Source: a virus
Lineage: Duplodnaviria; Heunggongvirae; Uroviricota; Caudoviricetes
Strand: one strand, 5' to 3'
Length of the DNA stretch: 64,000 nucleotides
IMG/VR virus record: IMGVR_UViG_3300005329_000001
The notes beneath the pieces were generated by a model. The model had not been told where the DNA came from and made no database searches. It saw only the letters and a list, made by a program, of their open reading frames with translations. The position numbers and the translations under genes are program-made. Shown piece after piece: positions 1 through 64,000 of the stretch. How positions within the stretch are numbered: position 1 is the first letter of the stretch; each line of letters begins with the position of its first letter.

Positions 1-7623: not shown

Positions 7624-9057
7624 ATGTCTGAGTTCGCTCCTGGGATCCCGGCGAAGCACGTTTCACACGATCTTCCGCACGTCGAGGAGCGAAAGACGTG
7701 GGAATTGACTGTTCACGACCATCACGCTGAGAGACGCGGCCGCCACTTCGACCTTCGACTCGGAGATCCAGCTACCGGACACGCCCATTCGTGGGCGATG
7801 CACGCTCAGTGGCCGAAGCCGGGCGAGAAGACCTGGGCCATCCAGCAGCCGACACACACGATGAAGTACATGGACTTCGTCGGGAAGATCGAGGATGGCT
7901 ACGGCAAGGGCGACGTGAAGATGTTCGATCGAGCTAAGACAGAAATCACCAATGCTCGGCCCGGACACGTCAGCTTCAACGTCTACCGAGGCAGCGGGCC
8001 GGAAGAGTACTCCCTCCATCGGGTCGGAGACAAGCAGTGGATTCTGATGAATCGCACGCTGCGGCGGGAGCAGCATCCAGAGCTCCCAACCGACAAGCCC
8101 AAGTACAAGGAAACCAAGCTCTCTGACCCGAAGATCCACACCGACGACTACGTCTTCTCAGCCAAGATCGACGACGCTCACAACCTCTTCTACTTTCCCA
8201 AGGCGGGTGAGAAGATCCGGGTACTTTCGTACCGCGCCGCGAAGAGAAGCAACGGAGGACTGATTGAACACACGCACAAGGTCCCCGGAATCCTGGAGGG
8301 AGTACCTACGCCGGAAGGACTCGGAGGAACGATCCTTCGAGGAGGCTTGTACGCGATTTCACCAAGAAGTGGAATCGCTACGCCGGCAGCCCAACTCGCC
8401 GGCCTTCTCAACTCCGATGTCTGGAAGAGTCGTCAGAAGCAAGAAGAACACGGACAACTCAACTCCGTCCTCTACGACGTCGTCCAGTACAAAGGCCGCA
8501 AGATGGAGAGCGCTCCTTACTCGGAGAAGCTGAAAGTTCTTCGAGAGGTAGAGGCGAAATTGCCGGACTACTTCCACCTGCCTCGCATGGCCTTCACCGA
8601 GACGGCTAAGAAAAAAATGGTGGAAGACATGAAGGAAGGGAAGATGCCGGAGACGAAGGAGGGCATCGTCGCCTGGCATCTTCACCAAGGAACACCACCG
8701 TACAAGGCAAAGTTCTCGACGGACCACGATGTCTACATTCGCGGCTTCTTCCCTGGCGAGGGCAAGTACAAGGACCGTGGGGTGGGAGGCTTCTTCTACT
8801 CCTACGAGCCTGATGGGCCGATCGTTGGCCGCGTCGGAACAGGGCTCAGTGATGCTCAGCGCTCTCACATGCACTCGAGCCCAGAGGTCTACATGGGAAC
8901 AGTGGCGCGCGTGAAGGCGCAGGAGCGGTTCCCGTCTGGAGCTCTGAGAGCTCCCGCCTTCGACGCGTGGCACCTAGATAAAAACGATCCAGAGGCGCTC
9001 GCGTTGGTGAAGCACGCGTCTCTGGATCATGAGCTAGTCTTCTTGTGGGACGTCTAG
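7624..9057 (+). CDS. LigD-type 3'-phosphoesterase (PE) domain fused to an ATP-dependent polynucleotide ligase (nucleotidyltransferase plus OB fold)
   Basis: The N-terminus TVHDHHAERRGRHFDLRLGD matches the LigD-PE HxDxRLE core. Ligase motif I is AKIDDAH (a KxDG variant). Motif III is LYDVVQY, motif IV EGIVAW and motif V YKAKF. This is the only plus-strand gene in the left arm, and its 3' end overlaps the next gene by 4 nt. Confidence 0.75.
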   Translation: MSEFAPGIPAKHVSHDLPHVEERKTWELTVHDHHAERRGRHFDLRLGDPATGHAHSWAMHAQWPKPGEKTWAIQQPTHTMKYMDFVGKIEDGYGKGDVKMFDRAKTEITNARPGHVSFNVYRGSGPEEYSLHRVGDKQWILMNRTLRREQHPELPTDKPKYKETKLSDPKIHTDDYVFSAKIDDAHNLFYFPKAGEKIRVLSYRAAKRSNGGLIEHTHKVPGILEGVPTPEGLGGTILRGGLYAISPRSGIATPAAQLAGLLNSDVWKSRQKQEEHGQLNSVLYDVVQYKGRKMESAPYSEKLKVLREVEAKLPDYFHLPRMAFTETAKKKMVEDMKEGKMPETKEGIVAWHLHQGTPPYKAKFSTDHDVYIRGFFPGEGKYKDRGVGGFFYSYEPDGPIVGRVGTGLSDAQRSHMHSSPEVYMGTVARVKAQERFPSGALRAPAFDAWHLDKNDPEALALVKHASLDHELVFLWDV

Positions 9058-10421
9058 GTTCTGAACTTCTTGTCCGGCCCAGGTCCTGTCGAGATGATGC
9101 CGATCGGCGTATTTAGGTGTTGCTTCATGATGTGCAGGAAGGCGTCGGTGTCTTTCGGGGCGCGCTCATAGATCGGAACGACCCTGGACAGTGCCTTTGC
9201 TAGGTACTCCTGCCCGGCATAGGTCGGATGCTTCTCGACGTGAATGTCGAGCGCTCGATGAGCTGGGCTGCCGAATTGGAACATGACCTCGTCTTCCTCT
9301 TCGTAGACAGAGTACCCAGTGCAGAGCCACATGAAATGATCGCGTTGGTCGATGTGAGTCATGGCGATCTCATCGACGCCGCCGAGGACCTCGAGAGCGT
9401 AGCGCGTCAATAAGACGTCCGGCGTTCCAATACGGAACTCTCGCTGCCACAATCCCATCCCATTGTGCTTGTCGAAGACGAGCTCCTTGATTTTGCCGTC
9501 CTCGATGCCGAAGATCTCATCTTGCGTCGGTAGCGGGCCGGCTCCATGGCGCGTCATGTATGAACGCATGACTCCGACCTTCCAGATGTCGCCGTCATAC
9601 CCGGCTGCGTCGAGTATCTGACGAGCTCCAGTGAAGGTTGCATCCGTCCAAGCAGTGTAGGGCTGGAAGCCGTAGTCTTGGTCGAGTAGCGCTCCCTGTG
9701 CGCCTTCGAAGACTAGATTCTTTCCTCGGAACATGCACGGCAGGCTATCGGCATCGACAGTTCTGAAGAGGCCCGCAAGATCGTGGAGCTGGTCCACCAT
9801 GTGCTCCACCCGATCGGCTGGGAAGGTGAACCAGCGAAGAGCGCGATGGGCGATGTCTGGAAGGGACACGTCCAGGACTTGTGTCTTGAACTCTTCATAC
9901 TTCCTGTCCTGTACGGACTTGAATTTGCGGAGAAGCGTTGTTCTATCTGAAAGATCACCGACGGCGATCGTATCGTTGTGTGAAGAGAGCGAGTCCTGCT
10001 TGGTCTCGCCGATCCCCATTCCACAGCTCCCGTGGCGCCAGTCGCCACGAAGAATCTCGCGAAGCTGGTTCGCGGCTTTATGGAAAGGCGTGACGACGAG
10101 AGCGTTGCGATCGAATGCCACGAGGACATTCGCATTTTCGATGCCGAGCCGCTCGAGTTGCAAGAACTCGCTCAAGAAGGCAGACGGCTCGATGATAGTG
10201 TGACGAGACATGAAGGTGGGGACTCCTTCGAACGTCGCACTACCAAACTGCGAGAACGTGTGATGTCGGCCGTCCTGAGCATAGACATTGTGCGCCGCCT
10301 GAGCGCCCCCGTTGTAGCGAATGACCCAGTCGGCCTTGGTCTCCCTGGCGAGGTATTGCGTGATGGTTCCCTTACCCTCGTCGCCGAACCCCAATCCGGC
10401 AACCAGAATGGCTTTGCTCAT
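9054..10421 (-). CDS. Adenylosuccinate synthetase-family protein (PurA homologue and candidate PurZ)
   Basis: P-loop GDEGKGT (E. coli PurA has GDEGKGK). Motifs GGAQAAHN (His41 equivalent kept), GSCGMGIGETKQD, FEGAQGALLDQDYG, RHGAGPLPTQ and IISTGPGPD align collinearly with E. coli PurA. Confidence 0.8.
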   Translation of the reverse strand: MSKAILVAGLGFGDEGKGTITQYLARETKADWVIRYNGGAQAAHNVYAQDGRHHTFSQFGSATFEGVPTFMSRHTIIEPSAFLSEFLQLERLGIENANVLVAFDRNALVVTPFHKAANQLREILRGDWRHGSCGMGIGETKQDSLSSHNDTIAVGDLSDRTTLLRKFKSVQDRKYEEFKTQVLDVSLPDIAHRALRWFTFPADRVEHMVDQLHDLAGLFRTVDADSLPCMFRGKNLVFEGAQGALLDQDYGFQPYTAWTDATFTGARQILDAAGYDGDIWKVGVMRSYMTRHGAGPLPTQDEIFGIEDGKIKELVFDKHNGMGLWQREFRIGTPDVLLTRYALEVLGGVDEIAMTHIDQRDHFMWLCTGYSVYEEEDEVMFQFGSPAHRALDIHVEKHPTYAGQEYLAKALSRVVPIYERAPKDTDAFLHIMKQHLNTPIGIISTGPGPDKKFRT

Positions 10422-10430
10422 GTTCCCCTC

Positions 10431-10452
10431 GAATGGAAGACCCCGGGCCGAA
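10431..10452 (-). promoter_or_regulatory. Perfect 8-bp stem-loop with a TTCG tetraloop in the leader of the PurA-like gene
   Basis: On the minus strand CCCCGGGC-TTCG-GCCCGGGG lies immediately upstream of RBS GAGGGG and the ATG. No T-tract follows, so it is not a typical terminator. Confidence 0.3.
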
Positions 10453-10470
10453 GCCCGGGGCCTATGTGGA

Positions 10471-10617
10471 CTACCAGAACTTGCGGATGAAGTGAATGGC
10501 GGCCCAGACGAGTCCGCCGCCGATTGCGATACCGATGATCATCCCGAGAGCCCAGACGCTGAAGAACATCTTTTCCAGCATACCGCCGGGCCCCGAGCCT
10601 CTCCTTTGCAGGTTCAT
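10471..10617 (-). CDS. Small single-pass membrane protein (48 aa), translationally coupled to the vWA gene
   Basis: Product MNLQRRGSGPGGMLEKMFFSVWALGMIIGIAIGGGLVWAAIHFIRKFW. Its ATG overlaps the vWA stop (TGATG). Confidence 0.4.
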   Translation of the reverse strand: MNLQRRGSGPGGMLEKMFFSVWALGMIIGIAIGGGLVWAAIHFIRKFW

Positions 10618-11639
10618 CAGAGACGCTTGGCCCCGCTGGAGGCGGAGCTCGGGGTGAGGGTGCCGGCCGGGACCTTCGCGATCTTGCCGCCGGCGTAGGC
10701 CTTGCTGACCGAGTTGGCGACGACCATGGCCGTCGAGTCCGAGGTGCCCACGTCCTTCATGTCCGTCACAGCGGCGTCGACGTCCGTGGTGCCTTCGCAG
10801 AGGCCGATCTGAGTAGCGATCAGCTCGGGTGTGCCGCTCGAGTCGTCGATCTTGAGAATGTGCTCCTTGCCGAACAGGCGGCCCCAGTTCTCGACGACGC
10901 GGTGATCGCGGGCGTTGCTGGCGTGCGTCGGCAGGACGAAGAAGCACTCGAACTTCTGCTTCAGCTCCTCGGCGATGATCTCGGTCGGGATGTCGGCTTC
11001 GATGTCGATGTCGAGGAACTGCTTGACCACGGTCTTCTTGATCGACGGATACGGCGACTCGTCCCCGATGATGAAGAGGTAGCCCTTCTGCCCGCGCTTC
11101 TCGAAGCAGTCCATCGCGGTGTGGCGAGCGGCGAAGTACATCAGGAGATCATAGCTCTCCTGCGCCGTGCCACCGCCGCCACCTTCGATCCAGAACTTCG
11201 AGAGGTCGTCCTCCATCTCAACGCCCGACTCGAACTGCCCGAGCTGAAGCGGGGCCCTATCCGAGAAGGCGTCGCCGACGGCGGCGTACAAGATCTGCGG
11301 GTCCTCGAGGTAGCCCTTACGGGTCAGGAGCCCCATCAGGGCCGAGAGGCGGCCGTGGACGATGTGAGACTGCTCGCCCATCGAGCCGGTGACGTCCAAG
11401 CCGACGATGACGCCCTTCGAATTTGGATGCGCGTCGCTGTCGCGGCTCTCGCGCACCTTGATGCCACTCGGGTCCAGAGGATTGGACTTCATGCTCTTGG
11501 GGTCGAGCTTCGGCGCCACCGCCGCGGCCACCTTGGCAGCCTTGACGTCGGCGTCGTAGGTGAAGGCGGTGCCGTGCGAATCGAGCTTGCTGCCGACGCT
11601 GAGATTGTAGTCCTCGTCGCTCCAACGTGATCCACCCAT
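10617..11639 (-). CDS. von Willebrand factor A (vWA) domain protein with a MIDAS motif
   Basis: DxSxS MIDAS motif in VIVGLDVTGSMG. Downstream hydrophobic beta-strand pattern FIIGDESPYP. RBS AAGGAGA. Confidence 0.8.
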   Translation of the reverse strand: MGGSRWSDEDYNLSVGSKLDSHGTAFTYDADVKAAKVAAAVAPKLDPKSMKSNPLDPSGIKVRESRDSDAHPNSKGVIVGLDVTGSMGEQSHIVHGRLSALMGLLTRKGYLEDPQILYAAVGDAFSDRAPLQLGQFESGVEMEDDLSKFWIEGGGGGTAQESYDLLMYFAARHTAMDCFEKRGQKGYLFIIGDESPYPSIKKTVVKQFLDIDIEADIPTEIIAEELKQKFECFFVLPTHASNARDHRVVENWGRLFGKEHILKIDDSSGTPELIATQIGLCEGTTDVDAAVTDMKDVGTSDSTAMVVANSVSKAYAGGKIAKVPAGTLTPSSASSGAKRL

Positions 11640-11651
11640 TTGCGTTCTCCT

Positions 11652-12725
11652 TTAGGCCGGTGAGGGCATGTGAAACGGGACGTACTTCTTGGGACCGTAA
11701 TGAACCCGCATGTGGTCCTTGAGCTCTCGGTGGAGAGCCCAGGCGTCTTGCGGGCGAGATGCCGGTGACTTGATGGTGCAGCTTCTCAGGAAGTTCAGAA
11801 AGTAGTTCGGGATATGGCCGGGGTAGACGTCAGCCCCGGGACGGACATCGCCGCCGAGTACGTGGATGATACTCTTGGCAGCCATGTAGATGTCGGTGGC
11901 GGGCGAGACCGGGCGCTTGGCGAAGATTTCGGGCGGGTAGAACGCCTCATACTCCGGGCTGATGGCTTTGATCGTTCCACCCACCTGCACGGAATATGAC
12001 CACCCCACCAGCCGAGCGCCATGGTTGAGGATGTCTTTTTCTTGGGTTCCCGCGTAGACGAGAGCATGTGGAGGAATCACCGCTCCATGCACTCGATTCT
12101 GCTTGTTGTGCAGGTAACCGAGAAACTCCAGCATGCGATTGAACATCCAAACCCCGTGCTCCATCTGCAGCCTCGGATGAGCGGCGCGAACCTTCTCGAG
12201 AGAGTAGTAGCCGTTCAGCCACTGCATGAGGTTCGCCTGTCGGCGAGAGCCGTCGTCGATCTTCAAGCTCCCGATCAACTTCGGCAGGTAGAGATGGTAC
12301 TTGTGGCTTGAGACGTCTGAAGGATAGATCTCCTTCAGGACTTTCGCCTCGTTCTCGAGGAGGTCATTGTCTCGTGGTGATCGCGCGACCTTCAAAGCGA
12401 AGACTTCTCCCGTATCTTCCTTGATGGCCTCGTAGATATCAGCCACCTCTCCAGTGAATGCGTTGCCGTTGATGACGAAGCGGCCCATGCGAGTCTGGAG
12501 AGTGATGGGACCACCAACCGCGCCGCTGTCGTACTTGGCTCTCTTTTGCGGATCACCGAGGACGGCGTAGGCGGCGGCCAACTCTTTGAACTTCTCTTCG
12601 GCGAAGGTGTTCCCGGGGTTGGTGTCCGGGTGGTAGCGCTTGGCGAGAGCCCGGTACGCGCTCTTGATTTGCTCAGCCGTCGCCGTCTTCTTCATGCCAA
12701 GAACGTCATACAAGCTCACCGCCAT
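11652..12725 (-). CDS. J-domain (DnaJ N-terminal) fused to a degenerate Hanks-type protein kinase-like domain (predicted pseudokinase)
   Basis: The J domain [34 protein letters not shown] contains the HPD motif. The kinase-like region has VAIK-like FALKVAR, alpha[11 protein letters not shown], a catalytic loop HGAVIPPHA in which HRD-Asp is replaced by Gly, a degenerate DFG (VGW), APE-like SPE and subdomain [17 protein letters not shown]. Confidence 0.7.
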
Positions 12726-12734
12726 CTGACTCTC

Positions 12735-13127
12735 CTAGAGGGTGTTGTAGTTGAACCGCACCTCGGTGTAGTTATTCCAGATCTCTTTGCGGAAGGCGTC
12801 CGGGCACCAGTCGAGCTCGTCGATCAGGCGAAGGCCTTCTTCAGCATCGGGGATGGTCTCGAGGACCCACAAGAAGAAGCCCACCTTCGATTCATCGTTG
12901 GGCCGTGAATCTTTCGGCGTGCCACGCAGCGCCGCGGCGATCTGCTTTTGAAGCGCGCGAAGCTTCGCCCGGTTCGATTCCTCGAAGAATTCGTTCTTGG
13001 CCTCTTTCAGCTTGTCGATCACATCGCTGTTCTTGTCATTCTCCACCTCCAGTAACTGAAGAAGATCGGTGAAGAGAGAACTCACAGCGTCGTGATTGGT
13101 CTTTTTGACTTTCTTCTTCGACGACAT
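12735..13127 (-). CDS. Hypothetical protein (130 aa)
   Basis: Start at MSSKKKVKK with RBS AAGGAG. High-GC3 codon pattern. The ORF track lists a longer version from 13166. Confidence 0.5.
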   Translation of the reverse strand: MSSKKKVKKTNHDAVSSLFTDLLQLLEVENDKNSDVIDKLKEAKNEFFEESNRAKLRALQKQIAAALRGTPKDSRPNDESKVGFFLWVLETIPDAEEGLRLIDELDWCPDAFRKEIWNNYTEVRFNYNTL

Positions 13128-13150
13128 CTGAACGCTCCTTGTTGAGCAAA

Positions 13151-13194
13151 ATAAGACAGGGATCACAAAAGTGATCCGCGACTACTGTCTTATC
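13151..13194. promoter_or_regulatory. Compound nested palindrome (candidate operator or terminator) between the endolysin 3' end and the next gene start
   Basis: ATAAGACAG-GGATCAC-AAAA-GTGATCC-gcgacta-CTGTCTTAT. It has a 9-bp outer inverted repeat and a 7-bp inner inverted repeat. Confidence 0.4.
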
Positions 13195-13210
13195 TCAGAT
13201 GTTGAAGATT

Positions 13211-13939
13211 TTACGCGACGAGCGGAGCGAGTGGAGTGATTTGCTGCGTAGCCGTGACGAAGGCGAGAGTGCGCTGCGTCATGATACCGGCATCTCCGTC
13301 GACATCCAGATCCCAGGCGCGCTGGAAGACCATGACGGCTTCGCGGAAGAGCTGCGTGCTGACGTTGCCGTCGATCTCCCCGCCGTACATCTTGAGCTGC
13401 GCCAGATAGCTTTGAATCTGGACTGGCGACATCGAGAAGTCCTGGCCGTAGCGCTCGAGGATACGCATCTCGACCGCGTTGGACCACGTCGCATGGTTGT
13501 TGACGTCGACCTTCGACAGATACTTCTCTGCGTCGTCGCCAAGGTAGTTGAAGTGCCACGCCTCCGACTCGTCCGGTCCCAATCCATCGCGACGATGGCA
13601 GTACCAGCCGTGGGCCTTCATCACCTCGACGATGTCGCCATAGTGGATCTTGAATGCCTTCATGATGGCATAGAGATCGAGATCAACAGCGAGACCGTAT
13701 CCGTGCGGGCTGTAGCCAGGACGCTGTACTCCGCGCTTCACGCGACGGGCCGCAAGCGATGAGTCGGCGGACCGCCACACGTCCGTGTAGATGTAGCCGC
13801 CCGTATCCTTGTCGAGACGCAGCAGTGCTGGTCCAACGTCAGGGGCCAGAAAGCGCATGCGACGGGGAACCTGGCCTTTGTAGTCGGCGTCGTTCGGCCC
13901 CTTGATCGTGGACGGCATCTCGACGAGCTTGAGGATCAT
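13211..13939 (-). CDS. Endolysin: M15-family (VanY / L-Ala-D-Glu or DD-peptidase-like) zinc peptidase with a C-terminal peptidoglycan-binding (PG_binding_1-like) domain
   Basis: Motif SPHGYGLAVDLD (the H...D zinc ligands of M15). The C-terminus LFREAVMVFQRAWDLDVDGDAGIMTQRTL is a PG-binding repeat. The start overlaps the upstream lipoprotein stop (ATGA). Confidence 0.8.
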   Translation of the reverse strand: MILKLVEMPSTIKGPNDADYKGQVPRRMRFLAPDVGPALLRLDKDTGGYIYTDVWRSADSSLAARRVKRGVQRPGYSPHGYGLAVDLDLYAIMKAFKIHYGDIVEVMKAHGWYCHRRDGLGPDESEAWHFNYLGDDAEKYLSKVDVNNHATWSNAVEMRILERYGQDFSMSPVQIQSYLAQLKMYGGEIDGNVSTQLFREAVMVFQRAWDLDVDGDAGIMTQRTLAFVTATQQITPLAPLVA

Positions 13940-14328
13940 TGTGATGCCCTCTTCTTTTGCCTCTTCGCCTTCTTAGCCTGCGCCCCAGGACTGCCGTCCT
14001 CGCCGTCTTGCACATGAACGCAAGCGTGGTCGTCCAAGCACCCTGCGCTCCCGCTGGCGCAGTAGATGCCGTCCGACTCGTCATAGCAGGCAGCGCCTCC
14101 GTGGCAGATTGCGCAGGAGAGCCCGACCTTGGTGAACATGCCGTCGCAGACGTCGGCGTAGGTCACCGAGAGGTTTGCTGGGCAGTTGGGCAAGCCGTAG
14201 ATGTTCGGCTTCATGTCTGCCGGCGATTGAGCCATGTCCTGCTGCACCGGCTGCGGCGGTGTCGGAGGAGGAAGTGGATGACAGCCTCCGCAGCCGGCGA
14301 GCAAGACAAGAATCAGGGAGAAGCGCAT
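13936..14328 (-). CDS. Cys-rich lipoprotein (o-spanin-like) with lipobox LAGC and a Pro-rich linker
   Basis: Product MRFSLILVLLAGCGGC-HPLPPPTPPQPVQQ... about 130 aa. It sits between the C1 peptidase and the endolysin with overlapping stop and start. The ORF track lists a longer version starting at 14577. Confidence 0.6.
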   Translation of the reverse strand: MRFSLILVLLAGCGGCHPLPPPTPPQPVQQDMAQSPADMKPNIYGLPNCPANLSVTYADVCDGMFTKVGLSCAICHGGAACYDESDGIYCASGSAGCLDDHACVHVQDGEDGSPGAQAKKAKRQKKRASQ

Positions 14329-14329
14329 C

Positions 14330-15130
14330 TCAGACCTCCGCCCGGCGAATGGTCCAGCAGTCGGACACCAACGCGCCCTCGCCGCCCATCCAGAACGAAT
14401 AGGGCAGCCAGAAGAAGCCTCCCTCACCCCATCCGGTTCCCCACGAGTTCTGGCACAGCACAGCGCCTCGCTCGGCCCCGCAGACCATGTTGTCGTTGTA
14501 GCCGACTGCCAGGACGGCATGCCCGCCGTCGAACGCCTCTCCAGGCGCTGGCGGCTTGACGACGCCTGTCCGGGCACACTCGTCGCTCATCATGTTGTCC
14601 GGCACCGAGAAGCCGATGACGACGGGGAAGCCCTGGAAGAGGGAGGCCTTCAGGGTGTAGAGGTTCGGGCAGCGGAAGTAGAGAATTGCCTTGTGGTTGA
14701 GCGCCTCCGCCTTCGCTTGCGGTGGTGGGATCACCGAGAACTTCGACGTGTCGTAGGGCCACGTGAGCTCCTGCGGCACGCCATAGGTGGAGAGCGCCTT
14801 CATGACGTCGCGGATTTGCGCTCCACTGTCTTCGTAGAGCGGAGTACCCTCGAGCATCCGCGTCATCGCGTAGATGAACAGGCGAGAGTACAGCGTCGCC
14901 TGCTGCCCCTTGTGTTCCAAGAAGGCGAGCGCGGATGAACTCGAGTTTGCTGTGCAGGAGCCGATCTGGCCCTGGTCCATCACCGGAGGGCATCGATCAC
15001 TAAGGTCGACGGTATCCGGTAGAGCGAGCTCTTCGCTGACCGTCAGCCGGCGATCCCTCGGGTCTGGAGTGTCGGGCTTCCATCCCTTCATGTGCCGGAC
15101 GACGCCGGCGACGGTAGCGAAACGGCTCAC
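14330..15130 (-). CDS. Papain-like cysteine peptidase (C1 family) inside the lysis cassette
   Basis: Catalytic Cys context QGQIGSCTANS, catalytic His GGHAVLAVGY and NSWGTGWGEGGFF (the Asn/Trp oxyanion region). Confidence 0.8.
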   Translation of the reverse strand: MSRFATVAGVVRHMKGWKPDTPDPRDRRLTVSEELALPDTVDLSDRCPPVMDQGQIGSCTANSSSSALAFLEHKGQQATLYSRLFIYAMTRMLEGTPLYEDSGAQIRDVMKALSTYGVPQELTWPYDTSKFSVIPPPQAKAEALNHKAILYFRCPNLYTLKASLFQGFPVVIGFSVPDNMMSDECARTGVVKPPAPGEAFDGGHAVLAVGYNDNMVCGAERGAVLCQNSWGTGWGEGGFFWLPYSFWMGGEGALVSDCWTIRRAEV

Positions 15131-15573
15131 AGCATCACTTCCTTACCGTCCTTGGTCTTGATCTTGAACTTCACCGTCAGGCTGCCGAAGTGCTTCTGCT
15201 TGTAGCTGTCGAGCACGTCGTTCATCGCCTTGCGGCTGGCCATCAGCTCTGGAGTTGCGGTCGGACTGCCGAAGAGCAGGTTCTTCAGCTCTGCGAGGAA
15301 GCAGCCTCCGTCCTTGATACCCATGCCTTCCGCCTGGGCTTCGATGCTGTCCCAGGGAATGTTGTTCGGGTTGGTGCCACCGCTGATCAGGCCCAGCACG
15401 ATCTGAGCGAAGAAGGGCAGCGCATCCTTGATGGTGCTGGTCGTGCAATCGACGATGTCGTGCGCGATGATGCAGCCTGGGTCGTTGGCCTTTGCTTGGT
15501 CCGTCCAGCAGGCGCAACCGGGAAGGCTGATCGAGGCAAGTGCGATTCCGAGCAGTAGAGCCATGGTCTTCAT
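15127..15573 (-). CDS. Secreted protein or lipoprotein (148 aa) of the lysis cassette
   Basis: Signal peptide MKTMALLLGIALASISLPGCAC (a lipobox-like LPGC). RBS AGGAGA. The ORF track lists a longer, Arg-rich upstream extension that I reject. Confidence 0.55.
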   Translation of the reverse strand: MKTMALLLGIALASISLPGCACWTDQAKANDPGCIIAHDIVDCTTSTIKDALPFFAQIVLGLISGGTNPNNIPWDSIEAQAEGMGIKDGGCFLAELKNLLFGSPTATPELMASRKAMNDVLDSYKQKHFGSLTVKFKIKTKDGKEVML

Positions 15574-15586
15574 TGTCTGTCTCCTA

Positions 15587-16023
15587 TCAGGCCGCGGGCT
15601 TGGTTTCCGGCGACATCGCCTGGACTGTATCACGGGCCATCTTGAGGTCGTGGACCTTCGCCTCGATCTTGGTCGACAGGTTCTTCTCGAGGTCGTCCCA
15701 GCCGAGCACCTTCTTGAGCTCCTCGAGCCCCTTCGCACCGTAGTGCGACTTGACCGCGTCGACGGCGGACGTCTTTGCTTCGGCTAGGGTGGTTGCGAGA
15801 TTGTCGTTCGGCTTGATCGAGCTGACGATTCTCTGTTGCGCGTCCTTCACCGCGTCCTCGGCCACCTGATCCAATCGATCGAGTGCCGACAGCACAGTGG
15901 AGTTCTTCGTCTTGTTCTTGATGTAGGTGATTGCGTAGGCGATGAGCGCCGACAGCAGACCACCGACGATAGGAACGAGCAGTGGAATAAGGGACGCTCC
16001 GGCTTGTTCGAGTGCTTGACGCA
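15587..16023 (-). CDS. Putative holin: N-terminal TM helix followed by a long charged cytoplasmic tail
   Basis: Product MRQALEQAGASLIPLLVPIVGGLLSALIAYAITYIKNK then an about 100-aa hydrophilic helical tail. RBS GGAGGA. It is the first gene of the lysis operon. Confidence 0.55.
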
Positions 16024-16167
16024 TCAGGATCCTCCTAATGCGGGAGTCTACTCGATCCATGATCCTGGAGAGAAGAGATGGCTTACCAACGAAAAATTTA
16101 GATCCTGACTGTCATCTCTTCTCACCGACGGAATTCACGTTTAGACCAGAAGCAGGAGGCTCCGGCC

Positions 16168-16686
16168 ATGAAGTACTGGTTGATTCTGACGGTGATGCTG
16201 GGAGCGTGCAGCGTGAACGTCCCTCCAACATCACAGGACATGGCGATGGTGGTAGAGGTTCCCGATCTGGCAAAGCCGATCGAGGACATGGCCACTCCTG
16301 CGCCGATCGACATGGCGTTGCCGTCGTGCTTGACGCCCAAGCCAGGCATCTACGTCGAGTCGACGTACTTCGGGGCGCGGAATGTGTCGACGGGAGCGGA
16401 TCAGTTCTACGGGAACTCCAACAATGTTGGTGTGCAGCCCGACGGGATGATCGTGCGCCCGAAGATTCCGATCACAACTGTCCAGTTGTGGCATTGCGAT
16501 TCTGCGTCCATGGCGAACCCAGAGAACTGCCAATCTGTGTGCTGTGACGGCGACCCGACGGTTGTTCCGACCATCTACTGGTCGATCAATGGGTGGTCGC
16601 TCTTCAAGCCTGGGCAATGCACATGGCATGATTCGAACAACATCGTCTGGTACATCGACGTGCAGGCCATCGCGGGAAGAATGTAA
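16168..16686 (+). CDS. Lipoprotein (lipobox LGAC), 172 aa
   Basis: Product MKYWLILTVMLGACSVN with RBS AGGAGG. Six further Cys. It converges on the minus-strand gene at 16687. Confidence 0.6.
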   Translation: MKYWLILTVMLGACSVNVPPTSQDMAMVVEVPDLAKPIEDMATPAPIDMALPSCLTPKPGIYVESTYFGARNVSTGADQFYGNSNNVGVQPDGMIVRPKIPITTVQLWHCDSASMANPENCQSVCCDGDPTVVPTIYWSINGWSLFKPGQCTWHDSNNIVWYIDVQAIAGRM

Positions 16687-16971
16687 CTAGAGCTCTGAGA
16701 CGCTCTTTCCCAGCTTCGCAATCACCTCATTGCACGCCTCGACAAGCTGCTTCGCATCTTCGCTTCCCGTCGCAAGCGCTAGCTCAGACAGACGTCGATA
16801 GTGGAGGGAGAACTGAATCAGGTTCGCCTTAACGCGTACGATCTTGCGCCGCAGCTCTCGCAGTTCAAAGGAAGTGTCTTCGCCGAGCTTGCGATGTAGG
16901 TCAACGACTTGACGTATTCGTCGTAGTTGTTCTTTGACCCGAGCAAGCTCGATGCGAGGGTCTTCCTTCAT
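16687..16971 (-). CDS. Hypothetical coiled-coil protein (94 aa)
   Basis: I trimmed the ORF-track entry 16687..17070 because its 5' part translates a terminator hairpin. Start at MKEDPRIELARVKEQ. Confidence 0.4.
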   Translation of the reverse strand: MKEDPRIELARVKEQLRRIRQVVDLHRKLGEDTSFELRELRRKIVRVKANLIQFSLHYRRLSELALATGSEDAKQLVEACNEVIAKLGKSVSEL

Positions 16972-17007
16972 GAAGACAGCGTCGACCCGCTTTGGCTGGA
17001 TGGGAAA

Positions 17008-17047
17008 GCTAAAAAAACGCCCACCCCGTCTATGACGGAGCGGGCGC
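17008..17047 (-). terminator. Rho-independent terminator (minus strand)
   Basis: On the minus strand GCGCCCGCTCCGTC-ATAGAC-GGGGTGGGCG (12-bp stem with two G-U pairs) followed by TTTTTTTAGCTT. Confidence 0.5.
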
Positions 17048-17054
17048 TTACAAC

Positions 17055-17537
17055 CTACGACTTCCTCCACTTCTCGTACTGCTCAGCAGTCTTGGGAGCC
17101 TGCCGGAGAATACCCTTCGAGTCGACAAACAGACTTCCGGGGTAGGGAGCACTCTTGCGACGCATCCAGCTATAGGGCGCATTCGGCAGCGTCACGAAAC
17201 CTTCGAGATGCCCGAGAGCGTGGCGGCCAGCCAGAGAGTTCGAATCGAAGCGAGAGATGACTTCGCTTTTGATTTTATCCCACGGCTTACCAACCCGAGC
17301 TTCCAGCCATCGACGCAGTGGACCGAGCTTGTCGGCGAAATCCCTATTCTTGCGTCCCGTCCAGTGGCCACCGAGCGCAATAGATCGTGGCTCGACGGCT
17401 TCTTCATCGTAGGTGGCGCTGCGGCAGTACATCTTGTAGGCCGCGCGCTCTTTGCTATCCTCCTGCTCTTCTCTAATACGGCACGACTTCCGACGGCCTC
17501 CCTCGATGGCCGTCTTGGCGATGCTCCTTCGAGCCAT
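17055..17537 (-). CDS. Hypothetical protein (160 aa), basic N-terminus
   Basis: ORF track with coding-like codon bias. No recognisable motif. Confidence 0.45.
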   Translation of the reverse strand: MARRSIAKTAIEGGRRKSCRIREEQEDSKERAAYKMYCRSATYDEEAVEPRSIALGGHWTGRKNRDFADKLGPLRRWLEARVGKPWDKIKSEVISRFDSNSLAGRHALGHLEGFVTLPNAPYSWMRRKSAPYPGSLFVDSKGILRQAPKTAEQYEKWRKS

Positions 17538-17558
17538 GTGAACCTCCTTATGTTCGCT

Positions 17559-17927
17559 TCATGGTTCTTCTCCTTTCTTCTCTTCGATGGTGGTTTCTCC
17601 GCAGATCTGCCGCATCGTGCTCACGAGAGCTTTGATATCGTACGGCTTCGGCACTTCAGCCGCAACAGGACGCGGCGGAGGTGACGAGAAGGCGGTGGAG
17701 TAGATGACCGGGATCGTGCCGCGGTAATGCTCCAAGAACTCTTCCCCATCCATGATGGGCATGCGGCAATCGAGGATGATGATGTCGAAGCGGGTGTCGC
17801 GGAGGAGAATGTCGAGTGCTTCTTGTCCATTGTAGGCTGATACGACCTCGAACTTGAAGATCAGCCTGAACCACTCGCCCACCGAGACTTGCGTCGCTCT
17901 GTCATCCTCGATGAACAGAATCCTCAT
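17559..17927 (-). CDS. Stand-alone response-regulator receiver (CheY-like REC) domain protein
   Basis: Product MRILFIEDD (acidic pair). Phospho-acceptor Asp in IIILDCRMP, YST (Thr/Ser) and PKPYD (Lys). 123 aa. RBS AGGGGA. The ORF-track 5' extension is a translation of the tmRNA antisense. Confidence 0.7.
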   Translation of the reverse strand: MRILFIEDDRATQVSVGEWFRLIFKFEVVSAYNGQEALDILLRDTRFDIIILDCRMPIMDGEEFLEHYRGTIPVIYSTAFSSPPPRPVAAEVPKPYDIKALVSTMRQICGETTIEEKKGEEP

Positions 17928-17972
17928 GATGGTTTTTCCCCTGGTCTGATTGTGGTTACGGAGATGATGCGG

Positions 17973-18334
<362 letters not shown>

Positions 18335-18420
18335 AGAACTAGGTGAGGTAGGACCAGAACCAGCCGGAGGGGGGATCCCGGCGTGCCCCAGCCCTACCTC
18401 GTTGAAAAGATACCGACGAT

Positions 18421-18609
18421 CTACCGATGCAGCAAGTAATACATGATCGAGATCAAGAACGTGATGAGCGCCCCCAGCGCAAACATCACAACCCGACCAA
18501 ACGGAGTCAATACGCGGCGCTTGGGACGGTCGCTGATGGGTCTCATGCGAAAGACGTTCTCGTCGATCTTCTCGTAGCGACTCGAATCGACACCAGCGGT
18601 TGCACGCAT
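18421..18609 (-). CDS. Possible small membrane protein (62 aa) in the tmRNA upstream region
   Basis: TM segment VVMFALGALITFLISIMYYLL. Low confidence. It may instead be the tmRNA promoter region. Confidence 0.2.
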   Translation of the reverse strand: MRATAGVDSSRYEKIDENVFRMRPISDRPKRRVLTPFGRVVMFALGALITFLISIMYYLLHR

Positions 18610-19021
18610 CCCCTATACTCCTTTTAGCGAAAGATGTCCTCTCACTCATTCTTATCCCACGGCTTCTGCTAGGATCTCCACCCATGGAACTCGTTCACTA
18701 TGTCAAGGACGAAGAAGCGCGTCTGGCAAAGAAGATGGAGTCCAAGCTGCTCAGACTTCCAGTTGACTCTGGAGTGCTCTTCGTCTCAGTCTCAGTGGAG
18801 CCGTCCACCCCGTCGACGTCCGCAATCTACAGGGTGTGGATCGGCTGCAGCCGCACCGTAGACCCCAGGATGATCCCAACTCTCGTCGAGGTAACCCTGC
18901 ACGAAGAGCTTCGAGAAGGCCACGTGATTCGGATCGACACCAAGATGGGTCGGATCCGGGATTGACAACCCGTAGTGCTGTCTGTACAGTGTCTGTACAT
19001 GCGGCGGAAAGGAGGAGGCTC

Positions 19022-19357
19022 ATGCCAGTGAAAGACCGGAATCCGTTCGGTCCCTCAGCCGATGCCCCAAGCACGGCAGACGTTGGCGTAGCCGATCCGT
19101 TCGATCGTCCTGACTCTGTAGTGAAGTGCCCCGTCTGCAGCGAGCGCGACCCAGACAAGATCGGGACGCAAAATACGCCCACCCAGATCCTGCGCAACTG
19201 CAAGACCTGCGGCAACAAGTGGTCGTGTGGCAACGTCGGCGGGGCGTACATGATTCCAATCAGCGAAGAGCTCCGCCGGCCGGCTCCTGTCGACGAGGAT
19301 GACATCCCGGACGACTTCCGACTGAGCGGGACTGATCGCTGGTTCGGAGACGACTAG
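19022..19357 (+). CDS. Small zinc-ribbon protein (111 aa)
   Basis: Strong RBS AAGGAGGAGG. Motifs CPVC...CKTC. I took the start at MPVKDRNPF instead of the longer ORF-track version. Confidence 0.5.
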   Translation: MPVKDRNPFGPSADAPSTADVGVADPFDRPDSVVKCPVCSERDPDKIGTQNTPTQILRNCKTCGNKWSCGNVGGAYMIPISEELRRPAPVDEDDIPDDFRLSGTDRWFGDD

Positions 19358-19365
19358 GAGACCGC

Positions 19366-20319
19366 ATGGACAAGAAGAAGGAAATCGTCGACCTGTCACC
19401 ACAGAACTCCGAGTACGCCGCCAAGATCGCAGCGGCGAGGAATGTTCAGCACCCTGTTGGCGGCGCTCCGATGCCGAAGATCCCCAACCTCGCTCAGATG
19501 CAGGGCTCGGGCGATCGATTTGCCGGAGTGCAGCAAGCACGGGCACAGGGCATGGCCACCCTGCTGACACCGGAGCAGCGTGCTCAGCTCGAGCAGCAGA
19601 ACGCAGCCCTCCCTGGTGTCGGCTCGGCGTATGTGGCCAACCAGCCGATGGCGCGGCAGGTCATGCAGCAACCGCAGCAGCCGGGCGGCTACCAGAACCC
19701 CCCTCGCCCCGAAGGTGCTGGACTCTCGGCGCAGACGGCCGAACAGCTCGCCGCTGTCGCGCAGGCCAACGCGCCGCAGGCGAAGGAGAGCGCCGAGGAC
19801 AAGATGAAGAAGGACCTCGATGATCTCGAGGAAGACTTCTTCGACTACGACGAGTTCGGCAACAGGGTCAAGAGCCTCCTGGCCAACAAGGAGCGTCGGG
19901 AGATCATCGAAGGTCGCTGCGAGCCGATGGACATCACGAGCTTGATCGTCGATCGAGAGCTCCGCCAGGTCGTCCCGATCATCCCCGGCAAGTACTACCC
20001 GACCTACCGCCTCCCCTCTGGTGAAGAAGATCTCGAGGTGAAGCGCATTCTGGCCAAGGAGACGACGACTGCGGCCAACTACCTCCTGGCCAAGCTGTCA
20101 CTGATGCAGTTGACCTGCGGCCTATTCGCTATCAACGGCAAGCCGCTGGCGGCGCATCTGGATGCAGACGGAAACTTCAGCCAGACAGCGTTCGAGGCGA
20201 AGTACAAGAACGTGGTCAAGTACCCGATCACGGTCCTCGCCGATCTGGCCCTCAACTACAACTGGTTCGAGCAGAGGACCAAGAAGCTTCTTTCTTTCGA
20301 TGCAATCAAGGATTTTTAG
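19366..20319 (+). CDS. Hypothetical protein (317 aa) with a Q/A-rich disordered N-terminal half
   Basis: RBS TAGGAGA. Coding-like codon bias. Confidence 0.55.
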   Translation: MDKKKEIVDLSPQNSEYAAKIAAARNVQHPVGGAPMPKIPNLAQMQGSGDRFAGVQQARAQGMATLLTPEQRAQLEQQNAALPGVGSAYVANQPMARQVMQQPQQPGGYQNPPRPEGAGLSAQTAEQLAAVAQANAPQAKESAEDKMKKDLDDLEEDFFDYDEFGNRVKSLLANKERREIIEGRCEPMDITSLIVDRELRQVVPIIPGKYYPTYRLPSGEEDLEVKRILAKETTTAANYLLAKLSLMQLTCGLFAINGKPLAAHLDADGNFSQTAFEAKYKNVVKYPITVLADLALNYNWFEQRTKKLLSFDAIKDF

Positions 20320-20327
20320 AGACTCCA

Positions 20328-20780
20328 TTGGGATGGGCCAGAGCGAACATAATGTTCGACAAGGCATCCAGGGTCCCTCCTCCAGGCGACCCAATGGAGA
20401 TTCTCTTCCTGCTCATCTGGAAGATGCGGCAGGACATCGAGTTCCAGACGTCGAGGGCGACCCTGCAAGCCCTTCTGAATCAGAAAGGCGCGGAAGCGAA
20501 GCACATCGAGGACGCATTCAAGGACCTCAGGGATGCTTTCTTCCCGTTCGAGAAGAACCACCGCAAGCAGGAGGTCAAGGAGCTTCGACAGATCATGCTG
20601 CGGGAAGTGGCACGCGGTGCTCTGTCGGTGATTCCGCAGGTGGACCCGGACCACAGGAAGGTGGCCAACCGCCTGGCGAGGGGTCAGGAACGCCTCCACC
20701 GGCGTCAGCAGCAGATGGGCACGCCCACCGGTCAGGTGACTCCCATGAAAGGCCCTCGCAGACCTCGAGGTGCTTTCTAG
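20328..20780 (+). CDS. Hypothetical protein
   Basis: ORF track. The start is uncertain (20328 or 20352). Confidence 0.45.
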   Translation: MGWARANIMFDKASRVPPPGDPMEILFLLIWKMRQDIEFQTSRATLQALLNQKGAEAKHIEDAFKDLRDAFFPFEKNHRKQEVKELRQIMLREVARGALSVIPQVDPDHRKVANRLARGQERLHRRQQQMGTPTGQVTPMKGPRRPRGAF

Positions 20781-20925
20781 ATCATGGGAGAGCGTGCAGT
20801 GATGATTGCGTGGCGTACGAGCGGTCGATCTACAGCACCTGCAAGATCGTGTCGTTCTTCGACCGTCTTCTGGTCCGAACTCCGGGCAGCCGTCCTGTCT
20901 CGACGACCGCTCCCAAGGTGACTCC

Positions 20926-21201
20926 ATGAGTAAAGATCTCGTCTTGACCGGGCTGGGCAACGAGGTGGACCTGAAGACGCAGAGGACGGTCTTCACCGCT
21001 ATCTTCAACAAGAGCATTCGCATCGAGATTTCCAAAGAGGCGGCGGAGATCTTGACGAAGGAGATCTACGCGAACAGCGGGAGCTCGAGCGACTACGAGA
21101 AGCCGCCGATCGTGGCGGACGATGTCAGCTCCGACGATGGGCCGGTGCTGACGGACATGCCAGGCATCTATGAAGAAGAGACCGGGGTGGAGCAGGTCTG
21201 A
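20926..21201 (+). CDS. Hypothetical protein (91 aa)
   Basis: RBS AAGGTGA. Ends VEQV-stop, overlapping the next ATG. Confidence 0.45.
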   Translation: MSKDLVLTGLGNEVDLKTQRTVFTAIFNKSIRIEISKEAAEILTKEIYANSGSSSDYEKPPIVADDVSSDDGPVLTDMPGIYEEETGVEQV

Positions 21202-21614
21202 TGCCGCAGAAGAAGACAGTGGCGAAGTTCAGGACCTGGGCGTGCCGGTGCGGCGTCAGGTACTCCGTCGAAGCGAATGACGTCGGAAGAGGAGCACTAC
21301 CCGATCGCTTCAGGTGCTGGGCAACGCGCTGCCGCTTCTACATGGTCCGCAACGACAAGCTCAAGCCAGGACAGGTCGTCACGGCGATGGCTCTCTTTCA
21401 GGCCAGCACGCTTGGATCGGAGATGCAGAGGAAGTGCAGCCCGTCGGACATCAGGAAGCTGGCGCTCGGAAAGAAGGTGGTGGCGATCGCGGTCGAACCT
21501 TCGCCGGCGGCGGGCAGGTCCCTCATCTCGAGCATCACTCTCGAGGACGGAAACACCATCCATCTCACGACCAGTACCAAGGGCGTGACGATCTACAAGG
21601 TGACGCATGAGTAA
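21201..21614 (+). CDS. Hypothetical Cys-containing protein (137 aa)
   Basis: RBS GGAGCAGG with a TGATG coupled start. Confidence 0.5.
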   Translation: MPQKKTVAKFRTWACRCGVRYSVEANDVGRGALPDRFRCWATRCRFYMVRNDKLKPGQVVTAMALFQASTLGSEMQRKCSPSDIRKLALGKKVVAIAVEPSPAAGRSLISSITLEDGNTIHLTTSTKGVTIYKVTHE

Positions 21615-21975
21615 GTCGAACGACGAGGCTCTCGCTCGCATCGAGCACAAGGTGGATGTCACCCTCGATCTGCTGATGGAGATGATCGGCAGGATGGGCA
21701 TCATCCGTATGATCATTCCGAAGATGGGCGACAACTCGCATCGGTGCCCCATCTGCAAGAAGGACGTGAAGTACGTAGTCGACCTCGTGGACAAGTCTGT
21801 GACCGCGCAGTGCGATTGCAAGACGGGCAAGTATGCCCCCATCGATTTCGACCAGTTTGCGCCGCCGCTGGCGGCAGGAGGCAAGAACCATGGCGACGAA
21901 CGAGAAGGTTCTGGAAATTCCGCTGCAGACGGGGACGTCGGGAGCCGAATCAAACCGAAAAGTCGGCTTCGCTGA
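21607..21975 (+). CDS. Hypothetical zinc-binding protein (CPICKK...CDCKTGKY). Its 3' end overlaps the next gene by about 85 nt.
   Basis: RBS AAGGTGA. The last about 30 aa are low-complexity and overlap a strongly supported downstream start. Confidence 0.4.
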   Translation: MSKSNDEALARIEHKVDVTLDLLMEMIGRMGIIRMIIPKMGDNSHRCPICKKDVKYVVDLVDKSVTAQCDCKTGKYAPIDFDQFAPPLAAGGKNHGDEREGSGNSAADGDVGSRIKPKSRLR

Positions 21976-22156
21976 AGTCAAGATGTTCTTGGCGCAGGTG
22001 GAGACCAGCACCGGCGAAGAGGACTACCTCATGGCGGTGATCGGCAACGAGCTCCGCATCATCGAGGTCAAGTCGCGTAAGCCGGCCGAGTGGCTGAAGA
22101 AGGTGTTCTTCGATCGCCTGGCCAAGCGCAACAACGGTGGTGTGGAGCAGACCTGA
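21890..22156 (+). CDS. Hypothetical protein (88 aa)
   Basis: Strong RBS AGGAGG 7 nt upstream of ATG (MATNEKVLE). Ends VEQT-stop coupled to the GroES start. Confidence 0.5.
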   Translation: MATNEKVLEIPLQTGTSGAESNRKVGFAEVKMFLAQVETSTGEEDYLMAVIGNELRIIEVKSRKPAEWLKKVFFDRLAKRNNGGVEQT

Positions 22157-22530
22157 TGCACCTGCCAACGAACAGGACCTGGCAGCAGTGCGACCCGATC
22201 GGTGATTGGATCATCGCCAGGACGGAGAAGCGCGTCACGAAGACAGCCGGTGGCATTCATCTGCCGGACCAGATCGTCTCCATTGAGCGCGTCATGCCGG
22301 TCGCGGCTCGCATTCTGAAGGTCGGGAAGCGGGCCGGTGAGGTCGTCGGCTTCCCTCTCGAGCCTGGGATGCGCTTCGCCTTCCGTGGCTTCTTGAAGGA
22401 CGCCTTCCACGAGTTCGCGGACGACGATGGGCTCCGGGTCTTCATGATCAAGTCGAGCGACATCCTCGCTATCATCGACGAGACCGTTCAGGTCGGAGAG
22501 TTCGTCGAGGAGCGCGAATCGGCAGCATAG
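22156..22530 (+). CDS. groES: Co-chaperonin GroES (Hsp10) homologue
   Basis: KTAGGIHLPD matches GroES KSAGGIVLTG. ARILKVG matches GEVLAVG. The C-terminus SDILAIIDE matches SDILAIVE. 124 aa. Confidence 0.75.
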   Translation: MHLPTNRTWQQCDPIGDWIIARTEKRVTKTAGGIHLPDQIVSIERVMPVAARILKVGKRAGEVVGFPLEPGMRFAFRGFLKDAFHEFADDDGLRVFMIKSSDILAIIDETVQVGEFVEERESAA

Positions 22531-22562
22531 GAACCCCGCACGGGCTGGTGCGAGGAGGCCAC

Positions 22563-23054
22563 ATGTACGCGAAGGACACGACGGTCAGCGTCGAGAAGTC
22601 GAAGATGGAGATCGAGAGGCTGGTCTCGAAGTACGAGGCCTCTCAGTTTGTCTCCGGCTGGAATGGGGACAAGGCGGTCATCGGCTTCTCGATGCACAAC
22701 CGCCAGGTGAAGTTCCTCTTGCCGCTGCCGGACAAGAAGGAACGGCGGTTCACGCACGACCGTCGTGGCTACGCTCGGGCACAGAGCACGGTCTTGTCGG
22801 CCTGGGAGCAGGAAGTCCGCAGCAAGTGGCGGGCCCTTTTCTTAGTCATCAAGGCCAAGCTCGAGGCGGTGGAGTCTGGGATCACCTCGTTCGAGGAAGA
22901 GTTCCTGGCGCACATCGTCCTGCCGGACGGCAACACCGTCGGTGGGTGGGTCGGACCGCAGCTCGAGCAGATCTATACCCAGAGGAACATGCCCAACCTC
23001 TTGCCAGGTGCCGGAGAGAGCAAGGTGGCCAGGGATGTCGAGGAGTACGAATGA
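22563..23054 (+). CDS. Hypothetical protein (163 aa)
   Basis: RBS GAGGAGG. Confidence 0.5.
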   Translation: MYAKDTTVSVEKSKMEIERLVSKYEASQFVSGWNGDKAVIGFSMHNRQVKFLLPLPDKKERRFTHDRRGYARAQSTVLSAWEQEVRSKWRALFLVIKAKLEAVESGITSFEEEFLAHIVLPDGNTVGGWVGPQLEQIYTQRNMPNLLPGAGESKVARDVEEYE

Positions 23055-23251
23055 TGCCTCGCATCGATAAAACGATGGCGAAGCACCTCAAGAAGAAGAC
23101 GACTGGTCCGCGGTTGAATGCCCGCATTCCGTCAGAGCTCCTCGACTGGGCGCGGGAGTATGCATATCGCAAGCACACGACGCTGACCCAGATCATCGTC
23201 GATCACTTTCGAGACCTGAGGGCGCGGGATACCGACGTCCCGCAGATCTGA
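23053..23251 (+). CDS. Ribbon-helix-helix (CopG/Arc-like) DNA-binding protein
   Basis: PRLNARIPSELLDWAREYAYRKHTTLTQIIVDHFRDL has the beta-strand, helix, helix pattern. 66 aa. RBS GAGGAG. Confidence 0.55.
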
Positions 23252-23258
23252 GGAGACC

Positions 23259-23801
23259 ATGGCCAGCTTCGACCAGGTAACGCGATCGGCAACGATGCTT
23301 CGTGTGACGGAGCGCCTCCCGTACACCGGAGGTGGCGTCGACGCACTCATCGCGCAGGTGAGCGCCATCCTGAAGATGGAGAAGGACGCGCAGCGTATCA
23401 TCCTCGACGTCACCAAGCCGTACGTACACCTGGAGAAGTACGTCCGTGGCGTCTCGAACGAGGAGGTGAAGGAGGAGCTGCAGACTCGATACGACGAAGT
23501 CACCAGAAACGTGCCGATGAAGGAGTTCGTGCCGGAGAAGATCGGCTCCCGCTTCGAGTACGTGCATCAGCTCTTCCGCCAGGTCACTGACGAAGGGTTC
23601 GAGGTGGTACTCGTCCTGGTGGGCAACATCTCGGCACTGGATGCGTGGATCTCAGTCTCTCGGAAGGACCCCAGGCTCTTTGGCGTTCCGGTGAAGAGAC
23701 TGCGCAGTGCTCCGAATGATGTGATCATCGTGTGCGGCGCGGAGTGGAAGGAGGCTGAAGTCGAAGACATCCGATTCACCGTGAAGGGGGTGATGGGGTG
23801 A
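23259..23801 (+). CDS. Hypothetical protein
   Basis: ORF track. RBS GAGGAGA. Confidence 0.5.
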   Translation: MASFDQVTRSATMLRVTERLPYTGGGVDALIAQVSAILKMEKDAQRIILDVTKPYVHLEKYVRGVSNEEVKEELQTRYDEVTRNVPMKEFVPEKIGSRFEYVHQLFRQVTDEGFEVVLVLVGNISALDAWISVSRKDPRLFGVPVKRLRSAPNDVIIVCGAEWKEAEVEDIRFTVKGVMG

Positions 23802-24250
23802 GCGAGAAACCGATGACCGATCTTCTCCGTCGTGCCGGCATCATCGACAAGCACATCGCGGAGTTCGAGAAGTGGAGGCTGATCGACCCAAACAGTGTCG
23901 AAGGCGCAAACATGAAGTCAGCAGGCGGTCTCGTCGAGGATCTGGTCCACGACATCGCCGAGCTGCTCGAGGCAGAGCCGACGATGCGCCAGACGCTGGT
24001 TGCCCCAGTCCACGTCAAAGAGCCACCACGGCTGTGGTGCGCTGGCGACGAGGTCTCGTTTACAGAGGCCTTCTATGCCGTGAAGGACGAGATGGGCCGT
24101 CTTCTGACCAGTGCGGACGCTACCGTAGTGCGCGGAGACCTGATCTGGCAGGAGGGTTCGCCGAAACAAGCGTTCACGATCGTCGATATCGAAGAGCTCT
24201 ACGAGAACGACAAGATCGTCGCCAAGATGATCACGGTCGAGAAGGAGTAG
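23798..24250 (+). CDS. Hypothetical protein (GTG start)
   Basis: RBS AAGGGGG. Overlapping stop and start. Confidence 0.5.
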   Translation: MSEKPMTDLLRRAGIIDKHIAEFEKWRLIDPNSVEGANMKSAGGLVEDLVHDIAELLEAEPTMRQTLVAPVHVKEPPRLWCAGDEVSFTEAFYAVKDEMGRLLTSADATVVRGDLIWQEGSPKQAFTIVDIEELYENDKIVAKMITVEKE

Positions 24251-24252
24251 CT

Positions 24253-24525
24253 ATGCCCTGGTGCGAGAACTGCGACAAAAAGAACATCAAGAAGGAAGAC
24301 GTCGTGTTCGATGAGAGGCACCTGCGTGTCCTCTGCGTCCCATGCGCCCAGGAGCAAGGAGAGGTGAAGAAAGACGCGGATCTGCAGATGGAGGTCTTCG
24401 ACAAGATCTGGTACGGCGTCAGCTACACCTCCGATCAAGGGCTGAAGGCGGAGGCGGTCTACGGTGGTACCCGTCTCACCATCAACGTCAGCAACGACGA
24501 GTTCAGGAAGATCCTGGGCAGATGA
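24253..24525 (+). CDS. Small zinc-ribbon protein
   Basis: Motifs CENC...CVPC. RBS GAAGGAG. Confidence 0.5.
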   Translation: MPWCENCDKKNIKKEDVVFDERHLRVLCVPCAQEQGEVKKDADLQMEVFDKIWYGVSYTSDQGLKAEAVYGGTRLTINVSNDEFRKILGR

Positions 24526-24842
24526 GCGAACAGGGGTACAGCCTCTCGTCTCTCGAGAAAGAGCTCGACGAGCTCCGCAAGGACTATGTCGCCTTTTCGC
24601 AGTCTTACGACATCTTGCGTCAGCGTGTTCTTGAGTCGACCGAGCTACAGCCCCCGCGCATGCCGGAGCTTCATACGTGGTCTGGAACGAGGGCAGTAGC
24701 CGGATCTTTGGAGATGGCGATTCACGCAATCGAGAGGACGATCCTCGAGTATGATGTCCTCGTTCAGAAGGTCCGTGCCGGGGAGATCCCGAATACGGAT
24801 CGACCCACCCTCAGCATCGTCAAGGAGAGCGACAAGCCATGA
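24522..24842 (+). CDS. Hypothetical protein
   Basis: ATGA overlap with neighbours. Coding codon bias. Confidence 0.4.
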   Translation: MSEQGYSLSSLEKELDELRKDYVAFSQSYDILRQRVLESTELQPPRMPELHTWSGTRAVAGSLEMAIHAIERTILEYDVLVQKVRAGEIPNTDRPTLSIVKESDKP

Positions 24843-25321
24843 GCTCCAAAGCCCACGCTGACCGCCTCGCCAAGGCCTTGGAGTCGACAGGCATTTGCCA
24901 GGCAGTAAACGAGACGTTCACCCACGAGCAGGTTCGAGTCATCCTTCGCATCGCTGCAGGTGCGGAAGGGACGTGGACCCAGGTCATCGACAGGATCTTG
25001 ACGGCGTCGGAGTATCTCGACGGTCAGGCCCACAACTATCAGTCTCACATCTGCAAGAACTACTTCCGCAAGGACATGCCAGACGGGAGCAAGAAGCTCG
25101 TGTTTGGATGGTACGTCTCGATTCAGTCTCCGAGCATGAGCGAGTCGCTGGATGTCGTCGTCAGGGCTATCCGCGGCGCTCTGCCGGATGAGCCGGAACA
25201 GAAGAAAGAGGTCACTGAAATGCCGCTCGGTACGAGAGCCAAGGAGCTCAACGCTCCGAACGAGAAGGGCAGGGGCGCCTGGACCGTCGGCGGCAAGAAA
25301 GACTTCAAGGTGAACCGATGA
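24839..25321 (+). CDS. Hypothetical protein
   Basis: ORF track. Confidence 0.5.
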   Translation: MSSKAHADRLAKALESTGICQAVNETFTHEQVRVILRIAAGAEGTWTQVIDRILTASEYLDGQAHNYQSHICKNYFRKDMPDGSKKLVFGWYVSIQSPSMSESLDVVVRAIRGALPDEPEQKKEVTEMPLGTRAKELNAPNEKGRGAWTVGGKKDFKVNR

Positions 25322-25533
25322 GAGAATGCCCAGCGTGCAAGAGGACGTACAAGGATGGGGAAGCTGGCCATAAGCTCCTCCTCTATGACGTGGAGCCTAC
25401 GTGGTATACCGGGCCACGTTTTTGGATTTGCGAAGTCACAGCAGAGGGACTTCGAGGGATCCTTGCACAGTTCGATAAGAATACCGATCCGCAAACCTGG
25501 CACCAGCCTCTCGTGAAGACAATCAAGCGATGA
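25318..25533 (+). CDS. Small hypothetical protein (CPACKR motif)
   Basis: RBS AAGGTGA. Confidence 0.4.
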   Translation: MRECPACKRTYKDGEAGHKLLLYDVEPTWYTGPRFWICEVTAEGLRGILAQFDKNTDPQTWHQPLVKTIKR

Positions 25534-26198
25534 GCGACAAGACCTTCAGCGAAGCAGGACCGAACTTCGACCCAGATCGGCTCGACTCGGCTCAGCGTCG
25601 TACTTACGATGCGGCGCAGCGGTCGCTGCAGAAGGAGTTCTCGCCGGACAAAGAAGTGGCCGCACTCATGGGCTACAACGGCATTCGTGCGGGCTACAAG
25701 ATCGAGATCACCTTCGGCCCCTCGCGGACGATCCACGGCCCCAACACGGTCGCCATCTCGATTTGGGAGTCGGGCAAGCGTCTCGACGGCGACGGCGATG
25801 ATCAGATGTACTGGTGCCGCGACGTCGAGCAGAATTCGAATCTCGGCTGCGGCAAGCCGATCCCGTCTGGCGCCATTCACGCCGGCGTGGCCATCTGCCC
25901 GAGCTGCCAAATGGCCATTCGGGCCGACAAGCTGACCAGTCAGCAGTTCCATCGGATCAGCACGCAGAACCTCGCTGCAAAGATCGAGGCCCTCTTCCAC
26001 GACCTCAAGGACAACGCCGACATCTACTGCAAGTACCATCCGACTGATATCCGCTATCAGGCGGTGCTGAAGGAGAAGGGCTTCGAGAAGGCGCGATGGT
26101 TGCGCGGGCTGTTCATCTATCCGCTGAAGAACATCATCAAAGACACGGCAGCCGGGGCTACCCTTGCTTCTCGATTCAAGGCATTCTTGTCGGCATGA
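25530..26198 (+). CDS. Hypothetical protein with a CPSCQ motif
   Basis: ORF track. Confidence 0.5.
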   Translation: MSDKTFSEAGPNFDPDRLDSAQRRTYDAAQRSLQKEFSPDKEVAALMGYNGIRAGYKIEITFGPSRTIHGPNTVAISIWESGKRLDGDGDDQMYWCRDVEQNSNLGCGKPIPSGAIHAGVAICPSCQMAIRADKLTSQQFHRISTQNLAAKIEALFHDLKDNADIYCKYHPTDIRYQAVLKEKGFEKARWLRGLFIYPLKNIIKDTAAGATLASRFKAFLSA

Positions 26199-26719
26199 AC
26201 CCAGGACTCTTCAGCTTCTTGAAGGTTGCCGCTTCTCTCGAAGAGAAGTTGGATCAGCACTTCGACATGCCCGGCAACGGGAAGAAGTGGACGTCGTTCC
26301 GGCAGAACCTTCGCAGCAAGACCTTCACCGAGGCTGTGAAGAACGATCCACGCGCCGACGAGAAGCTGAAGAAGTACTCCGAGATGGTCCATCTCCACAA
26401 GATCGGCAAGGGTCCCTCATTCCCCGTCACTGGAGATTCGGGCAAGCGGTACGTGGTCAAGTACCACCCGAAGATCGAGCGCTTCACCTGCTCCTGCCCC
26501 GACTGGACGATCAAGCACTCCATCGATGGTGGCGACTGCAAGCACATCAGGAAGCTGAAGTCGCAGGCGGACATGGTGAAGGCCGCCGGCGTGGCTCTGC
26601 GAGAGCTCTTTGGGGCGGGCAGGCTCGGCATGCATGTACTGCGGAATGAGACTGCGAATGAGCAGGCGTGGCACGCTCGAGAGACGAACCGGATGCATAA
26701 GAAAGTGAGGGGAGCCTAA
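26195..26719 (+). CDS. SWIM-type zinc-finger protein
   Basis: CSCPDW...GGDCKHI is the CxC-xn-CxH SWIM signature. Confidence 0.5.
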   Translation: MNPGLFSFLKVAASLEEKLDQHFDMPGNGKKWTSFRQNLRSKTFTEAVKNDPRADEKLKKYSEMVHLHKIGKGPSFPVTGDSGKRYVVKYHPKIERFTCSCPDWTIKHSIDGGDCKHIRKLKSQADMVKAAGVALRELFGAGRLGMHVLRNETANEQAWHARETNRMHKKVRGA

Positions 26720-26877
26720 TCATAGGACCGGGCTGCGCTGCCCGGCCGACCTCCGCTGGTATGCTCACGGCGTGGTCTCAACACCGCCTTTGGTGAATGT
26801 GACACCGCCCCACGATGCTGGATGGAGTCCTGGGATCTCCACACAAGTCCTTATCCAGGCAACGAGGAGTTTTTTGC

Positions 26878-27174
26878 ATGAACGATGCGAAGACGCTCAA
26901 GGAGGCAAACGAAGCGCTCAACCGACGGAAGCACTTGCTGTCCGTCTGGGAGGCGCTGCACGATTACCTCGACAAGAACTTCATCGGCAAGGACGGGCGT
27001 CAGGTGAAGGCGTTACGGTCTCCGGGGGCAATGCCGGAGATCGTTCCTGAAGATGTGATCGAAGAAATTCTGGGCGCCATCGGCGGAGGGCCGATCGCTC
27101 AACTCAACAACGAGATTGCCTCGATCGAGAATCAGAAGGTCGTGGTACTCGGGGAGGCCAAGGCATCATCATGA
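26878..27174 (+). CDS. Hypothetical protein
   Basis: RBS AGGAG. Confidence 0.4.
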   Translation: MNDAKTLKEANEALNRRKHLLSVWEALHDYLDKNFIGKDGRQVKALRSPGAMPEIVPEDVIEEILGAIGGGPIAQLNNEIASIENQKVVVLGEAKASS

Positions 27175-27809
27175 GCAAGCATATCGGGCTGAACAGGGCG
27201 AAGCAGAGCGATCGGCAGGCCAAGAACGACGGCAAGGTGCTTCTGGCGGTCAAGGACATCGCCGAGAAGGTCACCAGGTTCGGCAAGGAGTGGATGGACA
27301 AGCACAACAGCTTGGCCACCCTCGTCAGCGAGTGGACCGAGAAGCACAACAAGCTCGGTGCCGTCGTCGAGGCGCTCTTCAAGAACTCGACGCTCGAGAT
27401 CGGTAAGATCTGGGGCAACGAGCAGGCGATGCAGGACAGCATCGAGCACATGGACTTGAACATCCTCGCCCTCGCCGAGATGAACAAGCACATCCTCATC
27501 AAGCTGCTGCAGAAGACTTCCGGGCAGGCAGGCATGACGGAAGAGGAGATCGAAGCAGCGGCCGAGGAGCTCAGGAAGGATCTCATGAAGCGGTCCTTCT
27601 CTGTCGTCCAAGAGCGCCTGGCGAAGGAGAGGGCCGCCAAGGAAGAAGCCGCAGAGAAGGCTGCCCGCGAAGAGGCCGAGGCCAAGACCGAGGCGGAGAA
27701 GGCAGAAGCGGCTCTCAAGGCAGCCGAGCAGCCCGTCACGATCGAGGAAGTCAACAGCGGCGGCCCGGGGTGCGACATCCCCGAAGGTGCCACCGTCTTT
27801 GGAGGCTGA
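27171..27809 (+). CDS. Coiled-coil protein (E/A/K-rich C-terminus)
   Basis: ORF track. Heptad-rich segment EEAAEKAAREEAEAKTEAEKAEAALKAAE. Confidence 0.5.
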   Translation: MSKHIGLNRAKQSDRQAKNDGKVLLAVKDIAEKVTRFGKEWMDKHNSLATLVSEWTEKHNKLGAVVEALFKNSTLEIGKIWGNEQAMQDSIEHMDLNILALAEMNKHILIKLLQKTSGQAGMTEEEIEAAAEELRKDLMKRSFSVVQERLAKERAAKEEAAEKAAREEAEAKTEAEKAEAALKAAEQPVTIEEVNSGGPGCDIPEGATVFGG

Positions 27810-27810
27810 C

Positions 27811-28005
27811 ATGTCCGTGAAGACAGGAACAAGGCAGCTCGGCCTTCAGCCGGGCGCCGCGGTAGATCCGAAGTCGAAGGGCCAGCCTCGATCGATGCGC
27901 TGCCCTGGCTGCGGCCGAACGGCGATGGAAGCCCCGGACGGTAAGGGCGGGAAGCTCTTACGCTGCCCGAATTGCCGGCGCGAGTTCAAATTCACCTCGA
28001 TGTAG
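27811..28005 (+). CDS. Small zinc-ribbon protein
   Basis: Motifs CPGCGR...CPNCRR. RBS GGAGG. Confidence 0.45.
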   Translation: MSVKTGTRQLGLQPGAAVDPKSKGQPRSMRCPGCGRTAMEAPDGKGGKLLRCPNCRREFKFTSM

Positions 28006-28010
28006 TAGCT

Positions 28011-28037
28011 AAAAAAGAGGGCCAGCGTCGGCCCTCT
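28011..28037 (-). terminator. Rho-independent terminator: perfect 8-bp stem AGAGGGCC/GGCCCTCT with a U-tract on the minus strand
   Basis: It lies 3' of the minus-strand ligase gene and 3' of the plus-strand gene ending at 28005. On the minus strand a TTTTTTAGCTA follows the stem. Confidence 0.55.
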
Positions 28038-28041
28038 CTCC

Positions 28042-29511
28042 CTACAGCTTCTCGTTCACACACTCATCAGCACGCTTGTCATCTCTCGCCTCCACGAACA
28101 CTGGATGCCGAAGAGCGTTCGTCTTCTCTCCGTCGGAGATGTACGTCCTGCCTTTGAACTCGCATTTGCAGACGAAGGGGAAGTGCTCCTTCCTGAGCTG
28201 TGCTTGGAACTCGTATGCCATGCCTGACGAGCACTTGGAGATATAGACCAGCTCTCCCTTGGGGTTGTACTGGTACAGAGCCACCGAGCCGACGCCACCG
28301 TGCTCGACCACGGCACCGCTCGGCAGCATCACTTCCTTGTCTCGCTCGTGCTTGCCTGTACCCCACTCACCCATGTTCTTCTTGTCCGGGTCCCAGTACG
28401 CGATGAAGTCGTCCTCGGCCGTCGGCTTGGACTTGGCGCAGCTCGAGGGGCGGTCGGGCTTGCCCTTCAGGCTCCATCCCTTGTCGCCGTAGATCGCGTC
28501 AGGGTCGACGACCACCCAACCCTCGATGCCCAGCTCCTTGGCGTGCTCGAGGGCCTTCTCCGCATTGGGGAAGTTGCAGATCTGAATCTGCTGGATGTAC
28601 TGGGGCACCGATGAGGCGCAGTGCTGGAGGATGATGTTGTAGCGATCGGCTACGCGGACGGTGCGAACCAAGTCTTGCCCGGCATAGAACGGAACGTCCC
28701 ACCAGTAGAAGACAGGCGGGTTCGAGATCTGGTCTTGTAGCGATCGTTCGGTCAGCCCTTTGGTGTACCCCGACGAGATGCGAAGGTCGTCTCTCCCTGT
28801 GACGGGGTTCACGGCGACCAGCTCGACTGCCATCATGGTGCCGTTCGGCAACTGCAACTTCTCGACGTCGGCATAGAGATGGGGGAACCGCAGGGTCCAC
28901 GGCTTCGCCGTCGAGTAGTCGAGAGTGCCGTCGGGCAACTCCAGCGGCTCTTCGGTGTCACTCCACGGACGAGACCGACGAGAGTAGAACCGAATGTTGC
29001 CGTAGAAGTCCTTGATGACCCACATCGCGACGCCGTCGCGCTTGAGCGTATGCAGTGCTTTTCCTGCATTGGTGAGCTCGAGTAGACGCTTGTGGTCTTC
29101 AAGCTCATTCTCGGGCTTGTAGAGGCAAAAGGAGCCCGGCAGGTTGGTTAGCAGGTGGTTGACGCTCTTGTCTTCATTCCGCCGATCGATGTTGTAACCG
29201 GCATCGTATTCGTCATAGCCCTCGAAGTCCCACTTCTTGCGAACGTCTCGCCGAGCTTCTGCGATCGCATCCTGGACGGTCGAGATCTCGTTCTTCTTGC
29301 CCTTGTTCTTGAGCTTGCCCTGGTAGTTGGTCTCTTGCATCGCCCCATCGAGCAGGCCGTGTCGCGTGTAGACGCGATCTTCTTCGACCCAAATCTCCCA
29401 GACGTTTGGGCGATCTCCTCGACCGTTGTGCTGGCGGAATTGCCGGATACGCCCGTCCCACTGGCGCTGCCGCTCGTCGAACGATAGAGATGCCCAACTC
29501 GAGTTATTCAT
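28042..29511 (-). CDS. ATP-dependent polynucleotide (DNA/RNA) ligase, second copy
   Basis: Motif I LKRDGVAM (KxDG). Motif III-like MMAVELVAV. Motif IV EGWVVVD. Motif V SCAKSK. I preferred ATG at 29511 (RBS GGGGAG) over the TTG start at 29535 listed by the ORF track. Confidence 0.7.
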   Translation of the reverse strand: MNNSSWASLSFDERQRQWDGRIRQFRQHNGRGDRPNVWEIWVEEDRVYTRHGLLDGAMQETNYQGKLKNKGKKNEISTVQDAIAEARRDVRKKWDFEGYDEYDAGYNIDRRNEDKSVNHLLTNLPGSFCLYKPENELEDHKRLLELTNAGKALHTLKRDGVAMWVIKDFYGNIRFYSRRSRPWSDTEEPLELPDGTLDYSTAKPWTLRFPHLYADVEKLQLPNGTMMAVELVAVNPVTGRDDLRISSGYTKGLTERSLQDQISNPPVFYWWDVPFYAGQDLVRTVRVADRYNIILQHCASSVPQYIQQIQICNFPNAEKALEHAKELGIEGWVVVDPDAIYGDKGWSLKGKPDRPSSCAKSKPTAEDDFIAYWDPDKKNMGEWGTGKHERDKEVMLPSGAVVEHGGVGSVALYQYNPKGELVYISKCSSGMAYEFQAQLRKEHFPFVCKCEFKGRTYISDGEKTNALRHPVFVEARDDKRADECVNEKL

Positions 29512-29535
29512 TTCATTCTCCCCAGTTAGAGACAA

Positions 29536-29620
29536 ATTAGCTGACCGGTAGTACCTTATCTCATGACTAACAATCTTTCCACTTGCTATTCGTCTAGCTG
29601 GTATCTATCCTGTACTTGTC
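29536..29620. promoter_or_regulatory. AT-rich divergent promoter region between the minus-strand ligase island and the plus-strand genes
   Basis: GC drops locally. The gene at 29621 has no RBS and may be leaderless. Confidence 0.3.
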
Positions 29621-29944
29621 ATGATGCTGGAGAGCAAGAAGCAGCTCAACGTCAAGGTCTCAGATCGAGCCGTGGCCTTGGTCGAGAAGGCGGCCTTCTT
29701 GCTCCACAAGACGAAGTCGCAGGTAGTAGAGGAGTCCGTCCATGCGTATGCAAAAGCTCACCACATCGCAGAGCGTTACCAACTAAACATCAAGAACGGG
29801 ATGTTGGTGCTCTTGCGACTGGAAGGCGACAGCGCCGAAATTATCGAGATGGAAACGCTAAACGGTGTTGCGCCCGAGGTAATTGCGCAGAGATACTCTT
29901 CTAGGTACCACCAAGAAGTACCCCTGATCGTGGAGAAGAAGTAG
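29621..29944 (+). CDS. Hypothetical protein (107 aa), possible DNA-binding protein
   Basis: ORF track. No SD. Confidence 0.4.
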   Translation: MMLESKKQLNVKVSDRAVALVEKAAFLLHKTKSQVVEESVHAYAKAHHIAERYQLNIKNGMLVLLRLEGDSAEIIEMETLNGVAPEVIAQRYSSRYHQEVPLIVEKK

Positions 29945-29946
29945 TC

Positions 29947-30216
29947 ATGAAGCCGCTCATCGAAGTACGAGTTGCCGACGAGGAGCTCGAGCACCTGACG
30001 CAGGGCGGGCCCGCCAATGGGCCGCAGCTCGCCCGGTTGCTCGACGACGAGCTTGCTCGCTTCGACGCTTGGATGGCGAAGCAGCTCAACGGTCGTCTCA
30101 CCCGCATGGAGAGTGCGATCGTCAAGACGTACCTGTACCAGAAGATCGTCGGACGGGTCGACAGCCTCGACACCAAGCCGATCGACGTTCTCGATATGGC
30201 CGTGAAAACCGGCTAG
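29947..30216 (+). CDS. Hypothetical protein (89 aa)
   Basis: ORF track. Confidence 0.4.
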   Translation: MKPLIEVRVADEELEHLTQGGPANGPQLARLLDDELARFDAWMAKQLNGRLTRMESAIVKTYLYQKIVGRVDSLDTKPIDVLDMAVKTG

Positions 30217-30245
30217 AAGTCTGCTGAGCGCGACCTCAGCCTGAT

Positions 30246-30286
30246 AGCCCTGCACGGCCTGGAATCCGTGCAGGGCTCTTTTTTAT
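30246..30286 (+). terminator. Rho-independent terminator (plus strand)
   Basis: AGCCCTGCACGG-cctggaat-CCGTGCAGGGCT (12-bp perfect stem) followed by CTTTTTTATCTA. Confidence 0.6.
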
Positions 30287-30525
30287 CTACCGTTCTTCGG
30301 GCACCACGACTCGTGCGACAGCTCCTTGTGTGGTGTGCAGTGCTCGCAGATTCCGAGCGCCAGCAGTATCAGCTCTCCAATCTCTGCCTTGCACTGCGCT
30401 CTTGCGCTGGCGATCTTGTCCTCGACAGTAGCTTCGTATGTCCAAGATCCGTGGAACTGCTCTGCTGCGAGAGTGCGGCCGAGCCGCTCCAGTCCCTCCC
30501 ACCGCTCGTCATCACACGCTGCCAT
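30283..30525 (-). CDS. Small Cys-containing protein (80 aa)
   Basis: RBS AAGGAAG. Motifs CEHC...WCPKN. Confidence 0.35.
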   Translation of the reverse strand: MAACDDERWEGLERLGRTLAAEQFHGSWTYEATVEDKIASARAQCKAEIGELILLALGICEHCTPHKELSHESWCPKNGR

Positions 30526-30976
30526 CTTCGTCTTCCTTCTTTCGTATTGTAGGAATGCTCGAGAGAAATCGCATGATCGGTGCCGCTAGTTTCGCCTGCA
30601 GCGGCTGTACGATCGAGCTTGGCATCATGATGCCAATCCCTTGCTCGAAGGCGACAGCGGCTGAAAGAACCGGATCGAGATCCTCTTCTTCCTTCTTCGT
30701 GATGTGGTAGGTCGTATTGATCACCTTCTCCCAGCCCTCGACGTTCCATCTGGCCAAGCAGGGGTGCAGGGTAGCAATGTGCAGAACAGTTCGACTGGAG
30801 AAGGTCCCTTCACCTCTCGTCTGCTTCAGGTCCTTGACGTTGAACTCTCGGAACTTGGTGTTGGTGTACTTGACTACTTTGGAGACGGTCTTCGGATTGA
30901 GAGGAGAGAAGAGTCCTCCGAATACGATCACGACACCGTATCCCATGACGTTGAGGCAGAGGATCTCGAAAAACAT
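30512..30976 (-). CDS. Membrane protein (154 aa), N-terminal TM
   Basis: Product MFFEILCLNVMGYGVVIVFGGLF. Strong RBS GAGGAGG. Confidence 0.5.
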   Translation of the reverse strand: MFFEILCLNVMGYGVVIVFGGLFSPLNPKTVSKVVKYTNTKFREFNVKDLKQTRGEGTFSSRTVLHIATLHPCLARWNVEGWEKVINTTYHITKKEEEDLDPVLSAAVAFEQGIGIMMPSSIVQPLQAKLAAPIMRFLSSIPTIRKKEDEDGSV

Positions 30977-31069
30977 GATGTACCTCCTCTAAATTCTTAT
31001 CCCACCACGACATTGCTCTTTTCCCTGCACATCCCGTAGAATCTGCGAAGGCCTGCCGCGAGGGATCCA

Positions 31070-34000
31070 GTGCTCAGCTCTTCCCAAGTCGCCGCTCTCA
31101 TGCAGCAACAGCAGCAAGCCTTCATGGGCATGCAGCAATACAGTCAGGTGATCTCTGCCCAGATGCCGCAGGCGTATGGAATCGGCGCCTACGGCATGCA
31201 GCAGCCCATCGCGCCACAGTTCGGCCAAGTGCCGTACGCGCCAATGCAGCGTCCCGGTTTCAGCTACGGGGGCGGGAACGCGTTTGGTTACGGACTCGGC
31301 AATCAGATTGGCGCGGCGTCGATGGCGGCGATGGGAGGTGCGGGGCAGTTCGCGCTTGGCGGACTCGGCATTGCCGGCGGTCTCGGTCTCATGGGCAAGG
31401 CTGGCATGCTCTTCGACCCGATCAGCGCCGGCCAGATGGCCTACGGAGGCGCTCGAGCGCTCGGTATGGGCGGCGGGCTGGGATGGGGAGCTGGCCTCTT
31501 GGCGGGTGGAGCGGTTGCCGGCGGCATGGCCTTCGCTGGTCATGCCCTCGGTTCAATGGTGAGTGGCGCCCAGGAGCAGGCTGGCATCAACCAGACCCTC
31601 GGGCAGTTCAACTTCGGCAACTCGATGAGCCGGTCGGGACGAGGATTCACTCGTCAAGATGCGATGGCGATCGGCTCCATGGCACGTGAGCTCCAGGCCA
31701 TCCCCGAGATGATGACCTCGATGTCCGAGCTCACTCGCATCATGGACCGCATGGGCCAGATGGGGATGATGCAGGGCGTCCGCGACGCCGGCGAGTTCTC
31801 CAAGAGGTTCAAGGAGACGATCCACGTTCTAAAGGATGTCTCCAAGATGATGGGCACGACGATGGAAGAGGCCATGCAGGCCTTCCAGGAGTCGAAGCAG
31901 TCAGGGTTCTACAGCCCCGACGCCATCAAGCAGAACATCATGCAGCGTCAGATCGTTGGCGGTCTGACGGGAATGAACCAGCAGCAGGTCGCCGCACTCC
32001 AACAGTACGGAGCACAGGGCAGTATCGCGGCGGGTGGCTCTCGGGCCGGAGGGGCGCGGTCAGTCACCCGTATCGCCGGTGAGCTCGGAATGGCAAACCA
32101 GATGGGCCTGCTGTCGAACGACAGGCTCATGGAGCTCACAGGCGAAGAGGGCGCGGGAGGCATTCAGCAGCTTGCCGGCACTCTGAACGACGTCGGCCAA
32201 CGAATGGGTCGCTCGAGCCTTGGCACGGCCATGACCCTCGCACTTGGAGAGGTGCAGGGCGGTCGCTACACCGGCCGCATGGACGAGGAGCTGGTGCAGC
32301 GTGTTCGAGCCGGCAACATCGGCAAGGACGAACTGCTCCGCCTTGCCCACGAGAAGTCTCGAGGCCGCAACGCCAAGCTCTCGTTCGCGGCTCACCGTCA
32401 GCGCCTGACCACCGAGATGGTCAACTCCGCCGGCGCACAGGGCGTGGCGATGGAGCTGCAGACCATCCTCGGCGAGCGCGGGTTCGACAATCCAGACGCT
32501 CTCAACCTCGTCATGCAGCGCTACGGCGTCGGCGAGCGGGAGGCGAACCAGGTCATCCAGCTCATGAAGGACATGCCGAACATTCAGCGTGGCATGGCTG
32601 AGGCTGGCACTACGGAGACACGTCGTATCGCCGAGCAGGCCTTCATGAGGGACAACGCCTCATTCGAGGGCATCAAAAGGAAGATCGGCAAGAAGTTCGA
32701 GAACGTGATGACCGAGCCCTTCAAGCGGCTTGGCGCCAGCATCTCGAATAGCGTCGGGGAAGCAGTCGACAACTTCGTGGACGACATCTTTGGTCGCTAC
32801 CAGACGAAGGTGACGGAGCTCGCCGGCAGCACTGCTCTCAAGGCCTCTATGGGCGACAAGGCCGCTCGTGGTCTCGTGGGTGCGGCGATGGGAGACGTGA
32901 ACGCCAATCGTCGGCTAGGAGCGGATCTTCGCAACAACAGCCCGATCGGCGGTCTACTCAATTCGCTCAGTGGGCAGCAGACGGCTGGCGACGTTCAAGC
33001 GAGCGTTCTCCGGGCGATGGGCGGCCAGTACTACGACACGATCCAGGGCACTGGCAACCCAGACGCAGACGCGGCCCGTATCCTCAAGGCCGGAGGCTCC
33101 ATCCTGCAGAGCTCTGGCGGTGTCTTCAGCGGCGGCGAGTACACCGTTGCGACGGCCGGCGGCCGAGCCCAGGCGCAGCGTGCTCTTCTTGGGGAGAACC
33201 GGGTTGCAGGCAAGATCGACATCTCCAAGGGTGTCGGTAAGGCTGCCCTCCTCACGCTCAAGAGCCAACTGCTCGGTAACAAGGAACTGCAAAACGAAGA
33301 GCTCACCGACCAAGAGAAGCTCGAGATCATCAAGAAGGGCTTTGGCGAAGCAGGGTTTGAGCAGTTACTGCCAAAGCTGAAGAAGCAGCTCGGCACGGAC
33401 AATGAAGTCGATATCCTCGACGCGCTGGCAAAGGCGGGCGGGATGGAGAACCAGATTGGCATGTTCTCCCGCCGCGGTCTCGCTGGTGGGTTGCGCGGAG
33501 CTGGTTCTGAGGCAGCGCTCTCTCGTCGCATCCGGGACGAGATCGGTACGGCGTCCAAGGGCTTCAAAGGCAAGGAAGATCTCGCCAAGAGCGTCCTCAC
33601 AGAAGGTGGAGGCGTCGCCAAGATCCTCAGTGCGGCCTTCGGCGGTGGCAAGATGGCCGATCAGGTCAGGATGGCGCTGGGCGAGCGAGAGGGTTCGGCC
33701 GTCAGCAAGGAAGTCCTCGCTGCATTGGGCATGACTCAGAAGGAGTTCGACGCAGCAAGAGGACAAGGCCGGGAGCTCATGGCCGCCGGCTTGGAAGGTC
33801 ACGCCTCCGGCGCCGACATCCAGAAGGTGCTCGGCAGCCAGCTCTCTATGGCGGTGCTTCGGAACGAGAAGCGCGAGAAGGAGATGGGTGAGGGCCTCAC
33901 TGAGCGCATCAACCAGGCAAATCTCGGTGGGCTCACCGCCGGCGGGCGCGGGCTCGTCAATCAGATCGGCGGGCTTGCTGGTCGCCTCAGCCGCGGCGAG

Positions 34001-34444
34001 GGCTTCGGGGACAACATCGGTGACATCATCTCCGGCCTCGCCGACTACAAGGGCAAGGACCGAACGAAGGTCATGGGCCTCGCTGGTGGTGAACTCCAGG
34101 CGGGCGCACAGTTCATCACCGACACGAGGAACGCGTACCGACACTCGAAGGGCAAATCCGTCGACGACATCATCGAGCGCCTTGGTCTCACTGGCGACAT
34201 CGCCGGCGAAGTCAGGAAGATGGCGGGCTCGGACAAGGTTGTTAGCTCTTCGGAAGAGAAGACAATCGAGCGGTATCTCGGCGAGACGGCGACGAGAAGC
34301 CTGGCTGCGGCGAAGGGCGGCGAGCAGAACACCGTGAACGCGGCGAACAACCTTGCCAAGGCCCTCGAGACAGTGAACAAGAACTTCGACGCCACGGCGC
34401 AGATTCTTCAGAACCTGCTCAAGCAAGGGCAGGGAGGTAAGTGA
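31070..34444 (+). CDS. Large Gly/Ala/Met-rich virion protein (1124 aa), tape-measure-like
   Basis: The N-terminal 170 aa contain repeated GxxxG glycine-zipper hydrophobic segments (GGLGIAGGLGLMGKAG, GGGLGWGAGLLAGGAVAGGMAFAG). A long alpha-helical, coiled-coil-rich body follows. GTG start with RBS GAGGG. First gene of the structural block. Confidence 0.45.
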   Translation: MLSSSQVAALMQQQQQAFMGMQQYSQVISAQMPQAYGIGAYGMQQPIAPQFGQVPYAPMQRPGFSYGGGNAFGYGLGNQIGAASMAAMGGAGQFALGGLGIAGGLGLMGKAGMLFDPISAGQMAYGGARALGMGGGLGWGAGLLAGGAVAGGMAFAGHALGSMVSGAQEQAGINQTLGQFNFGNSMSRSGRGFTRQDAMAIGSMARELQAIPEMMTSMSELTRIMDRMGQMGMMQGVRDAGEFSKRFKETIHVLKDVSKMMGTTMEEAMQAFQESKQSGFYSPDAIKQNIMQRQIVGGLTGMNQQQVAALQQYGAQGSIAAGGSRAGGARSVTRIAGELGMANQMGLLSNDRLMELTGEEGAGGIQQLAGTLNDVGQRMGRSSLGTAMTLALGEVQGGRYTGRMDEELVQRVRAGNIGKDELLRLAHEKSRGRNAKLSFAAHRQRLTTEMVNSAGAQGVAMELQTILGERGFDNPDALNLVMQRYGVGEREANQVIQLMKDMPNIQRGMAEAGTTETRRIAEQAFMRDNASFEGIKRKIGKKFENVMTEPFKRLGASISNSVGEAVDNFVDDIFGRYQTKVTELAGSTALKASMGDKAARGLVGAAMGDVNANRRLGADLRNNSPIGGLLNSLSGQQTAGDVQASVLRAMGGQYYDTIQGTGNPDADAARILKAGGSILQSSGGVFSGGEYTVATAGGRAQAQRALLGENRVAGKIDISKGVGKAALLTLKSQLLGNKELQNEELTDQEKLEIIKKGFGEAGFEQLLPKLKKQLGTDNEVDILDALAKAGGMENQIGMFSRRGLAGGLRGAGSEAALSRRIRDEIGTASKGFKGKEDLAKSVLTEGGGVAKILSAAFGGGKMADQVRMALGEREGSAVSKEVLAALGMTQKEFDAARGQGRELMAAGLEGHASGADIQKVLGSQLSMAVLRNEKREKEMGEGLTERINQANLGGLTAGGRGLVNQIGGLAGRLSRGEGFGDNIGDIISGLADYKGKDRTKVMGLAGGELQAGAQFITDTRNAYRHSKGKSVDDIIERLGLTGDIAGEVRKMAGSDKVVSSSEEKTIERYLGETATRSLAAAKGGEQNTVNAANNLAKALETVNKNFDATAQILQNLLKQGQGGK

Positions 34445-34641
34445 TGGACGACGAGCTCACAACTCTTCTTCGTCAGTCGAATCCTGACCAGCTCGACAAG
34501 CTCAATTCTCAAGGTAAAGCGATCAACCAGGCCTTGATGAATGTTGGCGTCCAGCCGGACTATACGGCGGATGTCTCCGAGATGCAGAAGAACGGCTTCG
34601 TTTGGGACGGGTATCGCTGGGTGAAGCCGGAGGGTAAGTGA
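34441..34641 (+). CDS. Small hypothetical protein (66 aa)
   Basis: RBS GGGAGG. Coupled starts. Confidence 0.45.
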   Translation: MMDDELTTLLRQSNPDQLDKLNSQGKAINQALMNVGVQPDYTADVSEMQKNGFVWDGYRWVKPEGK

Positions 34642-34642
34642 T

Positions 34643-34864
34643 ATGGCAAAGATAAGGCCGAATCTCAAGAAGAACAATCGAGGTCAGGTTACGGCGAAGC
34701 TGCAACAGCTACTCACGGATCTCAACGCAAACAAGTACCGCCTTCTCATCTTTCATGCGGGTCCAGGGCAGTATGGGATTCTCATTTCTTCAAGTACGCC
34801 GAACCCCACCGCTGACCAAAACTCGCTCTCTGCGATTCTGGATTCTGTGCTCGGAGTTGGTTGA
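34643..34864 (+). CDS. Small hypothetical protein (73 aa)
   Basis: RBS GGAGGG. Confidence 0.45.
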   Translation: MAKIRPNLKKNNRGQVTAKLQQLLTDLNANKYRLLIFHAGPGQYGILISSSTPNPTADQNSLSAILDSVLGVG

Positions 34865-36474
34865 TGTCACAACTGTTCGATGTCGAGCTTCCCCTGTCGG
34901 GCGCTGGAGGGCCAACTCTTAGCGGCGGAGCTCGCTTCCTGTCGGCTGGTGGTGGACTGCCGAATAGAATCACTACCCAAGCAGACGTTCTGATCGACAA
35001 CGTCATGACGACAAACTACGGCGGAGTTATTATCGATCCGACGGAGACATTCGCTTGGATCTCCAATTGGGGCAGTGGCGCGGGAACGATTACTCAATAC
35101 GCTCTCGCAAGTGGAACACCGGGAACGTCGTTGGCGTACCCAACGATGGGTCTCTTCCCGTTTGACAACAGTCTCTTCTACGCAGCGGACTACACAGACA
35201 ACCTCATACAAGAGTTACAGTGGGACGGCACGCTCGTCAGCTCTACGTCATTCTCGCAGGTCTCTGTCGTGGCGCGAGTTCCTGGCACGACTGGTAAGGT
35301 CTGGGGTATTCCATATCCCGGTGGTGCAGCCACAGAAGTAGCAATAGGAGGAGCTCCGACAGCTCGCACGATTGCCGGAGTTTTCTTTGGGATTTGGGCC
35401 ACCACAGGTTTCATTTACCTGTCGGATATGGTCAACATCTATAAGTATGACGAGCCGACGCTCACGCTCCAAGATACGTGGGCGGTGAGGCAGAATTCTT
35501 CTTCACGCCCTGGTGACAGTGGGCTTGCTCAGTACGTCAATTGGTTCTTCATCGACAGCAATAACAAGCCAGTGTTGTATGAAGGCTTGCACGGCAATAT
35601 CGATCGCTTCGCTTCTGTTGGTGGCACTCCGGCACCGGTCGATAAGCGGCTGGTGTATTCACAGCCACAACTCGGCGGCAGCGGGTCATTCTTTTATCCT
35701 GGCGATAACAATATTGTTTCACCTCCCATCCACTACCTAGCAAACGGTAAGTACGCAGCGTTTGCTGTTCCATGGAATAACGACGCTTCGGATTACACTC
35801 ATATCAGCGTCCTATTCAAAAACCTTTTTGGGACGCAGAGAGCTCGTTGGATCTGGAACAATGCGACCGGGCAGACTGCGACGATCACCAGAATCGTTGT
35901 TCCAGGGAATCTCGCAGATGACCGCGGCAGCACGTATGACCTGAGAAAGGCGCACTGCTTCTACTCGACCGATGGAGGAGCCACCAGAACACCGTTCATG
36001 CCGGGTGGAACGCTCAGTGTTCCCGTCATCAATGGCTCAGCTCTTACAGTCGATGTCGACATTGTGGAAGGGGACGGGCAAGCCACCAACCCGCCGTACA
36101 TTGGGGGTGATGCTGGTGAGGGTGTCCATCTTGTCTTCAGTGTCCCGACGGGCGGCGCAGGTATTCCGACCACGAACTTTACGCCAGCGCCGGGAACCCC
36201 TCTCAGCCCGCAGCAGGTGGTTCAGTTCGACGTGATCGATACGACCTCACCCTTCAGAGAAGTCTTCATCGTGGCGTCGTTCGATGGCGGAACTCAGAGA
36301 GAGCTCGTCTACGATGCGGATGGCTTCAATCCTGCCCACTACGCAGGTGTTTCGAACACCAAGACAACGATCACCAATGGCTTCCGATTCACCCTTTTGC
36401 GCGACGGCGGCTGGTTTGGAGCGTTGAGCATCAAGGTGTATGCTATCGACGAAGGCGGCGGTGAAAATCCATGA
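34861..36474 (+). CDS. Putative virion structural protein (537 aa), G/T/S-rich
   Basis: ORF track. Located in the structural block. Beta-rich composition. Confidence 0.5.
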   Translation: MMSQLFDVELPLSGAGGPTLSGGARFLSAGGGLPNRITTQADVLIDNVMTTNYGGVIIDPTETFAWISNWGSGAGTITQYALASGTPGTSLAYPTMGLFPFDNSLFYAADYTDNLIQELQWDGTLVSSTSFSQVSVVARVPGTTGKVWGIPYPGGAATEVAIGGAPTARTIAGVFFGIWATTGFIYLSDMVNIYKYDEPTLTLQDTWAVRQNSSSRPGDSGLAQYVNWFFIDSNNKPVLYEGLHGNIDRFASVGGTPAPVDKRLVYSQPQLGGSGSFFYPGDNNIVSPPIHYLANGKYAAFAVPWNNDASDYTHISVLFKNLFGTQRARWIWNNATGQTATITRIVVPGNLADDRGSTYDLRKAHCFYSTDGGATRTPFMPGGTLSVPVINGSALTVDVDIVEGDGQATNPPYIGGDAGEGVHLVFSVPTGGAGIPTTNFTPAPGTPLSPQQVVQFDVIDTTSPFREVFIVASFDGGTQRELVYDADGFNPAHYAGVSNTKTTITNGFRFTLLRDGGWFGALSIKVYAIDEGGGENP

Positions 36475-36809
36475 GTACCTGGAACCAGTGGCCAATAATC
36501 GAGCCGGCGCCGCCGTCGCCGACTCCGCCAACTCCGATCCCAGCCCCGATCGGGCCGCAGCCGCCACCGCTGCCGGTCGTGCCAGCTCCACCTCCTGGCG
36601 TTCCCCGCAAGGACGTCAGGACGCGGATCATCACCAGCGACGGTACAGCGCTCGAGCTCAGAATCCTCGACGGGCTTCTCGTGGATGACGTCCTCATCCA
36701 AGGAGCGAAGGCTGAAGGCTACAGGGTCATGACGGGCAAGGACGTCTTCCCAACTACCGGCCGGGACATCAAGGACTACTTGATCCGACTCGGCTTCGTG
36801 ACGGAGTAA
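36471..36809 (+). CDS. Proline-rich small protein (112 aa)
   Basis: N-terminus PAPPSPTPPTPIPAPIGPQPPPLPVVPAPPPGVP. Confidence 0.45.
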   Translation: MSTWNQWPIIEPAPPSPTPPTPIPAPIGPQPPPLPVVPAPPPGVPRKDVRTRIITSDGTALELRILDGLLVDDVLIQGAKAEGYRVMTGKDVFPTTGRDIKDYLIRLGFVTE

Positions 36810-36812
36810 CGG

Positions 36813-38099
36813 ATGGCGACCTTCTATCAGATGACACCCGATGCCTTCAACTCTGGCTTCCAGGGCCTCAAGAAGGATGCGAAGACGAGTGCAGCGACGG
36901 CGGATGTGACCCACGAGCCCGATGCCCGCTTCGCCAACGTTCGTCGCCCTGTTCGAGGCATCCAGATCAAGGAAGACACCTACGCCACCATCCAGGTGAG
37001 GACCGCCGACGGGCGTAGCCAGCCTCTCATCGATGCCGGCGGCAATAGAACTGGAGACGACGGGTTCAGCACAACCCAGATCTACTCCAACTTCCTAATC
37101 CAGAATCTGCAGGTGCAGTGGGTCGAGAAGAAGCAGATCGTCGAGACGTTCGGCGAGCCCTACATCTTCTTCTATGGACAGCACCCAGTCATGCTTCAAG
37201 TCTCGGGCGTCCTCCTCAATACCGAGGACTTCAACTGGCGCTCTGAGTTCATGGAGAATTACAACCTCTACCTCCGCGGCACGGCCTGCGTGCAGAACAA
37301 GACGAGAGTCTATCTGTCGTGGGACACGATCGTGACCGAGGGCTACATCCTCGAGTGCTCGACACAGGAAGTCTCCGCGGAGCGCCACTGGTTGAGTTTC
37401 TCGTTCACCATGTTCCTCACCAACTACGCGGATGTCTCGCCAATTGGCCTTTCGGATTTCCCACGCCCGGCCGAGTTCCAGCTCGATGCGACCAGCTTCG
37501 ACACTTCTGGGTTCGGAACCGGCTTCGGCGTCTCCCGCGACCTGGCCCAAGAACGCCTTGTGAACGCGGCCGTCTTCGGTTCGAACTCACTGCTGGACAC
37601 GGTGAAGAGCCTCATCACCGACGCGAGTGGCTTCTTGAGTGGGGTGGCGCAGGACACTCTCTCCCTCTTCTCGGGCCGGCAGGTCCTCGTTCCCGCAGGT
37701 CTCGCACCAGATCCGTCCGACACCCCAGAGCTCGCCTTCGGATCAGTCGGCATCGTCTCTCCGATCAATGGGCGAGTGGTAACACTGCCCCCTGGCAATG
37801 ATCGATTCGCAGCGGCAGTCTACGGCCCCATCCAGAAGAATCTCGACGAGTACATCGCCCGTCTGCCTGCGTGGGGTGCCAATACGCAGCCCATCGTCTC
37901 GGACATCTTCAACGAGCAGACAGCGAGTTCGGCGGACCTCACAAACCTCATCCAATCGGCGGTCGCTGGATTCGGTATCAAGGCGCCAGCGCCCGCGGAT
38001 CTTGTCACAGCCGGCAAGGATGGTAAGTTCGCAACCATCGCATCGTTCTCGCCGGATTCGACCATCACGAAAGTCAGCGGCGGCCTTCCGGGCCTGTAA
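36813..38099 (+). CDS. Putative virion structural protein (428 aa)
   Basis: ORF track. RBS GGAG. Confidence 0.5.
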   Translation: MATFYQMTPDAFNSGFQGLKKDAKTSAATADVTHEPDARFANVRRPVRGIQIKEDTYATIQVRTADGRSQPLIDAGGNRTGDDGFSTTQIYSNFLIQNLQVQWVEKKQIVETFGEPYIFFYGQHPVMLQVSGVLLNTEDFNWRSEFMENYNLYLRGTACVQNKTRVYLSWDTIVTEGYILECSTQEVSAERHWLSFSFTMFLTNYADVSPIGLSDFPRPAEFQLDATSFDTSGFGTGFGVSRDLAQERLVNAAVFGSNSLLDTVKSLITDASGFLSGVAQDTLSLFSGRQVLVPAGLAPDPSDTPELAFGSVGIVSPINGRVVTLPPGNDRFAAAVYGPIQKNLDEYIARLPAWGANTQPIVSDIFNEQTASSADLTNLIQSAVAGFGIKAPAPADLVTAGKDGKFATIASFSPDSTITKVSGGLPGL

Positions 38100-38107
38100 G
38101 GGGTTCC

Positions 38108-41100
38108 ATGCACGGAGTCGGGCAGCAGCTCAAGCTGAGGCTGTTTCTTGAGGGCATCGAGGTCCCCGTCATCGGGGTCACCGTGCAGGTGAGCTTGAAC
38201 TCGCCGGCGACAGCCGCGATTCAGATCATCCCTCTCGATAGCATCATGAACTTCAAGCCGAGGACGATGGTCCATGTCTTCTTCTACGACTACACCAACG
38301 ACCTGCCAGATGCGGTCCCGCCTGGCGCTGGCCCAGAGACCCAAACGGACGCTTCCATCCCCCTCTCGAACTACAGCCTCTTGTTCTGCGGTGAAGTCAT
38401 CGGGCTGGCGATGCAAGAGACGCCCCTCTCCCGCTCCGCGGTTCTGCAGTGCGCGGATTTCTCGACGTACTGGGATACTGCGTACCAGATGATGATCACC
38501 TACGGCCCGAGCGGTAACTTCCTCACGGAAGAGAGCGCAATTTGGGCCGGCGGGAACGCCATCTTCAACGACATCATCGATGGCCACTCGTCGGTGATGA
38601 ATACGTACCTCAACCAGAAGCCGCAGACGCCCGGTCTCCAGAACGTGAAGGGCCTCATGGGAGGCATCATCTCGCTCCTCGAGGCTATGGGTGGCGTCCC
38701 GCGGCACACGCACGGCATCAACGACTTCTTCACCATTGCCGAGCTCAAGAATCACCTCCTCCAGCAGATCACCGCTGAGCAGAACGACAACACGGCTCAG
38801 CGACTCTTCGATGAGAAGGAGTTCATGGCGTGGCTCGAGCGAGGTATTACCAGCCTTGGAGAGCTCGTCACGTTCCGAGACATGATCAAGCTGCTCTTCA
38901 ATTGGGTCTACTACGAGGTGGTGCCGATTACGTCACCTCTCTACGTCCCTGGCGTGCAGCAGACGACCTCGACGAAGAAGGTAACCGTCTCGAGCTCATT
39001 CAACTTCCCGGCCGCCGTCGACACAGAGCTCACCGACCTCGCTCAGCAGGCGAAGAAGCAATTCGACGACGGCAATGCTCAGCTCCACAACCTCGGCTGG
39101 ATCGCCAGTACGGCTCAGATCGCGCAGAACCTGATTTCCTCCCTGAACCGTATTCTTCTGACCCCGAACATGAATCCGAAGGTCACCAAGAACCTTCAGA
39201 AGGCTATCTCGTTCGCGCTCAATCTCATTCAGGCGAAGAACCAGCCAACCAAGATCGCCTCCGGGCCTGCGCACATCGGAGACAACTGGACCTCAATCCA
39301 GAACGCCCTCAACGATGCACGTGCGGCTGGCAAGGACCAGGCGAAGAAGACCACCACGCAGAAGACGGTCAACAACCCGCCAGAGCTCGATCGCCTGCAG
39401 ACCCAGGTCTTCCGGCCAGATTGCTTCTTTGCTGCTCCTCCGAAGTGCAACGTCATCTTCCCGGAGCAGTACACCCAGTTCAGCTATAGTCGCAACTTCC
39501 TTCAGGAAGTGACGCGTCTTCGTCTGCAGACGGGCATGACCTTCATCCCGTCGGACGAGAAGCTTCTCGCCAACTACCACTACGCTCCATCGATGAAGGA
39601 GATCCAAGAGCTCGCCAAGAAGCAGGGCGCGTCTGGCATCCGGTCTCTTCTGCCGTGGGAGAAGTTCTCCGGCATTCTGCCCAAGTTCGAGCTCGTCTCT
39701 GAGGTCAACTACATCGCCAACAAGCGAGAGGCGCAGATCAAGAAGAACGTGGTGGGCCAGGCGGTCAACTACGCTCAGCGCGCTGCGAACTTCAACTACC
39801 TGAAGTACCGCTTCGCGGCGCGGACACTCGAGGTCTCGCTGAAGTTCAATCCGTTCTTGGTGCCTGGCTTCCCAGCACTGCTCATCACCAAGCCGTTCAT
39901 TCTCGATCCGCAGTTGGTCGACGCCGCCCTGGCGGATACGAACAACAGCGAGATCAAGCCGACGGACATGACGGATATCATCGCCAACATTGGGACGCTC
40001 GCCTCCGCCTTCAGAGCGCCGACGCACTACCTCGGCATGATTGCAACGATGACGCACCAGGTGGGCCAAGAGGGAGCGACCACGAGCGTCACGATGACGC
40101 ACGCCCGGTCGCACCGCATCACCGAGGATGACTTCCTGTCGCTCTACGCGGCCCAGTACCAGTCGGATACGCAGAAGACCGAGGTGAGTACGGTCCTCGA
40201 TGCGGCCTCACTCATTTCACAGGGCGACTACAAGAACCTCAAGTCTCTCATCGACATCACTACTCAGAATGCGCCTGACGAGGCGAAGCAGATCGCGCAA
40301 GACAACCAGCAGGCACAGCAGAACGTCAATCCGTTCGGCGACCAGCAGCCTCTGGACCCGTGGGAGGCCACGAGCCGGCCGAGTGCTGTCTTCCGTCCGG
40401 CAAACCTCGACAGCATCGCCCCCATCCTTCAAGCGCCCTCCATCGACCTGAGCTCAACCGTGGTGGCGTCTTCGACGCTTGTCCAACCGAGCGGGTCCAT
40501 CCCTCTTCGAGCCAAGACGATTCAGGCGGAGAGGCCGAACGGTACGAAGATTCTCTCCCCCGCCACCGCCGGCAAGCTTCGCGTCGGTCAGAAGGGTCCA
40601 AAGGGAGGGACCATCACGCAGATCCAGGTGGCCTCCGACCAGGTCATGGCAGTGAGCATCCAGGACCTCGAGTTCGCCGAACAGGGCAAGACTGGACGGA
40701 AGCAGAGCGTTCAGACAGCTCTGAAGCCGAACAAGAACGCCAAGACGGTCTATGTCTGGCAGAAGGCTGTCATCTACGAGCAGCAGACCAGCAACAAGGT
40801 TTTGCGCCCCATTCCGGTTGAAGAGTCGCTGCGGCCGCCCTGGTTCTCGCCGCTCTACTCGAACCTCTTCATCGGGGACAACATCTACCAGCAGTTTTTT
40901 GGAACTGGGTCCATCGTCGATCAGGCCGTGTTCCAGACGCCGTTTGGCACCGGTGCGACGGGGACCAACAGGCAGAAGCAGCGCGAGCTGGTGAGCCAGG
41001 TCGAGGCGGCGGACGGTGACATTCAGAAGATTCAGCAGATCCTCTCGAATGCCACGCCAGATCAGCTCTCTGACATCCCGTCCATCGAGCAGTCGGCTGA

Positions 41101-41482
41101 CGTCCTCGCCTATCTCTACGGCGAGGTGCGGCGTCAGGGCCTGGACGTCCACCGCTTCATTGCGGACTACACCCACCGGCCGGTGGCGACGCTTGAGAAC
41201 GTCTTGGGGTCTGTCGATCTGACATATGAGCAGAACGGCAGCACCCTGAGCAAGACCGCGGGCGTGCCTGGCTTCCACTCGACGGCGGTTGGGCCCTACA
41301 GCAACCTCGTTGGTCTTCTCGACAACCCCGACCAAGAACTCCCTCGTCTCAAGACGAAGGGCAAGAAGTTCGCGATCTCGAAGGCTCTCGACCCGAGACC
41401 GGATCGGCGTGCCGCGGTGCAGGAGTATTCCGATGAGCTTGGCGGAGGTACGGGATCCTTGGGTATCGGGCTCTTAGGCTGA
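38108..41482 (+). CDS. Large putative tail or baseplate-associated structural protein (1124 aa)
   Basis: ORF track. RBS AAGGGG. No catalytic motif recognised. Confidence 0.55.
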   Translation: MHGVGQQLKLRLFLEGIEVPVIGVTVQVSLNSPATAAIQIIPLDSIMNFKPRTMVHVFFYDYTNDLPDAVPPGAGPETQTDASIPLSNYSLLFCGEVIGLAMQETPLSRSAVLQCADFSTYWDTAYQMMITYGPSGNFLTEESAIWAGGNAIFNDIIDGHSSVMNTYLNQKPQTPGLQNVKGLMGGIISLLEAMGGVPRHTHGINDFFTIAELKNHLLQQITAEQNDNTAQRLFDEKEFMAWLERGITSLGELVTFRDMIKLLFNWVYYEVVPITSPLYVPGVQQTTSTKKVTVSSSFNFPAAVDTELTDLAQQAKKQFDDGNAQLHNLGWIASTAQIAQNLISSLNRILLTPNMNPKVTKNLQKAISFALNLIQAKNQPTKIASGPAHIGDNWTSIQNALNDARAAGKDQAKKTTTQKTVNNPPELDRLQTQVFRPDCFFAAPPKCNVIFPEQYTQFSYSRNFLQEVTRLRLQTGMTFIPSDEKLLANYHYAPSMKEIQELAKKQGASGIRSLLPWEKFSGILPKFELVSEVNYIANKREAQIKKNVVGQAVNYAQRAANFNYLKYRFAARTLEVSLKFNPFLVPGFPALLITKPFILDPQLVDAALADTNNSEIKPTDMTDIIANIGTLASAFRAPTHYLGMIATMTHQVGQEGATTSVTMTHARSHRITEDDFLSLYAAQYQSDTQKTEVSTVLDAASLISQGDYKNLKSLIDITTQNAPDEAKQIAQDNQQAQQNVNPFGDQQPLDPWEATSRPSAVFRPANLDSIAPILQAPSIDLSSTVVASSTLVQPSGSIPLRAKTIQAERPNGTKILSPATAGKLRVGQKGPKGGTITQIQVASDQVMAVSIQDLEFAEQGKTGRKQSVQTALKPNKNAKTVYVWQKAVIYEQQTSNKVLRPIPVEESLRPPWFSPLYSNLFIGDNIYQQFFGTGSIVDQAVFQTPFGTGATGTNRQKQRELVSQVEAADGDIQKIQQILSNATPDQLSDIPSIEQSADVLAYLYGEVRRQGLDVHRFIADYTHRPVATLENVLGSVDLTYEQNGSTLSKTAGVPGFHSTAVGPYSNLVGLLDNPDQELPRLKTKGKKFAISKALDPRPDRRAAVQEYSDELGGGTGSLGIGLLG

Positions 41483-41535
41483 CAAACCACTTCCCGCCAG
41501 GCCCTGCGGCGGGTATCTTCTGGTACGGAGGACGC

Positions 41536-41751
41536 ATGGACTTCACGAAGAAAATGGCGGCAGCTTTCGAAGACGAGCTCAAGAAGATCGCCTTCGAGAA
41601 GCAAGCCAGCGCAGCAGCCGCGGTGGCGAAGAAGCCGTCGCTCCTCGTCCCTGGTCTGGTCGCCGGCTCTCTCGGTACCCTGGCTCTCCAGCGCGCCCAC
41701 AAGGACTGGCGGATGGGTCGCGCCATGCGGATGCAGAACCAGGCCTACTGA
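41536..41751 (+). CDS. Small Ala-rich membrane-associated protein (71 aa)
   Basis: RBS GGAGGA. Hydrophobic segment LLVPGLVAGSLGTLAL. Confidence 0.45.
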   Translation: MDFTKKMAAAFEDELKKIAFEKQASAAAAVAKKPSLLVPGLVAGSLGTLALQRAHKDWRMGRAMRMQNQAY

Positions 41752-42362
41752 TGAACCTCTTGGGCTACAGGGCCTTCACGGCCGAGCTGATCAAGATCGC
41801 CACCGAGGTTCAGGACGCGGACATTCGGGCGATGATGGCCGAGGCAAAGGGCAAGGAGTACCTGCCCGGCGGCCAGATCAGATCGAACGCCGAAGTCGAG
41901 ACCAACTTCAAGCCGAAGCTTGCCATGGGCTTCATGGGCTACACCCCGCCCAGCGCCTACAACTGGCGCGGCAAGAAGCCGACGGCGACAGGCACTCCCT
42001 ACGAGACTGCCTCCAACTTTGCCTCTGCAGCACTCAAGGGCGGCATGACGGGGGCTGGTGCGGCGACGCTGGCGCACACCCTCCATCACGGCCACGATTT
42101 CAAGATTCCACCGAAGCACCTGGGAAAGGCCGTGGCGCTCGGCAGCGGTGTTGCTCTCGCCGATCGGGCGCTCCGCCGGCGGGCGGTCATCAAGCAGCAG
42201 AAGATGAAGACTGCAATGCTCGGCTCCAGCACCTTCACTCCTGCTCGAGCACTCCAGACGGGGCAGCAGCAGGGACACTTCGAAAACAAGCTACACCGCG
42301 GCGTCGTGAAGTCGATGCCCGGCATGATCGGCCGCGAGTCCAGCGCGCCACAAGGAGTCTGA
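41751..42362 (+). CDS. Hypothetical protein (203 aa)
   Basis: ORF track. Coupled start. Confidence 0.45.
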   Translation: MNLLGYRAFTAELIKIATEVQDADIRAMMAEAKGKEYLPGGQIRSNAEVETNFKPKLAMGFMGYTPPSAYNWRGKKPTATGTPYETASNFASAALKGGMTGAGAATLAHTLHHGHDFKIPPKHLGKAVALGSGVALADRALRRRAVIKQQKMKTAMLGSSTFTPARALQTGQQQGHFENKLHRGVVKSMPGMIGRESSAPQGV

Positions 42363-42363
42363 G

Positions 42364-42747
42364 ATGCTGCGTCGAGACGACTACATCAAGATGCTGGAGA
42401 AGCGGGCATCGATCTCCGATGGCGGGAAGATCGGCCCGACGTTCGACCACGACGTCGACAGCGCGGCCGTCGCCAACTCCGAGCACGACAAGAACCTCAA
42501 CGACAACCGCAATACGCTCGGCACCCTCTTCAAGAACATGGGAGAGGCTCAGAAGGTCGAGACGCGGTTTGCCAACAAGTGGTTCCCGTCGGACAAGTTC
42601 GAGAAGGACACGTCAGCGCCCCTGCTCAAGGTGGCGATGGCAGTCCTGAACGAGTCGAGCACGTTCCAGGCATATCCGACGCATTACAAGGCTGCGGCAG
42701 TGCGCAGCTTCATCAACGAGCTGGGCGCAATCCGCACGGGTGGCTGA
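42364..42747 (+). CDS. Hypothetical protein (127 aa)
   Basis: RBS AAGGAG. Confidence 0.5.
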   Translation: MLRRDDYIKMLEKRASISDGGKIGPTFDHDVDSAAVANSEHDKNLNDNRNTLGTLFKNMGEAQKVETRFANKWFPSDKFEKDTSAPLLKVAMAVLNESSTFQAYPTHYKAAAVRSFINELGAIRTGG

Positions 42748-43565
42748 TGCTCAACCGGCAGTTGGCGCACATCCCGGACTACCACACGCAGATCCTCGAT
42801 CTCTTCCTCGATCAGCACGTCAAGACAGCCGCGCCGAAGAAGTCGCGGGAGGAGATGAAGGAGACGCAGAAGAAGGAGCTCGAGCTCTGGCACCATTGGA
42901 ACACCCATGGTCAGAAGCCGGAGCACCTCATCCCTCTGTACGAGAGCTACAAGCCACTTCTCGTTCGAGAGGCGAATAAGTACGCCAACAAGGTCGAGAT
43001 TCCAACCGCCGCCATCCATCACGAGATTGATCGGCACTTCGTCAACGCTATCAAGACCTTCAACCCCAAGCGCGGAACTCAGCTCAACACCTGGGTCCAG
43101 ACGAACCTGCAGAAGTCGTCTCGCTACATCAAGACCTACCAGAACATCGGCAAGATCCCCGAGGGGCAGATCTCCCAGATTCGTCGATTTGATGCGGCGA
43201 AGGAGCATCTGATGAACCAACTCGGGCACGAGCCGGATACCAAGACGTTGGCCGACCATCTTGGTTGGCCTCAGCGCCGCGTCGTTCAGATGATCAAGGA
43301 GCGCCGGCGAGATCTTCCAGCGTCTGGTTTCGAGAGCGACCCCGCTGAGCTCATGACGCCCAAGGAGCTCGAGGCGATCAAGCTGATGCAGTACGACCTC
43401 ACGCCCGAAGAGCGGACGGTCTACGAGTACACCTTCGGCATGAATGGCAAGCCTCGCCATCAGCCGGGCCAGATCGCCAAGACGACCGGCATTCACCCTT
43501 CCAAGGTCTCCCGCATCCGTAATCGCCTCGTCGACAAGCTGAAAGAGGCAATGGAGCTGGTCTGA
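42747..43565 (+). CDS. Sigma-70-family RNA polymerase sigma factor (regions 2 and 4)
   Basis: Region 2-like LIPLYESYKPLLVREANKYAN...IDRHFVNAIKTFNP...TWVQTNLQKSSRYIK. Region 4 HTH GQIAKTTGIHPSKVSRIRNRLVDKLKEA. The start overlaps the upstream stop (TGATG). Confidence 0.7.
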   Translation: MLNRQLAHIPDYHTQILDLFLDQHVKTAAPKKSREEMKETQKKELELWHHWNTHGQKPEHLIPLYESYKPLLVREANKYANKVEIPTAAIHHEIDRHFVNAIKTFNPKRGTQLNTWVQTNLQKSSRYIKTYQNIGKIPEGQISQIRRFDAAKEHLMNQLGHEPDTKTLADHLGWPQRRVVQMIKERRRDLPASGFESDPAELMTPKELEAIKLMQYDLTPEERTVYEYTFGMNGKPRHQPGQIAKTTGIHPSKVSRIRNRLVDKLKEAMELV

Positions 43566-43792
43566 TGGCTGGTGCAGCGCAGAGACTCCAAGAGCTCAAA
43601 GATGCCGCCGACGACTGGTTCTCGAAAGAGAAGAACCGGTTGAATGCACAATTCGACTTCCTCGACAACATCTCCAAGAAGCGAGGAGGCAGCGTCGGTC
43701 TTCAAGACGCCAACGCTCAGGGCGCTTCGAAAATTCTGGCCAACTCGATCAACGACTATCTCGGCTCCCCGCTAGAACCTTCTAACGAGTAG
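43565..43792 (+). CDS. Small hypothetical protein (75 aa)
   Basis: Coupled start GGAGCTGGTCTGATG. Confidence 0.45.
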   Translation: MAGAAQRLQELKDAADDWFSKEKNRLNAQFDFLDNISKKRGGSVGLQDANAQGASKILANSINDYLGSPLEPSNE

Positions 43793-43847
43793 TTCTCTTC
43801 CCAGTCCTTCCCCATCAGGGGAGAATGCTGGACGGAGGACTCCACAA

Positions 43848-46800
43848 GTGTCGGTACCGACGAGGCTATGCCGAGCTGCTGTGTGGGCGCTTGCGCTCTT
43901 CACAGCATCTGCAGCACTTGCACAATCCCCTTCGCCGACGCCGTCATACACCACGATTCAAAATGGTGGAACGGCTCTGCCTCAGAGGCGCATCGCCAAT
44001 TTCAGCGGTGCGCTCCAGGCGACGGATAATTCCGGGTCGAACAGAACCGACGTCACTATTCCGAACGGCTCGATCGGCAATGCGCTTCTCGCCAACTCGA
44101 CGATCAGCATCCAGGGATCGTCTCCACTCGGTGGTGGCAGCCCGACCGTTCCTCTTGGTGGCTCTGTTCTTCTGACCTGCGCTACCTGCCTCACCGGCAC
44201 TCCTACCGCCGGCGGCGACCTCATGTACTCGATCAGTGGTGGCCAGGCCATGGCCCCGCTGGCAGATGTTGCGGCCGGCTCCTATCTGCGAAGCGGAGGT
44301 GTTGGAGCTCTGCCGCTGTGGTCGACGCTCAAACTTCCGAATGCGGCTACTACCGGCGATATTCTCATCGCCACTGGTACGAACTCGATTGGCAGCTTGG
44401 CGGATGTCGCGACTGGATCAGTTCTCGTCTCTGGCGGAGTTGGAACGGCGCCGACGTGGAGCACGTCTCTTCCATCTGGCGTGCTCCCCAGCGTTGGCCC
44501 GGGTGCCGGAACGTACACCTGGTCAACGGGTGATAGCGTCGGACTCGATGCGCAGGGACGAGTCACTGCCGTCACAAACGTCACCCGCACGCTGACAGGC
44601 GGAACAGGCATCAATGCGATCGGAGACCTCTCCGCCGACCGCACGATCTCAGTCAATCAGGGATTCAGCCCAACCTGGACCGGAACGCATACGTTTACGC
44701 TGGCCCCAGTCATTGGTGACGGTACGGGAACGACGAAATCGATCTCGTTCGACAACCTCGCCGGGCTTGGAACGCTGAGCTGGAATCCGAGCACGACGAG
44801 AACGCTTACCCTCCCAGACGCAACCGATACCATTGTCGGCCGGGCTACCGCTGACACGCTGACGAACAAGACAATCAGCGGCGCCTCCAACACGCTGACC
44901 AACATCGGCAACGGCTCGCTGACCAACAGCTCCGTCACCATCAACACCACAGCACCGGTGGGCGGCGGAGGAACAGTCTCTCTTGGCGGCTCGCTTACGC
45001 TGACTTGCAGCACTTGCCTTGTTGGAACACCGACGGCAACTGGCGACATCCTGTACTCGACCGCGGGAGGCCAGTCACTCTCTCCGCTCGCCGACGTCGC
45101 GGTCGGATCATACCTGCGGAGCGGAGGCGTTGGTGCTGCGCCTCTTTGGTCTACACTCATTCTCCCGAACGCAGCGACTACGGGTGACCTATTCGCGGCG
45201 AGCGCCTCGAATACGATGGGTCGAATCACCGCTGTTGCGGTGAACCAAGTCCTTCTGTCACAGGGCGTCGGGACTCTTCCTGCGTGGGGAACTGTCCCGA
45301 ATGCGGCTCTGACGAACAGCTCCATCACCATCTCTACAACTTCGCCAATCACTGGCGGTACCACAGTGTCGCTGGGCGGTACTGTCACTCTCGCCTGCGC
45401 GACTTGCATCGTTGGTACACCGTCAGCGATCGGCGATATCCTCTACTCGACGAGCGGCGGTCAGGCCATGACCGCGCTCGCAGACGTTGCTGCTGGCTCG
45501 TACCTCCGCTCGGGAGGCTCGTCTGCCGCACCGCTCTGGTCGACGCTGACTCTTCCGAACGCCGCAACGACGGGCGATCTGTTGGCTGCCACAGCCACGA
45601 ACGCAGTCGGCCGCATCACTGCTGTCGCGGTGAATCAGGTTCTTCTGTCGCAGGGCACAGGAACACTACCTGCTTGGGGAACCGTTCCGAACGCAGCACT
45701 GACGAATAGCTCGGTCACGATCAGCACGACCGGCCCTCTTGGAGGCGGTGGGTCCGTCTCCTTGGGCGGCACGCTTACTCTTACCTGCACAACCTGCCTC
45801 ACTGGTACCCCGACAACTACCGGCGACCTGATGTACTCGACGTCCGGCGGACAGGCAATGTCTCGCCTCGCCGACGTCACTGCTGGCTCCTATCTACGGT
45901 CTGGCGGAACGGCGGCTGCTCCAGTCTGGTCGACACTGGCCTTGCCCAATGCGGCGACAACGGGCGACATCCTTTACGCAACTGGATCGAATACAATCGG
46001 CAACCTTGCAGATGTCGCGACGAACCAAGTGCTGCTCTCTGGCGGCGTTGGTGTTGCGCCGTCTTGGGGTACAGTTCCGAATGCGGCGCTAGCCAACAGC
46101 TCCATCACCGTCACGGGAACGGCGGGGCAGATCAGCGTCAGCGGCAGCCCTGTCTCTCTCGGAGGCACGGTCACCATCGGTCTTCCGAACGTCGGCCCTG
46201 GTGCTGGCACGATCGGCGGTGGCGGCAACTTCATCAGCTCAGTCACTCTCGATGCGCAGGGCCGGGTTACGGCGGCTACATCGAGCGGAGTTAGCGGTAC
46301 GATCGGTGGCTTGACCTCTGGGCGTATCCCTGTCGCCTCGAGCTCGACGACACTTGCCGACTCGAATCTGACGTGGGCGAGCAATACTCTCGATGCAACC
46401 GTCAGCGCTGTCACTCTCGGTGGCACAATGCTCACACTTCAGTGGGCAAGTGGAACGAGCAAGACGCTCAATGTTGCGACGGCTGCGGCTGACACTGCTG
46501 GAACGACTTTCACCGTTCAGGCTGGTAATGGCGGTGCCGCTTCAGCGACGGGTGGTGGCAGCGGCGCAACTCTTAACCTGAACGGCGGAACCGGCGGCGC
46601 GGGCACTGCCTCGCTGACTGGTGGCGCGGGTGGCCAGAGTGTCATCCAGGGTGCTTCTGGCGGCGCTGGCACGGCTACGGCCCTTGGTGGCAACGGTGGC
46701 GCAGGTACTGTTCGTGGTGGGCCTGGTGGAACGAATAACGGCGCAGGTGGTGGTACTGCTGGTACTGCATCAATTCGAGGCGGCACGGGTGTCGCCCCCA

Positions 46801-49800
46801 GCGGCAGCAATAACACCGGCGCGGCGGGCGGTCTAACACAAGTTCTTGGCGCCATCCCTGCCGACGGTACCGCATCGGCTGTTGGCGGCGCTGCTGGTGC
46901 GATTCAGATCAGTGGCCAGGCAGGTGGCGCAGATAATGGTGCCGGTGCAGGTACTGGGTCCTCAATTACCATCACCGCCGGCATTGGTCGAGCGGGTCTC
47001 GCAAGCAGTGGCAACAGTGGCTCTTCGGCGGGTGCAATTACCATCTCGAGCGCTCAGAGTGGCAACGGCGGTTCTGGCGTTACGAACGGCAATGGTGGTA
47101 ATGGCGCTACGAGCGCAGCGTGGGCATGGACCGCGAACAAGGGTGGCGACGCCGGAGCAGGTAACGGCACTGGCAACGGCGGCATCGGCGGTAATGGTGC
47201 AGCGTGGACCATTCAGGCTGGCGCAGGCGGGCAGGGTGGTACCGGAACGGCCCCAGGCGCCTCGGGCACGGGCGGAACCCTCACACTGCAGTCCGGCAAT
47301 GGCGGTCTCGTCCAGGGTAGCAATGGTGGAGCGAGCGCTGGCAACGTCGTCATCGATACGGGCACCACTTCTGGGTCAGCAGCAGCCGGCACCATCACCA
47401 TCGGTGGGACCAACAGTGGTCAGGTGAGCATCGGCCGCTCTGGCCAGAACATCATCATCCCAGGCGGCATTGTCCGCGCCACCACTCCAGGCACTGGCGT
47501 GGCCGGCACTGCTCTACTCTTCGGCCAAGGCAACGGTGGCAACGGCTCTGGTGCGACGCCTGGTGGTGCTGGTGGCACTGCCACGCTGTTTGCGGGCCAG
47601 GGTGGTACGGCGACGACTACGTCTGGAGGCACTGCTGGTGTTGGTGGTGCGGCGACTGTGCAGGGCGGTCAGGGCGGCACGGGCGCGGCTTCGACAAACG
47701 GCCCAGGCAACGGTGGTGGCGTCAACATCAATGGTGGCTCGGGCGGTACTTCTGGCGGCACTGGCGGCGGCAACGGCGGCTCGGTCGCAATCAATGGTGG
47801 TGCTCTATCCGGCACGGGCGTCAACGGCTCAATCACCATTGGAACGACCTCGACGGCCGGAATCACCATCGGCGGTACTACTCTTACAACGGGGCCGATC
47901 TTCAATACGGCGAGCGCAACGTCTTACGTCTGGCGCTTCAACAATACGACCAACCTGACGCTGTCCGCCTCGATCCTGCAGTTCTCGGGAACGGCCAACG
48001 CTACGTACAACATCGGGACGGCTGCGACAGACGTCGCGGGCAAGAACCTCACGGTGAACGCGGGCAACGCCGGCACCGCTTCGACGGTGAATGGCCAGAG
48101 CGGCGGCACGATGACCGTTCGCGCTGGTGCCGGTGCGGCTGCTACCAGCACCCTCTTCGCGGGCGACGGTGGGCCGACCAGCCTCACGGGCGGTACGGGT
48201 GGTGCTGGATCGGCGGCGCAGGCGTCTGGCAACGGCGGCCTTCTCACGATTGCAGGTGGTGATGCGGGAGCTGATGGTGGAGCCGGACAGGGCAACGGTG
48301 GTGGCGTTACTATCAGCGGTGGCAACACGGTCTCCGGCTCATTCGGCAATATCAATATCTGCACCACCAACACCAACAACTGCAATATTGGCGCGACCGG
48401 AATCTCCCTCGCACTGAATTTCAGTGACGGCACTACGCAGACAACGGCCTATACCGCAGCCGCTAATACGCTCTCTTCGGTATATGCGCACGGATCAACG
48501 ACGGGAAATCAAACGATCACGACGTCCTCCGCCAATGGTGGTGGCGTCATCATTGCCAACAACGGCACCGTCGCTGACACGCTCATTGTGAAGGATGGCT
48601 TTGGTACTGCCGTCATCGATGTGCAGACGGTTGGTAGTCCCGCCAATGTCGCAATTGGCGGCACGATGTCGATCAACAACACGCTCACTATCTCTGGAAC
48701 CAGCCAGGCCATCGCCTTCGGAGGTGGCGATCTGGCGATGGACATCGGCTCCAATGCGGCTCGTGGTCGCAACTTCTTTGCCTCGCAGTTGACAGCAGGT
48801 ACGGTGGCGGCTGCGAACGACACCGCTGGCACGCCTTTGGCCCTCGGAGCTCAGCTTGGAGGCCCAGGTAGTTCAGTTGCTGGTGGAGCCGGTGGTGATA
48901 TCTCCGTCGTTGCTGGCGGCGGCGGAAATGGGTTTGCGTTTGCGCCTGGTGCTGCTGGCCGAGTCTTCATAACTGCCGGTGCAGGAAATACAAGCAGCGG
49001 AAGCAGCGCTACTGTTGGCGGTGCGGTCAACATCAATGGCGGTGTCGGTGGTAATAGCGGCGGTTCTGGCCTAGCTGTTGGCGCCGGTGGCGCGGTCAAT
49101 ATTACTGGCGGTAATGCAGGCACGTGGACTACGGGAGCTACGGGCGGCGCCGGTGGTGCCGTTGTGCTCACGGGTGGAACTCCGGCATCAAGTGCCGCTG
49201 CGACTGGCGGCGGTATCCAACTCAACGCTGCTGCGGGTTCCGTTGGTAGCTCAAGCGCAGCCCCTGGCGCAGGTGGCTCGATTCAGCTCTTGGCCGGTGC
49301 TGGTAACACGATGATCTCCGGCTTCACTGGATCTGGCGCACAGGGTGGTGCGGTTACGATCACCGCTGGTGCCGGTAGCGATTCGAGCGGAACGGCGACG
49401 ACGTCTGGCGCTGCAGGAACGGTCACTATCACGGCGGGTAAGGGCGGCGCCGGTGGTGCGTCAGATGGTGGTGCTGTGGGCGGCGCTGCGGCTCTTATCG
49501 CTGGTGCTGGCGGAGCAAATAATAACGGATCTGCTTCTGGTAACGGTGGCGCTGCATCTTTGCAGGGTGGAGCAGGTGGAGCGACCAACAACAACTCCAT
49601 CTCTGGCGGAACTGGCGGTGCCGCTCAAATCATCGGCGGAAACGGTGGAAACGGCAGTGCCCAGGGCCCCCCAGGTCCTGGTGGTAACGTCACCATCACC
49701 GCTGGCAACTCAGGCTCTGTTGGTGCGTTCGGCGGCAACGTCAACGGTGGCAGTGTCACGATCGATGGCGGAACGAAGGTCAACAGTGGCACCGCCGGCA

Positions 49801-50660
49801 CCATCACGATTGGTGGCACCAACGCGAGCGCGGTCAATATCGGCCGCTCTGGTATTACGACGACGATCACTGGTGGCCTCACTCAGTTGACTGGCGCCAT
49901 CAGTCTGACCGGCAATGCAGCGTCCACCATCACGACGAGCAGCGGTAACACTACGGTCGACTCTGCCGCGGCGCTGCAGCTTGGCACCTCGAACGCTACC
50001 AGCGTCTCGATCTCGAAGACGGGCGTTCGTTCGACGGTCAATGGCACCTTCAACGTTGCCTCGCAGTCGGCACCAGGATCTCCGACCAACGGCGATGTCT
50101 GGACCGACTCGACTCAGAGTGCTCTCGCTACCCAGCAGCTCGGCCTCAAGCAGATGCTGCAGGGAACCGCCTTCTCTTCAACGGCGAACGGTACGGTCAA
50201 CACTGCTACCACTGCCACGATCGTCGGCACCGGCGTTGGAACGGCCACCCTCCCAGCGAACTTCTGTGCGGCGGGCAAGACCCTGCATATTCACAACGGT
50301 GGGGTCATCACCACTACGGCGACGCCAGGCAACTTCACCTGGCTCATCAAGCTGGGAGCCACAACAATCGCAACGACTGGCGCCCTCAGCACGGTTGGAG
50401 CGTCGCTCACCACGAAGGGCTATGACGTCGATGCATTCCTGACCTTCCGCACCTGTGGATCGAGCGGCACGGTCATGGTCGACGGCAACGTCATCTTCCC
50501 GACCTCGACTACCGCTCGTGGTTTCGCCGATTTGAACAACAACGGCGGTACGACCACCATCAATACGACAGGATCTCTTGCCGTCGACGTGCAAGCTACT
50601 CTCAGCGCTGCCAGCCAGACTGTCTCTGGAACCGTCACCACTGTTGAAGTCCTGAACTAA
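43848..50660 (+). CDS. Giant secreted fibre or adhesin-like protein (2270 aa): Sec-type signal peptide, about 390-nt tandem CxTC beta-repeats, an about 1100-aa Gly-rich low-complexity region and a distinct C-terminal domain
   Basis: GTG start with RBS GGAGGA. Signal peptide MSVPTRLCRAAVWALALFTASAALA-QS. Five copies of a repeat carrying the conserved segment VSLGGTLTLTCxTCLxGTPTxxGDxxYSTSGGQAMxxLADVxAGSYLRSGG. Long GGxGGxG tracts from about 46500 to 49900. Confidence 0.7.
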   Translation: MSVPTRLCRAAVWALALFTASAALAQSPSPTPSYTTIQNGGTALPQRRIANFSGALQATDNSGSNRTDVTIPNGSIGNALLANSTISIQGSSPLGGGSPTVPLGGSVLLTCATCLTGTPTAGGDLMYSISGGQAMAPLADVAAGSYLRSGGVGALPLWSTLKLPNAATTGDILIATGTNSIGSLADVATGSVLVSGGVGTAPTWSTSLPSGVLPSVGPGAGTYTWSTGDSVGLDAQGRVTAVTNVTRTLTGGTGINAIGDLSADRTISVNQGFSPTWTGTHTFTLAPVIGDGTGTTKSISFDNLAGLGTLSWNPSTTRTLTLPDATDTIVGRATADTLTNKTISGASNTLTNIGNGSLTNSSVTINTTAPVGGGGTVSLGGSLTLTCSTCLVGTPTATGDILYSTAGGQSLSPLADVAVGSYLRSGGVGAAPLWSTLILPNAATTGDLFAASASNTMGRITAVAVNQVLLSQGVGTLPAWGTVPNAALTNSSITISTTSPITGGTTVSLGGTVTLACATCIVGTPSAIGDILYSTSGGQAMTALADVAAGSYLRSGGSSAAPLWSTLTLPNAATTGDLLAATATNAVGRITAVAVNQVLLSQGTGTLPAWGTVPNAALTNSSVTISTTGPLGGGGSVSLGGTLTLTCTTCLTGTPTTTGDLMYSTSGGQAMSRLADVTAGSYLRSGGTAAAPVWSTLALPNAATTGDILYATGSNTIGNLADVATNQVLLSGGVGVAPSWGTVPNAALANSSITVTGTAGQISVSGSPVSLGGTVTIGLPNVGPGAGTIGGGGNFISSVTLDAQGRVTAATSSGVSGTIGGLTSGRIPVASSSTTLADSNLTWASNTLDATVSAVTLGGTMLTLQWASGTSKTLNVATAAADTAGTTFTVQAGNGGAASATGGGSGATLNLNGGTGGAGTASLTGGAGGQSVIQGASGGAGTATALGGNGGAGTVRGGPGGTNNGAGGGTAGTASIRGGTGVAPSGSNNTGAAGGLTQVLGAIPADGTASAVGGAAGAIQISGQAGGADNGAGAGTGSSITITAGIGRAGLASSGNSGSSAGAITISSAQSGNGGSGVTNGNGGNGATSAAWAWTANKGGDAGAGNGTGNGGIGGNGAAWTIQAGAGGQGGTGTAPGASGTGGTLTLQSGNGGLVQGSNGGASAGNVVIDTGTTSGSAAAGTITIGGTNSGQVSIGRSGQNIIIPGGIVRATTPGTGVAGTALLFGQGNGGNGSGATPGGAGGTATLFAGQGGTATTTSGGTAGVGGAATVQGGQGGTGAASTNGPGNGGGVNINGGSGGTSGGTGGGNGGSVAINGGALSGTGVNGSITIGTTSTAGITIGGTTLTTGPIFNTASATSYVWRFNNTTNLTLSASILQFSGTANATYNIGTAATDVAGKNLTVNAGNAGTASTVNGQSGGTMTVRAGAGAAATSTLFAGDGGPTSLTGGTGGAGSAAQASGNGGLLTIAGGDAGADGGAGQGNGGGVTISGGNTVSGSFGNINICTTNTNNCNIGATGISLALNFSDGTTQTTAYTAAANTLSSVYAHGSTTGNQTITTSSANGGGVIIANNGTVADTLIVKDGFGTAVIDVQTVGSPANVAIGGTMSINNTLTISGTSQAIAFGGGDLAMDIGSNAARGRNFFASQLTAGTVAAANDTAGTPLALGAQLGGPGSSVAGGAGGDISVVAGGGGNGFAFAPGAAGRVFITAGAGNTSSGSSATVGGAVNINGGVGGNSGGSGLAVGAGGAVNITGGNAGTWTTGATGGAGGAVVLTGGTPASSAAATGGGIQLNAAAGSVGSSSAAPGAGGSIQLLAGAGNTMISGFTGSGAQGGAVTITAGAGSDSSGTATTSGAAGTVTITAGKGGAGGASDGGAVGGAAALIAGAGGANNNGSASGNGGAASLQGGAGGATNNNSISGGTGGAAQIIGGNGGNGSAQGPPGPGGNVTITAGNSGSVGAFGGNVNGGSVTIDGGTKVNSGTAGTITIGGTNASAVNIGRSGITTTITGGLTQLTGAISLTGNAASTITTSSGNTTVDSAAALQLGTSNATSVSISKTGVRSTVNGTFNVASQSAPGSPTNGDVWTDSTQSALATQQLGLKQMLQGTAFSSTANGTVNTATTATIVGTGVGTATLPANFCAAGKTLHIHNGGVITTTATPGNFTWLIKLGATTIATTGALSTVGASLTTKGYDVDAFLTFRTCGSSGTVMVDGNVIFPTSTTARGFADLNNNGGTTTINTTGSLAVDVQATLSAASQTVSGTVTTVEVLN
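44908..46200 (+). repeat. Tandem array (about 3.3 copies, period 390 nt) of diverged in-frame repeats inside the giant gene. One further copy lies at about 44088-44480.
   Basis: Copies start at about 44908, 45301, 45691 and 46081. They are about 70% identical at nucleotide level and 75-80% at protein level. Each copy carries a CxTC pair. Confidence 0.65.
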
Positions 50661-50699
50661 GTGGTACAAAGGGGACGGGCAATCACTGAGAGGCCAACC

Positions 50700-51035
50700 A
50701 TGAAGATCCTGATCCCGATCCTAGCTCTGCTGCTCTCGACCGTCGCGCTCGCCGAGCCCAAGCCGTCTCCTCCCTTGAACTTGCCATCCAAGATGGCGAT
50801 CACGGACGCCCTCAAGCTCACGGCTGCGTGGGCGAACCGAAAGCGGATCTATGAGACGGCGAGGGCTGATGCGGCGGTCTTTGACATGGAGATCGCGCGC
50901 ATTTGCAAGCAGTACAAGATCGATCCGAACCAGCTCACCGTCACGGTTGGTGTGGACCCGGATTCCGGCGAGATTCAGCGCGCTCGCCCGCCCGAGCCGC
51001 CGAAGCCCGAGAAGGCTGAGCCAAGCAAGAAGTAA
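50700..51035 (+). CDS. Small secreted protein (111 aa) with a Sec signal peptide
   Basis: Product MKILIPILALLLSTVALAEP. Lys/Pro-rich C-terminus. Confidence 0.5.
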   Translation: MKILIPILALLLSTVALAEPKPSPPLNLPSKMAITDALKLTAAWANRKRIYETARADAAVFDMEIARICKQYKIDPNQLTVTVGVDPDSGEIQRARPPEPPKPEKAEPSKK

Positions 51036-51075
51036 GGCTCTCTGACCAGGGAGCGGAGACGGAGGACGTTTAGAG

Positions 51076-51579
51076 ATGGCCAGCCCCCACGTTGTTGGCT
51101 TTGCATTGTTCAGCAATGTCGACGGATCTCCGCTCACTGGTCAGTCGCCGACCTTCTTGACGTACTGCGACGAGACTGGTTCAGACATTCTTCCGAAGCC
51201 ACCCATCACTGAGGTGAAAGGTGGCTTGTACGTCTTCACTCCATCATTCCACGCGAATCACCTGCTCTGCTACGTGATCGACGCTGGAGCGAGCTCGCTC
51301 AGTCGCTACTATTCGGACATCCTTCGTCCAGAGAGCTTCGACGTCGACCAGATCGCGGCAGCGGCCACCAACGCAGCCAGTGCGGCCACCGCCGCGACGA
51401 ATGCGGAAGCCGTCTCTGTCATCGTGAGGAAGATTCAGACCAACAGGTGGATCGTTGCGTCCAACCAGCTCATCATCTACGACGACGACCGGACGACGCC
51501 GCTCTACACGTTCAACCTCTTCGACCAGAACGGTATCCCGTCGATGACGAGCATCTTCCAGCGCGTTCCGACGCCGTAG
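51076..51579 (+). CDS. Hypothetical protein (167 aa)
   Basis: ORF track. Confidence 0.5.
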   Translation: MASPHVVGFALFSNVDGSPLTGQSPTFLTYCDETGSDILPKPPITEVKGGLYVFTPSFHANHLLCYVIDAGASSLSRYYSDILRPESFDVDQIAAAATNAASAATAATNAEAVSVIVRKIQTNRWIVASNQLIIYDDDRTTPLYTFNLFDQNGIPSMTSIFQRVPTP

Positions 51580-51588
51580 CGAGGAGCC

Positions 51589-52566
51589 ATGACCGCGACA
51601 CTTCTGACATTCAACATCCCTCTCGACCAGCTCCAGAATGTATTGGCGCTGTACGACCATATGCAGGTCTGGCGGTCGACGACTGGGTCGAGCGGCACAT
51701 ACACCGAGATCACCGGCTCGCCGGAGACCGCGGCCGTGGCGAAGAGTACCACCTCACCACCGTGGGCGGTCTCTGGGCTCGTGCTCAACGTCTCCCTGAG
51801 CAGTGCCGACCCAGTCGCCATCACCTTCCACGACGCCAACACCGGCCCAGGCCCGCTTCGAATCGAAGACGTCGTTCAGCAAATCAATCTGGCGATTCCT
51901 GGCCTGGCTCAGATCGACCCAGACGACAACGCTGTCTTCGACTTGACCAACCCGCTCACCGGCACCGGCTCGACGATCTTGCTCACGGGCAACGCGCTCG
52001 TGGTCTTCGGTCTTCCTTCGACTCTTCAGAGCGGAGTTGCGCCGAGAATCTTGATCGGGCTCCTGAACACCCAGTACAAGTTCACGGACCTCGGCGGAGA
52101 TCCCACCTACTGGTACAAGACGAGGTACTGGAGCTCAAAGACCAACGCGGTTTCAGCCTTCTCGACACCCCAACAGGCGAATCCGTCTCAGGTTTTGGCC
52201 AATGGAAGCCTCGTCTTGGCGACCGTTGACCTCGTCTCGGTTACCGGTGCGCCAGTCGTCGGTCGGCGCATAATTATCGTGCCTGTGGTGATGCAACAAT
52301 TCCTAAACGGTAGTATAGACTATGGCTTACTACCGAGCAGCGATAGGATCGAGCTGACCACAGATGCATCTGGGCATGCGCAGACAAACCTGGTCGTCGG
52401 TTCCACGATTCGGGTCTTCTTCGAGGGCTCCGGCTACTCGCGTGAGTGCGTCGTGCCCGCGGCTCAATCACCGGCCACGAGCATCGACCTCTTGGCCATT
52501 CTCTCGACGCAGCCAGATCCCTTCTCCATCGTCCAAGCTCCCCCCATGCCCATCCGAGAGGGATAA
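51589..52566 (+). CDS. Putative fibre or adhesin component (325 aa)
   Basis: RBS GAGGAG. C-terminal beta-sandwich-like segment VVGRRIIIVPV...TTDASGHAQTNLVVGSTIRVFFEGSGY. Confidence 0.5.
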   Translation: MTATLLTFNIPLDQLQNVLALYDHMQVWRSTTGSSGTYTEITGSPETAAVAKSTTSPPWAVSGLVLNVSLSSADPVAITFHDANTGPGPLRIEDVVQQINLAIPGLAQIDPDDNAVFDLTNPLTGTGSTILLTGNALVVFGLPSTLQSGVAPRILIGLLNTQYKFTDLGGDPTYWYKTRYWSSKTNAVSAFSTPQQANPSQVLANGSLVLATVDLVSVTGAPVVGRRIIIVPVVMQQFLNGSIDYGLLPSSDRIELTTDASGHAQTNLVVGSTIRVFFEGSGYSRECVVPAAQSPATSIDLLAILSTQPDPFSIVQAPPMPIREG

Positions 52567-53507
52567 TGTCGACGCCAGTCCAACTGACCGTCCAGGACGA
52601 CCAGCCGTCGCCGCAGCCCGTCCAGTCAGTGGTGGTGCAGATCTACACCACGCTTGGCGCGCTCGTTACGTCGGGGACAACGGACAGCAGTGGGAACGTT
52701 TCCTTCCTGCTCCCCGATGGGCCGTACAACGTCCTGTTCTACAAGCAAGGCGTCTCGATCCTGCCAAGGCAGCCGCAGCGGATCGTGGTCGATTCGCTCG
52801 CGATCTCGAACAACTTTCTCGTCTCGAGTCACGTCTCCACCTTGCCCGAATCACCAGATCCTCTTCGGTGCAGGGCTTCGGGCGACCTTCTGGGCGTGGA
52901 CGGCCTTCCGATTCACGACTTGCGGATCTCGTTTCGACCGACGACCGACCTGCAAGTGGTCGGAGGAAATCTGGTCTCAGTGCAGTCGCAGATAGAGGTC
53001 AAGCCGGACCAGAACGGACACTTCCAGTTCGACCTACTGCGCGGGGTCGTCTACAAGGCCTACCTGAGAGCGGTCGACAGCTTCCCGATCCTGGGTATCG
53101 ACCCACTGGCGCTGGACGTGATCGGGCCCCCGCTTCCAGCGGTGTCGTTGGTGAACTTGCTGTTTCCATTGCCGGTCCTGGTGGAGTTCTCAGTGGACTC
53201 TATTTCCATTCCGCTCGCGGCGGGGCCGAACGGGGACGCAACGCTGGGAACAATTCACTACGCGGACGGAACGACGAGCGGGACAACTCCCAGCAATCGG
53301 ACACAGCTACCGCCCTTCGCAAGGCTCGACTACGTCTACTCGGATCCCGATCTCTTCAGCATCATCCTGTCGAACGGAAGCACACAGGTGACGCCGTACA
53401 AGACGGGAACCGGAACCGTCACCTTAGTTCGGTCCCTGCCGCAGTCGATCTTCTGGCCAAGCCCGCCGGCCTTCATCAGCGAGACCCTGACTGTAACAAT
53501 CACCTAG
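52566..53507 (+). CDS. Fibre or adhesin-like protein with a carboxypeptidase-regulatory-like (CarboxypepD_reg/Cna-B-type) beta-sandwich domain
   Basis: VVVQIYTTLGALVTSGTTDSSGNVSFLLPDGPYNVLFYKQG matches the TDxxGxxxFxxLPxGxY pattern. Confidence 0.55.
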   Translation: MSTPVQLTVQDDQPSPQPVQSVVVQIYTTLGALVTSGTTDSSGNVSFLLPDGPYNVLFYKQGVSILPRQPQRIVVDSLAISNNFLVSSHVSTLPESPDPLRCRASGDLLGVDGLPIHDLRISFRPTTDLQVVGGNLVSVQSQIEVKPDQNGHFQFDLLRGVVYKAYLRAVDSFPILGIDPLALDVIGPPLPAVSLVNLLFPLPVLVEFSVDSISIPLAAGPNGDATLGTIHYADGTTSGTTPSNRTQLPPFARLDYVYSDPDLFSIILSNGSTQVTPYKTGTGTVTLVRSLPQSIFWPSPPAFISETLTVTIT

Positions 53508-53902
53508 TCGACTACGTCAAGCGCCTGGCGGCCAGCCTCCCGTCTCCGCCTCCAGAGCGCTATGCTCCGGTCCGCCTTCTCTGGATCAAAGTCATCATCA
53601 GAGCGGCGTTCGATTTTGCTCTCTACAAGAGCCACCGCGATCTGAAGCTCCGCAAGTTCGCGCTGGACGCCGAGCGTTGGCTCTTCGATCCGTCCCGCCT
53701 CGTCAATAGCCTCGAGAACATCTGCCACGCCCTCGACATCAATGTTGAGCTCGTGCGGGCATTCTCAAGACGAGTGACGAGAGAACAGGTCAAGAAGATG
53801 GAGTTCCTGGAGCGGACCGGCAGTAGAGATTCGACGAAGGCCTTCTTGGCTGTCCTCGGCTCTTCGTCTTCTCGTGATGAAGAGGGTGAGGATGGCGACT
53901 AG
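53508..53902 (+). other. Coding-like segment (about 130 codons, strong GC3 bias) with no in-frame ATG/GTG/TTG for its first about 80 codons. It is in the -1 frame relative to the upstream fibre gene.
   Basis: It is the tail of ORF-track entry 52364..53902. The translation reads VDYVKRLAASLPSPPPERYAPVRLLWIKVIIRAAFDFALYKSHRDLKLRKFALDAERWLFDPSRLVNSLENICHALDINVELVRAF...EEGEDGD. GC3 is about 80%, like bona fide genes here. Confidence 0.3.
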
Positions 53903-56069
53903 CATCGACACGGCATCGGTCGTCGGCAAGTACCTCTCTCGACAGACCACTGGTACCAGACTCAACTCCGACGCAGACACGGCGACTGAGAATCAGGCCG
54001 TTCTCGAGTCGATCGCTATTGCGCTGCTCCTGAATCCGCAGGCTATTCTGTCGATCTTCTTGAACGCCAAGAATACGCTGCAGCAGCTCATTACGTCCGA
54101 TATCGAGCTCATCGACTACATCACGGCTGCGATCGGCGAGACCCAGAACCCAGATGGTCTTCCGTCGAGCACTGCCGACCTCATCGATGCACAGACAGCT
54201 CTAGTCGAGCTCGATCGTATCGGGCGCATCGACACGAATCTGCAGGCCTACACTCGCTACCAGAATTCAATCAACAATTTCCTCAACAACCAGCTTGCTC
54301 CGCTGCTGAAGAGGAACCCGTCGACCGACTTCAACAGATCAGGGACGGAGGCGAAGCAGGACCTCTTCAACGCCCTCGGCCTCTTCACGCAGACGCACCA
54401 GCTCTTCATCAGCCGGCTGGCAACGCTGTCTGGCGCGATCGCAAGCTACAACGGCATCGACTTGTCGAGAGTGGTGCATACCCAGACCATCGCTCGCGTT
54501 CGAACCTCTCTGCAGCAGATTCAGGCCGGAATGACGAGCGGCGGCATGTCCAATACGGTCGCCGCACTCGAGCTGATGGCAGGCAACGCCTCGCTGCAGT
54601 CGATCTCCAACACCAAGAAGGTCTACGACGACACGATCCCACTGTCCCAGGGCCTCTTCATCGGCCCGGAGCCCACCAGTGCCTTCACCCTGAGCTCTGT
54701 GGGCTCGCCAGACCTCAGCACGGTCGCCTCCCACCCCCACAGCACCTCCATGGGCGCTGACGGCATCTCAGCGCAGTCCTACGAGATACCAGGGGCAAGC
54801 AAGTCGGGGTGCCCGTTCGTCTGCAACAGCCTGGCGCAGGCGAGCTTCAACATCCCTGCCGGTCTGAAGCTCTACGTCGAGGTTACGCCTGGCCCGTCAC
54901 CAGGGTCGGACGGCATAACGCACTACGCCATACCCATCACGTCGGGACCCACCCAGGCCTGGACGGCTGTCATCGCCGACATCAATGCCGTCTTTGGAAT
55001 CACCGGCCCCACTGCGGGGGACTTCTTCCACTCCGACCATGCGATCATCATCTTCGGAAGCAACACGGACACGAGCGTTCGTGTTCGAGGCGCTGGGCCG
55101 GGGACCTTCGATGCGACCACCAACATCTTCACGCCGGACGGGCCGTCGGCGCATGAGATCTTGGGCTTCGCTCCAGACCAGGTCAGTACTCCAATCGACT
55201 CGTTCGATCTGGACTTCCTGACTCGCTTCATCAAGACGAACTACACCCCCACTTTCAACATCTCAGTCGACAGGACGCTCACCAACCAAATCGAGATCAC
55301 GAGTGGGTCGACGATCCCGAATGTGTCCAAGCTCGTCGTCAACAACCCCGTTCTGACCGACTTCGGCTTTACGAGTGCCATCGCCGTACCTCTGGCGATG
55401 CAGATCACCGATGCGACGGGAGCGGTGCAGGACCCGGCGGCATTGGGAGTTCTTGTTGGAAGCATCGTCCACGCAAGTGCCTTCATTCAGACGGTGGTGG
55501 CGATCGATGGTACTCGTATCCTTTTCAACCCGAGTCTTCTGCTGCCTCTGACAAAGAGTGCGGTTCGAGTCGTGGCTCCTGTGGTTGCCGCGGCGCAGAC
55601 ATCCACGACGGTCATGAGCTCGTTCAATGGCCAGTTCAACAACGACTTGCTCCCTCTTCAGGGTCTTCTTTCCCCACTGCTCACGACGCCGAGCCTGGCG
55701 CAGGTCAACGACGCGCTGAGAGCGTTCCAGGTCATCAAGACCCGCCTCAGCAACCTGTTCACGCAGCTCTCCTCGATCGTCATCTCGGAGGCCCAAGAGC
55801 CAGCAGATGCGACGGCGCAAAGCATCCTGAAGACGCTCGAGGAGCGAGGTCTCGACCGGGCTCAGGACCTGCTAACCCAGTGCCTCTTCTCTGACTTCTT
55901 CGGCCTCACATCTGAGGACGCCTCAAAGAGCACCCGCTTCATGAAGTCCATGGAGACTGTGGTGACGACAGACCTGCCGACGAGCACGGTCGAGGAATAC
56001 CTCCCGGATGGCAACCTCTTGGCGGGCGCCAATCCCACAAGTATTCTGACCAACAAAGAAGTGCCGTAG
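53874..56069 (+). CDS. Large putative structural protein (731 aa)
   Basis: ORF track. GTG-ATG start. Confidence 0.55.
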   Translation: MMKRVRMATSIDTASVVGKYLSRQTTGTRLNSDADTATENQAVLESIAIALLLNPQAILSIFLNAKNTLQQLITSDIELIDYITAAIGETQNPDGLPSSTADLIDAQTALVELDRIGRIDTNLQAYTRYQNSINNFLNNQLAPLLKRNPSTDFNRSGTEAKQDLFNALGLFTQTHQLFISRLATLSGAIASYNGIDLSRVVHTQTIARVRTSLQQIQAGMTSGGMSNTVAALELMAGNASLQSISNTKKVYDDTIPLSQGLFIGPEPTSAFTLSSVGSPDLSTVASHPHSTSMGADGISAQSYEIPGASKSGCPFVCNSLAQASFNIPAGLKLYVEVTPGPSPGSDGITHYAIPITSGPTQAWTAVIADINAVFGITGPTAGDFFHSDHAIIIFGSNTDTSVRVRGAGPGTFDATTNIFTPDGPSAHEILGFAPDQVSTPIDSFDLDFLTRFIKTNYTPTFNISVDRTLTNQIEITSGSTIPNVSKLVVNNPVLTDFGFTSAIAVPLAMQITDATGAVQDPAALGVLVGSIVHASAFIQTVVAIDGTRILFNPSLLLPLTKSAVRVVAPVVAAAQTSTTVMSSFNGQFNNDLLPLQGLLSPLLTTPSLAQVNDALRAFQVIKTRLSNLFTQLSSIVISEAQEPADATAQSILKTLEERGLDRAQDLLTQCLFSDFFGLTSEDASKSTRFMKSMETVVTTDLPTSTVEEYLPDGNLLAGANPTSILTNKEVP

Positions 56070-56081
56070 TATAGGGTCGCC

Positions 56082-56435
56082 ATGGCGTCGGAAGACCTCC
56101 TACCGAACGAGACTGTCGAGCAGTCGAACGACGAGCTCTCAAAGTCGGACCAAATTCGGCAGGCAATTGCCGATACCTACACGTTCGTCCGTTCGAGGGA
56201 GATCAATACAACCTTCGCCAGCTTCACCTTGGACCACTACATCGACGAGGCGAAGCGGCAAATCAAGGGTGACGATCGGCTTCTCCGCGATGCGAGCGGA
56301 GAGGACTCTCTGGCCGTAGGAACGCGCCCAACCCAGCTCGAAGCTCTTGCATCTCTGCAACAGGCGTTCAGTGATGCATTCGACGACGCCAAGAAGCTGG
56401 CTGAGGCCGCCGATCAGAAAGGTCAGTCGGGATGA
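56082..56435 (+). CDS. Hypothetical acidic protein (117 aa)
   Basis: ORF track. Confidence 0.45.
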   Translation: MASEDLLPNETVEQSNDELSKSDQIRQAIADTYTFVRSREINTTFASFTLDHYIDEAKRQIKGDDRLLRDASGEDSLAVGTRPTQLEALASLQQAFSDAFDDAKKLAEAADQKGQSG

Positions 56436-57085
56436 CGGACATCAAGATCATCGCCATCAAGGACATCCTCAAGATCACGATGGTCCAGGTCGTGCCGAAC
56501 TTCTTTCCGAAGACGCTGGACATTCAGGGTCTCGAGTTCCTCCAGGCGACGAGCGTCGAGATCAACCAAATCGAGGCGCCGGAGTTCATGGTGCTTTCGG
56601 ACACTCGCCTGCTGGCCCAGATCCCGAACGGTCAGCAGAACTCCATCATCAGTACGATTGGAGTCTTCGCCGAGAAACCCTCTCCCACGAGAAGCAGCGT
56701 CTTCCTCTTCGAAGTGGGGCGAAGCATCAAAGGCCTCAGCGGCATCGAGCGGCTTGTGCAGATGTTCACCAAGCTGGCCCTGCAGACACCAGGGAAGGAC
56801 AAGTTCCGCCCCACGCTGGGAGGTGGACTCATGGCGTTGGCTGGGCAGAACGTCGTGGTCAACTCCCAGACCTCCCTGTCTTCGCTGGCCGTTTCTGCCA
56901 TCGCCCGCACCAGGGACCAGGTCATCTCTCTTCAGAACCAGGTTCCTCGCATTCCGCCTGACGAGAGACTCCTCAGCGCAGACGTGCTCAACGTAGGATA
57001 CGACACCAACTCGACGACCCTTGCTATGCGGGTCGGCATCACGGCACAGTCTGGGCAGCAGGCTGTCACGAATCTGACTTTCTAG
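56432..57085 (+). CDS. Hypothetical protein (217 aa)
   Basis: ORF track. Coupled start. Confidence 0.5.
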   Translation: MTDIKIIAIKDILKITMVQVVPNFFPKTLDIQGLEFLQATSVEINQIEAPEFMVLSDTRLLAQIPNGQQNSIISTIGVFAEKPSPTRSSVFLFEVGRSIKGLSGIERLVQMFTKLALQTPGKDKFRPTLGGGLMALAGQNVVVNSQTSLSSLAVSAIARTRDQVISLQNQVPRIPPDERLLSADVLNVGYDTNSTTLAMRVGITAQSGQQAVTNLTF

Positions 57086-57093
57086 GAGAACCG

Positions 57094-60000
57094 ATGGCGT
57101 CCTCGGACGATCTGAAGAACTTCGTCGAGAACCTCCTCACGTCGTATGATCCGACGATCGACCTCTCTCCCGGCTCGCCGGCGGAGACCCAGATCGTGCA
57201 GCCCATCCTCGATAGGTTTGCTGCCGACCCGTTTGCGACGGATATCCCGACCTTCCTGCGTGATCGCCTCCTCCAAGAGTTCCCAGCTCTGGCGGCAGAC
57301 AATGGCGGGCAGCTCGAAGATCTCATCACTAACCCGATGCAGATGTTCCTGGAGCCCTTCAAGAGGGAAATCCAGACGGTCAAGACCAACCAGTCGGTGG
57401 TGAATGCCGAGCTGATGGCTGACTCCGAGGCAGATGCCCTCGGTGCGAACTTCTTCGAGCCCCGTGAGGCGGGTGACTTCTCCGGCGGTTTGGTGCGCCT
57501 CTACTTCGCCGCCCCCGTGACGGTGAACGTCACGACCGACAAGAAGATCTACACGAACACGGGTCTCAACTTCTTCCCGGTCGAGAACTTCAAGATCACC
57601 ACCGCGCAGATGCTCTTCAATCGTCAGGGCAACCTCTACTTCATGGACATCACCGTCCAGGCAGAGAATCCCGGCGACCAGTACAACGTTGCTGTCGGTG
57701 CGATCGCCAACATCGACGACGTGCCCGGCGTGGTGAAGGTCTCGAACCTCTCCGCGTTCACGGACGGAAATCCTCGCGAAGACAACGCCACCTACCTCGG
57801 GCGCATTCCGCAGGCCCTCACCGAGCGCTCCCTCGTCACCCAGCGTGGTATCGAGGCTCGCATTCCCGACCTCTTCACGTCGGTTCGGGCGCTCAGCATC
57901 ATCGGTGCCGGCGACCCGGGAATGGACCGGGACATCCTCAAGGGCACGAGTGAGGGCTTCCTCCATCTCGCAGGCAGTGCGACCTACTACGGTGAGTGGC
58001 TCATCATCTCGAACCTCATTTATCGAGATGGTGGACCAAACGGCGATATCGTCATCCAAGCGGGAGATCTCGTTCGCTTCAAGCCGAGCTCTGGTAGCAC
58101 GGTCTACGAAGCGCACATCTCAGTGGTGGTGCCGGCCACGACGCTGGCGGCATCGACAGAGTACATCCTCATTCTGGATACGACTCTGCCGGTGACTGCC
58201 CCAAGCAGCGGCTCGTTCGCGCTTTTCAAGAGCGGCTTCATCACCATCTCGGAAGTGCCGGGAGGCATTGCCTCCAACGTTCAGGTCGCTGATGGCACCG
58301 TCCATCTTGGCGGTCACACGGACGTCTTCGTTCGCCCCAACAGCGATACGACGCTTCAGGACAGCCTCCCCAACATCACCGACGACAGTCCTGTCTTGGC
58401 GATCGCTGGCAACGCGGCTTCGAACTTCCGCATCAACGGCTCGACTGGTAGCCCAACCAACATCGCGTTCAGCGGTGGAACGTCTCCCATCGACTTCGTC
58501 CAGGCTGGCGTCCAAGTAGGAGACATCGTCATCATCGAGACGTCTGCCTTGGCCGGCTCCTACCGAGTCCTGGCGATCAACGATCCCGACGAGTTCAGCC
58601 TTCGTCTGGATACGCTCTTCACGCAGACCCAGACACAGCTTCGCGCCCGAATCGTTCGGAACATCCACATCGACCTGGTCGAGCCGAAGATTCCCAAGCT
58701 CCCGTTCGATACCGGCTCTGTCTCGGACTTGAGCACGACCGTCGGTTCGAAGCTCTTCCGACTGACGACCATCAACATCCAGTCGTTCGGGGCAGTGGTG
58801 GGCGATACCATCCGTGTGTTGGATGGACCAGATGCGGGGGACTTCGCCATCACCGGGTTCGACACGGTGCTGGGCGGGCAGGGCCCCATCGTCGACCGCG
58901 CAGCCGGCGCCTCGACAGCGAACCTCCGCTACGAGGTGTTCACGCCGTCGCCGGGCCTCACATTGCCCTTGGTGCGCATCAAGGGGATCGAGATCCTCGA
59001 CTCGACCAACCAAGGCACGGGCATCACCGTCCCGTACGGTGACGCGGTCGATATTCGACCGACCTGCGACTTCCAGGGTGCTGCGAACGAGGTGCGGGTC
59101 CTCGACAGCCAGATCTTCATCTTCCCGGATGCGACCGGTTTGTGGCCGCTCTCGAACACTGGTGTCACGCCAGGGGCGAATCACGACGCTCGCTACTCTC
59201 AGGAGATCCAGAGCTTCGACGGTTTCTACCGACCCATCACGACCCAGAACGGTGGCAACCCCATCACGCAGAACGAGGTGAACATCCCTCCGTTCCTCTA
59301 CGATGGGAATCGCAACAAGCTGCTGGCGTTCACAACGAGGAAGGACCCGAACTTCACCGCTTTCCCGGGTGGAGACAACCGAACGAGTGATGTTGCAGAG
59401 GCGAAGATCGGAGACTCGCTGACCATCCTCGATGGGCCGAATCAGGGCTCGTACCTCATCACCGATCTCCGCGTCCTCGACATGTGGTCGGTGACAGACG
59501 CCGGCCACCAGAAGATCGCGGTCGTGCAGGTCGACCCTCCGTTCCCCGTCGATCCGGTCAAGACGATGATGAATCTCATCGCCGCAGTGACGCCGGGAAG
59601 TGCCATCACCGGTACCGATCTTTTGAAGACGATTCAGTACTCAACGGACTTCTTCAATGGAAGCGGGTTCTGGAGTCTGCTGCAGGGTCGTCTGCAGGCG
59701 GTGATGACGGCGTTGTCGATCACCATTTCGAATGGCGATCTCAACGCACTGACGAAGAGCTTGTCCTTTACGGGCTACTCCGTCGGACCGTCCGCCAGAG
59801 GCACACTGCGTGTCTACTTCCAGGAACCTGTCTCTGCTGAGTTCCGGTCTGGCATCAATCCGACCCGCTTCGTCGATCTTCTGCAGCCGAGTCGTGTCTT
59901 CCGGCTGGACCCAGTTCTGCCGGACGCTCAAGTGTTGCCGGAGTCGGAGACTCAGACACCTCCGTCTCAGTGGAGCCGGAACACCTCTGAGCGCTGGTTT

Positions 60001-61803
60001 GTGAACGGAGGCTCGCCGGACGCCAACGCCTTCATCACGACCGGCTCGGCTTACATCAAGAGAGGCGTCGAAGACGGAGACGAGTACGAGTACTACCCGG
60101 CCATCAATGACTTCCCGGCTCGAGACCAGATGCAATCGAGCTGGGTCTGCGTGACGCAGGCTGGCTCAAATGTCATCACGGTCCTCTTGCCAGCCGTTCC
60201 TGGACACCTGACGTTCATTCAACCGGGGCAGCTCTTCTTCATCGATAGCGGTCCCGACATCGGCGCCTACAACATCACCGAGGTGATCACCGACGAGCTC
60301 GACGGCAGCGGTGCCAATCCCGATCGGCCGGTGGTGCAGTTCCGCATCGACAAGACGATGACGCACTCGACGGCGGGCGTGCCGGGCAGCCTCGATCTAT
60401 CGCCAACGGCGCGACCGGCAATGCCGAGCGACTTCAGCACTGGAACGACCCGAGTCATCTCTTCGCAAGCGCGCCTCTACCACCCGTCGTTTGCATCGGC
60501 CGCATCACCGAACGTCGACTGGGTGTCCATCTACGCGGTGGCTAATACGACTGTCGAAGAGTTCGGGGACGACGTGGCCTACCTCGGAACCTTCTTGGTC
60601 ATCGATCAGCAGTCGGATATCAACGGCGACTACGTGGTCTTGGACCGCTCACCTGCGTTTCCCGACGCGTCCACGTCGCCAGCGACAGCCTATCCGAGCA
60701 CGGCTCAGGTCTTCTGGATTCTCCACAGTGCGCCCGATGCTACGCCTACGTCGACCTCTGGCGGAGGGACGGCCCTCTCCAATCAGTACGTTCGCTGCCG
60801 TCTCTACGATTCGGTTCCGCAGACTCGGTTTGTGAACATTCCTTGGTCGTCGGGAAACCCGCTCATCGATCACATCCCGGACCTATTGCCGTCGGACCCG
60901 AATTACACGGCCAGCTCTGAGCAGATCAAGCTGAAAGACAAGACTGGCGCGGATAGTCCCATCAGCAGCTCGGGTAACTTCCTAGGCCTCACAAACCAGT
61001 CGTTCTATGAGCATTGGTCTCCTTATCGAGTGCTGCGCCAAGGCATCCACAAGATCTCCTCGACGGCGATGGCTCTGCAGCGAGAGGGGGCTCTCTACTT
61101 CGTCGATCTACCGGCGGTTGGGTACGGGCCGCAGTCTGAGATGAACATCGCCGAGGACACGGCGCTCGGCATCAAGGAGAACGCCAAGATCGATGGTTAC
61201 CAGCTCGTGGTGGACAACAGCATCTTCACATTCTCCGACCAAGAGCAGGTCTCGATCGTCATCCCGCCGTCAATCTTGCCGGTCGGCTCGACGCCTGGAA
61301 TCGTCAATGAAATCGACCTGGCAGGGCAGACGATTCAGATCACCTACGACAATGCGCCGCTTGCAGAGGAACTGCAGAGGTTCTTCAACTCGCCTCTGGA
61401 TCGCGTCGTGGTGGCGAACTACCTCATCCGCCATTTCTTGCCAGCGTACGTCTTCCTCGATGTGGCCTACGTGGGCGGTAGCGACACGAGCGTTGTGGCG
61501 AAGGATCTCATCAACTACATCAATACGGTTCCGCCGTCGGTCAATCAGTTAGTGGCAAGCCAGGTCGAGAACATCGCTGTTCGTCGTGGGGCGACGAAGG
61601 TGACTCTACCTCTCACGCTCATCGCGCTCGTTCACGACATCGATAGGAAGATCCGTGGTCTTCGGTCCAAGAATGCGATTGGCGCTGGAGACGTCCCTAT
61701 CTTCAACGGGACATACGCTCAGACGTACTTCATCGCCGGGCCAGATACGTCGAACACGCAGCCGAGGCCGGACGGTGAGCAGGTGTTTTTGACAAGGACC
61801 TAA
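57094..61803 (+). CDS. Very large putative structural protein (1569 aa)
   Basis: ORF track. Confidence 0.55.
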   Translation: MASSDDLKNFVENLLTSYDPTIDLSPGSPAETQIVQPILDRFAADPFATDIPTFLRDRLLQEFPALAADNGGQLEDLITNPMQMFLEPFKREIQTVKTNQSVVNAELMADSEADALGANFFEPREAGDFSGGLVRLYFAAPVTVNVTTDKKIYTNTGLNFFPVENFKITTAQMLFNRQGNLYFMDITVQAENPGDQYNVAVGAIANIDDVPGVVKVSNLSAFTDGNPREDNATYLGRIPQALTERSLVTQRGIEARIPDLFTSVRALSIIGAGDPGMDRDILKGTSEGFLHLAGSATYYGEWLIISNLIYRDGGPNGDIVIQAGDLVRFKPSSGSTVYEAHISVVVPATTLAASTEYILILDTTLPVTAPSSGSFALFKSGFITISEVPGGIASNVQVADGTVHLGGHTDVFVRPNSDTTLQDSLPNITDDSPVLAIAGNAASNFRINGSTGSPTNIAFSGGTSPIDFVQAGVQVGDIVIIETSALAGSYRVLAINDPDEFSLRLDTLFTQTQTQLRARIVRNIHIDLVEPKIPKLPFDTGSVSDLSTTVGSKLFRLTTINIQSFGAVVGDTIRVLDGPDAGDFAITGFDTVLGGQGPIVDRAAGASTANLRYEVFTPSPGLTLPLVRIKGIEILDSTNQGTGITVPYGDAVDIRPTCDFQGAANEVRVLDSQIFIFPDATGLWPLSNTGVTPGANHDARYSQEIQSFDGFYRPITTQNGGNPITQNEVNIPPFLYDGNRNKLLAFTTRKDPNFTAFPGGDNRTSDVAEAKIGDSLTILDGPNQGSYLITDLRVLDMWSVTDAGHQKIAVVQVDPPFPVDPVKTMMNLIAAVTPGSAITGTDLLKTIQYSTDFFNGSGFWSLLQGRLQAVMTALSITISNGDLNALTKSLSFTGYSVGPSARGTLRVYFQEPVSAEFRSGINPTRFVDLLQPSRVFRLDPVLPDAQVLPESETQTPPSQWSRNTSERWFVNGGSPDANAFITTGSAYIKRGVEDGDEYEYYPAINDFPARDQMQSSWVCVTQAGSNVITVLLPAVPGHLTFIQPGQLFFIDSGPDIGAYNITEVITDELDGSGANPDRPVVQFRIDKTMTHSTAGVPGSLDLSPTARPAMPSDFSTGTTRVISSQARLYHPSFASAASPNVDWVSIYAVANTTVEEFGDDVAYLGTFLVIDQQSDINGDYVVLDRSPAFPDASTSPATAYPSTAQVFWILHSAPDATPTSTSGGGTALSNQYVRCRLYDSVPQTRFVNIPWSSGNPLIDHIPDLLPSDPNYTASSEQIKLKDKTGADSPISSSGNFLGLTNQSFYEHWSPYRVLRQGIHKISSTAMALQREGALYFVDLPAVGYGPQSEMNIAEDTALGIKENAKIDGYQLVVDNSIFTFSDQEQVSIVIPPSILPVGSTPGIVNEIDLAGQTIQITYDNAPLAEELQRFFNSPLDRVVVANYLIRHFLPAYVFLDVAYVGGSDTSVVAKDLINYINTVPPSVNQLVASQVENIAVRRGATKVTLPLTLIALVHDIDRKIRGLRSKNAIGAGDVPIFNGTYAQTYFIAGPDTSNTQPRPDGEQVFLTRT

Positions 61804-62099
61804 GTGCCAAGGGGCTGATCCGGCCCCTTCACTTCAATCTTCGTGTTGGGCTCGAACTCGCACCCGCAAGTGCGGCACTTAGCTAAAAAATTGGGCAGTA
61901 TGGCGTTGCCGCGGAAGAGCTGTCGAGTGTTCACGATCGGCATGACCTCACTCCCGCAGCGATAGCAGGAGAGGCTCTTGAAGAACCTCTGGTGCTCTTC
62001 GAGGGCTGGCTGCAAGATGTTCTTGTGTCCCTCCAATGCCTTGCGGACATCCTCGGGCTTCATCTCCTGGAACACCATTGTTGACCGGCGCTTGTCCAC
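61800..62099 (-). CDS. Small zinc-ribbon protein (99 aa) on the minus strand inside the structural block
   Basis: Motifs CYRCGSEV...CRTCGCEF. GC3-rich codons. The start is uncertain. Confidence 0.4.
   Translation of the reverse strand: MDKRRSTMVFQEMKPEDVRKALEGHKNILQPALEEHQRFFKSLSCYRCGSEVMPIVNTRQLFRGNAILPNFLAKCRTCGCEFEPNTKIEVKGPDQPLGT
61808..61828. terminator. Hairpin AAGGGGC-tgatccg-GCCCCTT between convergent genes
   Basis: 7-bp perfect stem immediately 3' of the 57094..61803 stop. There is no clear U-tract. Confidence 0.3.
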
Positions 62100-62149
62100 G
62101 TCGGTAGACTACCACAGCAAGTACATACTCGATGAAGGAGATAGACCGC

Positions 62150-64000
62150 GGTGACCCTCTTCATCAGCAATCCTTCTCGAGGCGGTGCAGCTCCTTCTGC
62201 CGCCGGTGACCCAGTAGGGGTGAAGGCGACGGACCCGATCCAGGTCTCTCTTCGAGACGACTCTTCGTTTGTCGACATCACCGACATTCAAGTCGATGTC
62301 GGCTACTCCCGGGCGCACGCTCTTGGTACCGGCGGCACTTTCGATCTTCAACTGCCGCGGACCAAGCTGGGATCGATCTTCAATCCCGGCCAGTTCCCAG
62401 CCAACACAACCATCGCCACAGTTGGGTCAGAGGTCCAGGTCACCAAGACAAGCGGGCAGCCGGGCGCCTCGGTCTACTTCACCTCTCTTGACCGCGGCGA
62501 CGCACTCGATATGAGTGCTGTCTTCACCTCCGTCTTCCACGTCATCACAGCCAGCACCTATGCCCCGAGCGACCCGATCGGTCCGGTGATCGGCCTCGAG
62601 CACGGTCCGAGAAACACAGCGGTCTACTGCTTCTTCACGGATGACGGCGTCACCAAGAAGATCCGCATCTGCGGCCCCTCCACTCTTGGAGTGCGGGCCC
62701 CGGATACGTCGGTGACGTACGACTGGAGTACCAACCCAGAGAACCAGTACGTCATCTTCTGGAACGAGGCGAAGAAGCAAGTCGAGGTCTGGGTCGACAA
62801 CACGGCAGGTGCGGGCGGCATCGGGACAACGACGCAGCTTGCCGCAATTCCCATCGACCAGTTCCAGCCGTTCTCAGGAGTTTCCGTCCCGGCGGGTGGG
62901 GCGAACGACATCACTGGCATCTACGGAGTGGAGGGGAGCTCAGGAACGTCGGCTGGCATCGCCGGCGTGGCGGTTGGTACCGATGCCGGGTTCCCCTTCA
63001 TCAATGGCGGGCGTACAGGCGGCTGGAAGACGTACCTCGACACGGACATCAGCGTCGGGTTCTCTGGTACCGTCAATCCTACGAGGCAGCCGAGAGGTGG
63101 GGCGTGGTTCAAGGCAACAAGCAACCTCGACGCGGCGGGTCAAATCATCCCATCGGCAGGCGGGTACTGCAGGCTGCTGAAGAACACTCCTGCGAAGAAC
63201 TTCAGCATCTTCAGGAGCGACCCCGGATTCGCAAGAACGGCGACGGACGGAATTCTGCTGGAATTCAAGTGTGCTACGTCGACGAGTGGTGGGGTTGGTT
63301 TTGAGACTGGAGCGGCAATCCAGATCTCGGACGGCACAAGCTTGTTCGAGCTCGACTTCTTGTTCGACGGGGCGACCCACAATATCGGACTCTTGAAGAA
63401 CGGAGGTAATCCGAGCACGCCGGCGGATCACTTCCTCTCGACCACGCCGATCGACTACACCCTCAGAACGCTACGGCTCGTCATCGATCCAAGGCGAGGT
63501 CTCATCGACCTGTTCGATGCCGCGGATTTGACGACCCCTCTCGTCACGTGGCCTCTTGATCGAATGCAACTGCCCTCGGCAGCTACGACGCAGATCGCTG
63601 TTGGACTGCCCATTACCACTACGCAGGCTGTTGGGGCGTTCGACCTCTACAGCCTGAAGTACTCGTACATCTACCAAGCCTGGGAAGTGCGAGACATAGT
63701 TCTGCCTACGGGGGCAAATCCGGCGTTCGCTCAGAGCTCGTCCGGGACGGCTGGGGGACCGCTGAATGAGGCTGTGATGCCTGGAGTTCTCCCGCTGCCT
63801 TACACCTCCGGGGGTGGAGGTGGTGGATCTGGTACGGCTTTGCTCGAGGCGGACGGCCTTCACATTATCTGCGCCGGTGGAGCCCTGCTCTACTATACCC
63901 GCGCCGCTTTCATCGACGTGAACAGAGGTGGCGTTGTCGAAGTGGGCATGAAGGTCGATGCGTGGCACGAGCTCGAGCGGACTGGGGCGTACGTCATCCT
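62150..64000 (+). CDS. Large putative structural protein (at least 617 aa), 3'-truncated by the window end
   Basis: I translated from GTG at 62150 (RBS GAAGGAGA, preceded by an in-frame TAG). The frame stays open to the window end. It is not in the ORF track because it has no stop. Confidence 0.55.

Follow-up and report, generated by a model that had tools for sequence, protein, structure and literature searches.

A J-domain pseudokinase, a vWA-fold protein and a PurA-like protein make up a widespread three-gene module of large phages and bacterial chromosomes

The stretch of DNA analyzed here, referred to below as the window, comprises 64,000 nucleotides from a virus of the Caudoviricetes, and it carries the compact group of genes listed in Table 1. 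A preliminary description, made from the sequence alone, had drawn an operon of three open reading frames, which code for a J domain fused to a kinase-like domain (gene K), a vWA protein (gene V) and a short membrane peptide, and all three are indeed found on the minus strand where it placed them. However, that operon was drawn too short, as the adjoining gene P, overlooked at the time, is the third constant partner. Between the K stop and the V start there is a 12-nt spacer with AGGAGA inside, and the stop of V overlaps the start of the peptide gene within TGATG.

Table 1. Genes and elements of the locus, with positions in the window
Feature	Position	Strand	Size and basis
Gene K, J-domain/pseudokinase fusion	11652..12725	(-)	357 aa; ORF, Pfam DnaJ, phrog_3043, AlphaFold and Foldseek
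J domain of K, residues 5-66, H32-P33-D34	12528..12713	(-)	Pfam DnaJ
Protein-kinase fold of K, residues about 73-345	11691..12509	(-)	CK2 alpha alignment and family census
Gene V, vWA-fold protein	10617..11639	(-)	340 aa; predicted MIDAS D82-x-T84-x-S86, E161, D193-E194
Single-span membrane peptide	10471..10617	(-)	48 aa; ORF; start overlaps V stop by 1 nt
Stem-loop between the 48-aa ORF and gene P, 11-bp GC stem with UUCG loop	10438..10463	(-)	RNA fold
Gene P, divergent PurA-like (adenylosuccinate-synthetase fold) protein	9054..10421	(-)	455 aa; Pfam Adenylsucc_synt E 1.6e-60

The 48-residue frame has a single hydrophobic span, and a gene call covers it in three metagenomic copies. It is conserved in the nearest relative (L185), reduced to a remnant in L187 and absent from L186; tblastn gave no match in the remaining loci, a search in which a query of 48 residues has little power. 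Since its conservation is limited to the nearest relative, we rejected the peptide as a component of the module and regard it as clade-specific rather than core, contrary to the operon as first drawn. The stem-loop that precedes P reaches -32.2 kcal/mol over a 66-nt stretch (z -3.45), and none of 200 shuffled sequences was equally stable. Lacking a T-run, it went uncalled in the terminator scan, and it may serve as an attenuator or a stability element.

The J domain of K is genuine, and its HPD motif is intact, as first described. Pfam DnaJ matches it with an E value of 2e-25 over the full model (model positions 2-63 of 63), the K family profile matches solved J domains at 1e-19, and the AlphaFold model places J-domain helices at residues 16-30, 39-55 and 58-66. 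HPD is kept in 110 of 139 K homologues. As the whole J domain is absent from about 20% of the homologues, recruitment of DnaK is not obligatory for the module. The fusion of a J domain with a kinase fold had been thought novel, but it is not unique to this phage: K matches phrog_3043 (annotated 'kinase', E 8e-39). It also matches the 'serine/threonine kinase' annotated in about 200 Bixzunavirus (cluster C) mycobacteriophages, where the HPD is likewise present. Clustered at 90% identity, the proteins that match K form about 90 groups, and numerous loci on bacterial chromosomes hold related copies.

The remainder of K had been read as a Hanks-type kinase fold that has lost its catalytic residues. 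On one hand, Pfam Pkinase gives only 23.5 bits, under its gathering score of 31.7. On the other hand, the K family profile matches solved kinases of the CK2, SRPK and CaMK type at 1e-12 to 5e-11 (Sky1 1e-12, CK2 alpha-prime 6e-12, CK2 alpha 5e-11), and the AlphaFold model (pLDDT 94.8) retrieves hundreds of protein kinases in Foldseek with a probability of 1.0; the best match is the DNAJB1-PKA fusion 4wb7 (E 1.4e-16), and the kinase domain of GAK is also among the matches. Profile and structure together thus bear out the bilobal kinase fold.

Residues of this fold were assigned by alignment to CK2 alpha, and on this alignment the VAIK lysine and the alphaC glutamate are retained as K112 and E126, and one glycine is left in the Gly-rich loop. 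The aspartate of the HRD motif is lost, as had been noted, although it is replaced by alanine and not by glycine: the motif reads H213-G214-A215, with the arginine changed to glycine, and the asparagine position of the catalytic loop is His220. The DFG motif is degenerate too (G241-W242-S243), and most relatives have D-W-C/S at this place, comparable to the DWG of CK2. It is P264-P265-E266 that corresponds to APE, as indicated by its 12-residue spacing to D278 and by conservation in the family, and not the SPE at 256-258 that had been proposed. In the family census, the HRD aspartate position holds Ala in 111 sequences, Gly in 22 and Asp in none of 140, and the DFG aspartate position holds D in 94, S in 21 and G in 16. 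K is thus a predicted pseudokinase, with the catalytic aspartate missing from the protein itself and from every aligned relative.

V has a vWA fold with a predicted MIDAS that appears intact (D82-V-T84-G-S86 with E161 and D193), in agreement with the preliminary description. No Pfam, NCBIfam or PDB sequence match was obtained for it. Among 152 V sequences the MIDAS residues are 99-100% conserved and the N-terminal Met-Gly is found in 98-99%, and the C-terminus is a disordered tail that ends in a conserved Arg-Leu. Some V homologues carry an intein inserted beside the MIDAS strand, and this choice of insertion site points to the MIDAS region as functionally important. As a marker, V retrieves 2344 cluster representatives in an exhaustive search. 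The overlong V proteins among the best 150 representatives contain inteins, apart from two which are apparent frameshift or read-through products; fusions of P with K or V were found neither among these 150 nor among the best 120 P homologues.

Gene P matches the adenylosuccinate-synthetase fold over its full length. Databases and phage annotators name it adenylosuccinate synthetase; the label in PHROGs and RefSeq reads '2-aminooxy adenylosuccinate synthetase'. P scores 166.5 bits against NCBIfam purA NF002223 (cut-off 402), 140.6 against TIGR00184 (cut-off 395.6) and 45.8 against PurZ NF038379 (cut-off 300). We compared its residues with those of E. coli PurA, whose numbering is used throughout, and took a census of 143 P-family sequences. 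P has the fold of PurA and PurZ, and with PurA it shares the P-loop GDxGKG (here GFGDEGKG), the catalytic residues Asp13, His41 and Gln224, and Asp333, which specifies guanine; the census finds D13 in 141 sequences, K16 in 141, H41 in 143, Q224 in 143 and D333 in 142.

The substrate contacts are different. In E. coli PurA, the 5'-phosphate of IMP is contacted by N38, T129 and R143', the last being an arginine that the enzyme normally takes from its dimer partner. In the P family, by contrast, N38Q and V273H occur in all 143 sequences, T301Q in 137 and T300W in 114, with further changes at T129 (to C or V), R143 (to H, Y or G) and K331 (to H or C), and R303 is not conserved. P itself has Q38, C129, H273, W300 and Q301 at these positions of the aspartate loop and the IMP-phosphate contacts. 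Its L-aspartate loop reads W-Q-x-x-F-R where PurA has T300-T301-G-R303, with the MAFFT placement of this Arg-rich loop possibly off by one or two positions, and a WQxx[FLM]R loop is present in 114 of the 120 closest database homologues. The roles of R303, of the Thr-rich aspartate loop and of the V273 equivalent in PurA have been described (PMC8342488). PurZ is recognized by Ser14 in place of the Asp13 of PurA (bioRxiv 10.1101/2025.10.22.683976), and P has Asp where PurZ has Ser. We thus rejected a PurZ or Z-genome reading: Asp13 is kept, the PurZ score is far under its cut-off, and the precomputed Pfam annotations, which cover positions 1652-22725 of the window, list no gene of the DatZ or MazZ type. 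Judged by its sequence, P seems to be neither a PurA equivalog nor PurZ, with its L-aspartate loop and IMP-phosphate contacts swapped for residues conserved within its own family.

Taken together, K, V and P constitute a widespread and apparently undescribed three-gene module, which large phages share with the chromosomes of many bacteria. In kinase-anchored loci, the three genes lie on one strand within about 6 kb in 19 of 19 cases, and the J-kinase fusion recurs in other phages with V and P alongside; Catera gp249, gp250 and gp252, for instance, have the same gene order as this phage. Phage loci anchored on the vWA gene contain P in 79 of 80 and K in 72 of 80, and the full trio is found in 59 of 80 bacterial loci, the remainder being mostly truncated contigs or divergent copies. 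Clustering of same-strand ORFs over 162 loci returned V in 161, P in 152 and K in 143, with the next family in only 16; there is no fourth core gene, only K, V and P being conserved across these loci. The pairwise-identity matrices of the three proteins correlate with each other (Spearman 0.48-0.70, 120 loci). In a few bacterial loci V, whether accompanied by K or not, has no P gene within 7 kb; inspection of five loci without P (L102, L105, L106, L108 and L131) for displacement partners gave nothing informative. In a search of open-access papers and bioRxiv, neither the trio nor any bacterial J-domain pseudokinase was found to be described.

A gene for a Nudix-NrtR protein with an intact Nudix box, missed by the clustering, lies directly upstream of the module in 52 of 162 loci. 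It is a frequent accessory partner in bacteria and not a core member, and it ties the operon to nucleotide sensing. At least 558 bacterial species have the module in their chromosomes, among them members of the Actinomycetota, Chloroflexota, Planctomycetota and Myxococcota. For 13 of 74 phage V proteins the nearest neighbor is bacterial, and these sequence relationships point to some exchange of the module between phages and bacteria. In Actinoplanes, the flanks of the module are syntenic across 15 species and the neighbors are housekeeping-type and not phage genes; a prophage origin of these copies was rejected on these grounds.

Three known kinds of system invite comparison. The TerY-P triad of tellurite-resistance-associated systems consists of the vWA protein TerY, a Ser/Thr kinase and a PP2C phosphatase, and it resembles the module described here in having three genes, of which one codes for a vWA/MIDAS protein and another for a Hanks-type kinase fold. 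The resemblance, suggested earlier, is superficial. A PP2C gene, already noted as missing from this locus, is found in none of the 162 loci, the kinase fold lacks its catalytic aspartate family-wide and bears a J domain, V falls outside the VWA and TerY profiles, and the third gene is PurA-like. J domain and kinase fold are also joined in one polypeptide in GAK (auxilin-2), a natural protein, and in the DNAJB1-PRKACA fusion seen in fibrolamellar carcinoma (PDB 4wb7). The N-to-C order of the latter is that of K, whereas GAK has its J domain at the C-terminus; both proteins are catalytically active, eukaryotic and without a vWA or PurA partner, and their likeness to K is one of architecture and not of common descent. 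The MoxR AAA+ ATPases form chaperone-co-chaperone pairs with vWA proteins, such as CbbQ-CbbO and NorQ-NorD, and ternary systems of MoxR and vWA proteins have been described (Kaur et al. 2020, PMC7159879). By analogy of mechanism only, the module may share with them a MIDAS vWA protein and an ATP-driven remodeling machine acting on a specific enzyme or effector. Unlike in those systems, the motor would be DnaK, borrowed from the host through the J domain, and the module itself encodes a PurA-type enzyme as its NTPase; no MoxR-type AAA+ ATPase was found as a conserved neighbor in the 162-locus clustering or in annotated contexts.

We tentatively propose that P is a PurA-type GTP-dependent ligase which works with V as a vWA adaptor and K as a DnaK-recruiting pseudokinase, a reading that we hold to be quite possible, if somewhat short of probable. 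Physical interaction among the three proteins is something that we infer from synteny only. P would be the catalytic output, using GTP to activate a 6-oxopurine nucleotide and joining it to an amine other than free L-aspartate. V would bind P or its substrate through the MIDAS and the conserved termini, and K would be a scaffold without catalysis of its own, possibly a sensor of nucleotides, that recruits host DnaK through its J domain. The DnaK ATPase might then assemble, activate or recycle the complex, in parallel to what MoxR ATPases do with their vWA co-chaperones. In a phage, such a module would reshape purine-nucleotide chemistry during infection.

A more conventional possibility is that P is a working adenylosuccinate synthetase isozyme which raises AMP and lowers GTP and IMP, with K and V merely regulating or stabilizing it in an auxiliary metabolic module. 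This would agree with the name that databases and phage annotators give to P, with the full-length PurA fold match and with the commonness of nucleotide-metabolism genes in phages (a ThyX gene lies near the module). Because all catalytic and GTP-binding residues are kept, P could indeed still make adenylosuccinate, with altered kinetics. However, several changes are fixed family-wide, namely WQ in place of TT at the tip of the aspartate loop, V273H, and the loss of both R303 and R143, and P reaches only 166 bits where the curated purA cut-off is 402. Moreover, the ORF clustering of 162 loci links neither PurB nor any other purine gene to the module, and PurA is not known to be tied strictly to two non-metabolic proteins. 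We thus consider a purely metabolic role unlikely.

One could also think of a conflict system, acting in defence, superinfection exclusion or counter-defence, in which V and K sense a trigger, P is an effector that depletes or modifies nucleotides and DnaK serves as the switch. The bacterial phyla that carry the module are rich in such systems, the exchange seen for 13 of 74 phage V proteins fits them, the Nudix-NrtR partner suggests ADP-ribose-like signaling, and ternary conflict systems with a vWA protein and an NTPase have been described (PMC7159879). Yet the module is not a known defence system, as PADLOC models miss V and P and give only weak generic kinase matches to K (PD-T4-6, MADS6), no hypervariable or effector-type domains are attached, and the Actinoplanes operon sits at a conserved syntenic site and not in a variable island. 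This explanation seems quite unlikely to us.

Finally, the earlier proposal that K, V and the membrane peptide form, independently of P, a device with which the phage takes over host DnaK and directs it to a trapped host target appears highly doubtful: the J domain and the MIDAS are intact, an inactive kinase fold could bind a client, and the phage also encodes a GroES-like protein (22156-22530; the assignment holds, if marginally, at 23.3 bits for Cpn10 against a cut-off of 21.1), but K and V hardly ever occur without P, the peptide is not conserved, some K homologues do without the J domain, and in bacteria the same trio is a chromosomal operon with no host to take over. The presence of the module in bacterial chromosomes argues against a purely host-hijacking role in general, and the stable syntenic copies in Actinoplanes, with no prophage context, are hard to reconcile with a host-directed Hsp70 trap.

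Within the ligase reading that we prefer, a more specific variant can be formulated, although we regard it as a long shot: P would attach a purine nucleotide, through its N6, to the N-terminal glycine of V, and no free amino acid would be used. After removal of the initiator methionine, this invariant glycine would provide the amine for the attack on GTP-activated IMP, and the remodeled aspartate pocket (W300, Q301, H273, loss of R303) would be a peptide-binding site. The arginine in the conserved Arg-Leu tail of V could stand in for R143, which the P family has lost, and the J-pseudokinase with DnaK would load or release the modified protein. If true, such an attachment would represent a new type of post-translational modification.

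The current labels of these genes deserve revision: "serine/threonine kinase" is probably wrong for K, "hypothetical protein" is empty for V and "adenylosuccinate synthetase" is probably misleading for P. Caution is also needed when Z-genomes or purine auxiliary metabolism are inferred from phage PF00709 genes, as these are probably not all PurA or PurZ. The module is experimentally accessible in about 200 cluster C mycobacteriophages growing on M. smegmatis and in culturable Actinoplanes, Nocardiopsis and Streptomyces. If K, V and P do work together, they represent a widespread enzyme system that has so far not been studied, one in which Hsp70 recruitment, a pseudokinase and a MIDAS adaptor would be linked to purine-nucleotide chemistry, and we found no described system that does so.

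The genes K (a J domain joined to a pseudokinase), V (a vWA-fold protein with an intact MIDAS) and P (a divergent PurA-like protein) are genomically linked in both phages and bacteria. In the window they form, together with a small ORF, four consecutive ORFs on the minus strand. The preliminary description proposed an operon of K, V and the small ORF, all of which are indeed present, and left out the adjoining P. Its inclusion of the TM peptide encoded by the small ORF did not hold up: the peptide is conserved in the closest relative only, degraded in one other and absent from a third, and the small ORF is an add-on outside the core module. The gap between K and V is 12 nt long and holds an AGGAGA ribosome-binding site, while the stop codon of V overlaps the start of the small ORF (TGATG). 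Ahead of P, between it and the small ORF, lies a perfectly paired GC stem of 11 bp closed by a UUCG loop, and the 66-nt fold around it has an energy of -32.2 kcal/mol (z -3.45); lacking a T-run, this hairpin may serve in attenuation or stabilisation rather than termination.

Features of the window discussed in the text
Feature	Coordinates	Strand	Type or size
K	11652-12725	-	ORF, 357 aa
V	10617-11639	-	ORF, 340 aa
C-terminal tail of V	~10620-10700		low-confidence (disordered)
Small ORF	10471-10617	-	ORF, 48 aa
Hairpin	10438-10463	-	stem-loop
P	9054-10421	-	ORF, 455 aa
LigD_N / DNA_ligase_OB_2-type gene	7624-9057	+	
Vault-like protein gene	4351-7146	-	931 aa
PG_binding_1 and Peptidase_C1 proteins	13211-15130	-	
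Response-regulator receiver gene	~17559-17927	-	stand-alone
GroES (Cpn10)	22156-22530	+	marginal match
ATP-dependent DNA ligase (DNA_ligase_A_M)	28042-29535	-	

The structural genes in the window are of myovirus type (e.g. Baseplate_J). There was no near-identical DNA match to the window among deposited phages, and metagenomic contigs of 185-210 kb also carry the same phage. The LigD_N-type gene is convergent with P, and the ATP-dependent ligase is a second, separate ligase gene. PG_binding_1 and papain-like Peptidase_C1 proteins just upstream of the module may constitute a lysis cassette, with the receiver gene further upstream. The vault-like protein has a Major Vault Protein shoulder domain (PF11978, precomputed Pfam), its homologue in a relative shows a faint Vault_3 match, and such a protein is unusual for a phage genome. 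The GroES reported earlier is matched, if marginally so (23.3 bits vs a cut-off of 21.1, E 6.7e-5).

K, V and P lay on one strand in 18/18 kinase-anchored IMG/VR loci and in Catera, in the order K-V-P or V-P-K. Among 80 vWA-anchored IMG/VR loci, P was found in 79 and K in 72, and the sole locus without P runs into the contig edge. The Catera order, namely gp249 ('kinase'), gp250, a small unrelated gp251 and gp252 ('adenylosuccinate synthetase'), mirrors that of the window. All-against-all clustering of same-strand ORFs from 162 loci, which under-counted a Nudix-NrtR gene, placed V in 161, P in 152 and K in 143 of them, the next family in 16, and gave no fourth core gene. Pairwise identities of the three proteins correlate (Spearman 0.48-0.70, 120 loci). 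Phage and bacterial copies are mostly separate, with a bacterial nearest neighbour for 13 of 74 phage V proteins.

An exhaustive profile search returned 2344 V representatives at E<=1e-3, and V occurred in at least 558 bacterial species when one genome was scanned for each species; among the matches listed, the bacterial ones were mostly from Actinomycetota (Actinoplanes, Nocardiopsis, Streptomyces, Kitasatospora), Chloroflexota, Planctomycetota and Myxococcota. All three genes were present in 59 of 80 fetched bacterial loci by single-query tblastn. In Actinoplanes couchii the trio comes after a gene encoding Nudix and an NrtR-type winged helix, among ordinary chromosomal neighbours; its flanks are syntenic across 15 Actinoplanes and Paractinoplanes species, which indicates vertical inheritance of the module in this group. 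The Nudix-NrtR gene, with a complete Nudix box as read from the translation (9252-10004 in the related locus L180), is absent from the window. It immediately precedes the trio, on the same strand, in 52 of the 162 loci (46 of the 80 bacterial ones, chiefly from Actinomycetota, and 6 phage), comprising most actinobacterial and some Planctomycetota loci besides the phage ones, several of which have a kinase without a J domain and the order Nudix-V-P-K. NrtR regulators respond to ADP-ribose, and this suggests that the operon in bacteria takes a nucleotide input.

Residues 5-66 of K are a genuine J domain with an intact HPD (Pfam DnaJ, E 2e-25), as first described. The protein-kinase fold stayed below the gathering score of Pfam Pkinase (23.5 bits), but it is borne out by a profile built from 62 K homologues, which matches solved kinases at 1e-12, by a kinase-only K profile matching CK2 alpha at 5e-11, and by an AlphaFold model (pLDDT 94.8) that matches protein kinases in their hundreds, best of all the oncogenic DNAJB1-PKA fusion 4wb7. 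The register of catalytic residues was set by the CK2 alignment, in which mHRDVKPHNV, the catalytic loop, lines up with vHGAvlPxHv in the K family (Arg to Gly, catalytic Asp to Ala, Lys to a hydrophobic residue, Asn to His). Two of the original residue assignments were shifted, namely the HRD residue turned Gly and the APE-equivalent tripeptide. CK2 DWG reads D-W-C/S in the family and G241-W-S in the window protein; of 140 homologues, 94 have D at the DFG-Asp position, 21 have S and 16 have G, and K112 is retained in 129 and E126 in 112. As an Asp at the catalytic position occurs in 0/140, the predicted pseudokinase status is sound and extends to the whole family. Catera gp249 likewise has HPD and HGA. 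A J domain is present in ~79% of K homologues, a census that depends on the chosen ORF starts.

V had no match by sequence profiles (Pfam, NCBIfam, PDB sequence). The intact MIDAS noted before is confirmed by D82, T84, S86, E161, D193 and E194, conserved at 99-100% over 152 homologues. In the same 152 sequences the N-terminal Met-Gly is conserved at 98-99%, a [GS][ST]x[WY]S pattern comes next, and independent gene calls also start at this Met. The annotated GTG start of Catera gp250 (locus L001, 4996-6051) lies 12 codons upstream of the invariant Met-Gly, and translation probably begins instead at the ATG of MGSGAW. Arg-Leu closes the tail of 95 of the 152, and 118 have a terminal Leu; the conserved Arg-Leu-COOH resembles a docking motif. 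Some homologues, mycobacteriophage ones included, carry an intein between Tyr187 and the FIIGDE strand holding the MIDAS Asp (...KGY/CNTPD...SSN/CFIIGDE in the homologues P0257 and P0378); two-piece V matches, e.g. in Mycobacterium phage Grungle, belong with this observation.

P aligns with solved structures of PurA along its whole length (~1e-30), falls far short of the curated cut-offs for purA and for PurZ, and belongs neither to the PurA equivalog nor to PurZ. A census of 143 module-linked sequences against E. coli PurA (whose numbering is used) found G12-D13-x-G-K16-G17, H41, Q224, T239, R305, D311, D333 and the C-terminal SxGP kept. Family-specific replacements comprise N38Q and V273H (both 143/143), T300W (114/143), T301Q (137/143), T129C/V, R131M/V/L, S240W and K331H/C, and R143 and R303 show no conservation; the loop alignment is uncertain by 1-2 positions. 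Of the 120 database homologues closest to P, 114 carry a WQxx[FLM]R loop. R303 touches IMP O2' and aspartate, the Thr-rich loop tip, conserved in PurA and PurZ alike, touches aspartate, and the Val273 equivalent adjoins ribose C2' (PMC8342488). PurZ is defined by Ser replacing Asp13 (bioRxiv 10.1101/2025.10.22.683976), and the P family keeps Asp there. Given the kept catalytic core and the replaced pocket residues, P is, by its sequence, a distinct PurA subfamily with phosphoryl-transfer machinery predicted to be intact and with the amine pocket and parts of the nucleotide pocket rebuilt. Databases call this family 'adenylosuccinate synthetase', an unproven name, and '2-aminooxy adenylosuccinate synthetase', as used by RefSeq and PHROG, is even less supported; Catera gp252 bears the latter though it falls in this Asp13-retaining, non-PurZ family.

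We tentatively propose, at somewhat less than even chances, that P would be the catalytic output, with V and K as its partners, and that the J domain of K would couple assembly to DnaK. A motor would be borrowed through the J domain, along the chaperone/co-chaperone logic of MoxR-vWA systems, the closest working analogy; the module contains no MoxR and is not itself such a system. That P is an AdSS isozyme, regulated but ordinary in other respects, seems unlikely, and a conflict system in which P is an effector aimed at nucleotides decidedly so. The host-Hsp70 trap of the preliminary description, working independently of P, we regard as highly improbable. As for P as the output of the module, it would be a long shot for its amine substrate to be the invariant N-terminal glycine of V itself.

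The suggested likeness to TerY-P-type systems was not sustained: the module has no PP2C, its kinase is inactive, and there was no profile match. Nor is the J-pseudokinase fusion novel, with ~200 cluster C mycobacteriophages matched by K (and likewise by V). Because the gene families are already catalogued (PHROG 3043, 2971, 1211), the window locus is a further member of an existing, unstudied family. Full-text searches of open-access papers and bioRxiv found no paper on the trio or the fusion; in cluster C genome notes the genes appear just as 'serine/threonine kinase' and 'PurA-like adenylosuccinate synthetase'. Taken as a system, the trio is a novel variation among vWA-centred, NTPase-coupled modules, and might turn out to be categorically new when its chemistry is established.

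Follow-up and report, generated by a model that had tools for sequence, protein, structure and literature searches.

The phage DNA analysed here (the window; 64,000 nucleotides of IMG/VR record IMGVR_UViG_3300005329_000001) contains five genes (g1 to g5) that, with a probability of roughly one half, constitute a lysis cassette in which the genes coding for a lipoprotein (g2), a papain-family cysteine endopeptidase (g3), and a further lipoprotein (g4) form an accessory block for outer-membrane disruption. The phage would be a large, tailed one with a diderm host. The new result is comparative and consists of the conserved order g2-C1-g4, as deduced from the gene sequences. The trio probably helps to break the outer cell layers. 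Phage lysis of diderm cells is understood as a succession of three steps, carried out by holin, endolysin, and spanin. About 15% of the phages have no spanins and disrupt the outer membrane by other means, only one such alternative, the disruptin peptide, being known (bioRxiv 10.1101/515445). The coupled protease-lipoprotein block, which occurs in many large environmental phages, is a testable candidate for another solution.

Organization of the cassette

The identities of the five genes and their coupling are read directly from the window (Table 1). All five are present on the minus strand and tightly coupled, as the sequence-only reading had stated, but the cassette edge that it gave (16,023) is off by one, g1 reaching position 16,024. 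The junctions consist of a 13-nt gap between g1 and g2, a GTGA overlap of the g2 stop and g3 start codons, a 1-nt gap between g3 and g4, and an ATGA overlap of the g4 stop and g5 start codons. No ORF of the cassette other than g1 carries a transmembrane domain (TMD; window ORF check). The hairpin that closes the cassette has an outer inverted repeat, ATAAGACAG / CTGTCTTAT, readable from the window sequence 3' of g5. At the other end, the presumed promoter region contains no sigma-70 consensus, as expected for late genes of large phages. The divergently oriented lipoprotein gene beyond it has homologues in the same divergent position on the contigs L004 (phmmer, 6e-53) and L005 (1e-46), and its product belongs to no family in Pfam, PHROG, or NCBIfam; whether it is part of the lysis system is uncertain. 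Contigs with an identical g2 protein are up to 210 kb long.

Table 1. Features of the putative lysis cassette and its borders (positions in the window)
Feature	Positions	Strand	Characteristics
g1, holin-like protein, 145 aa	15587..16024	-	ATG 6 nt after AGGAGG ribosome-binding site
g2, putative lipoprotein, new family, 148 aa	15127..15573	-	Signal peptide, LPGC20 putative lipobox, then x-C-W
g3, predicted xylellain-type C1A cysteine endopeptidase, 266 aa	14330..15130	-	GTG start; PF00112 and 3OIS matches
g4, o-spanin-like outer-membrane lipoprotein, 130 aa	13936..14328	-	LAGC13 lipobox, Pro-rich linker
g5, endolysin, 242 aa	13211..13939	-	Putative LAS/M15-type metallopeptidase domain and C-terminal PG_binding_1
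Terminator-like hairpin 3' of g5, closing the cassette	13152..13192	-	Core stem 13177..13160, then T-rich tail (scan)
Intergenic region between g1 and the divergent lipoprotein gene	16025..16167	.	Presumed cassette promoter region
Divergent Cys-rich lipoprotein, 172 aa	16168..16686	+	Lipobox L-G-A-C14

Conservation of the g2-C1-g4 block

In all 13 phage contigs with enough flanking sequence (the window, L004 to L010, L013, L014, L030, L094, and the P0160 contig), g2 is located immediately upstream of the C1 gene, and in 12 of them the two genes overlap by 4 nt or lie no more than 3 nt apart. This pairing is kept even where g2 has diverged (g2 HMM E-values of about 1e-5 to 1e-8). A g4 homologue, retrieved with a locally built HMM, comes next after the C1 gene in nine of the 12 contigs for which DNA was available (the window, L004 with two copies, L005, L006, L007, L009, L014, L030, and L094). 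Hence g2-C1-g4 forms a conserved unit whose stop and start codons overlap or abut, whereas the flanking holin-like, spanin-like, and endolysin genes vary. Judged by sequence comparison, the trio is a mobile block common to many phages (a dozen others besides the window), which had escaped the sequence-only reading. The endolysin genes next to the block code for M15 with PG_binding_1 (the window, L004, L005, and L008), M15_3 (L006, L009, and L013), or Amidase_2 (L008 and L014), and no recognizable endolysin gene was present within the flank in four of the 12 related cassettes (L007, L010, L030, and L094). As the type of endolysin changes while the block stays constant, an endolysin-specific role of the protease is disfavoured, and the earlier suggestion that it may process the endolysin is not supported. 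Genes coding for i-spanin-like proteins with a TMD and a coiled coil occur near the block in L009, L013, L014, L030, and L094, the L013 protein displaying a weak match with the Rz-like spanin PHROG 214 (E-value 0.0066).

Among phages at large, a papain-like protease in a lysis operon is indeed as uncommon as had been supposed: only 14 of the 50,697 GenBank phage records contain any g3 homologue, annotated as part of an endolysin in a single case. Precedents for cysteine peptidases in lysis modules are found in Leptospira prophages (PMC8705779), in Gordonia phage BetterKatz (gp29), in mycobacteriophage LysA, and in the endolysin of Alicyclobacillus phage MMB025, and xylellain-type genes have been acquired by tailed phages (PMC10380794). 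In a neighbour-joining tree of 91 phage C1 domains, the 12 g2-linked domains formed one clade, without intruders in 20 of the 30 bootstrap replicates and with at most one in 27. Of the 80 IMG/VR C1 loci, 76 were without g2; their neighbourhoods were mixed and their recurrent neighbour clusters mostly non-lysis. The clade and the mostly non-lysis settings of the g2-less loci are what one would expect if C1 was recruited into lysis cassettes only once. At the one bacterial C1 locus inspected (L092, a Lysobacterales metagenome-assembled genome), no g2 partner was found.

Properties of the encoded proteins

By sequence, the g3 product is firmly a true C1A papain-family peptidase of the xylellain type and a predicted endopeptidase. 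It matches PF00112 (Peptidase_C1; 50.4 bits, cut-off 20.7) over profile positions 1 to 202 of 220, and its best solved relative is xylellain (PDB 3OIS; E-value 6.6e-36; alignment from residue 15). Indeed, Gln53, Cys59, His204, Asn228, and Trp230 are invariant in 18 aligned sequences, the catalytic contexts being DQGQIGSC, GGHAV, and QNSWG, in line with the intact catalytic residues noticed earlier. A CHAP or NlpC/P60 assignment, named by the sequence-only reading as the counter-case to be checked, does not apply, since g3 is genuinely C1A: neither PF05257 nor PF00877 was matched in a Pfam scan (E ≤ 0.01), in which PF00112 was the sole result. Nearly all listed homologues measure about 260 aa, as does g3. 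The protein contains no I29 prodomain and no signal peptide, which identifies it as the 'short bacterial' xylellain form, likewise counted among the C1A peptidases (PMC10380794). A signal peptide was also absent from the 17 aligned homologues; therefore, the periplasm would be reached only after membrane permeabilization. The mature domain is preceded by 36 aa with a conserved GWxPDxPDxRD motif (D20, D23, R25, and D26 invariant). This short stretch probably occludes the active site, as the N-terminal segment of xylellain is reported to do in the paper on its structure (Leite et al. 2013).

The g2 product is, as far as the gene neighbourhoods indicate, the obligate conserved partner of the protease, a relationship missed by the sequence-only reading. 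It has no family in Pfam, PHROGs, or NCBIfam and no fold match, and it belongs to a previously unannotated family of 162 clusters with five conserved Cys residues. Its predicted structure is a helical bundle with a basic beta-hairpin at the C-terminus. With Pro at position -2, its putative L-P-G-C20 lipobox departs from the classical PROSITE pattern; across the family, the consensus is a canonical one (L at -3, S/A/T at -2, and G/S/A at -1). About half of the family members possess an N-terminal membrane extension with one to four TMDs, belonging to at least six unrelated sequence clusters, and these extended members keep a canonical internal lipobox (G/S/A at -1 in 69 of 75). In L013, the corresponding extension is a separate 77-aa TMD gene. 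The unrelated extensions and this separate gene point to a repeated coupling of g2 to membrane, holin-like proteins.

The g4 product displays a canonical L-A-G-C lipobox at Cys13 after a short signal peptide (MRFSLILVLLAGC), followed by a Pro-rich linker, a Cys-rich domain (CDGxFT..GLxCxxC...YCA), and a polybasic C-terminal tail. In form it agrees with the Cys-rich, Pro-linker, o-spanin-like lipoprotein described before. It belongs to no family in Pfam, PHROGs, or NCBIfam, and its AF2 model was unusable (pLDDT 39). The idea that both lipoproteins act as a unimolecular-spanin-like pair is contradicted by a hydropathy scan, which revealed no C-terminal TMD in g2 or g4; the latter ends in its polybasic tail instead. 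Neither protein matched a spanin family in PHROG or Pfam.

The g1 product consists of a single N-terminal TMD (approximately residues 10 to 33) and a long helical C-terminal domain. It is called holin-like after annotation-level family names: four holin PHROGs were matched (E-values 6e-9 to 7e-3), the best one being PHROG 13712 'holin' (6.3e-9), and Pfam PF09682 (Holin_LLH / Phage_holin_6_1) scored 20.6 bits, under its cut-off of 24.9. No spanin family was matched in the PHROG search. A Lys cluster (K36, K38, and K40) C-terminal to the TMD suggests an N-out/C-in topology, the reverse of that of an i-spanin. This prediction agrees with the earlier remark that the cassette encodes no clear i-spanin-like type II protein. 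Homologues of g1 hold the same position in L004, L005, and L006.

Finally, the g5 product contains a PG_binding_1 domain (PF01471; 30 bits, cut-off 23; residues 174 to 224). Its assignment to the M15 peptidases is putative: the VanY/M15 score was under the cut-off (18.7 versus 25 bits), with the LAS/M15 motifs SxHxxGxAxD (S77-D86, SPHGYGLAVD) and ExxH (E126-H129, EAWH) present. It matched PHROG 2649 'endolysin' (1.7e-5) and no PDB sequence, and its sole GenBank phage relative is that of Virus Rctr197k (40% identity).

Proposed function and alternatives

The mechanism that we infer, including its compartments, timing, g2-C1 interaction, and substrates, would proceed as follows. The cell would first accumulate g3 as a blocked cytoplasmic protease, with g2 and g4 leaving the cytoplasm and receiving lipid anchors. 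Upon holin triggering, g3 would enter the periplasm together with the endolysin and meet the membrane-tethered g2, which may recruit or activate it at the membrane. Its targets there may be proteins of the envelope (for instance surface-layer proteins or tethers that link the outer membrane to the wall), the two lipoproteins g2 and g4, or both. This cutting would finish the outer-membrane disruption, a step performed by an i-spanin/o-spanin pair in classical phages. The oxidizing periplasm is unfavourable to a thiol protease, which counts against this mechanism. A more far-reaching version, which we consider doubtful, is that g2-C1-g4 represents an unrecognized protease-based system for outer-envelope disruption, which would form a third class in addition to the spanins and the disruptin-type peptides. 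In that case, the holin would set free a C1A peptidase stored in the cytoplasm, and a dedicated lipoprotein (often made as a holin-lipoprotein fusion split at its internal lipobox) would catch this peptidase, which would then sever the protein links between the outer membrane or surface layer and the wall. A role of the block in outer-envelope disruption would give xylellain-type C1A peptidases, whose substrates and function are unknown in bacteria too (PMC12090721), a first biological role. It would also define g2 as an unannotated lipoprotein family, and the holin-like/lipoprotein fusions with an internal lipobox would pose an odd biogenesis problem.

Alternatively, g3 may be a second endolysin that cuts peptidoglycan stem peptides or cross-bridges, with g2 and g4 being ordinary spanin-type or accessory lipoproteins, in which case the finding would be a modest addition to endolysin diversity. 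Such a role would be reminiscent of the 753-aa endolysin of Alicyclobacillus phage MMB025, in which a C1-like N-terminal domain (PF00112, 27.9 bits; about 32% identity to g3) is combined with a GH-like domain and PG_binding_1, of the papain-family N5 domain of mycobacteriophage LysA (PMC3314691), and of the separate cysteine-protease-like gene gp29 in the split endolysin of Gordonia phage BetterKatz (PMC4982276); some g3 homologues also match Peptidase_C39_2. However, this role is unlikely for a protein whose C1A protein-endopeptidase signature is complete, whose closest relatives are xylellain and the cathepsins, and which has no wall-binding domain, the more so as many of these cassettes already encode an M15 wall peptidase or an amidase and strict pairing with a lipoprotein is not an endolysin trait. 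Xylellain itself cleaves cathepsin-type peptide substrates.

Also improbable is a processing or timing function, by which g3 would cleave g2 and/or g4, or split the fused holin-like N-terminal domain from g2, thereby arming a membrane-active fragment or freeing an antiholin-like brake. The co-inheritance and translational coupling of g2, C1, and g4, the repeated fusion of g2 to unrelated membrane domains, and the polybasic tail of g4 are consistent with it.

Somewhat less probable still is a block without any part in lysis, g3 being a cytoplasmic protease for host takeover or anti-defence, and g2 and g4 being envelope lipoproteins for superinfection exclusion or receptor masking, with genes that simply happen to lie among late lysis genes. 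Exclusion is a frequent task of phage lipoproteins, and a third lipoprotein gene lies divergently upstream of the cassette. Furthermore, Burkholderia phage FLC9 and the 595-kb phage LR756511 have lone C1 genes, as part of a general pattern: most phage C1 homologues stand alone outside lysis cassettes, and the basic phage role of C1 may therefore be cytoplasmic, as the mostly non-lysis neighbours of the g2-less IMG/VR loci would also allow. Yet the g2-linked C1 clade is distinct from these lone genes, and the block is inserted, with overlapping stops and starts, between holin- or spanin-like and endolysin genes in many divergent phages, whereas genes for exclusion tend to be morons that have promoters of their own and are expressed early or during lysogeny.

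Lastly, it is very improbable that g1 and g4 are the i-spanin and o-spanin of an ordinary two-component system whose genes were separated when g2-g3 became inserted, with the true holin elsewhere in the large genome. Three points would permit this reading: g1 has the i-spanin architecture (one TMD near the N-terminus, then a long helical domain), a g4-like gene overlaps a TMD and coiled-coil gene by 4 nt in L014, and lysis genes are often scattered in large phages. However, g1 matches holin and not spanin families, has the opposite predicted topology, and shows no detectable relationship to the i-spanin-like proteins of L009, L013, and L030; moreover, the two genes of a known spanin pair lie side by side, overlap, or are embedded one in the other.

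Comparison with known systems

As in the two-component spanin of phage lambda (Rz/Rz1), g4 is a lysis-cassette gene whose product, a small lipoprotein, contains cysteines and a Pro-rich linker, and related cassettes carry type II TMD and coiled-coil genes. In contrast, no i-spanin-like gene adjoins, overlaps, or embeds g4 in the window, and typical o-spanins are smaller and far poorer in Cys. The unimolecular spanin (gp11 of phage T1) differs by its C-terminal TMD, which both g2 and g4 lack. The LysB esterase of mycobacteriophages and the disruptin gp28 of phage phiKT resemble the proposed block as extra cassette factors directed at the outermost layer after holin and endolysin (PMC6116114, PMC8309991, bioRxiv 10.1101/515445). 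These factors are an esterase and a cationic peptide, respectively, unlike the cysteine endopeptidase and two lipoproteins found here, whose function is predicted.

Baculovirus V-CATH is stored inactive and acts with chitinase in the terminal liquefaction of the host, dissolving barriers to virus release. It is likewise a virus-encoded C1A protease obtained by acquisition of a host gene (PMC10380794). As it belongs to a eukaryotic virus, has a classical prodomain, and stems from an insect cathepsin, it is an analogy only. The cysteine-peptidase endolysins (CHAP, NlpC/P60, LysA N4/N5, BetterKatz gp29, and MMB025) share with g3 a papain-fold thiol peptidase and a place in lysis modules; unlike g3, which stands alone and has xylellain and cathepsins as its nearest sequence relatives, they are wall-targeted, in most cases joined to a wall-binding or glycosidase domain, and without a lipoprotein partner. 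Xylellain and the other short bacterial C1A enzymes belong to the same family as g3, similarly without an I29 prodomain and with complete Gln/Cys/His/Asn residues, the 3OIS alignment covering the GWxPDxPDxRD segment as well. What sets g3 apart from them is that it is phage-encoded, lies inside a putative lysis cassette, and is accompanied by a dedicated lipoprotein partner.

Organization of the lysis cassette

Within the window lies a lysis cassette that includes a conserved block of protease and lipoprotein genes, possibly an accessory module, namely a cysteine peptidase (g3) between two lipoproteins (g2 and g4), preceded by a holin-like protein (g1) and followed by an M15-type endolysin (g5). 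Gene calls and the sequence itself confirmed the five minus-strand genes of the sequence-only reading at 13211-16024; its upstream end, placed at 16023 in that reading, was one base off. The five genes are coupled, and a terminator scan revealed a terminator-like hairpin 3' of g5. The GTG start of g3 is supported because homologues retain residues upstream of the first internal methionine, one of them being also called from valine.

Features of the cassette, its surroundings and related loci (L004-L010, L013, L014, L030 and L094, related phage contigs; P numbers, members of the g2 family)
Feature	Source	Position	Strand	Remarks
g1, holin-like	window	16024..15587	-	ATG start six bases past AGGAGG
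g2, lipoprotein	window	15573..15127	-	13 nt beyond g1
g3, C1A peptidase	window		-	GTG start within g2 stop (GTGA overlap)
g4, o-spanin-like lipoprotein	window		-	starts 1 nt past g3 stop
g5, M15-type endolysin	window		-	ATGA overlap with g4 stop
Long g2 forms	L009; L010; L030; L094; P0139-P0216	4384-4998; 4329-4997; 4303-4974; 5001-5846		unrelated 1-4-TMD membrane domains fused to lipoprotein domain
Tandem g4-like lipoprotein genes	L004	5801-6109; 6106-6510		after C1; one in window
Third Cys-rich lipoprotein	window	16168-16686	+	lipobox L-G-A-C; L004 3477-3980 (-), L005 3494-4003 (-)
130-aa gene	window	12735-13127	-	own RBS; between endolysin terminator and DnaJ-kinase gene; no family
DnaJ-domain/protein-kinase-like fusion	window	11652-12725	-	also L004 7314-8390, L005 7006-8115, L008 7845-8900
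tmRNA gene, full-length	window	17974-18334	-	Rfam RF00023, 125 bits; tag peptide ANDNVRVQSNLSAPLQAAA
931-aa protein	window	4351-7146	-	major-vault-protein shoulder domain PF11978, 1.4e-23; weak Vault_3 repeat
ATP-dependent DNA-ligase-like gene	window	7624-9057	+	
ATP-dependent DNA-ligase-like gene	window	28042-29535	-	
Annotated endolysin, 753 aa	L002, Alicyclobacillus phage MMB025 (PV686781.1)	3881-6142		C1-like peptidase, Ig-like, Rv2525c GH-like and PG_binding_1 domains

The peptidase type proposed earlier was upheld by the HMM search, as g3 matched PF00112 with 50.4 bits (cut-off 20.7) and the Pfam scan gave no match to CHAP or NlpC/P60; judged by its sequence, g3 is a genuine C1A peptidase. 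Among solved structures, xylellain (3OIS; E 6.6e-36) is the nearest, with cathepsins and papain next. Residues Q53, C59, H204, N228 and W230 are invariant in an alignment of 18 sequences, as is an N-terminal GWxPDxPDxRD segment. In the g4 protein, a canonical lipobox (L-A-G-C) is followed by a Pro-rich linker, a Cys-rich domain and a basic tail; no family was found for it in Pfam, PHROG or NCBIfam, and its AF2 model (pLDDT 39) was unusable. In g5, PG_binding_1 scored above and VanY below the cut-off, and the LAS/M15 motifs SxHxxGxAxD and ExxH were present. The g1 protein has a single N-terminal TMD and a long helical tail; it matches the holin PHROG 13712 at 6e-9 and scores under the Pfam cut-off for Holin_LLH. 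An ORF check of the window revealed no o-spanin ORF embedded in g1.

The g2 lipoprotein family

The g2 protein carries an L-P-G-C lipobox followed by x-C-W. No family was found for it in Pfam, PHROG or NCBIfam, and tblastn against 50,697 GenBank phages gave no match. When 1.84 billion representatives were searched with a profile, 162 clusters were retrieved, all of which share a hydrophobic segment, the lipobox, C-x-C-[WF] and three further conserved cysteines; a divergent g2 alignment was too variable to serve for locus scans. The AF2 model (pLDDT 81) is confident and shows helices packed into a compact bundle, one of them hydrophobic and buried, with a basic beta-hairpin at the C-terminus; no meaningful relative of the model was found in PDB or BFVD.

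Roughly half of the family members are extended at the N-terminus, by 90-160 residues or, in P0160, nearly 400. The extensions have one to four TMDs and form at least six mutually unrelated sequence clusters; no family was assigned to them when ten long-form proteins were scanned against PHROG and Pfam. The lipobox remains internal in the extended proteins (canonical, at residue 60 to 160, in the long forms), with G, S or A at position -1 in 69 of 75. L013 encodes an extension of this kind on its own, as a 77-aa TMD gene that immediately precedes a short g2. This architecture suggests that the long forms may be holin-like/lipoprotein polyproteins cut by signal peptidase II, and such splitting into two halves would be unusual. 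Since g2 has been fused independently and repeatedly to membrane domains, these sequences indicate that it probably acts at the membrane beside holin-like proteins.

Distribution and origin of the block

Context look-ups revealed that the order g2, C1 peptidase, g4 recurs in other phages, with stop and start codons overlapping or abutting, and with C1 identities to g3 of 47 to 72% over the block-bearing contigs. A g2 homologue was found by HMM directly upstream of the C1 gene in all 13 contigs with enough flank, even for the highly divergent P0160 (529 aa) and P0148 (281 aa), and a g4 homologue directly after it in nine of the 12 contigs with DNA. The lysis genes around the block vary, while the block itself is conserved. 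Indeed, the endolysin is of the M15 plus PG_binding_1 type in the window, L004 (the closest relative, 207 kb), L005 and L008, M15_3 in L006, L009 and L013, and Amidase_2 in L008 and L014; none was recognised within the flank of L007, L010, L030 and L094. Similarly, the membrane gene upstream of the block is g1-like in L004-L006 and encodes a type II TMD plus coiled-coil, i-spanin-like protein in L009, L013, L030 and L094, that of L013 (131 aa) weakly matching the Rz-like spanin PHROG 214; in L014, an i-spanin-like gene lies downstream instead, overlapping g4. No holin was assigned to the small TMD genes of the related cassettes in PHROG and Pfam scans, in which the Rz-like match of the L013 protein was the sole hit.

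More than 1,200 relatives of the C1 peptidase were found at E<=1e-10, nearly all being stand-alone proteins of about 260 aa. A scan of IMG/VR with the single g3 protein gave no match, whereas an alignment-based scan did find 80 loci (C1 identity 39-54%), of which 76 lack g2. The neighbourhoods of these 76 are mixed, their recurrent genes being mostly unrelated to lysis, and the lone C1 genes of the Burkholderia jumbo phage FLC9 and a 595-kb phage behave likewise. The C1 alignment retrieved a single locus among genome contigs, in a Lysobacterales MAG and without g2. When 91 C1 domains were placed in a neighbour-joining tree, the 12 linked to g2 formed a single clade, which was free of intruders in 20 of 30 bootstraps and contained no more than one in 27 of the 30. 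The tree therefore indicates a single recruitment of the peptidase, together with g2, into lysis cassettes, after which it has moved as a block.

Possible function of the block

Both g2 and g4 are probably exported and lipid-anchored, and their +2 residues (Ala in g2, Gly in g4) would direct them to the outer membrane by the E. coli rule. The g3 protein has neither a signal peptide nor an I29 prodomain; in xylellain, an N-terminal segment reportedly blocks the active site. Hence g3 may remain cytoplasmic, and probably self-blocked, as long as the holin has not opened the membrane; thereafter it would meet g2 and cut envelope proteins and/or g2 and g4, aiding disruption of the outer membrane. 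This accessory lysis module, to which a probability of about one half is given, agrees with the missing i-spanin in the window cassette. The five coupled genes, the true C1A peptidase and this missing i-spanin of the sequence-only reading all stand, its interpretation as a whole only in part.

It is unlikely that g3 is a second wall peptidase beside the M15-type endolysin, and just as unlikely that it is a processing or timing protease acting on the phage's own lysis proteins. A role of the block outside lysis is somewhat less probable still. Finally, an ordinary spanin split with g1 as the i-spanin is improbable.

Other features of the window

The window resembles a large phage, encoding ThyX, PurA, two ligase-like proteins, a vault-shoulder protein, a DnaJ-kinase fusion, Baseplate_J and a tmRNA. 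The tmRNA gene is located 2 kb from the cassette within the apparent large phage genome; a prophage at this gene was rejected, as the whole 64-kb window is phage-like and an identical g2 protein occurs on contigs as long as 210 kb. The vault-shoulder domain is unusual in a phage. Of the two separate ligase-like genes, one combines a LigD 3'-phosphoesterase with a ligase OB domain and the other DNA_ligase_A_M with DNA_ligase_A_C. The third lipoprotein gene, divergent from the cassette and kept in the closest relatives, encodes 'DMA/PDLA'-type linker motifs; the protein is similar to g4 in the signal and linker region and has no family assignment. The DnaJ-kinase fusion is conserved just downstream of the cassette, followed by a 330-342-aa protein without Pfam match and adenylosuccinate synthetase. 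The 130-aa gene is likely a recent insertion, because it is absent from the same position in L004 and L005.

Comparison with known systems

No description of the g2 family, the g2-C1-g4 block or its single-clade distribution was found in the literature searched. Xylellain-type C1A genes have been noted in tailed phages, without a function (PMC10380794), and xylellain has no known substrate (PMC12090721). Cysteine peptidases are known from lysis modules, as in the LysA N4/N5 domains (PMC3314691), gp29 of Gordonia phage BetterKatz (PMC4982276) and Leptospira prophages (PMC8705779). The C1-like domain of the MMB025 endolysin is another such case, this being the only GenBank phage record found in which the g3 match carries an endolysin annotation. 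Accessory enzymes such as LysB and non-spanin disruptors (PMC6116114; bioRxiv 10.1101/515445) follow a general logic that fits the block as an accessory lysis module.

Follow-up and report, generated by a model that had tools for sequence, protein, structure and literature searches.

A tail-fibre-derived protein and its small partner, both predicted to be exported by Sec, in a large myophage

The 64,000-nucleotide stretch of DNA analysed here (the window) encodes a protein of 2270 aa which is, with a probability that we put at about 0.7, a receptor-binding fibre derived from tail fibres, exported by the Sec pathway and matured in the periplasm together with a co-exported helical partner. Tail fibres set the host range and are taken to fold and to be mounted in the cytoplasm. 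Since tailed phages assemble their particles in that compartment, a recurrent pair of exported fibre and partner is unexpected; the pair recurs in several unrelated phages. The window comes from an uncultured large myophage, a distant relative of Salmonella phage Arash, with which it shares the order of sigma factor and baseplate genes. The fibre gene (43848-50660, plus strand, like all features located below) stands between the sigma factor gene (42747-43565) and the baseplate J gene (57094-61803), on the same strand as both. This position within the tail/baseplate module, as well as the modular shaft and the C-terminal binding domain of the product, is what one expects of a tail fibre; the departure lies in the signal peptide, present and conserved, where a fibre folding in the cytoplasm would have no export signal. 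Spanin-like lysis genes, encoding Pro-rich lipoproteins beside a PG-binding protein, imply that the host has an outer membrane. The window also carries a tmRNA gene and genes for PurA and ThyX.

The prediction of export depends on where translation starts. The in-frame candidates are codons 1, 12 and 126. Codon 1 is a GTG with the sequence GGAGGA, read directly as a ribosome-binding site (43834-43839), 8 nt upstream, and the same start was used in an independent gene call on the Logan contig SRR5451810_17048. Codon 12 falls within the hydrophobic core and lacks a ribosome-binding site, and codon 126 falls within repeat 1. Residues 34-125 are kept across homologues, which makes the hydrophobic segment unavoidable. 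An internal start, which the preliminary description had considered as a way out of the signal peptide, is unsuitable at either codon; as judged from the sequence, codon 1 is the only sensible start, and it forces a predicted signal peptide of the Sec type. The N-terminus consists of MSVPTRLCR and AAVWALALFTASAALA, followed by the cut and QSPS, so that an n-region, an h-region and an AxA motif can be read from it, in agreement with what is expected of substrates of Sec and signal peptidase I: a positively charged n-region, an uncharged hydrophobic h-region of some 10-16 residues, and small residues at -3 and -1. The predicted signal peptide (aa 1-25, MSVPTRLCRAAVWALALFTASAALA, 43848-43922) would be cut by signal peptidase I before Gln26, which agrees with the AALA-QS site described previously; this reading is strengthened by the single workable start and by the conservation of the signal character in the orthologue from locus L016. 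The mature N-terminus (QSPSPTPS…) and the first linker module of the shaft (aa 26-82, 43923-44093) are conserved in L016 too, and the same linker module is found inside signal-peptide-free fibres. In our own heuristic scan of the real genes at 31-64 kb, signal peptides were assigned to two products only, the fibre and that of the next gene (50700-51035). A Tat signal is ruled out for the fibre, which has no twin-arginine motif, and so is a lipoprotein, including an exclusion lipoprotein of the Llp or Cor type, as neither signal peptide of the window contains a lipobox; a possible lipobox, LGSC, was seen in the protein P0085 alone.

The mature chain is built of modules. Repeat unit 1 (130 aa, aa 83-212, 44094-44483) carries the motif CATC and is separated by an insert of 147 aa (44484-44924), 73% identical to the homologue P0001 and composed of the modules LPxVGPGAGT…LDAQGRVTA and TLTNKTISGASNT, from units 2-4, which form a tandem of 390-nt repeats with a CxTC pair each (aa 360-489, 490-619 and 620-749; 44925-46094). 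A fifth unit (aa 750-830, 46095-46337) is truncated and devoid of the Cys pair. The CxTC repeat of about 130 aa noticed earlier is hence real, while its copies number four and a remnant, not at least five. Direct repeats begin at 44313, 45141, 45531 and 45921 (828, 390 and 390 nt apart). Identity among units 2-4 is 65-69% at the nucleotide level and 69-78% for the protein, and about 60% of their conserved residues are encoded by different codons; these figures support, at the level of sequence, old repeats under purifying selection, in line with the earlier proposal that the copies are kept by selection.

The glycine-rich shaft that follows (aa 851-1960, 46398-49727) comprises 1,110 aa in three or four blocks and contains 28% Gly, 17% Ala and 13% Thr. 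Its resemblance to collagen-like or PGRS tracts, as suggested in the preliminary description, did not hold. The autocorrelation of Gly has its maxima at 10 and 22 residues and only a faint component at 3, corresponding to a rhythm of 10-11 and 21-23 residues; there is no G-x-y period, PE domain or Pfam match, and TRF finds only a few arrays of 9-27 nt with about two copies. Instead, the tract is 60-68% identical to P0001 and P0002, the latter being a signal-peptide-free fibre to which it is 68% identical over 497 aa. The C-terminal domain (aa 2056-2270, 50013-50657), in which a receptor-binding function had been sought, is a jelly-roll tip with matches to the cyanophage tail fibres 9k09 and 8ke9 and to PRD1 P5; the fold is held in common with BclA and C1q/TNF-like domains. 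These matches support a jelly-roll of the type seen on phage receptor-binding proteins. The domain is not unique, as had been thought: it also matches C-termini of uncultured phage proteins (E=1e-11), and some members of its family are stand-alone proteins of about 180 aa.

Comparison with homologues supports, as far as sequences can, that the export of the fibre is real. In L016 the signal peptide (aa 1-25) has diverged to 16% identity and is still signal-peptide-like, whereas the mature part is 58% identical over aa 26-125 and 80% over aa 126-400; the tip is different. The fibre gives mosaic matches to 66 large fibre-like proteins, its first-round homologues, 9 of which begin with unrelated Sec-type N-termini. 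A profile search with the repeat unit retrieved 2795 representatives, and among the best matches to the repeat family roughly one in three bears an export signal. Of 198 family members, 58 bear an export signal as called by our own heuristic, 22 of them with CxTC, against 1 among the 140 that do not (Fisher p=1e-12); the Cys density is 6.6 versus 1.7 per 1000 aa (p=8e-10). Relatedness among the sequences partly inflates this association. The three CxTC homologues that lack a signal peptide carry a transmembrane anchor at the N-terminus instead, and in one case a DsbD/thioredoxin gene is adjacent. Every signal-peptide fibre of the high-GC phage contigs has an AxA/Q cleavage site. The general idea of an export-dependent role, put forward before these comparisons, fits both the L016 orthologue and the association of CxTC with export. 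Sequence searches of Pfam, PHROGs, NCBIfam, PADLOC and PDB returned nothing useful for the fibre, its partner or the neighbours, the only PDB matches being to nanobody frameworks at chance level (E about 0.1). Searches of 50,697 cultured phage genomes by tblastn with the whole protein and with two units gave no match, to which the low-complexity filter may have contributed, and a scan of genome contigs with the repeat unit yielded one Bacteroidota MAG locus.

The partner (50700-51035) has 111 aa, of which aa 1-18 are the predicted signal peptide (MKILIPILALLLSTVALA, followed by the cut and EPKP); the rest is predicted to form a long helix and a beta hairpin, with a tail rich in Pro and Lys. 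This model is too simple for a meaningful fold search. The signal peptide noticed earlier on this protein is indeed there and is kept by the family in other loci, in all members except two signal-peptide-free sequences tied to the query from L007. The family is rare (about 10 clusters among 5.8 billion sequences): scans with the partner gave no match in genome contigs, only the window's own contig in IMG/VR, and one new locus, L016, in metagenomes. As is typical of tail-fibre assembly chaperones, the gene is small, lies directly downstream of the fibre gene and is co-inherited with it, namely in six loci (the window, L002, L004, L005, L008 and L016); in L012 a partner-like protein is encoded two genes downstream of the fibre. 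Pfam, PHROGs and NCBIfam gave no match and, by these, no similarity to gp57A, gp38, Tfa or the S74 chaperone. The next gene (51076-51579) encodes a protein of 167 aa without a signal peptide, 48% identical in L016 and 29% in L007, and is the third gene of a cassette that moves between phages. It was also compared with Arash gp12, which it does not match.

Taken together, these features suggest a receptor-binding fibre diverted to the Sec pathway from assembly in the cytoplasm, and we consider its export and periplasmic maturation, predicted from sequence, to be highly probable. Judging by strand and operon position, the fibre would be made together with the baseplate genes. The signal peptide would send the unfolded chain through Sec, and signal peptidase I would cut after Ala25 and expose Gln26, which might cyclise to pyroglutamate. 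In the oxidising periplasm the CxTC pairs, one in each of the four 130-aa units, would presumably become oxidised, and the chain would form a long fibre of about 100 nm, if the T4 long fibre is a valid analogy. The 111-aa helical protein, exported at the same time, probably helps folding, as it is encoded where fibre chaperones normally stand. The jelly-roll tip would bind a surface ligand, relatives having different tips. Export rules out that the fibre is mounted in the cytoplasm, and it should thus act outside: the infected cell may carry it, anchored on its envelope or surface, or particles may receive it once holin-triggered lysis mixes the compartments. That a shaft exceeding 2,000 residues is conserved suggests that reach matters, which favours a fibre anchored on a cell or a particle over a soluble decoy. 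Several observations tell against export: the estimated length far exceeds the assumed width of the periplasm, no route across the outer membrane is evident, and the position after baseplate J in L016, together with the signal-peptide-free version in L007, suggests a role in the virion.

The two destinations are nearly equal in probability, with at most a slight edge for the envelope or surface of the cell. The fibre would stay on the infected or lysogenic cell, held by its Gln/Pro-rich N-terminus or by the partner, and would mask or bind receptors, thereby excluding superinfection or shielding the progeny from debris, or would make cells stick to each other. The position of the gene varies as that of morons does, which points this way: L002 has it beside an integrase and glycosyltransferases, L004, L005 and L006 have it ahead of the lysis cassette, and L012 has it inside a head module. 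Cell-encoded relatives are membrane-anchored surface proteins, the MAT fibres of Bdellovibrio display the same architecture on a diderm surface (PMC10769870), and signal-peptide proteins of Porphyromonas gingivalis phages are thought to alter the envelope (PMC10367356). On the other hand, neither a signal for translocation across the outer membrane nor an anchor was found: Pfam and NCBIfam searches with the whole protein revealed no autotransporter, T9SS or T1SS signature and none of the C-terminal sorting or anchor domains of surface-secreted cargo (T9SS, trimeric autotransporters, RTX proteins of T1SS); the C-terminus is occupied by the jelly-roll tip. A scan of the window for promoters and terminators found nothing that marks the cassette as a transcription unit of its own, PADLOC gave no match, and so long a shaft seems excessive for simple masking of receptors.

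Almost as much credit goes to a true virion fibre, folded oxidatively and stored in the periplasm, which would dock on finished particles at lysis, in the seconds between the opening of the holin hole and the rupture of the outer membrane or just after release. It would account for the gene lying in the baseplate/fibre module and, in L016, directly after a baseplate-J-like gene whose end it overlaps. The phage of L007, syntenic with the window, has in the same place a fibre version without the signal peptide and the same neighbour of about 160 aa; the homology of its small signal-peptide-free protein to the exported partner is doubtful (hhalign probability 12%). In L018 a relative of the 167-aa neighbour sits between signal-peptide-free fibre genes downstream of a baseplate-J gene, in a region with no signal-peptide fibre. 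In other members, as seen by eye, the signal peptide precedes the very module with which signal-peptide-free fibres start, and the tips are exchanged as in receptor-binding proteins. Nevertheless, docking after lysis is expected to be inefficient, and our literature search found no description of a tailed-phage fibre with a Sec signal; we know of no tailed phage with an exported fibre docked at lysis. In the Mu-like loci L006 and L008 the fibre gene closes the baseplate/fibre module, three or four genes past a gp48-like gene, and signal-peptide-free fibre candidates are encoded upstream, so that the exported fibre looks like an extra one; the cassettes within the head module (L012) and beside the integrase (L002) tell against a virion fibre too. 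The full scheme of a two-compartment phage, whose fibres acquire disulfides and form trimers in the periplasm, aided by an exported chaperone of their own, and are mounted at lysis, appears rather unlikely. If it were true, the cassette versions with and without signal peptides would be alternative solutions in related phages.

An ordinary fibre assembled in the cytoplasm is improbable. In that case the hydrophobic N-terminus would be a docking or trimerisation helix or would be removed by a phage protease, which is in keeping with the gene position, the fibre architecture and the attribution of signal-peptide predictions in capsid proteins to cleavage by prohead protease (PMC10367356). It is hardly compatible with a signal character retained at 16% identity, a partner with a signal peptide of its own, Cys pairs almost confined to forms with export signals, and the invariable AxA/Q site in the high-GC phage contigs. 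That the gene is a cellular surface adhesin near a prophage can be dismissed almost entirely, in spite of the tmRNA, PurA and ThyX genes and the existence of cellular homologues, given that a phage-type sigma factor and baseplate genes flank it on the same strand, as ordered in Arash, the presence of identical DNA in IMG/VR, and the phage-like nature of every signal-peptide fibre locus examined.

A recurrent fibre under selection for export, along with an exported partner of its own, would mean that particles are finished outside the cytoplasm or that receptor-binding fibres are placed on or in the envelope of the infected cell. The latter would resemble the display of envelope proteins by animal viruses and could affect superinfection, aggregation and spread. 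Either outcome would change the annotation of fibre genes in metagenomic phages, and fibre modules stabilised by disulfides are a possible resource for engineering.

Among known systems, the MAT fibres of Bdellovibrio are signal-peptide-bearing, tail-fibre-like trimers on a diderm cell surface, with a beta-rich domain, conserved and about 130 aa long, that immediately follows the signal peptide, and an S74 chaperone-protease in 13 of 21 (PMC10769870). Their genes are chromosomal genes of a predatory bacterium, B. bacteriovorus, whereas the window fibre is encoded by a phage. Its mature N-terminus leads straight into shaft modules, and its exported partner has no described counterpart in the MAT system; a Pfam search gave a match neither to such an N-terminal domain nor to Peptidase_S74. 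With mycobacterial PE_PGRS proteins, BclA and collagen-like phage fibres it shares a very high content of Gly and Ala, but it has neither G-x-y triplets nor a PE domain nor simple tandem arrays, and the sequence of its tract is conserved. The classical long fibres, T4 gp34-37 with gp57A and gp38, Mu S/U and lambda Stf/Tfa, are made without a signal peptide and fold cytoplasmically, and T4 gp57A is reported to be mostly helical. The window fibre is like them in lying beside baseplate genes, in its mosaic shaft common to other fibres, in its receptor-binding-type tip and tip exchange, and in the small gene immediately downstream, whose product is mostly helical as gp57A is; it is unlike them in that both fibre and partner carry Sec signals, and database searches found no sequence similarity of either to the fibre or chaperone proteins of T4, Mu and lambda. 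Llp of T5, Cor of phi80 and N15, and Imm and Sp of T4 are, as far as is known, small lipoproteins or membrane proteins, not receptor-binding fibres of more than 2,000 residues. In contrast to Llp and Cor, the window fibre is of that size, has a receptor-binding tip and lacks a lipobox. What it has in common with such exported phage proteins, those of P. gingivalis phages included, is the predicted use of the host Sec pathway and a possible action at the envelope; in the P. gingivalis phages the cut exposes an N-terminal Gln (PMC10367356), the same residue that is predicted at the mature N-terminus of the window fibre.

The gene of the 2270-aa tail-fibre-like protein (hereafter the fibre; 43848-50660, plus strand) has three in-frame start candidates. 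Codon 1 is a GTG preceded by GGAGGA at a distance of 8 nt, codon 12 falls in the hydrophobic stretch without a ribosome-binding site in front of it, and codon 126 lies within the first repeat. As the latter two are unsuitable and residues 34-125 are conserved among homologues, translation must start before the hydrophobic segment, which excludes the internal Met start, and with it the loss of a signal peptide, considered in the preliminary description. The same start was called in an independent assembly (Logan SRR5451810, locus L001), and identical DNA is also present in IMG/VR and two JGI metagenome contigs. The N-terminus, MSVPTRLCR-AAVWALALFTASAALA followed after the cleavage site by QSPS, shows the tripartite layout of a Sec/signal peptidase I signal; lipoprotein and Tat readings were rejected, there being neither a lipobox nor a twin-arginine motif. 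According to our own heuristic, the fibre and the 111-aa product of the following gene (the partner) are the sole signal-peptide proteins among the real genes of the 31-64 kb operon.

Four independent comparisons (orthologue drift, other homologues, Cys pairs and the partner) agree in indicating that the signal peptide, as originally proposed, is real, and Sec export of the fibre may be regarded as well supported by them. Firstly, L016 comes from a different phage, which has only the cassette of fibre, partner and a gene of about 160 aa in common with the window. Its fibre is 67-73% identical to that of the window up to residue 2032 (58% over residues 26-125 and 80% over residues 126-400), while its signal peptide, MKRLFWLLAALLATQTAYA, cleaved before QPAPTPSYTTIQ, is 16% identical; such drift with retained character is the pattern expected of a working signal peptide. 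Secondly, of the 66 homologues retrieved by the first search, nine have Sec-type N-termini of unrelated sequence. Thirdly, among 198 family members, the CxTC pair of the repeat units occurs in 22 of the 58 proteins whose N-terminus bears a signal peptide or a transmembrane anchor versus 1 of the 140 without (Fisher p=1e-12, relatedness ignored), and the Cys densities are 6.6 and 1.7 per 1000 residues, respectively (p=8e-10, again ignoring relatedness). A restriction of Cys pairs to exported forms normally marks an oxidising compartment. In three CxTC proteins devoid of a signal peptide (P0014, of a Dojkabacteria MAG, P0026 and P0059), a single transmembrane helix joins a cytoplasmic N-terminal region to a giant external part; helix-anchored P0026 (3105 aa, four CxTC units; L013 8001-19488) is encoded on an 878-kb cellular contig, with a DsbD_TM/thioredoxin fusion gene two genes downstream. 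In the syntenic phage L007, neither the fibre (P0002) nor the small protein at the equivalent place of the partner has a signal peptide; homology of this small protein to the exported partner was not demonstrated (hhalign probability 12%).

The fourth comparison concerns the partner itself (50700-51035, plus strand), whose N-terminus, MKILIPILALLLSTVALA continued by EPKP…, agrees with the signal peptide noticed earlier on this gene. Its family comprises about 10 clusters among 5.8 billion sequences, and all members carry a signal peptide save two, which are linked to the L007 row in the query alignment. The partner immediately follows the signal-peptide fibre in the window, L002, L004, L005, L008 and L016, and a similar helical protein with a signal peptide, ending in …IDPNTGEVKP, is encoded two genes downstream of the fibre in L012. 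In its AlphaFold2 model, aa 34-71 form a single long helix (pLDDT above 90), accompanied by a beta hairpin and a disordered tail rich in Pro and Lys.

At the predicted cleavage site, all signal-peptide fibres from phage contigs of 58-70% GC have Gln at +1, in most cases with a Pro-rich stretch behind it; Gln occupies this position in the fibres of the window and L016 and in P0001, P0003-5, P0011, P0016, P0023 and P0032. In the family, an AxA-type site followed by Gln was found in at most 32 of 50 members with a predicted signal peptide, the site picker favouring Gln if there were several sites. The +1 residue of the partner was Glu, Asp or Ala in all nine cases. The Q-rule of Bacteroidetes (PMC5837995) could explain the Gln of low-GC members, but does not account for its confinement to the fibre within one phage. 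The N-terminus may carry a pyroglutamate cap or play an anchoring role.

The mature fibre begins with a short Gln/Pro/Ser/Thr-rich stretch, followed by four full 130-aa units, each with a Cys pair (aa 83-212, 360-489, 490-619 and 620-749), a 147-aa insert separating the first two, and by a truncated fifth unit without the pair (aa 750-830); the CxTC repeat described previously thus stands, in four copies instead of at least five. Every full unit carries the motif NSSxTxxTTxPxGGGxxVxLGGxLTLxCxTC and then two copies of the sub-motif GDxxY…LxxVxxGxxLxSxGxxxxPxW. Among units 2-4, identity is 65-69% at the DNA level and 69-78% at the protein level, with different codons at about 60% of the conserved residues; they are old duplications kept by purifying selection, and selection on the copies had been supposed in the preliminary description. 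The motif GGGxVSLGGSLTLTC (44925-45020 and other unit starts) resembles immunoglobulin VH framework 1, and the only PDB sequence matches are nanobody chains (E about 0.1); this likeness is probably due to chance.

The glycine-rich tract (aa 851-1960; 28% Gly, 17% Ala, 13% Thr) had been compared with collagen-like or PGRS-type low complexity. It is, however, not collagen-like: Gly autocorrelation peaks at 10 and 22 residues, and the spacing of 21-23 residues between recurring hydrophobic positions suggests a beta-solenoid. The tract is composed of three or four blocks, the first and the last ending in a …GTITIGGTN…IGRSG element, and is 68% identical to P0002 over 497 aa and 60% to P0001 over 381 aa, so it is not a freely drifting low-complexity sequence. 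Short shaft modules of the TLTNKTISG… type are common to the fibre and the giant-virus proteins P0012, P0013, P0044 and P0051 (Fadolivirus gp0978, gp0979).

The C-terminal domain, initially considered unique, turned out to belong to a family: relatives of the last 215 residues include stand-alone proteins of about 180 aa, although no sequence-level membership of any named family was found. The AlphaFold2 model of this tip, built with the family alignment, is a beta-sandwich (mean pLDDT 70, core blocks 75-92). A Foldseek search of viral models with it retrieved C-terminal ends of numerous uncultured Caudovirales proteins, at E values reaching 1e-11, along with weaker matches to those of the phi15 tail spike and KP34 depolymerase, so that at the fold level the modelled tip is of the receptor-binding type. 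Tips are exchanged between relatives and differ between the window and L016 fibres.

The window appears to come from a large phage genome. Auxiliary genes encode ThyX (2158-3114), a SpoU-type methylase (3711-4250) and adenylosuccinate synthetase PurA (9054-10421), all on the minus strand, a LigD phosphoesterase plus OB ligase-like protein (7624-9057, plus) and an ATP-dependent DNA ligase (28042-29535, minus). The minus strand also encodes a DnaJ domain fused to a protein-kinase-like domain (11652-12725) and a full-length one-piece tmRNA (17974-18334; Rfam 125 bits; tag peptide ANDNVRVQSNLSAPLQAAA). Unusual cargo for a phage is encoded at 4351-7146 (minus), where a 931-aa protein combines a weak vault repeat with a shoulder domain of the major vault protein (E=1.4e-23). 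The probable lysis cassette (13211-16024, minus) contains a membrane protein and a PG_binding_1 protein encoded beside two Pro/Cys-rich lipoproteins (MRFSLILVLLAGC… and MKTMALLLGIALASISLPGC…), which we interpret as putative spanin components, pointing to a host with an outer membrane. The late operon occupies one strand between 31 and 62 kb, its last gene encoding a 1569-aa baseplate-J protein. Weak similarity by tblastn links two of its proteins to Salmonella phage Arash and related Vibrio phages; the baseplate-J protein matches Bacillus phage G as well. The order of large structural proteins, cell-wall hydrolase, sigma factor and baseplate is common to the window and Arash, a distant collinearity in which the sigma-70 region 3/4-like factor (42747-43565, plus) takes the relative position of gp10, the sigma factor of Arash. 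The fibre cassette comes just after this factor, with a single 75-aa ORF (43565-43792) in between.

The three-gene cassette (window 43848-51579, L016 4240-10747, L007 10001-16769), with its third gene lacking a signal peptide in all three, is common to phages with almost nothing else alike. In L016 the end of a baseplate-J-like gene is overlapped by that of the fibre, and in L018 the ~160-aa gene lies between signal-peptide-less fibre genes downstream of baseplate J. In the Mu-like L006 and L008, the signal-peptide fibre comes after baseplate J, gp48 and shorter fibre-like proteins without signal peptides, and is followed by lysis genes (L006, with two such fibres in tandem) or the operon end (L008). 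Elsewhere the fibre has a primase-polymerase on one side and a spanin/holin/endolysin block on the other (L004 and L005, on contigs about 90 kb long), adjoins an integrase downstream of glycosyltransferases (L002), occurs within the head module (L012) or, as an 812-aa collagen-like protein with a signal peptide, just before lysis genes (L010, a Bacteroidota MAG locus of 35% GC). These placements indicate that the cassette derives from a true fibre module and is mobile between phages.

We suppose that the fibre would be exported by Sec, cut before Gln26 and, with its CxTC pairs oxidised, folded in the periplasm with the help of the helical partner, which is encoded where fibre chaperones usually are. 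Since export precludes mounting of the fibre on particles in the cytoplasm, it should act outside; the conserved shaft of more than 2,000 residues suggests that reach matters and favours a fibre anchored to envelope or particle over a free decoy. Of two readings close to each other in probability, one is display on the envelope or surface (about 0.4), in accordance with the moron-like cassette positions, the membrane-anchored cellular relatives and the mosaic adhesive trimer (MAT) fibres of Bdellovibrio (PMC10769870). The other, almost as probable, is mounting on particles once lysis mixes the compartments, to which the origin in a fibre module, the coupling with baseplate J and the signal-peptide-less version at the same locus point. 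A non-functional signal peptide is improbable, as it goes against orthologue, other homologues, cysteines and partner alike.

In architecture the fibre resembles tail fibres, but it departs from the classical ones in one defining property, cytoplasmic assembly without an export signal. No tailed-phage fibre with a Sec signal was described in the literature searched, the nearest report concerning phages of P. gingivalis, which encode signal-peptide proteins of unknown function (PMC10367356). The fibre is unlike both collagen and PGRS proteins, and no autotransporter, T9SS or RTX signal was found in it. The MAT fibres of Bdellovibrio, all of which have a conserved domain after the signal peptide (PMC10769870), are likewise Sec-exported fibre-type adhesins in a diderm host, export and host being predicted in the case of the window. 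An S74 domain, present in 13 of the 21 MAT proteins, is missing from the window fibre, which differs from them also in being phage-encoded.
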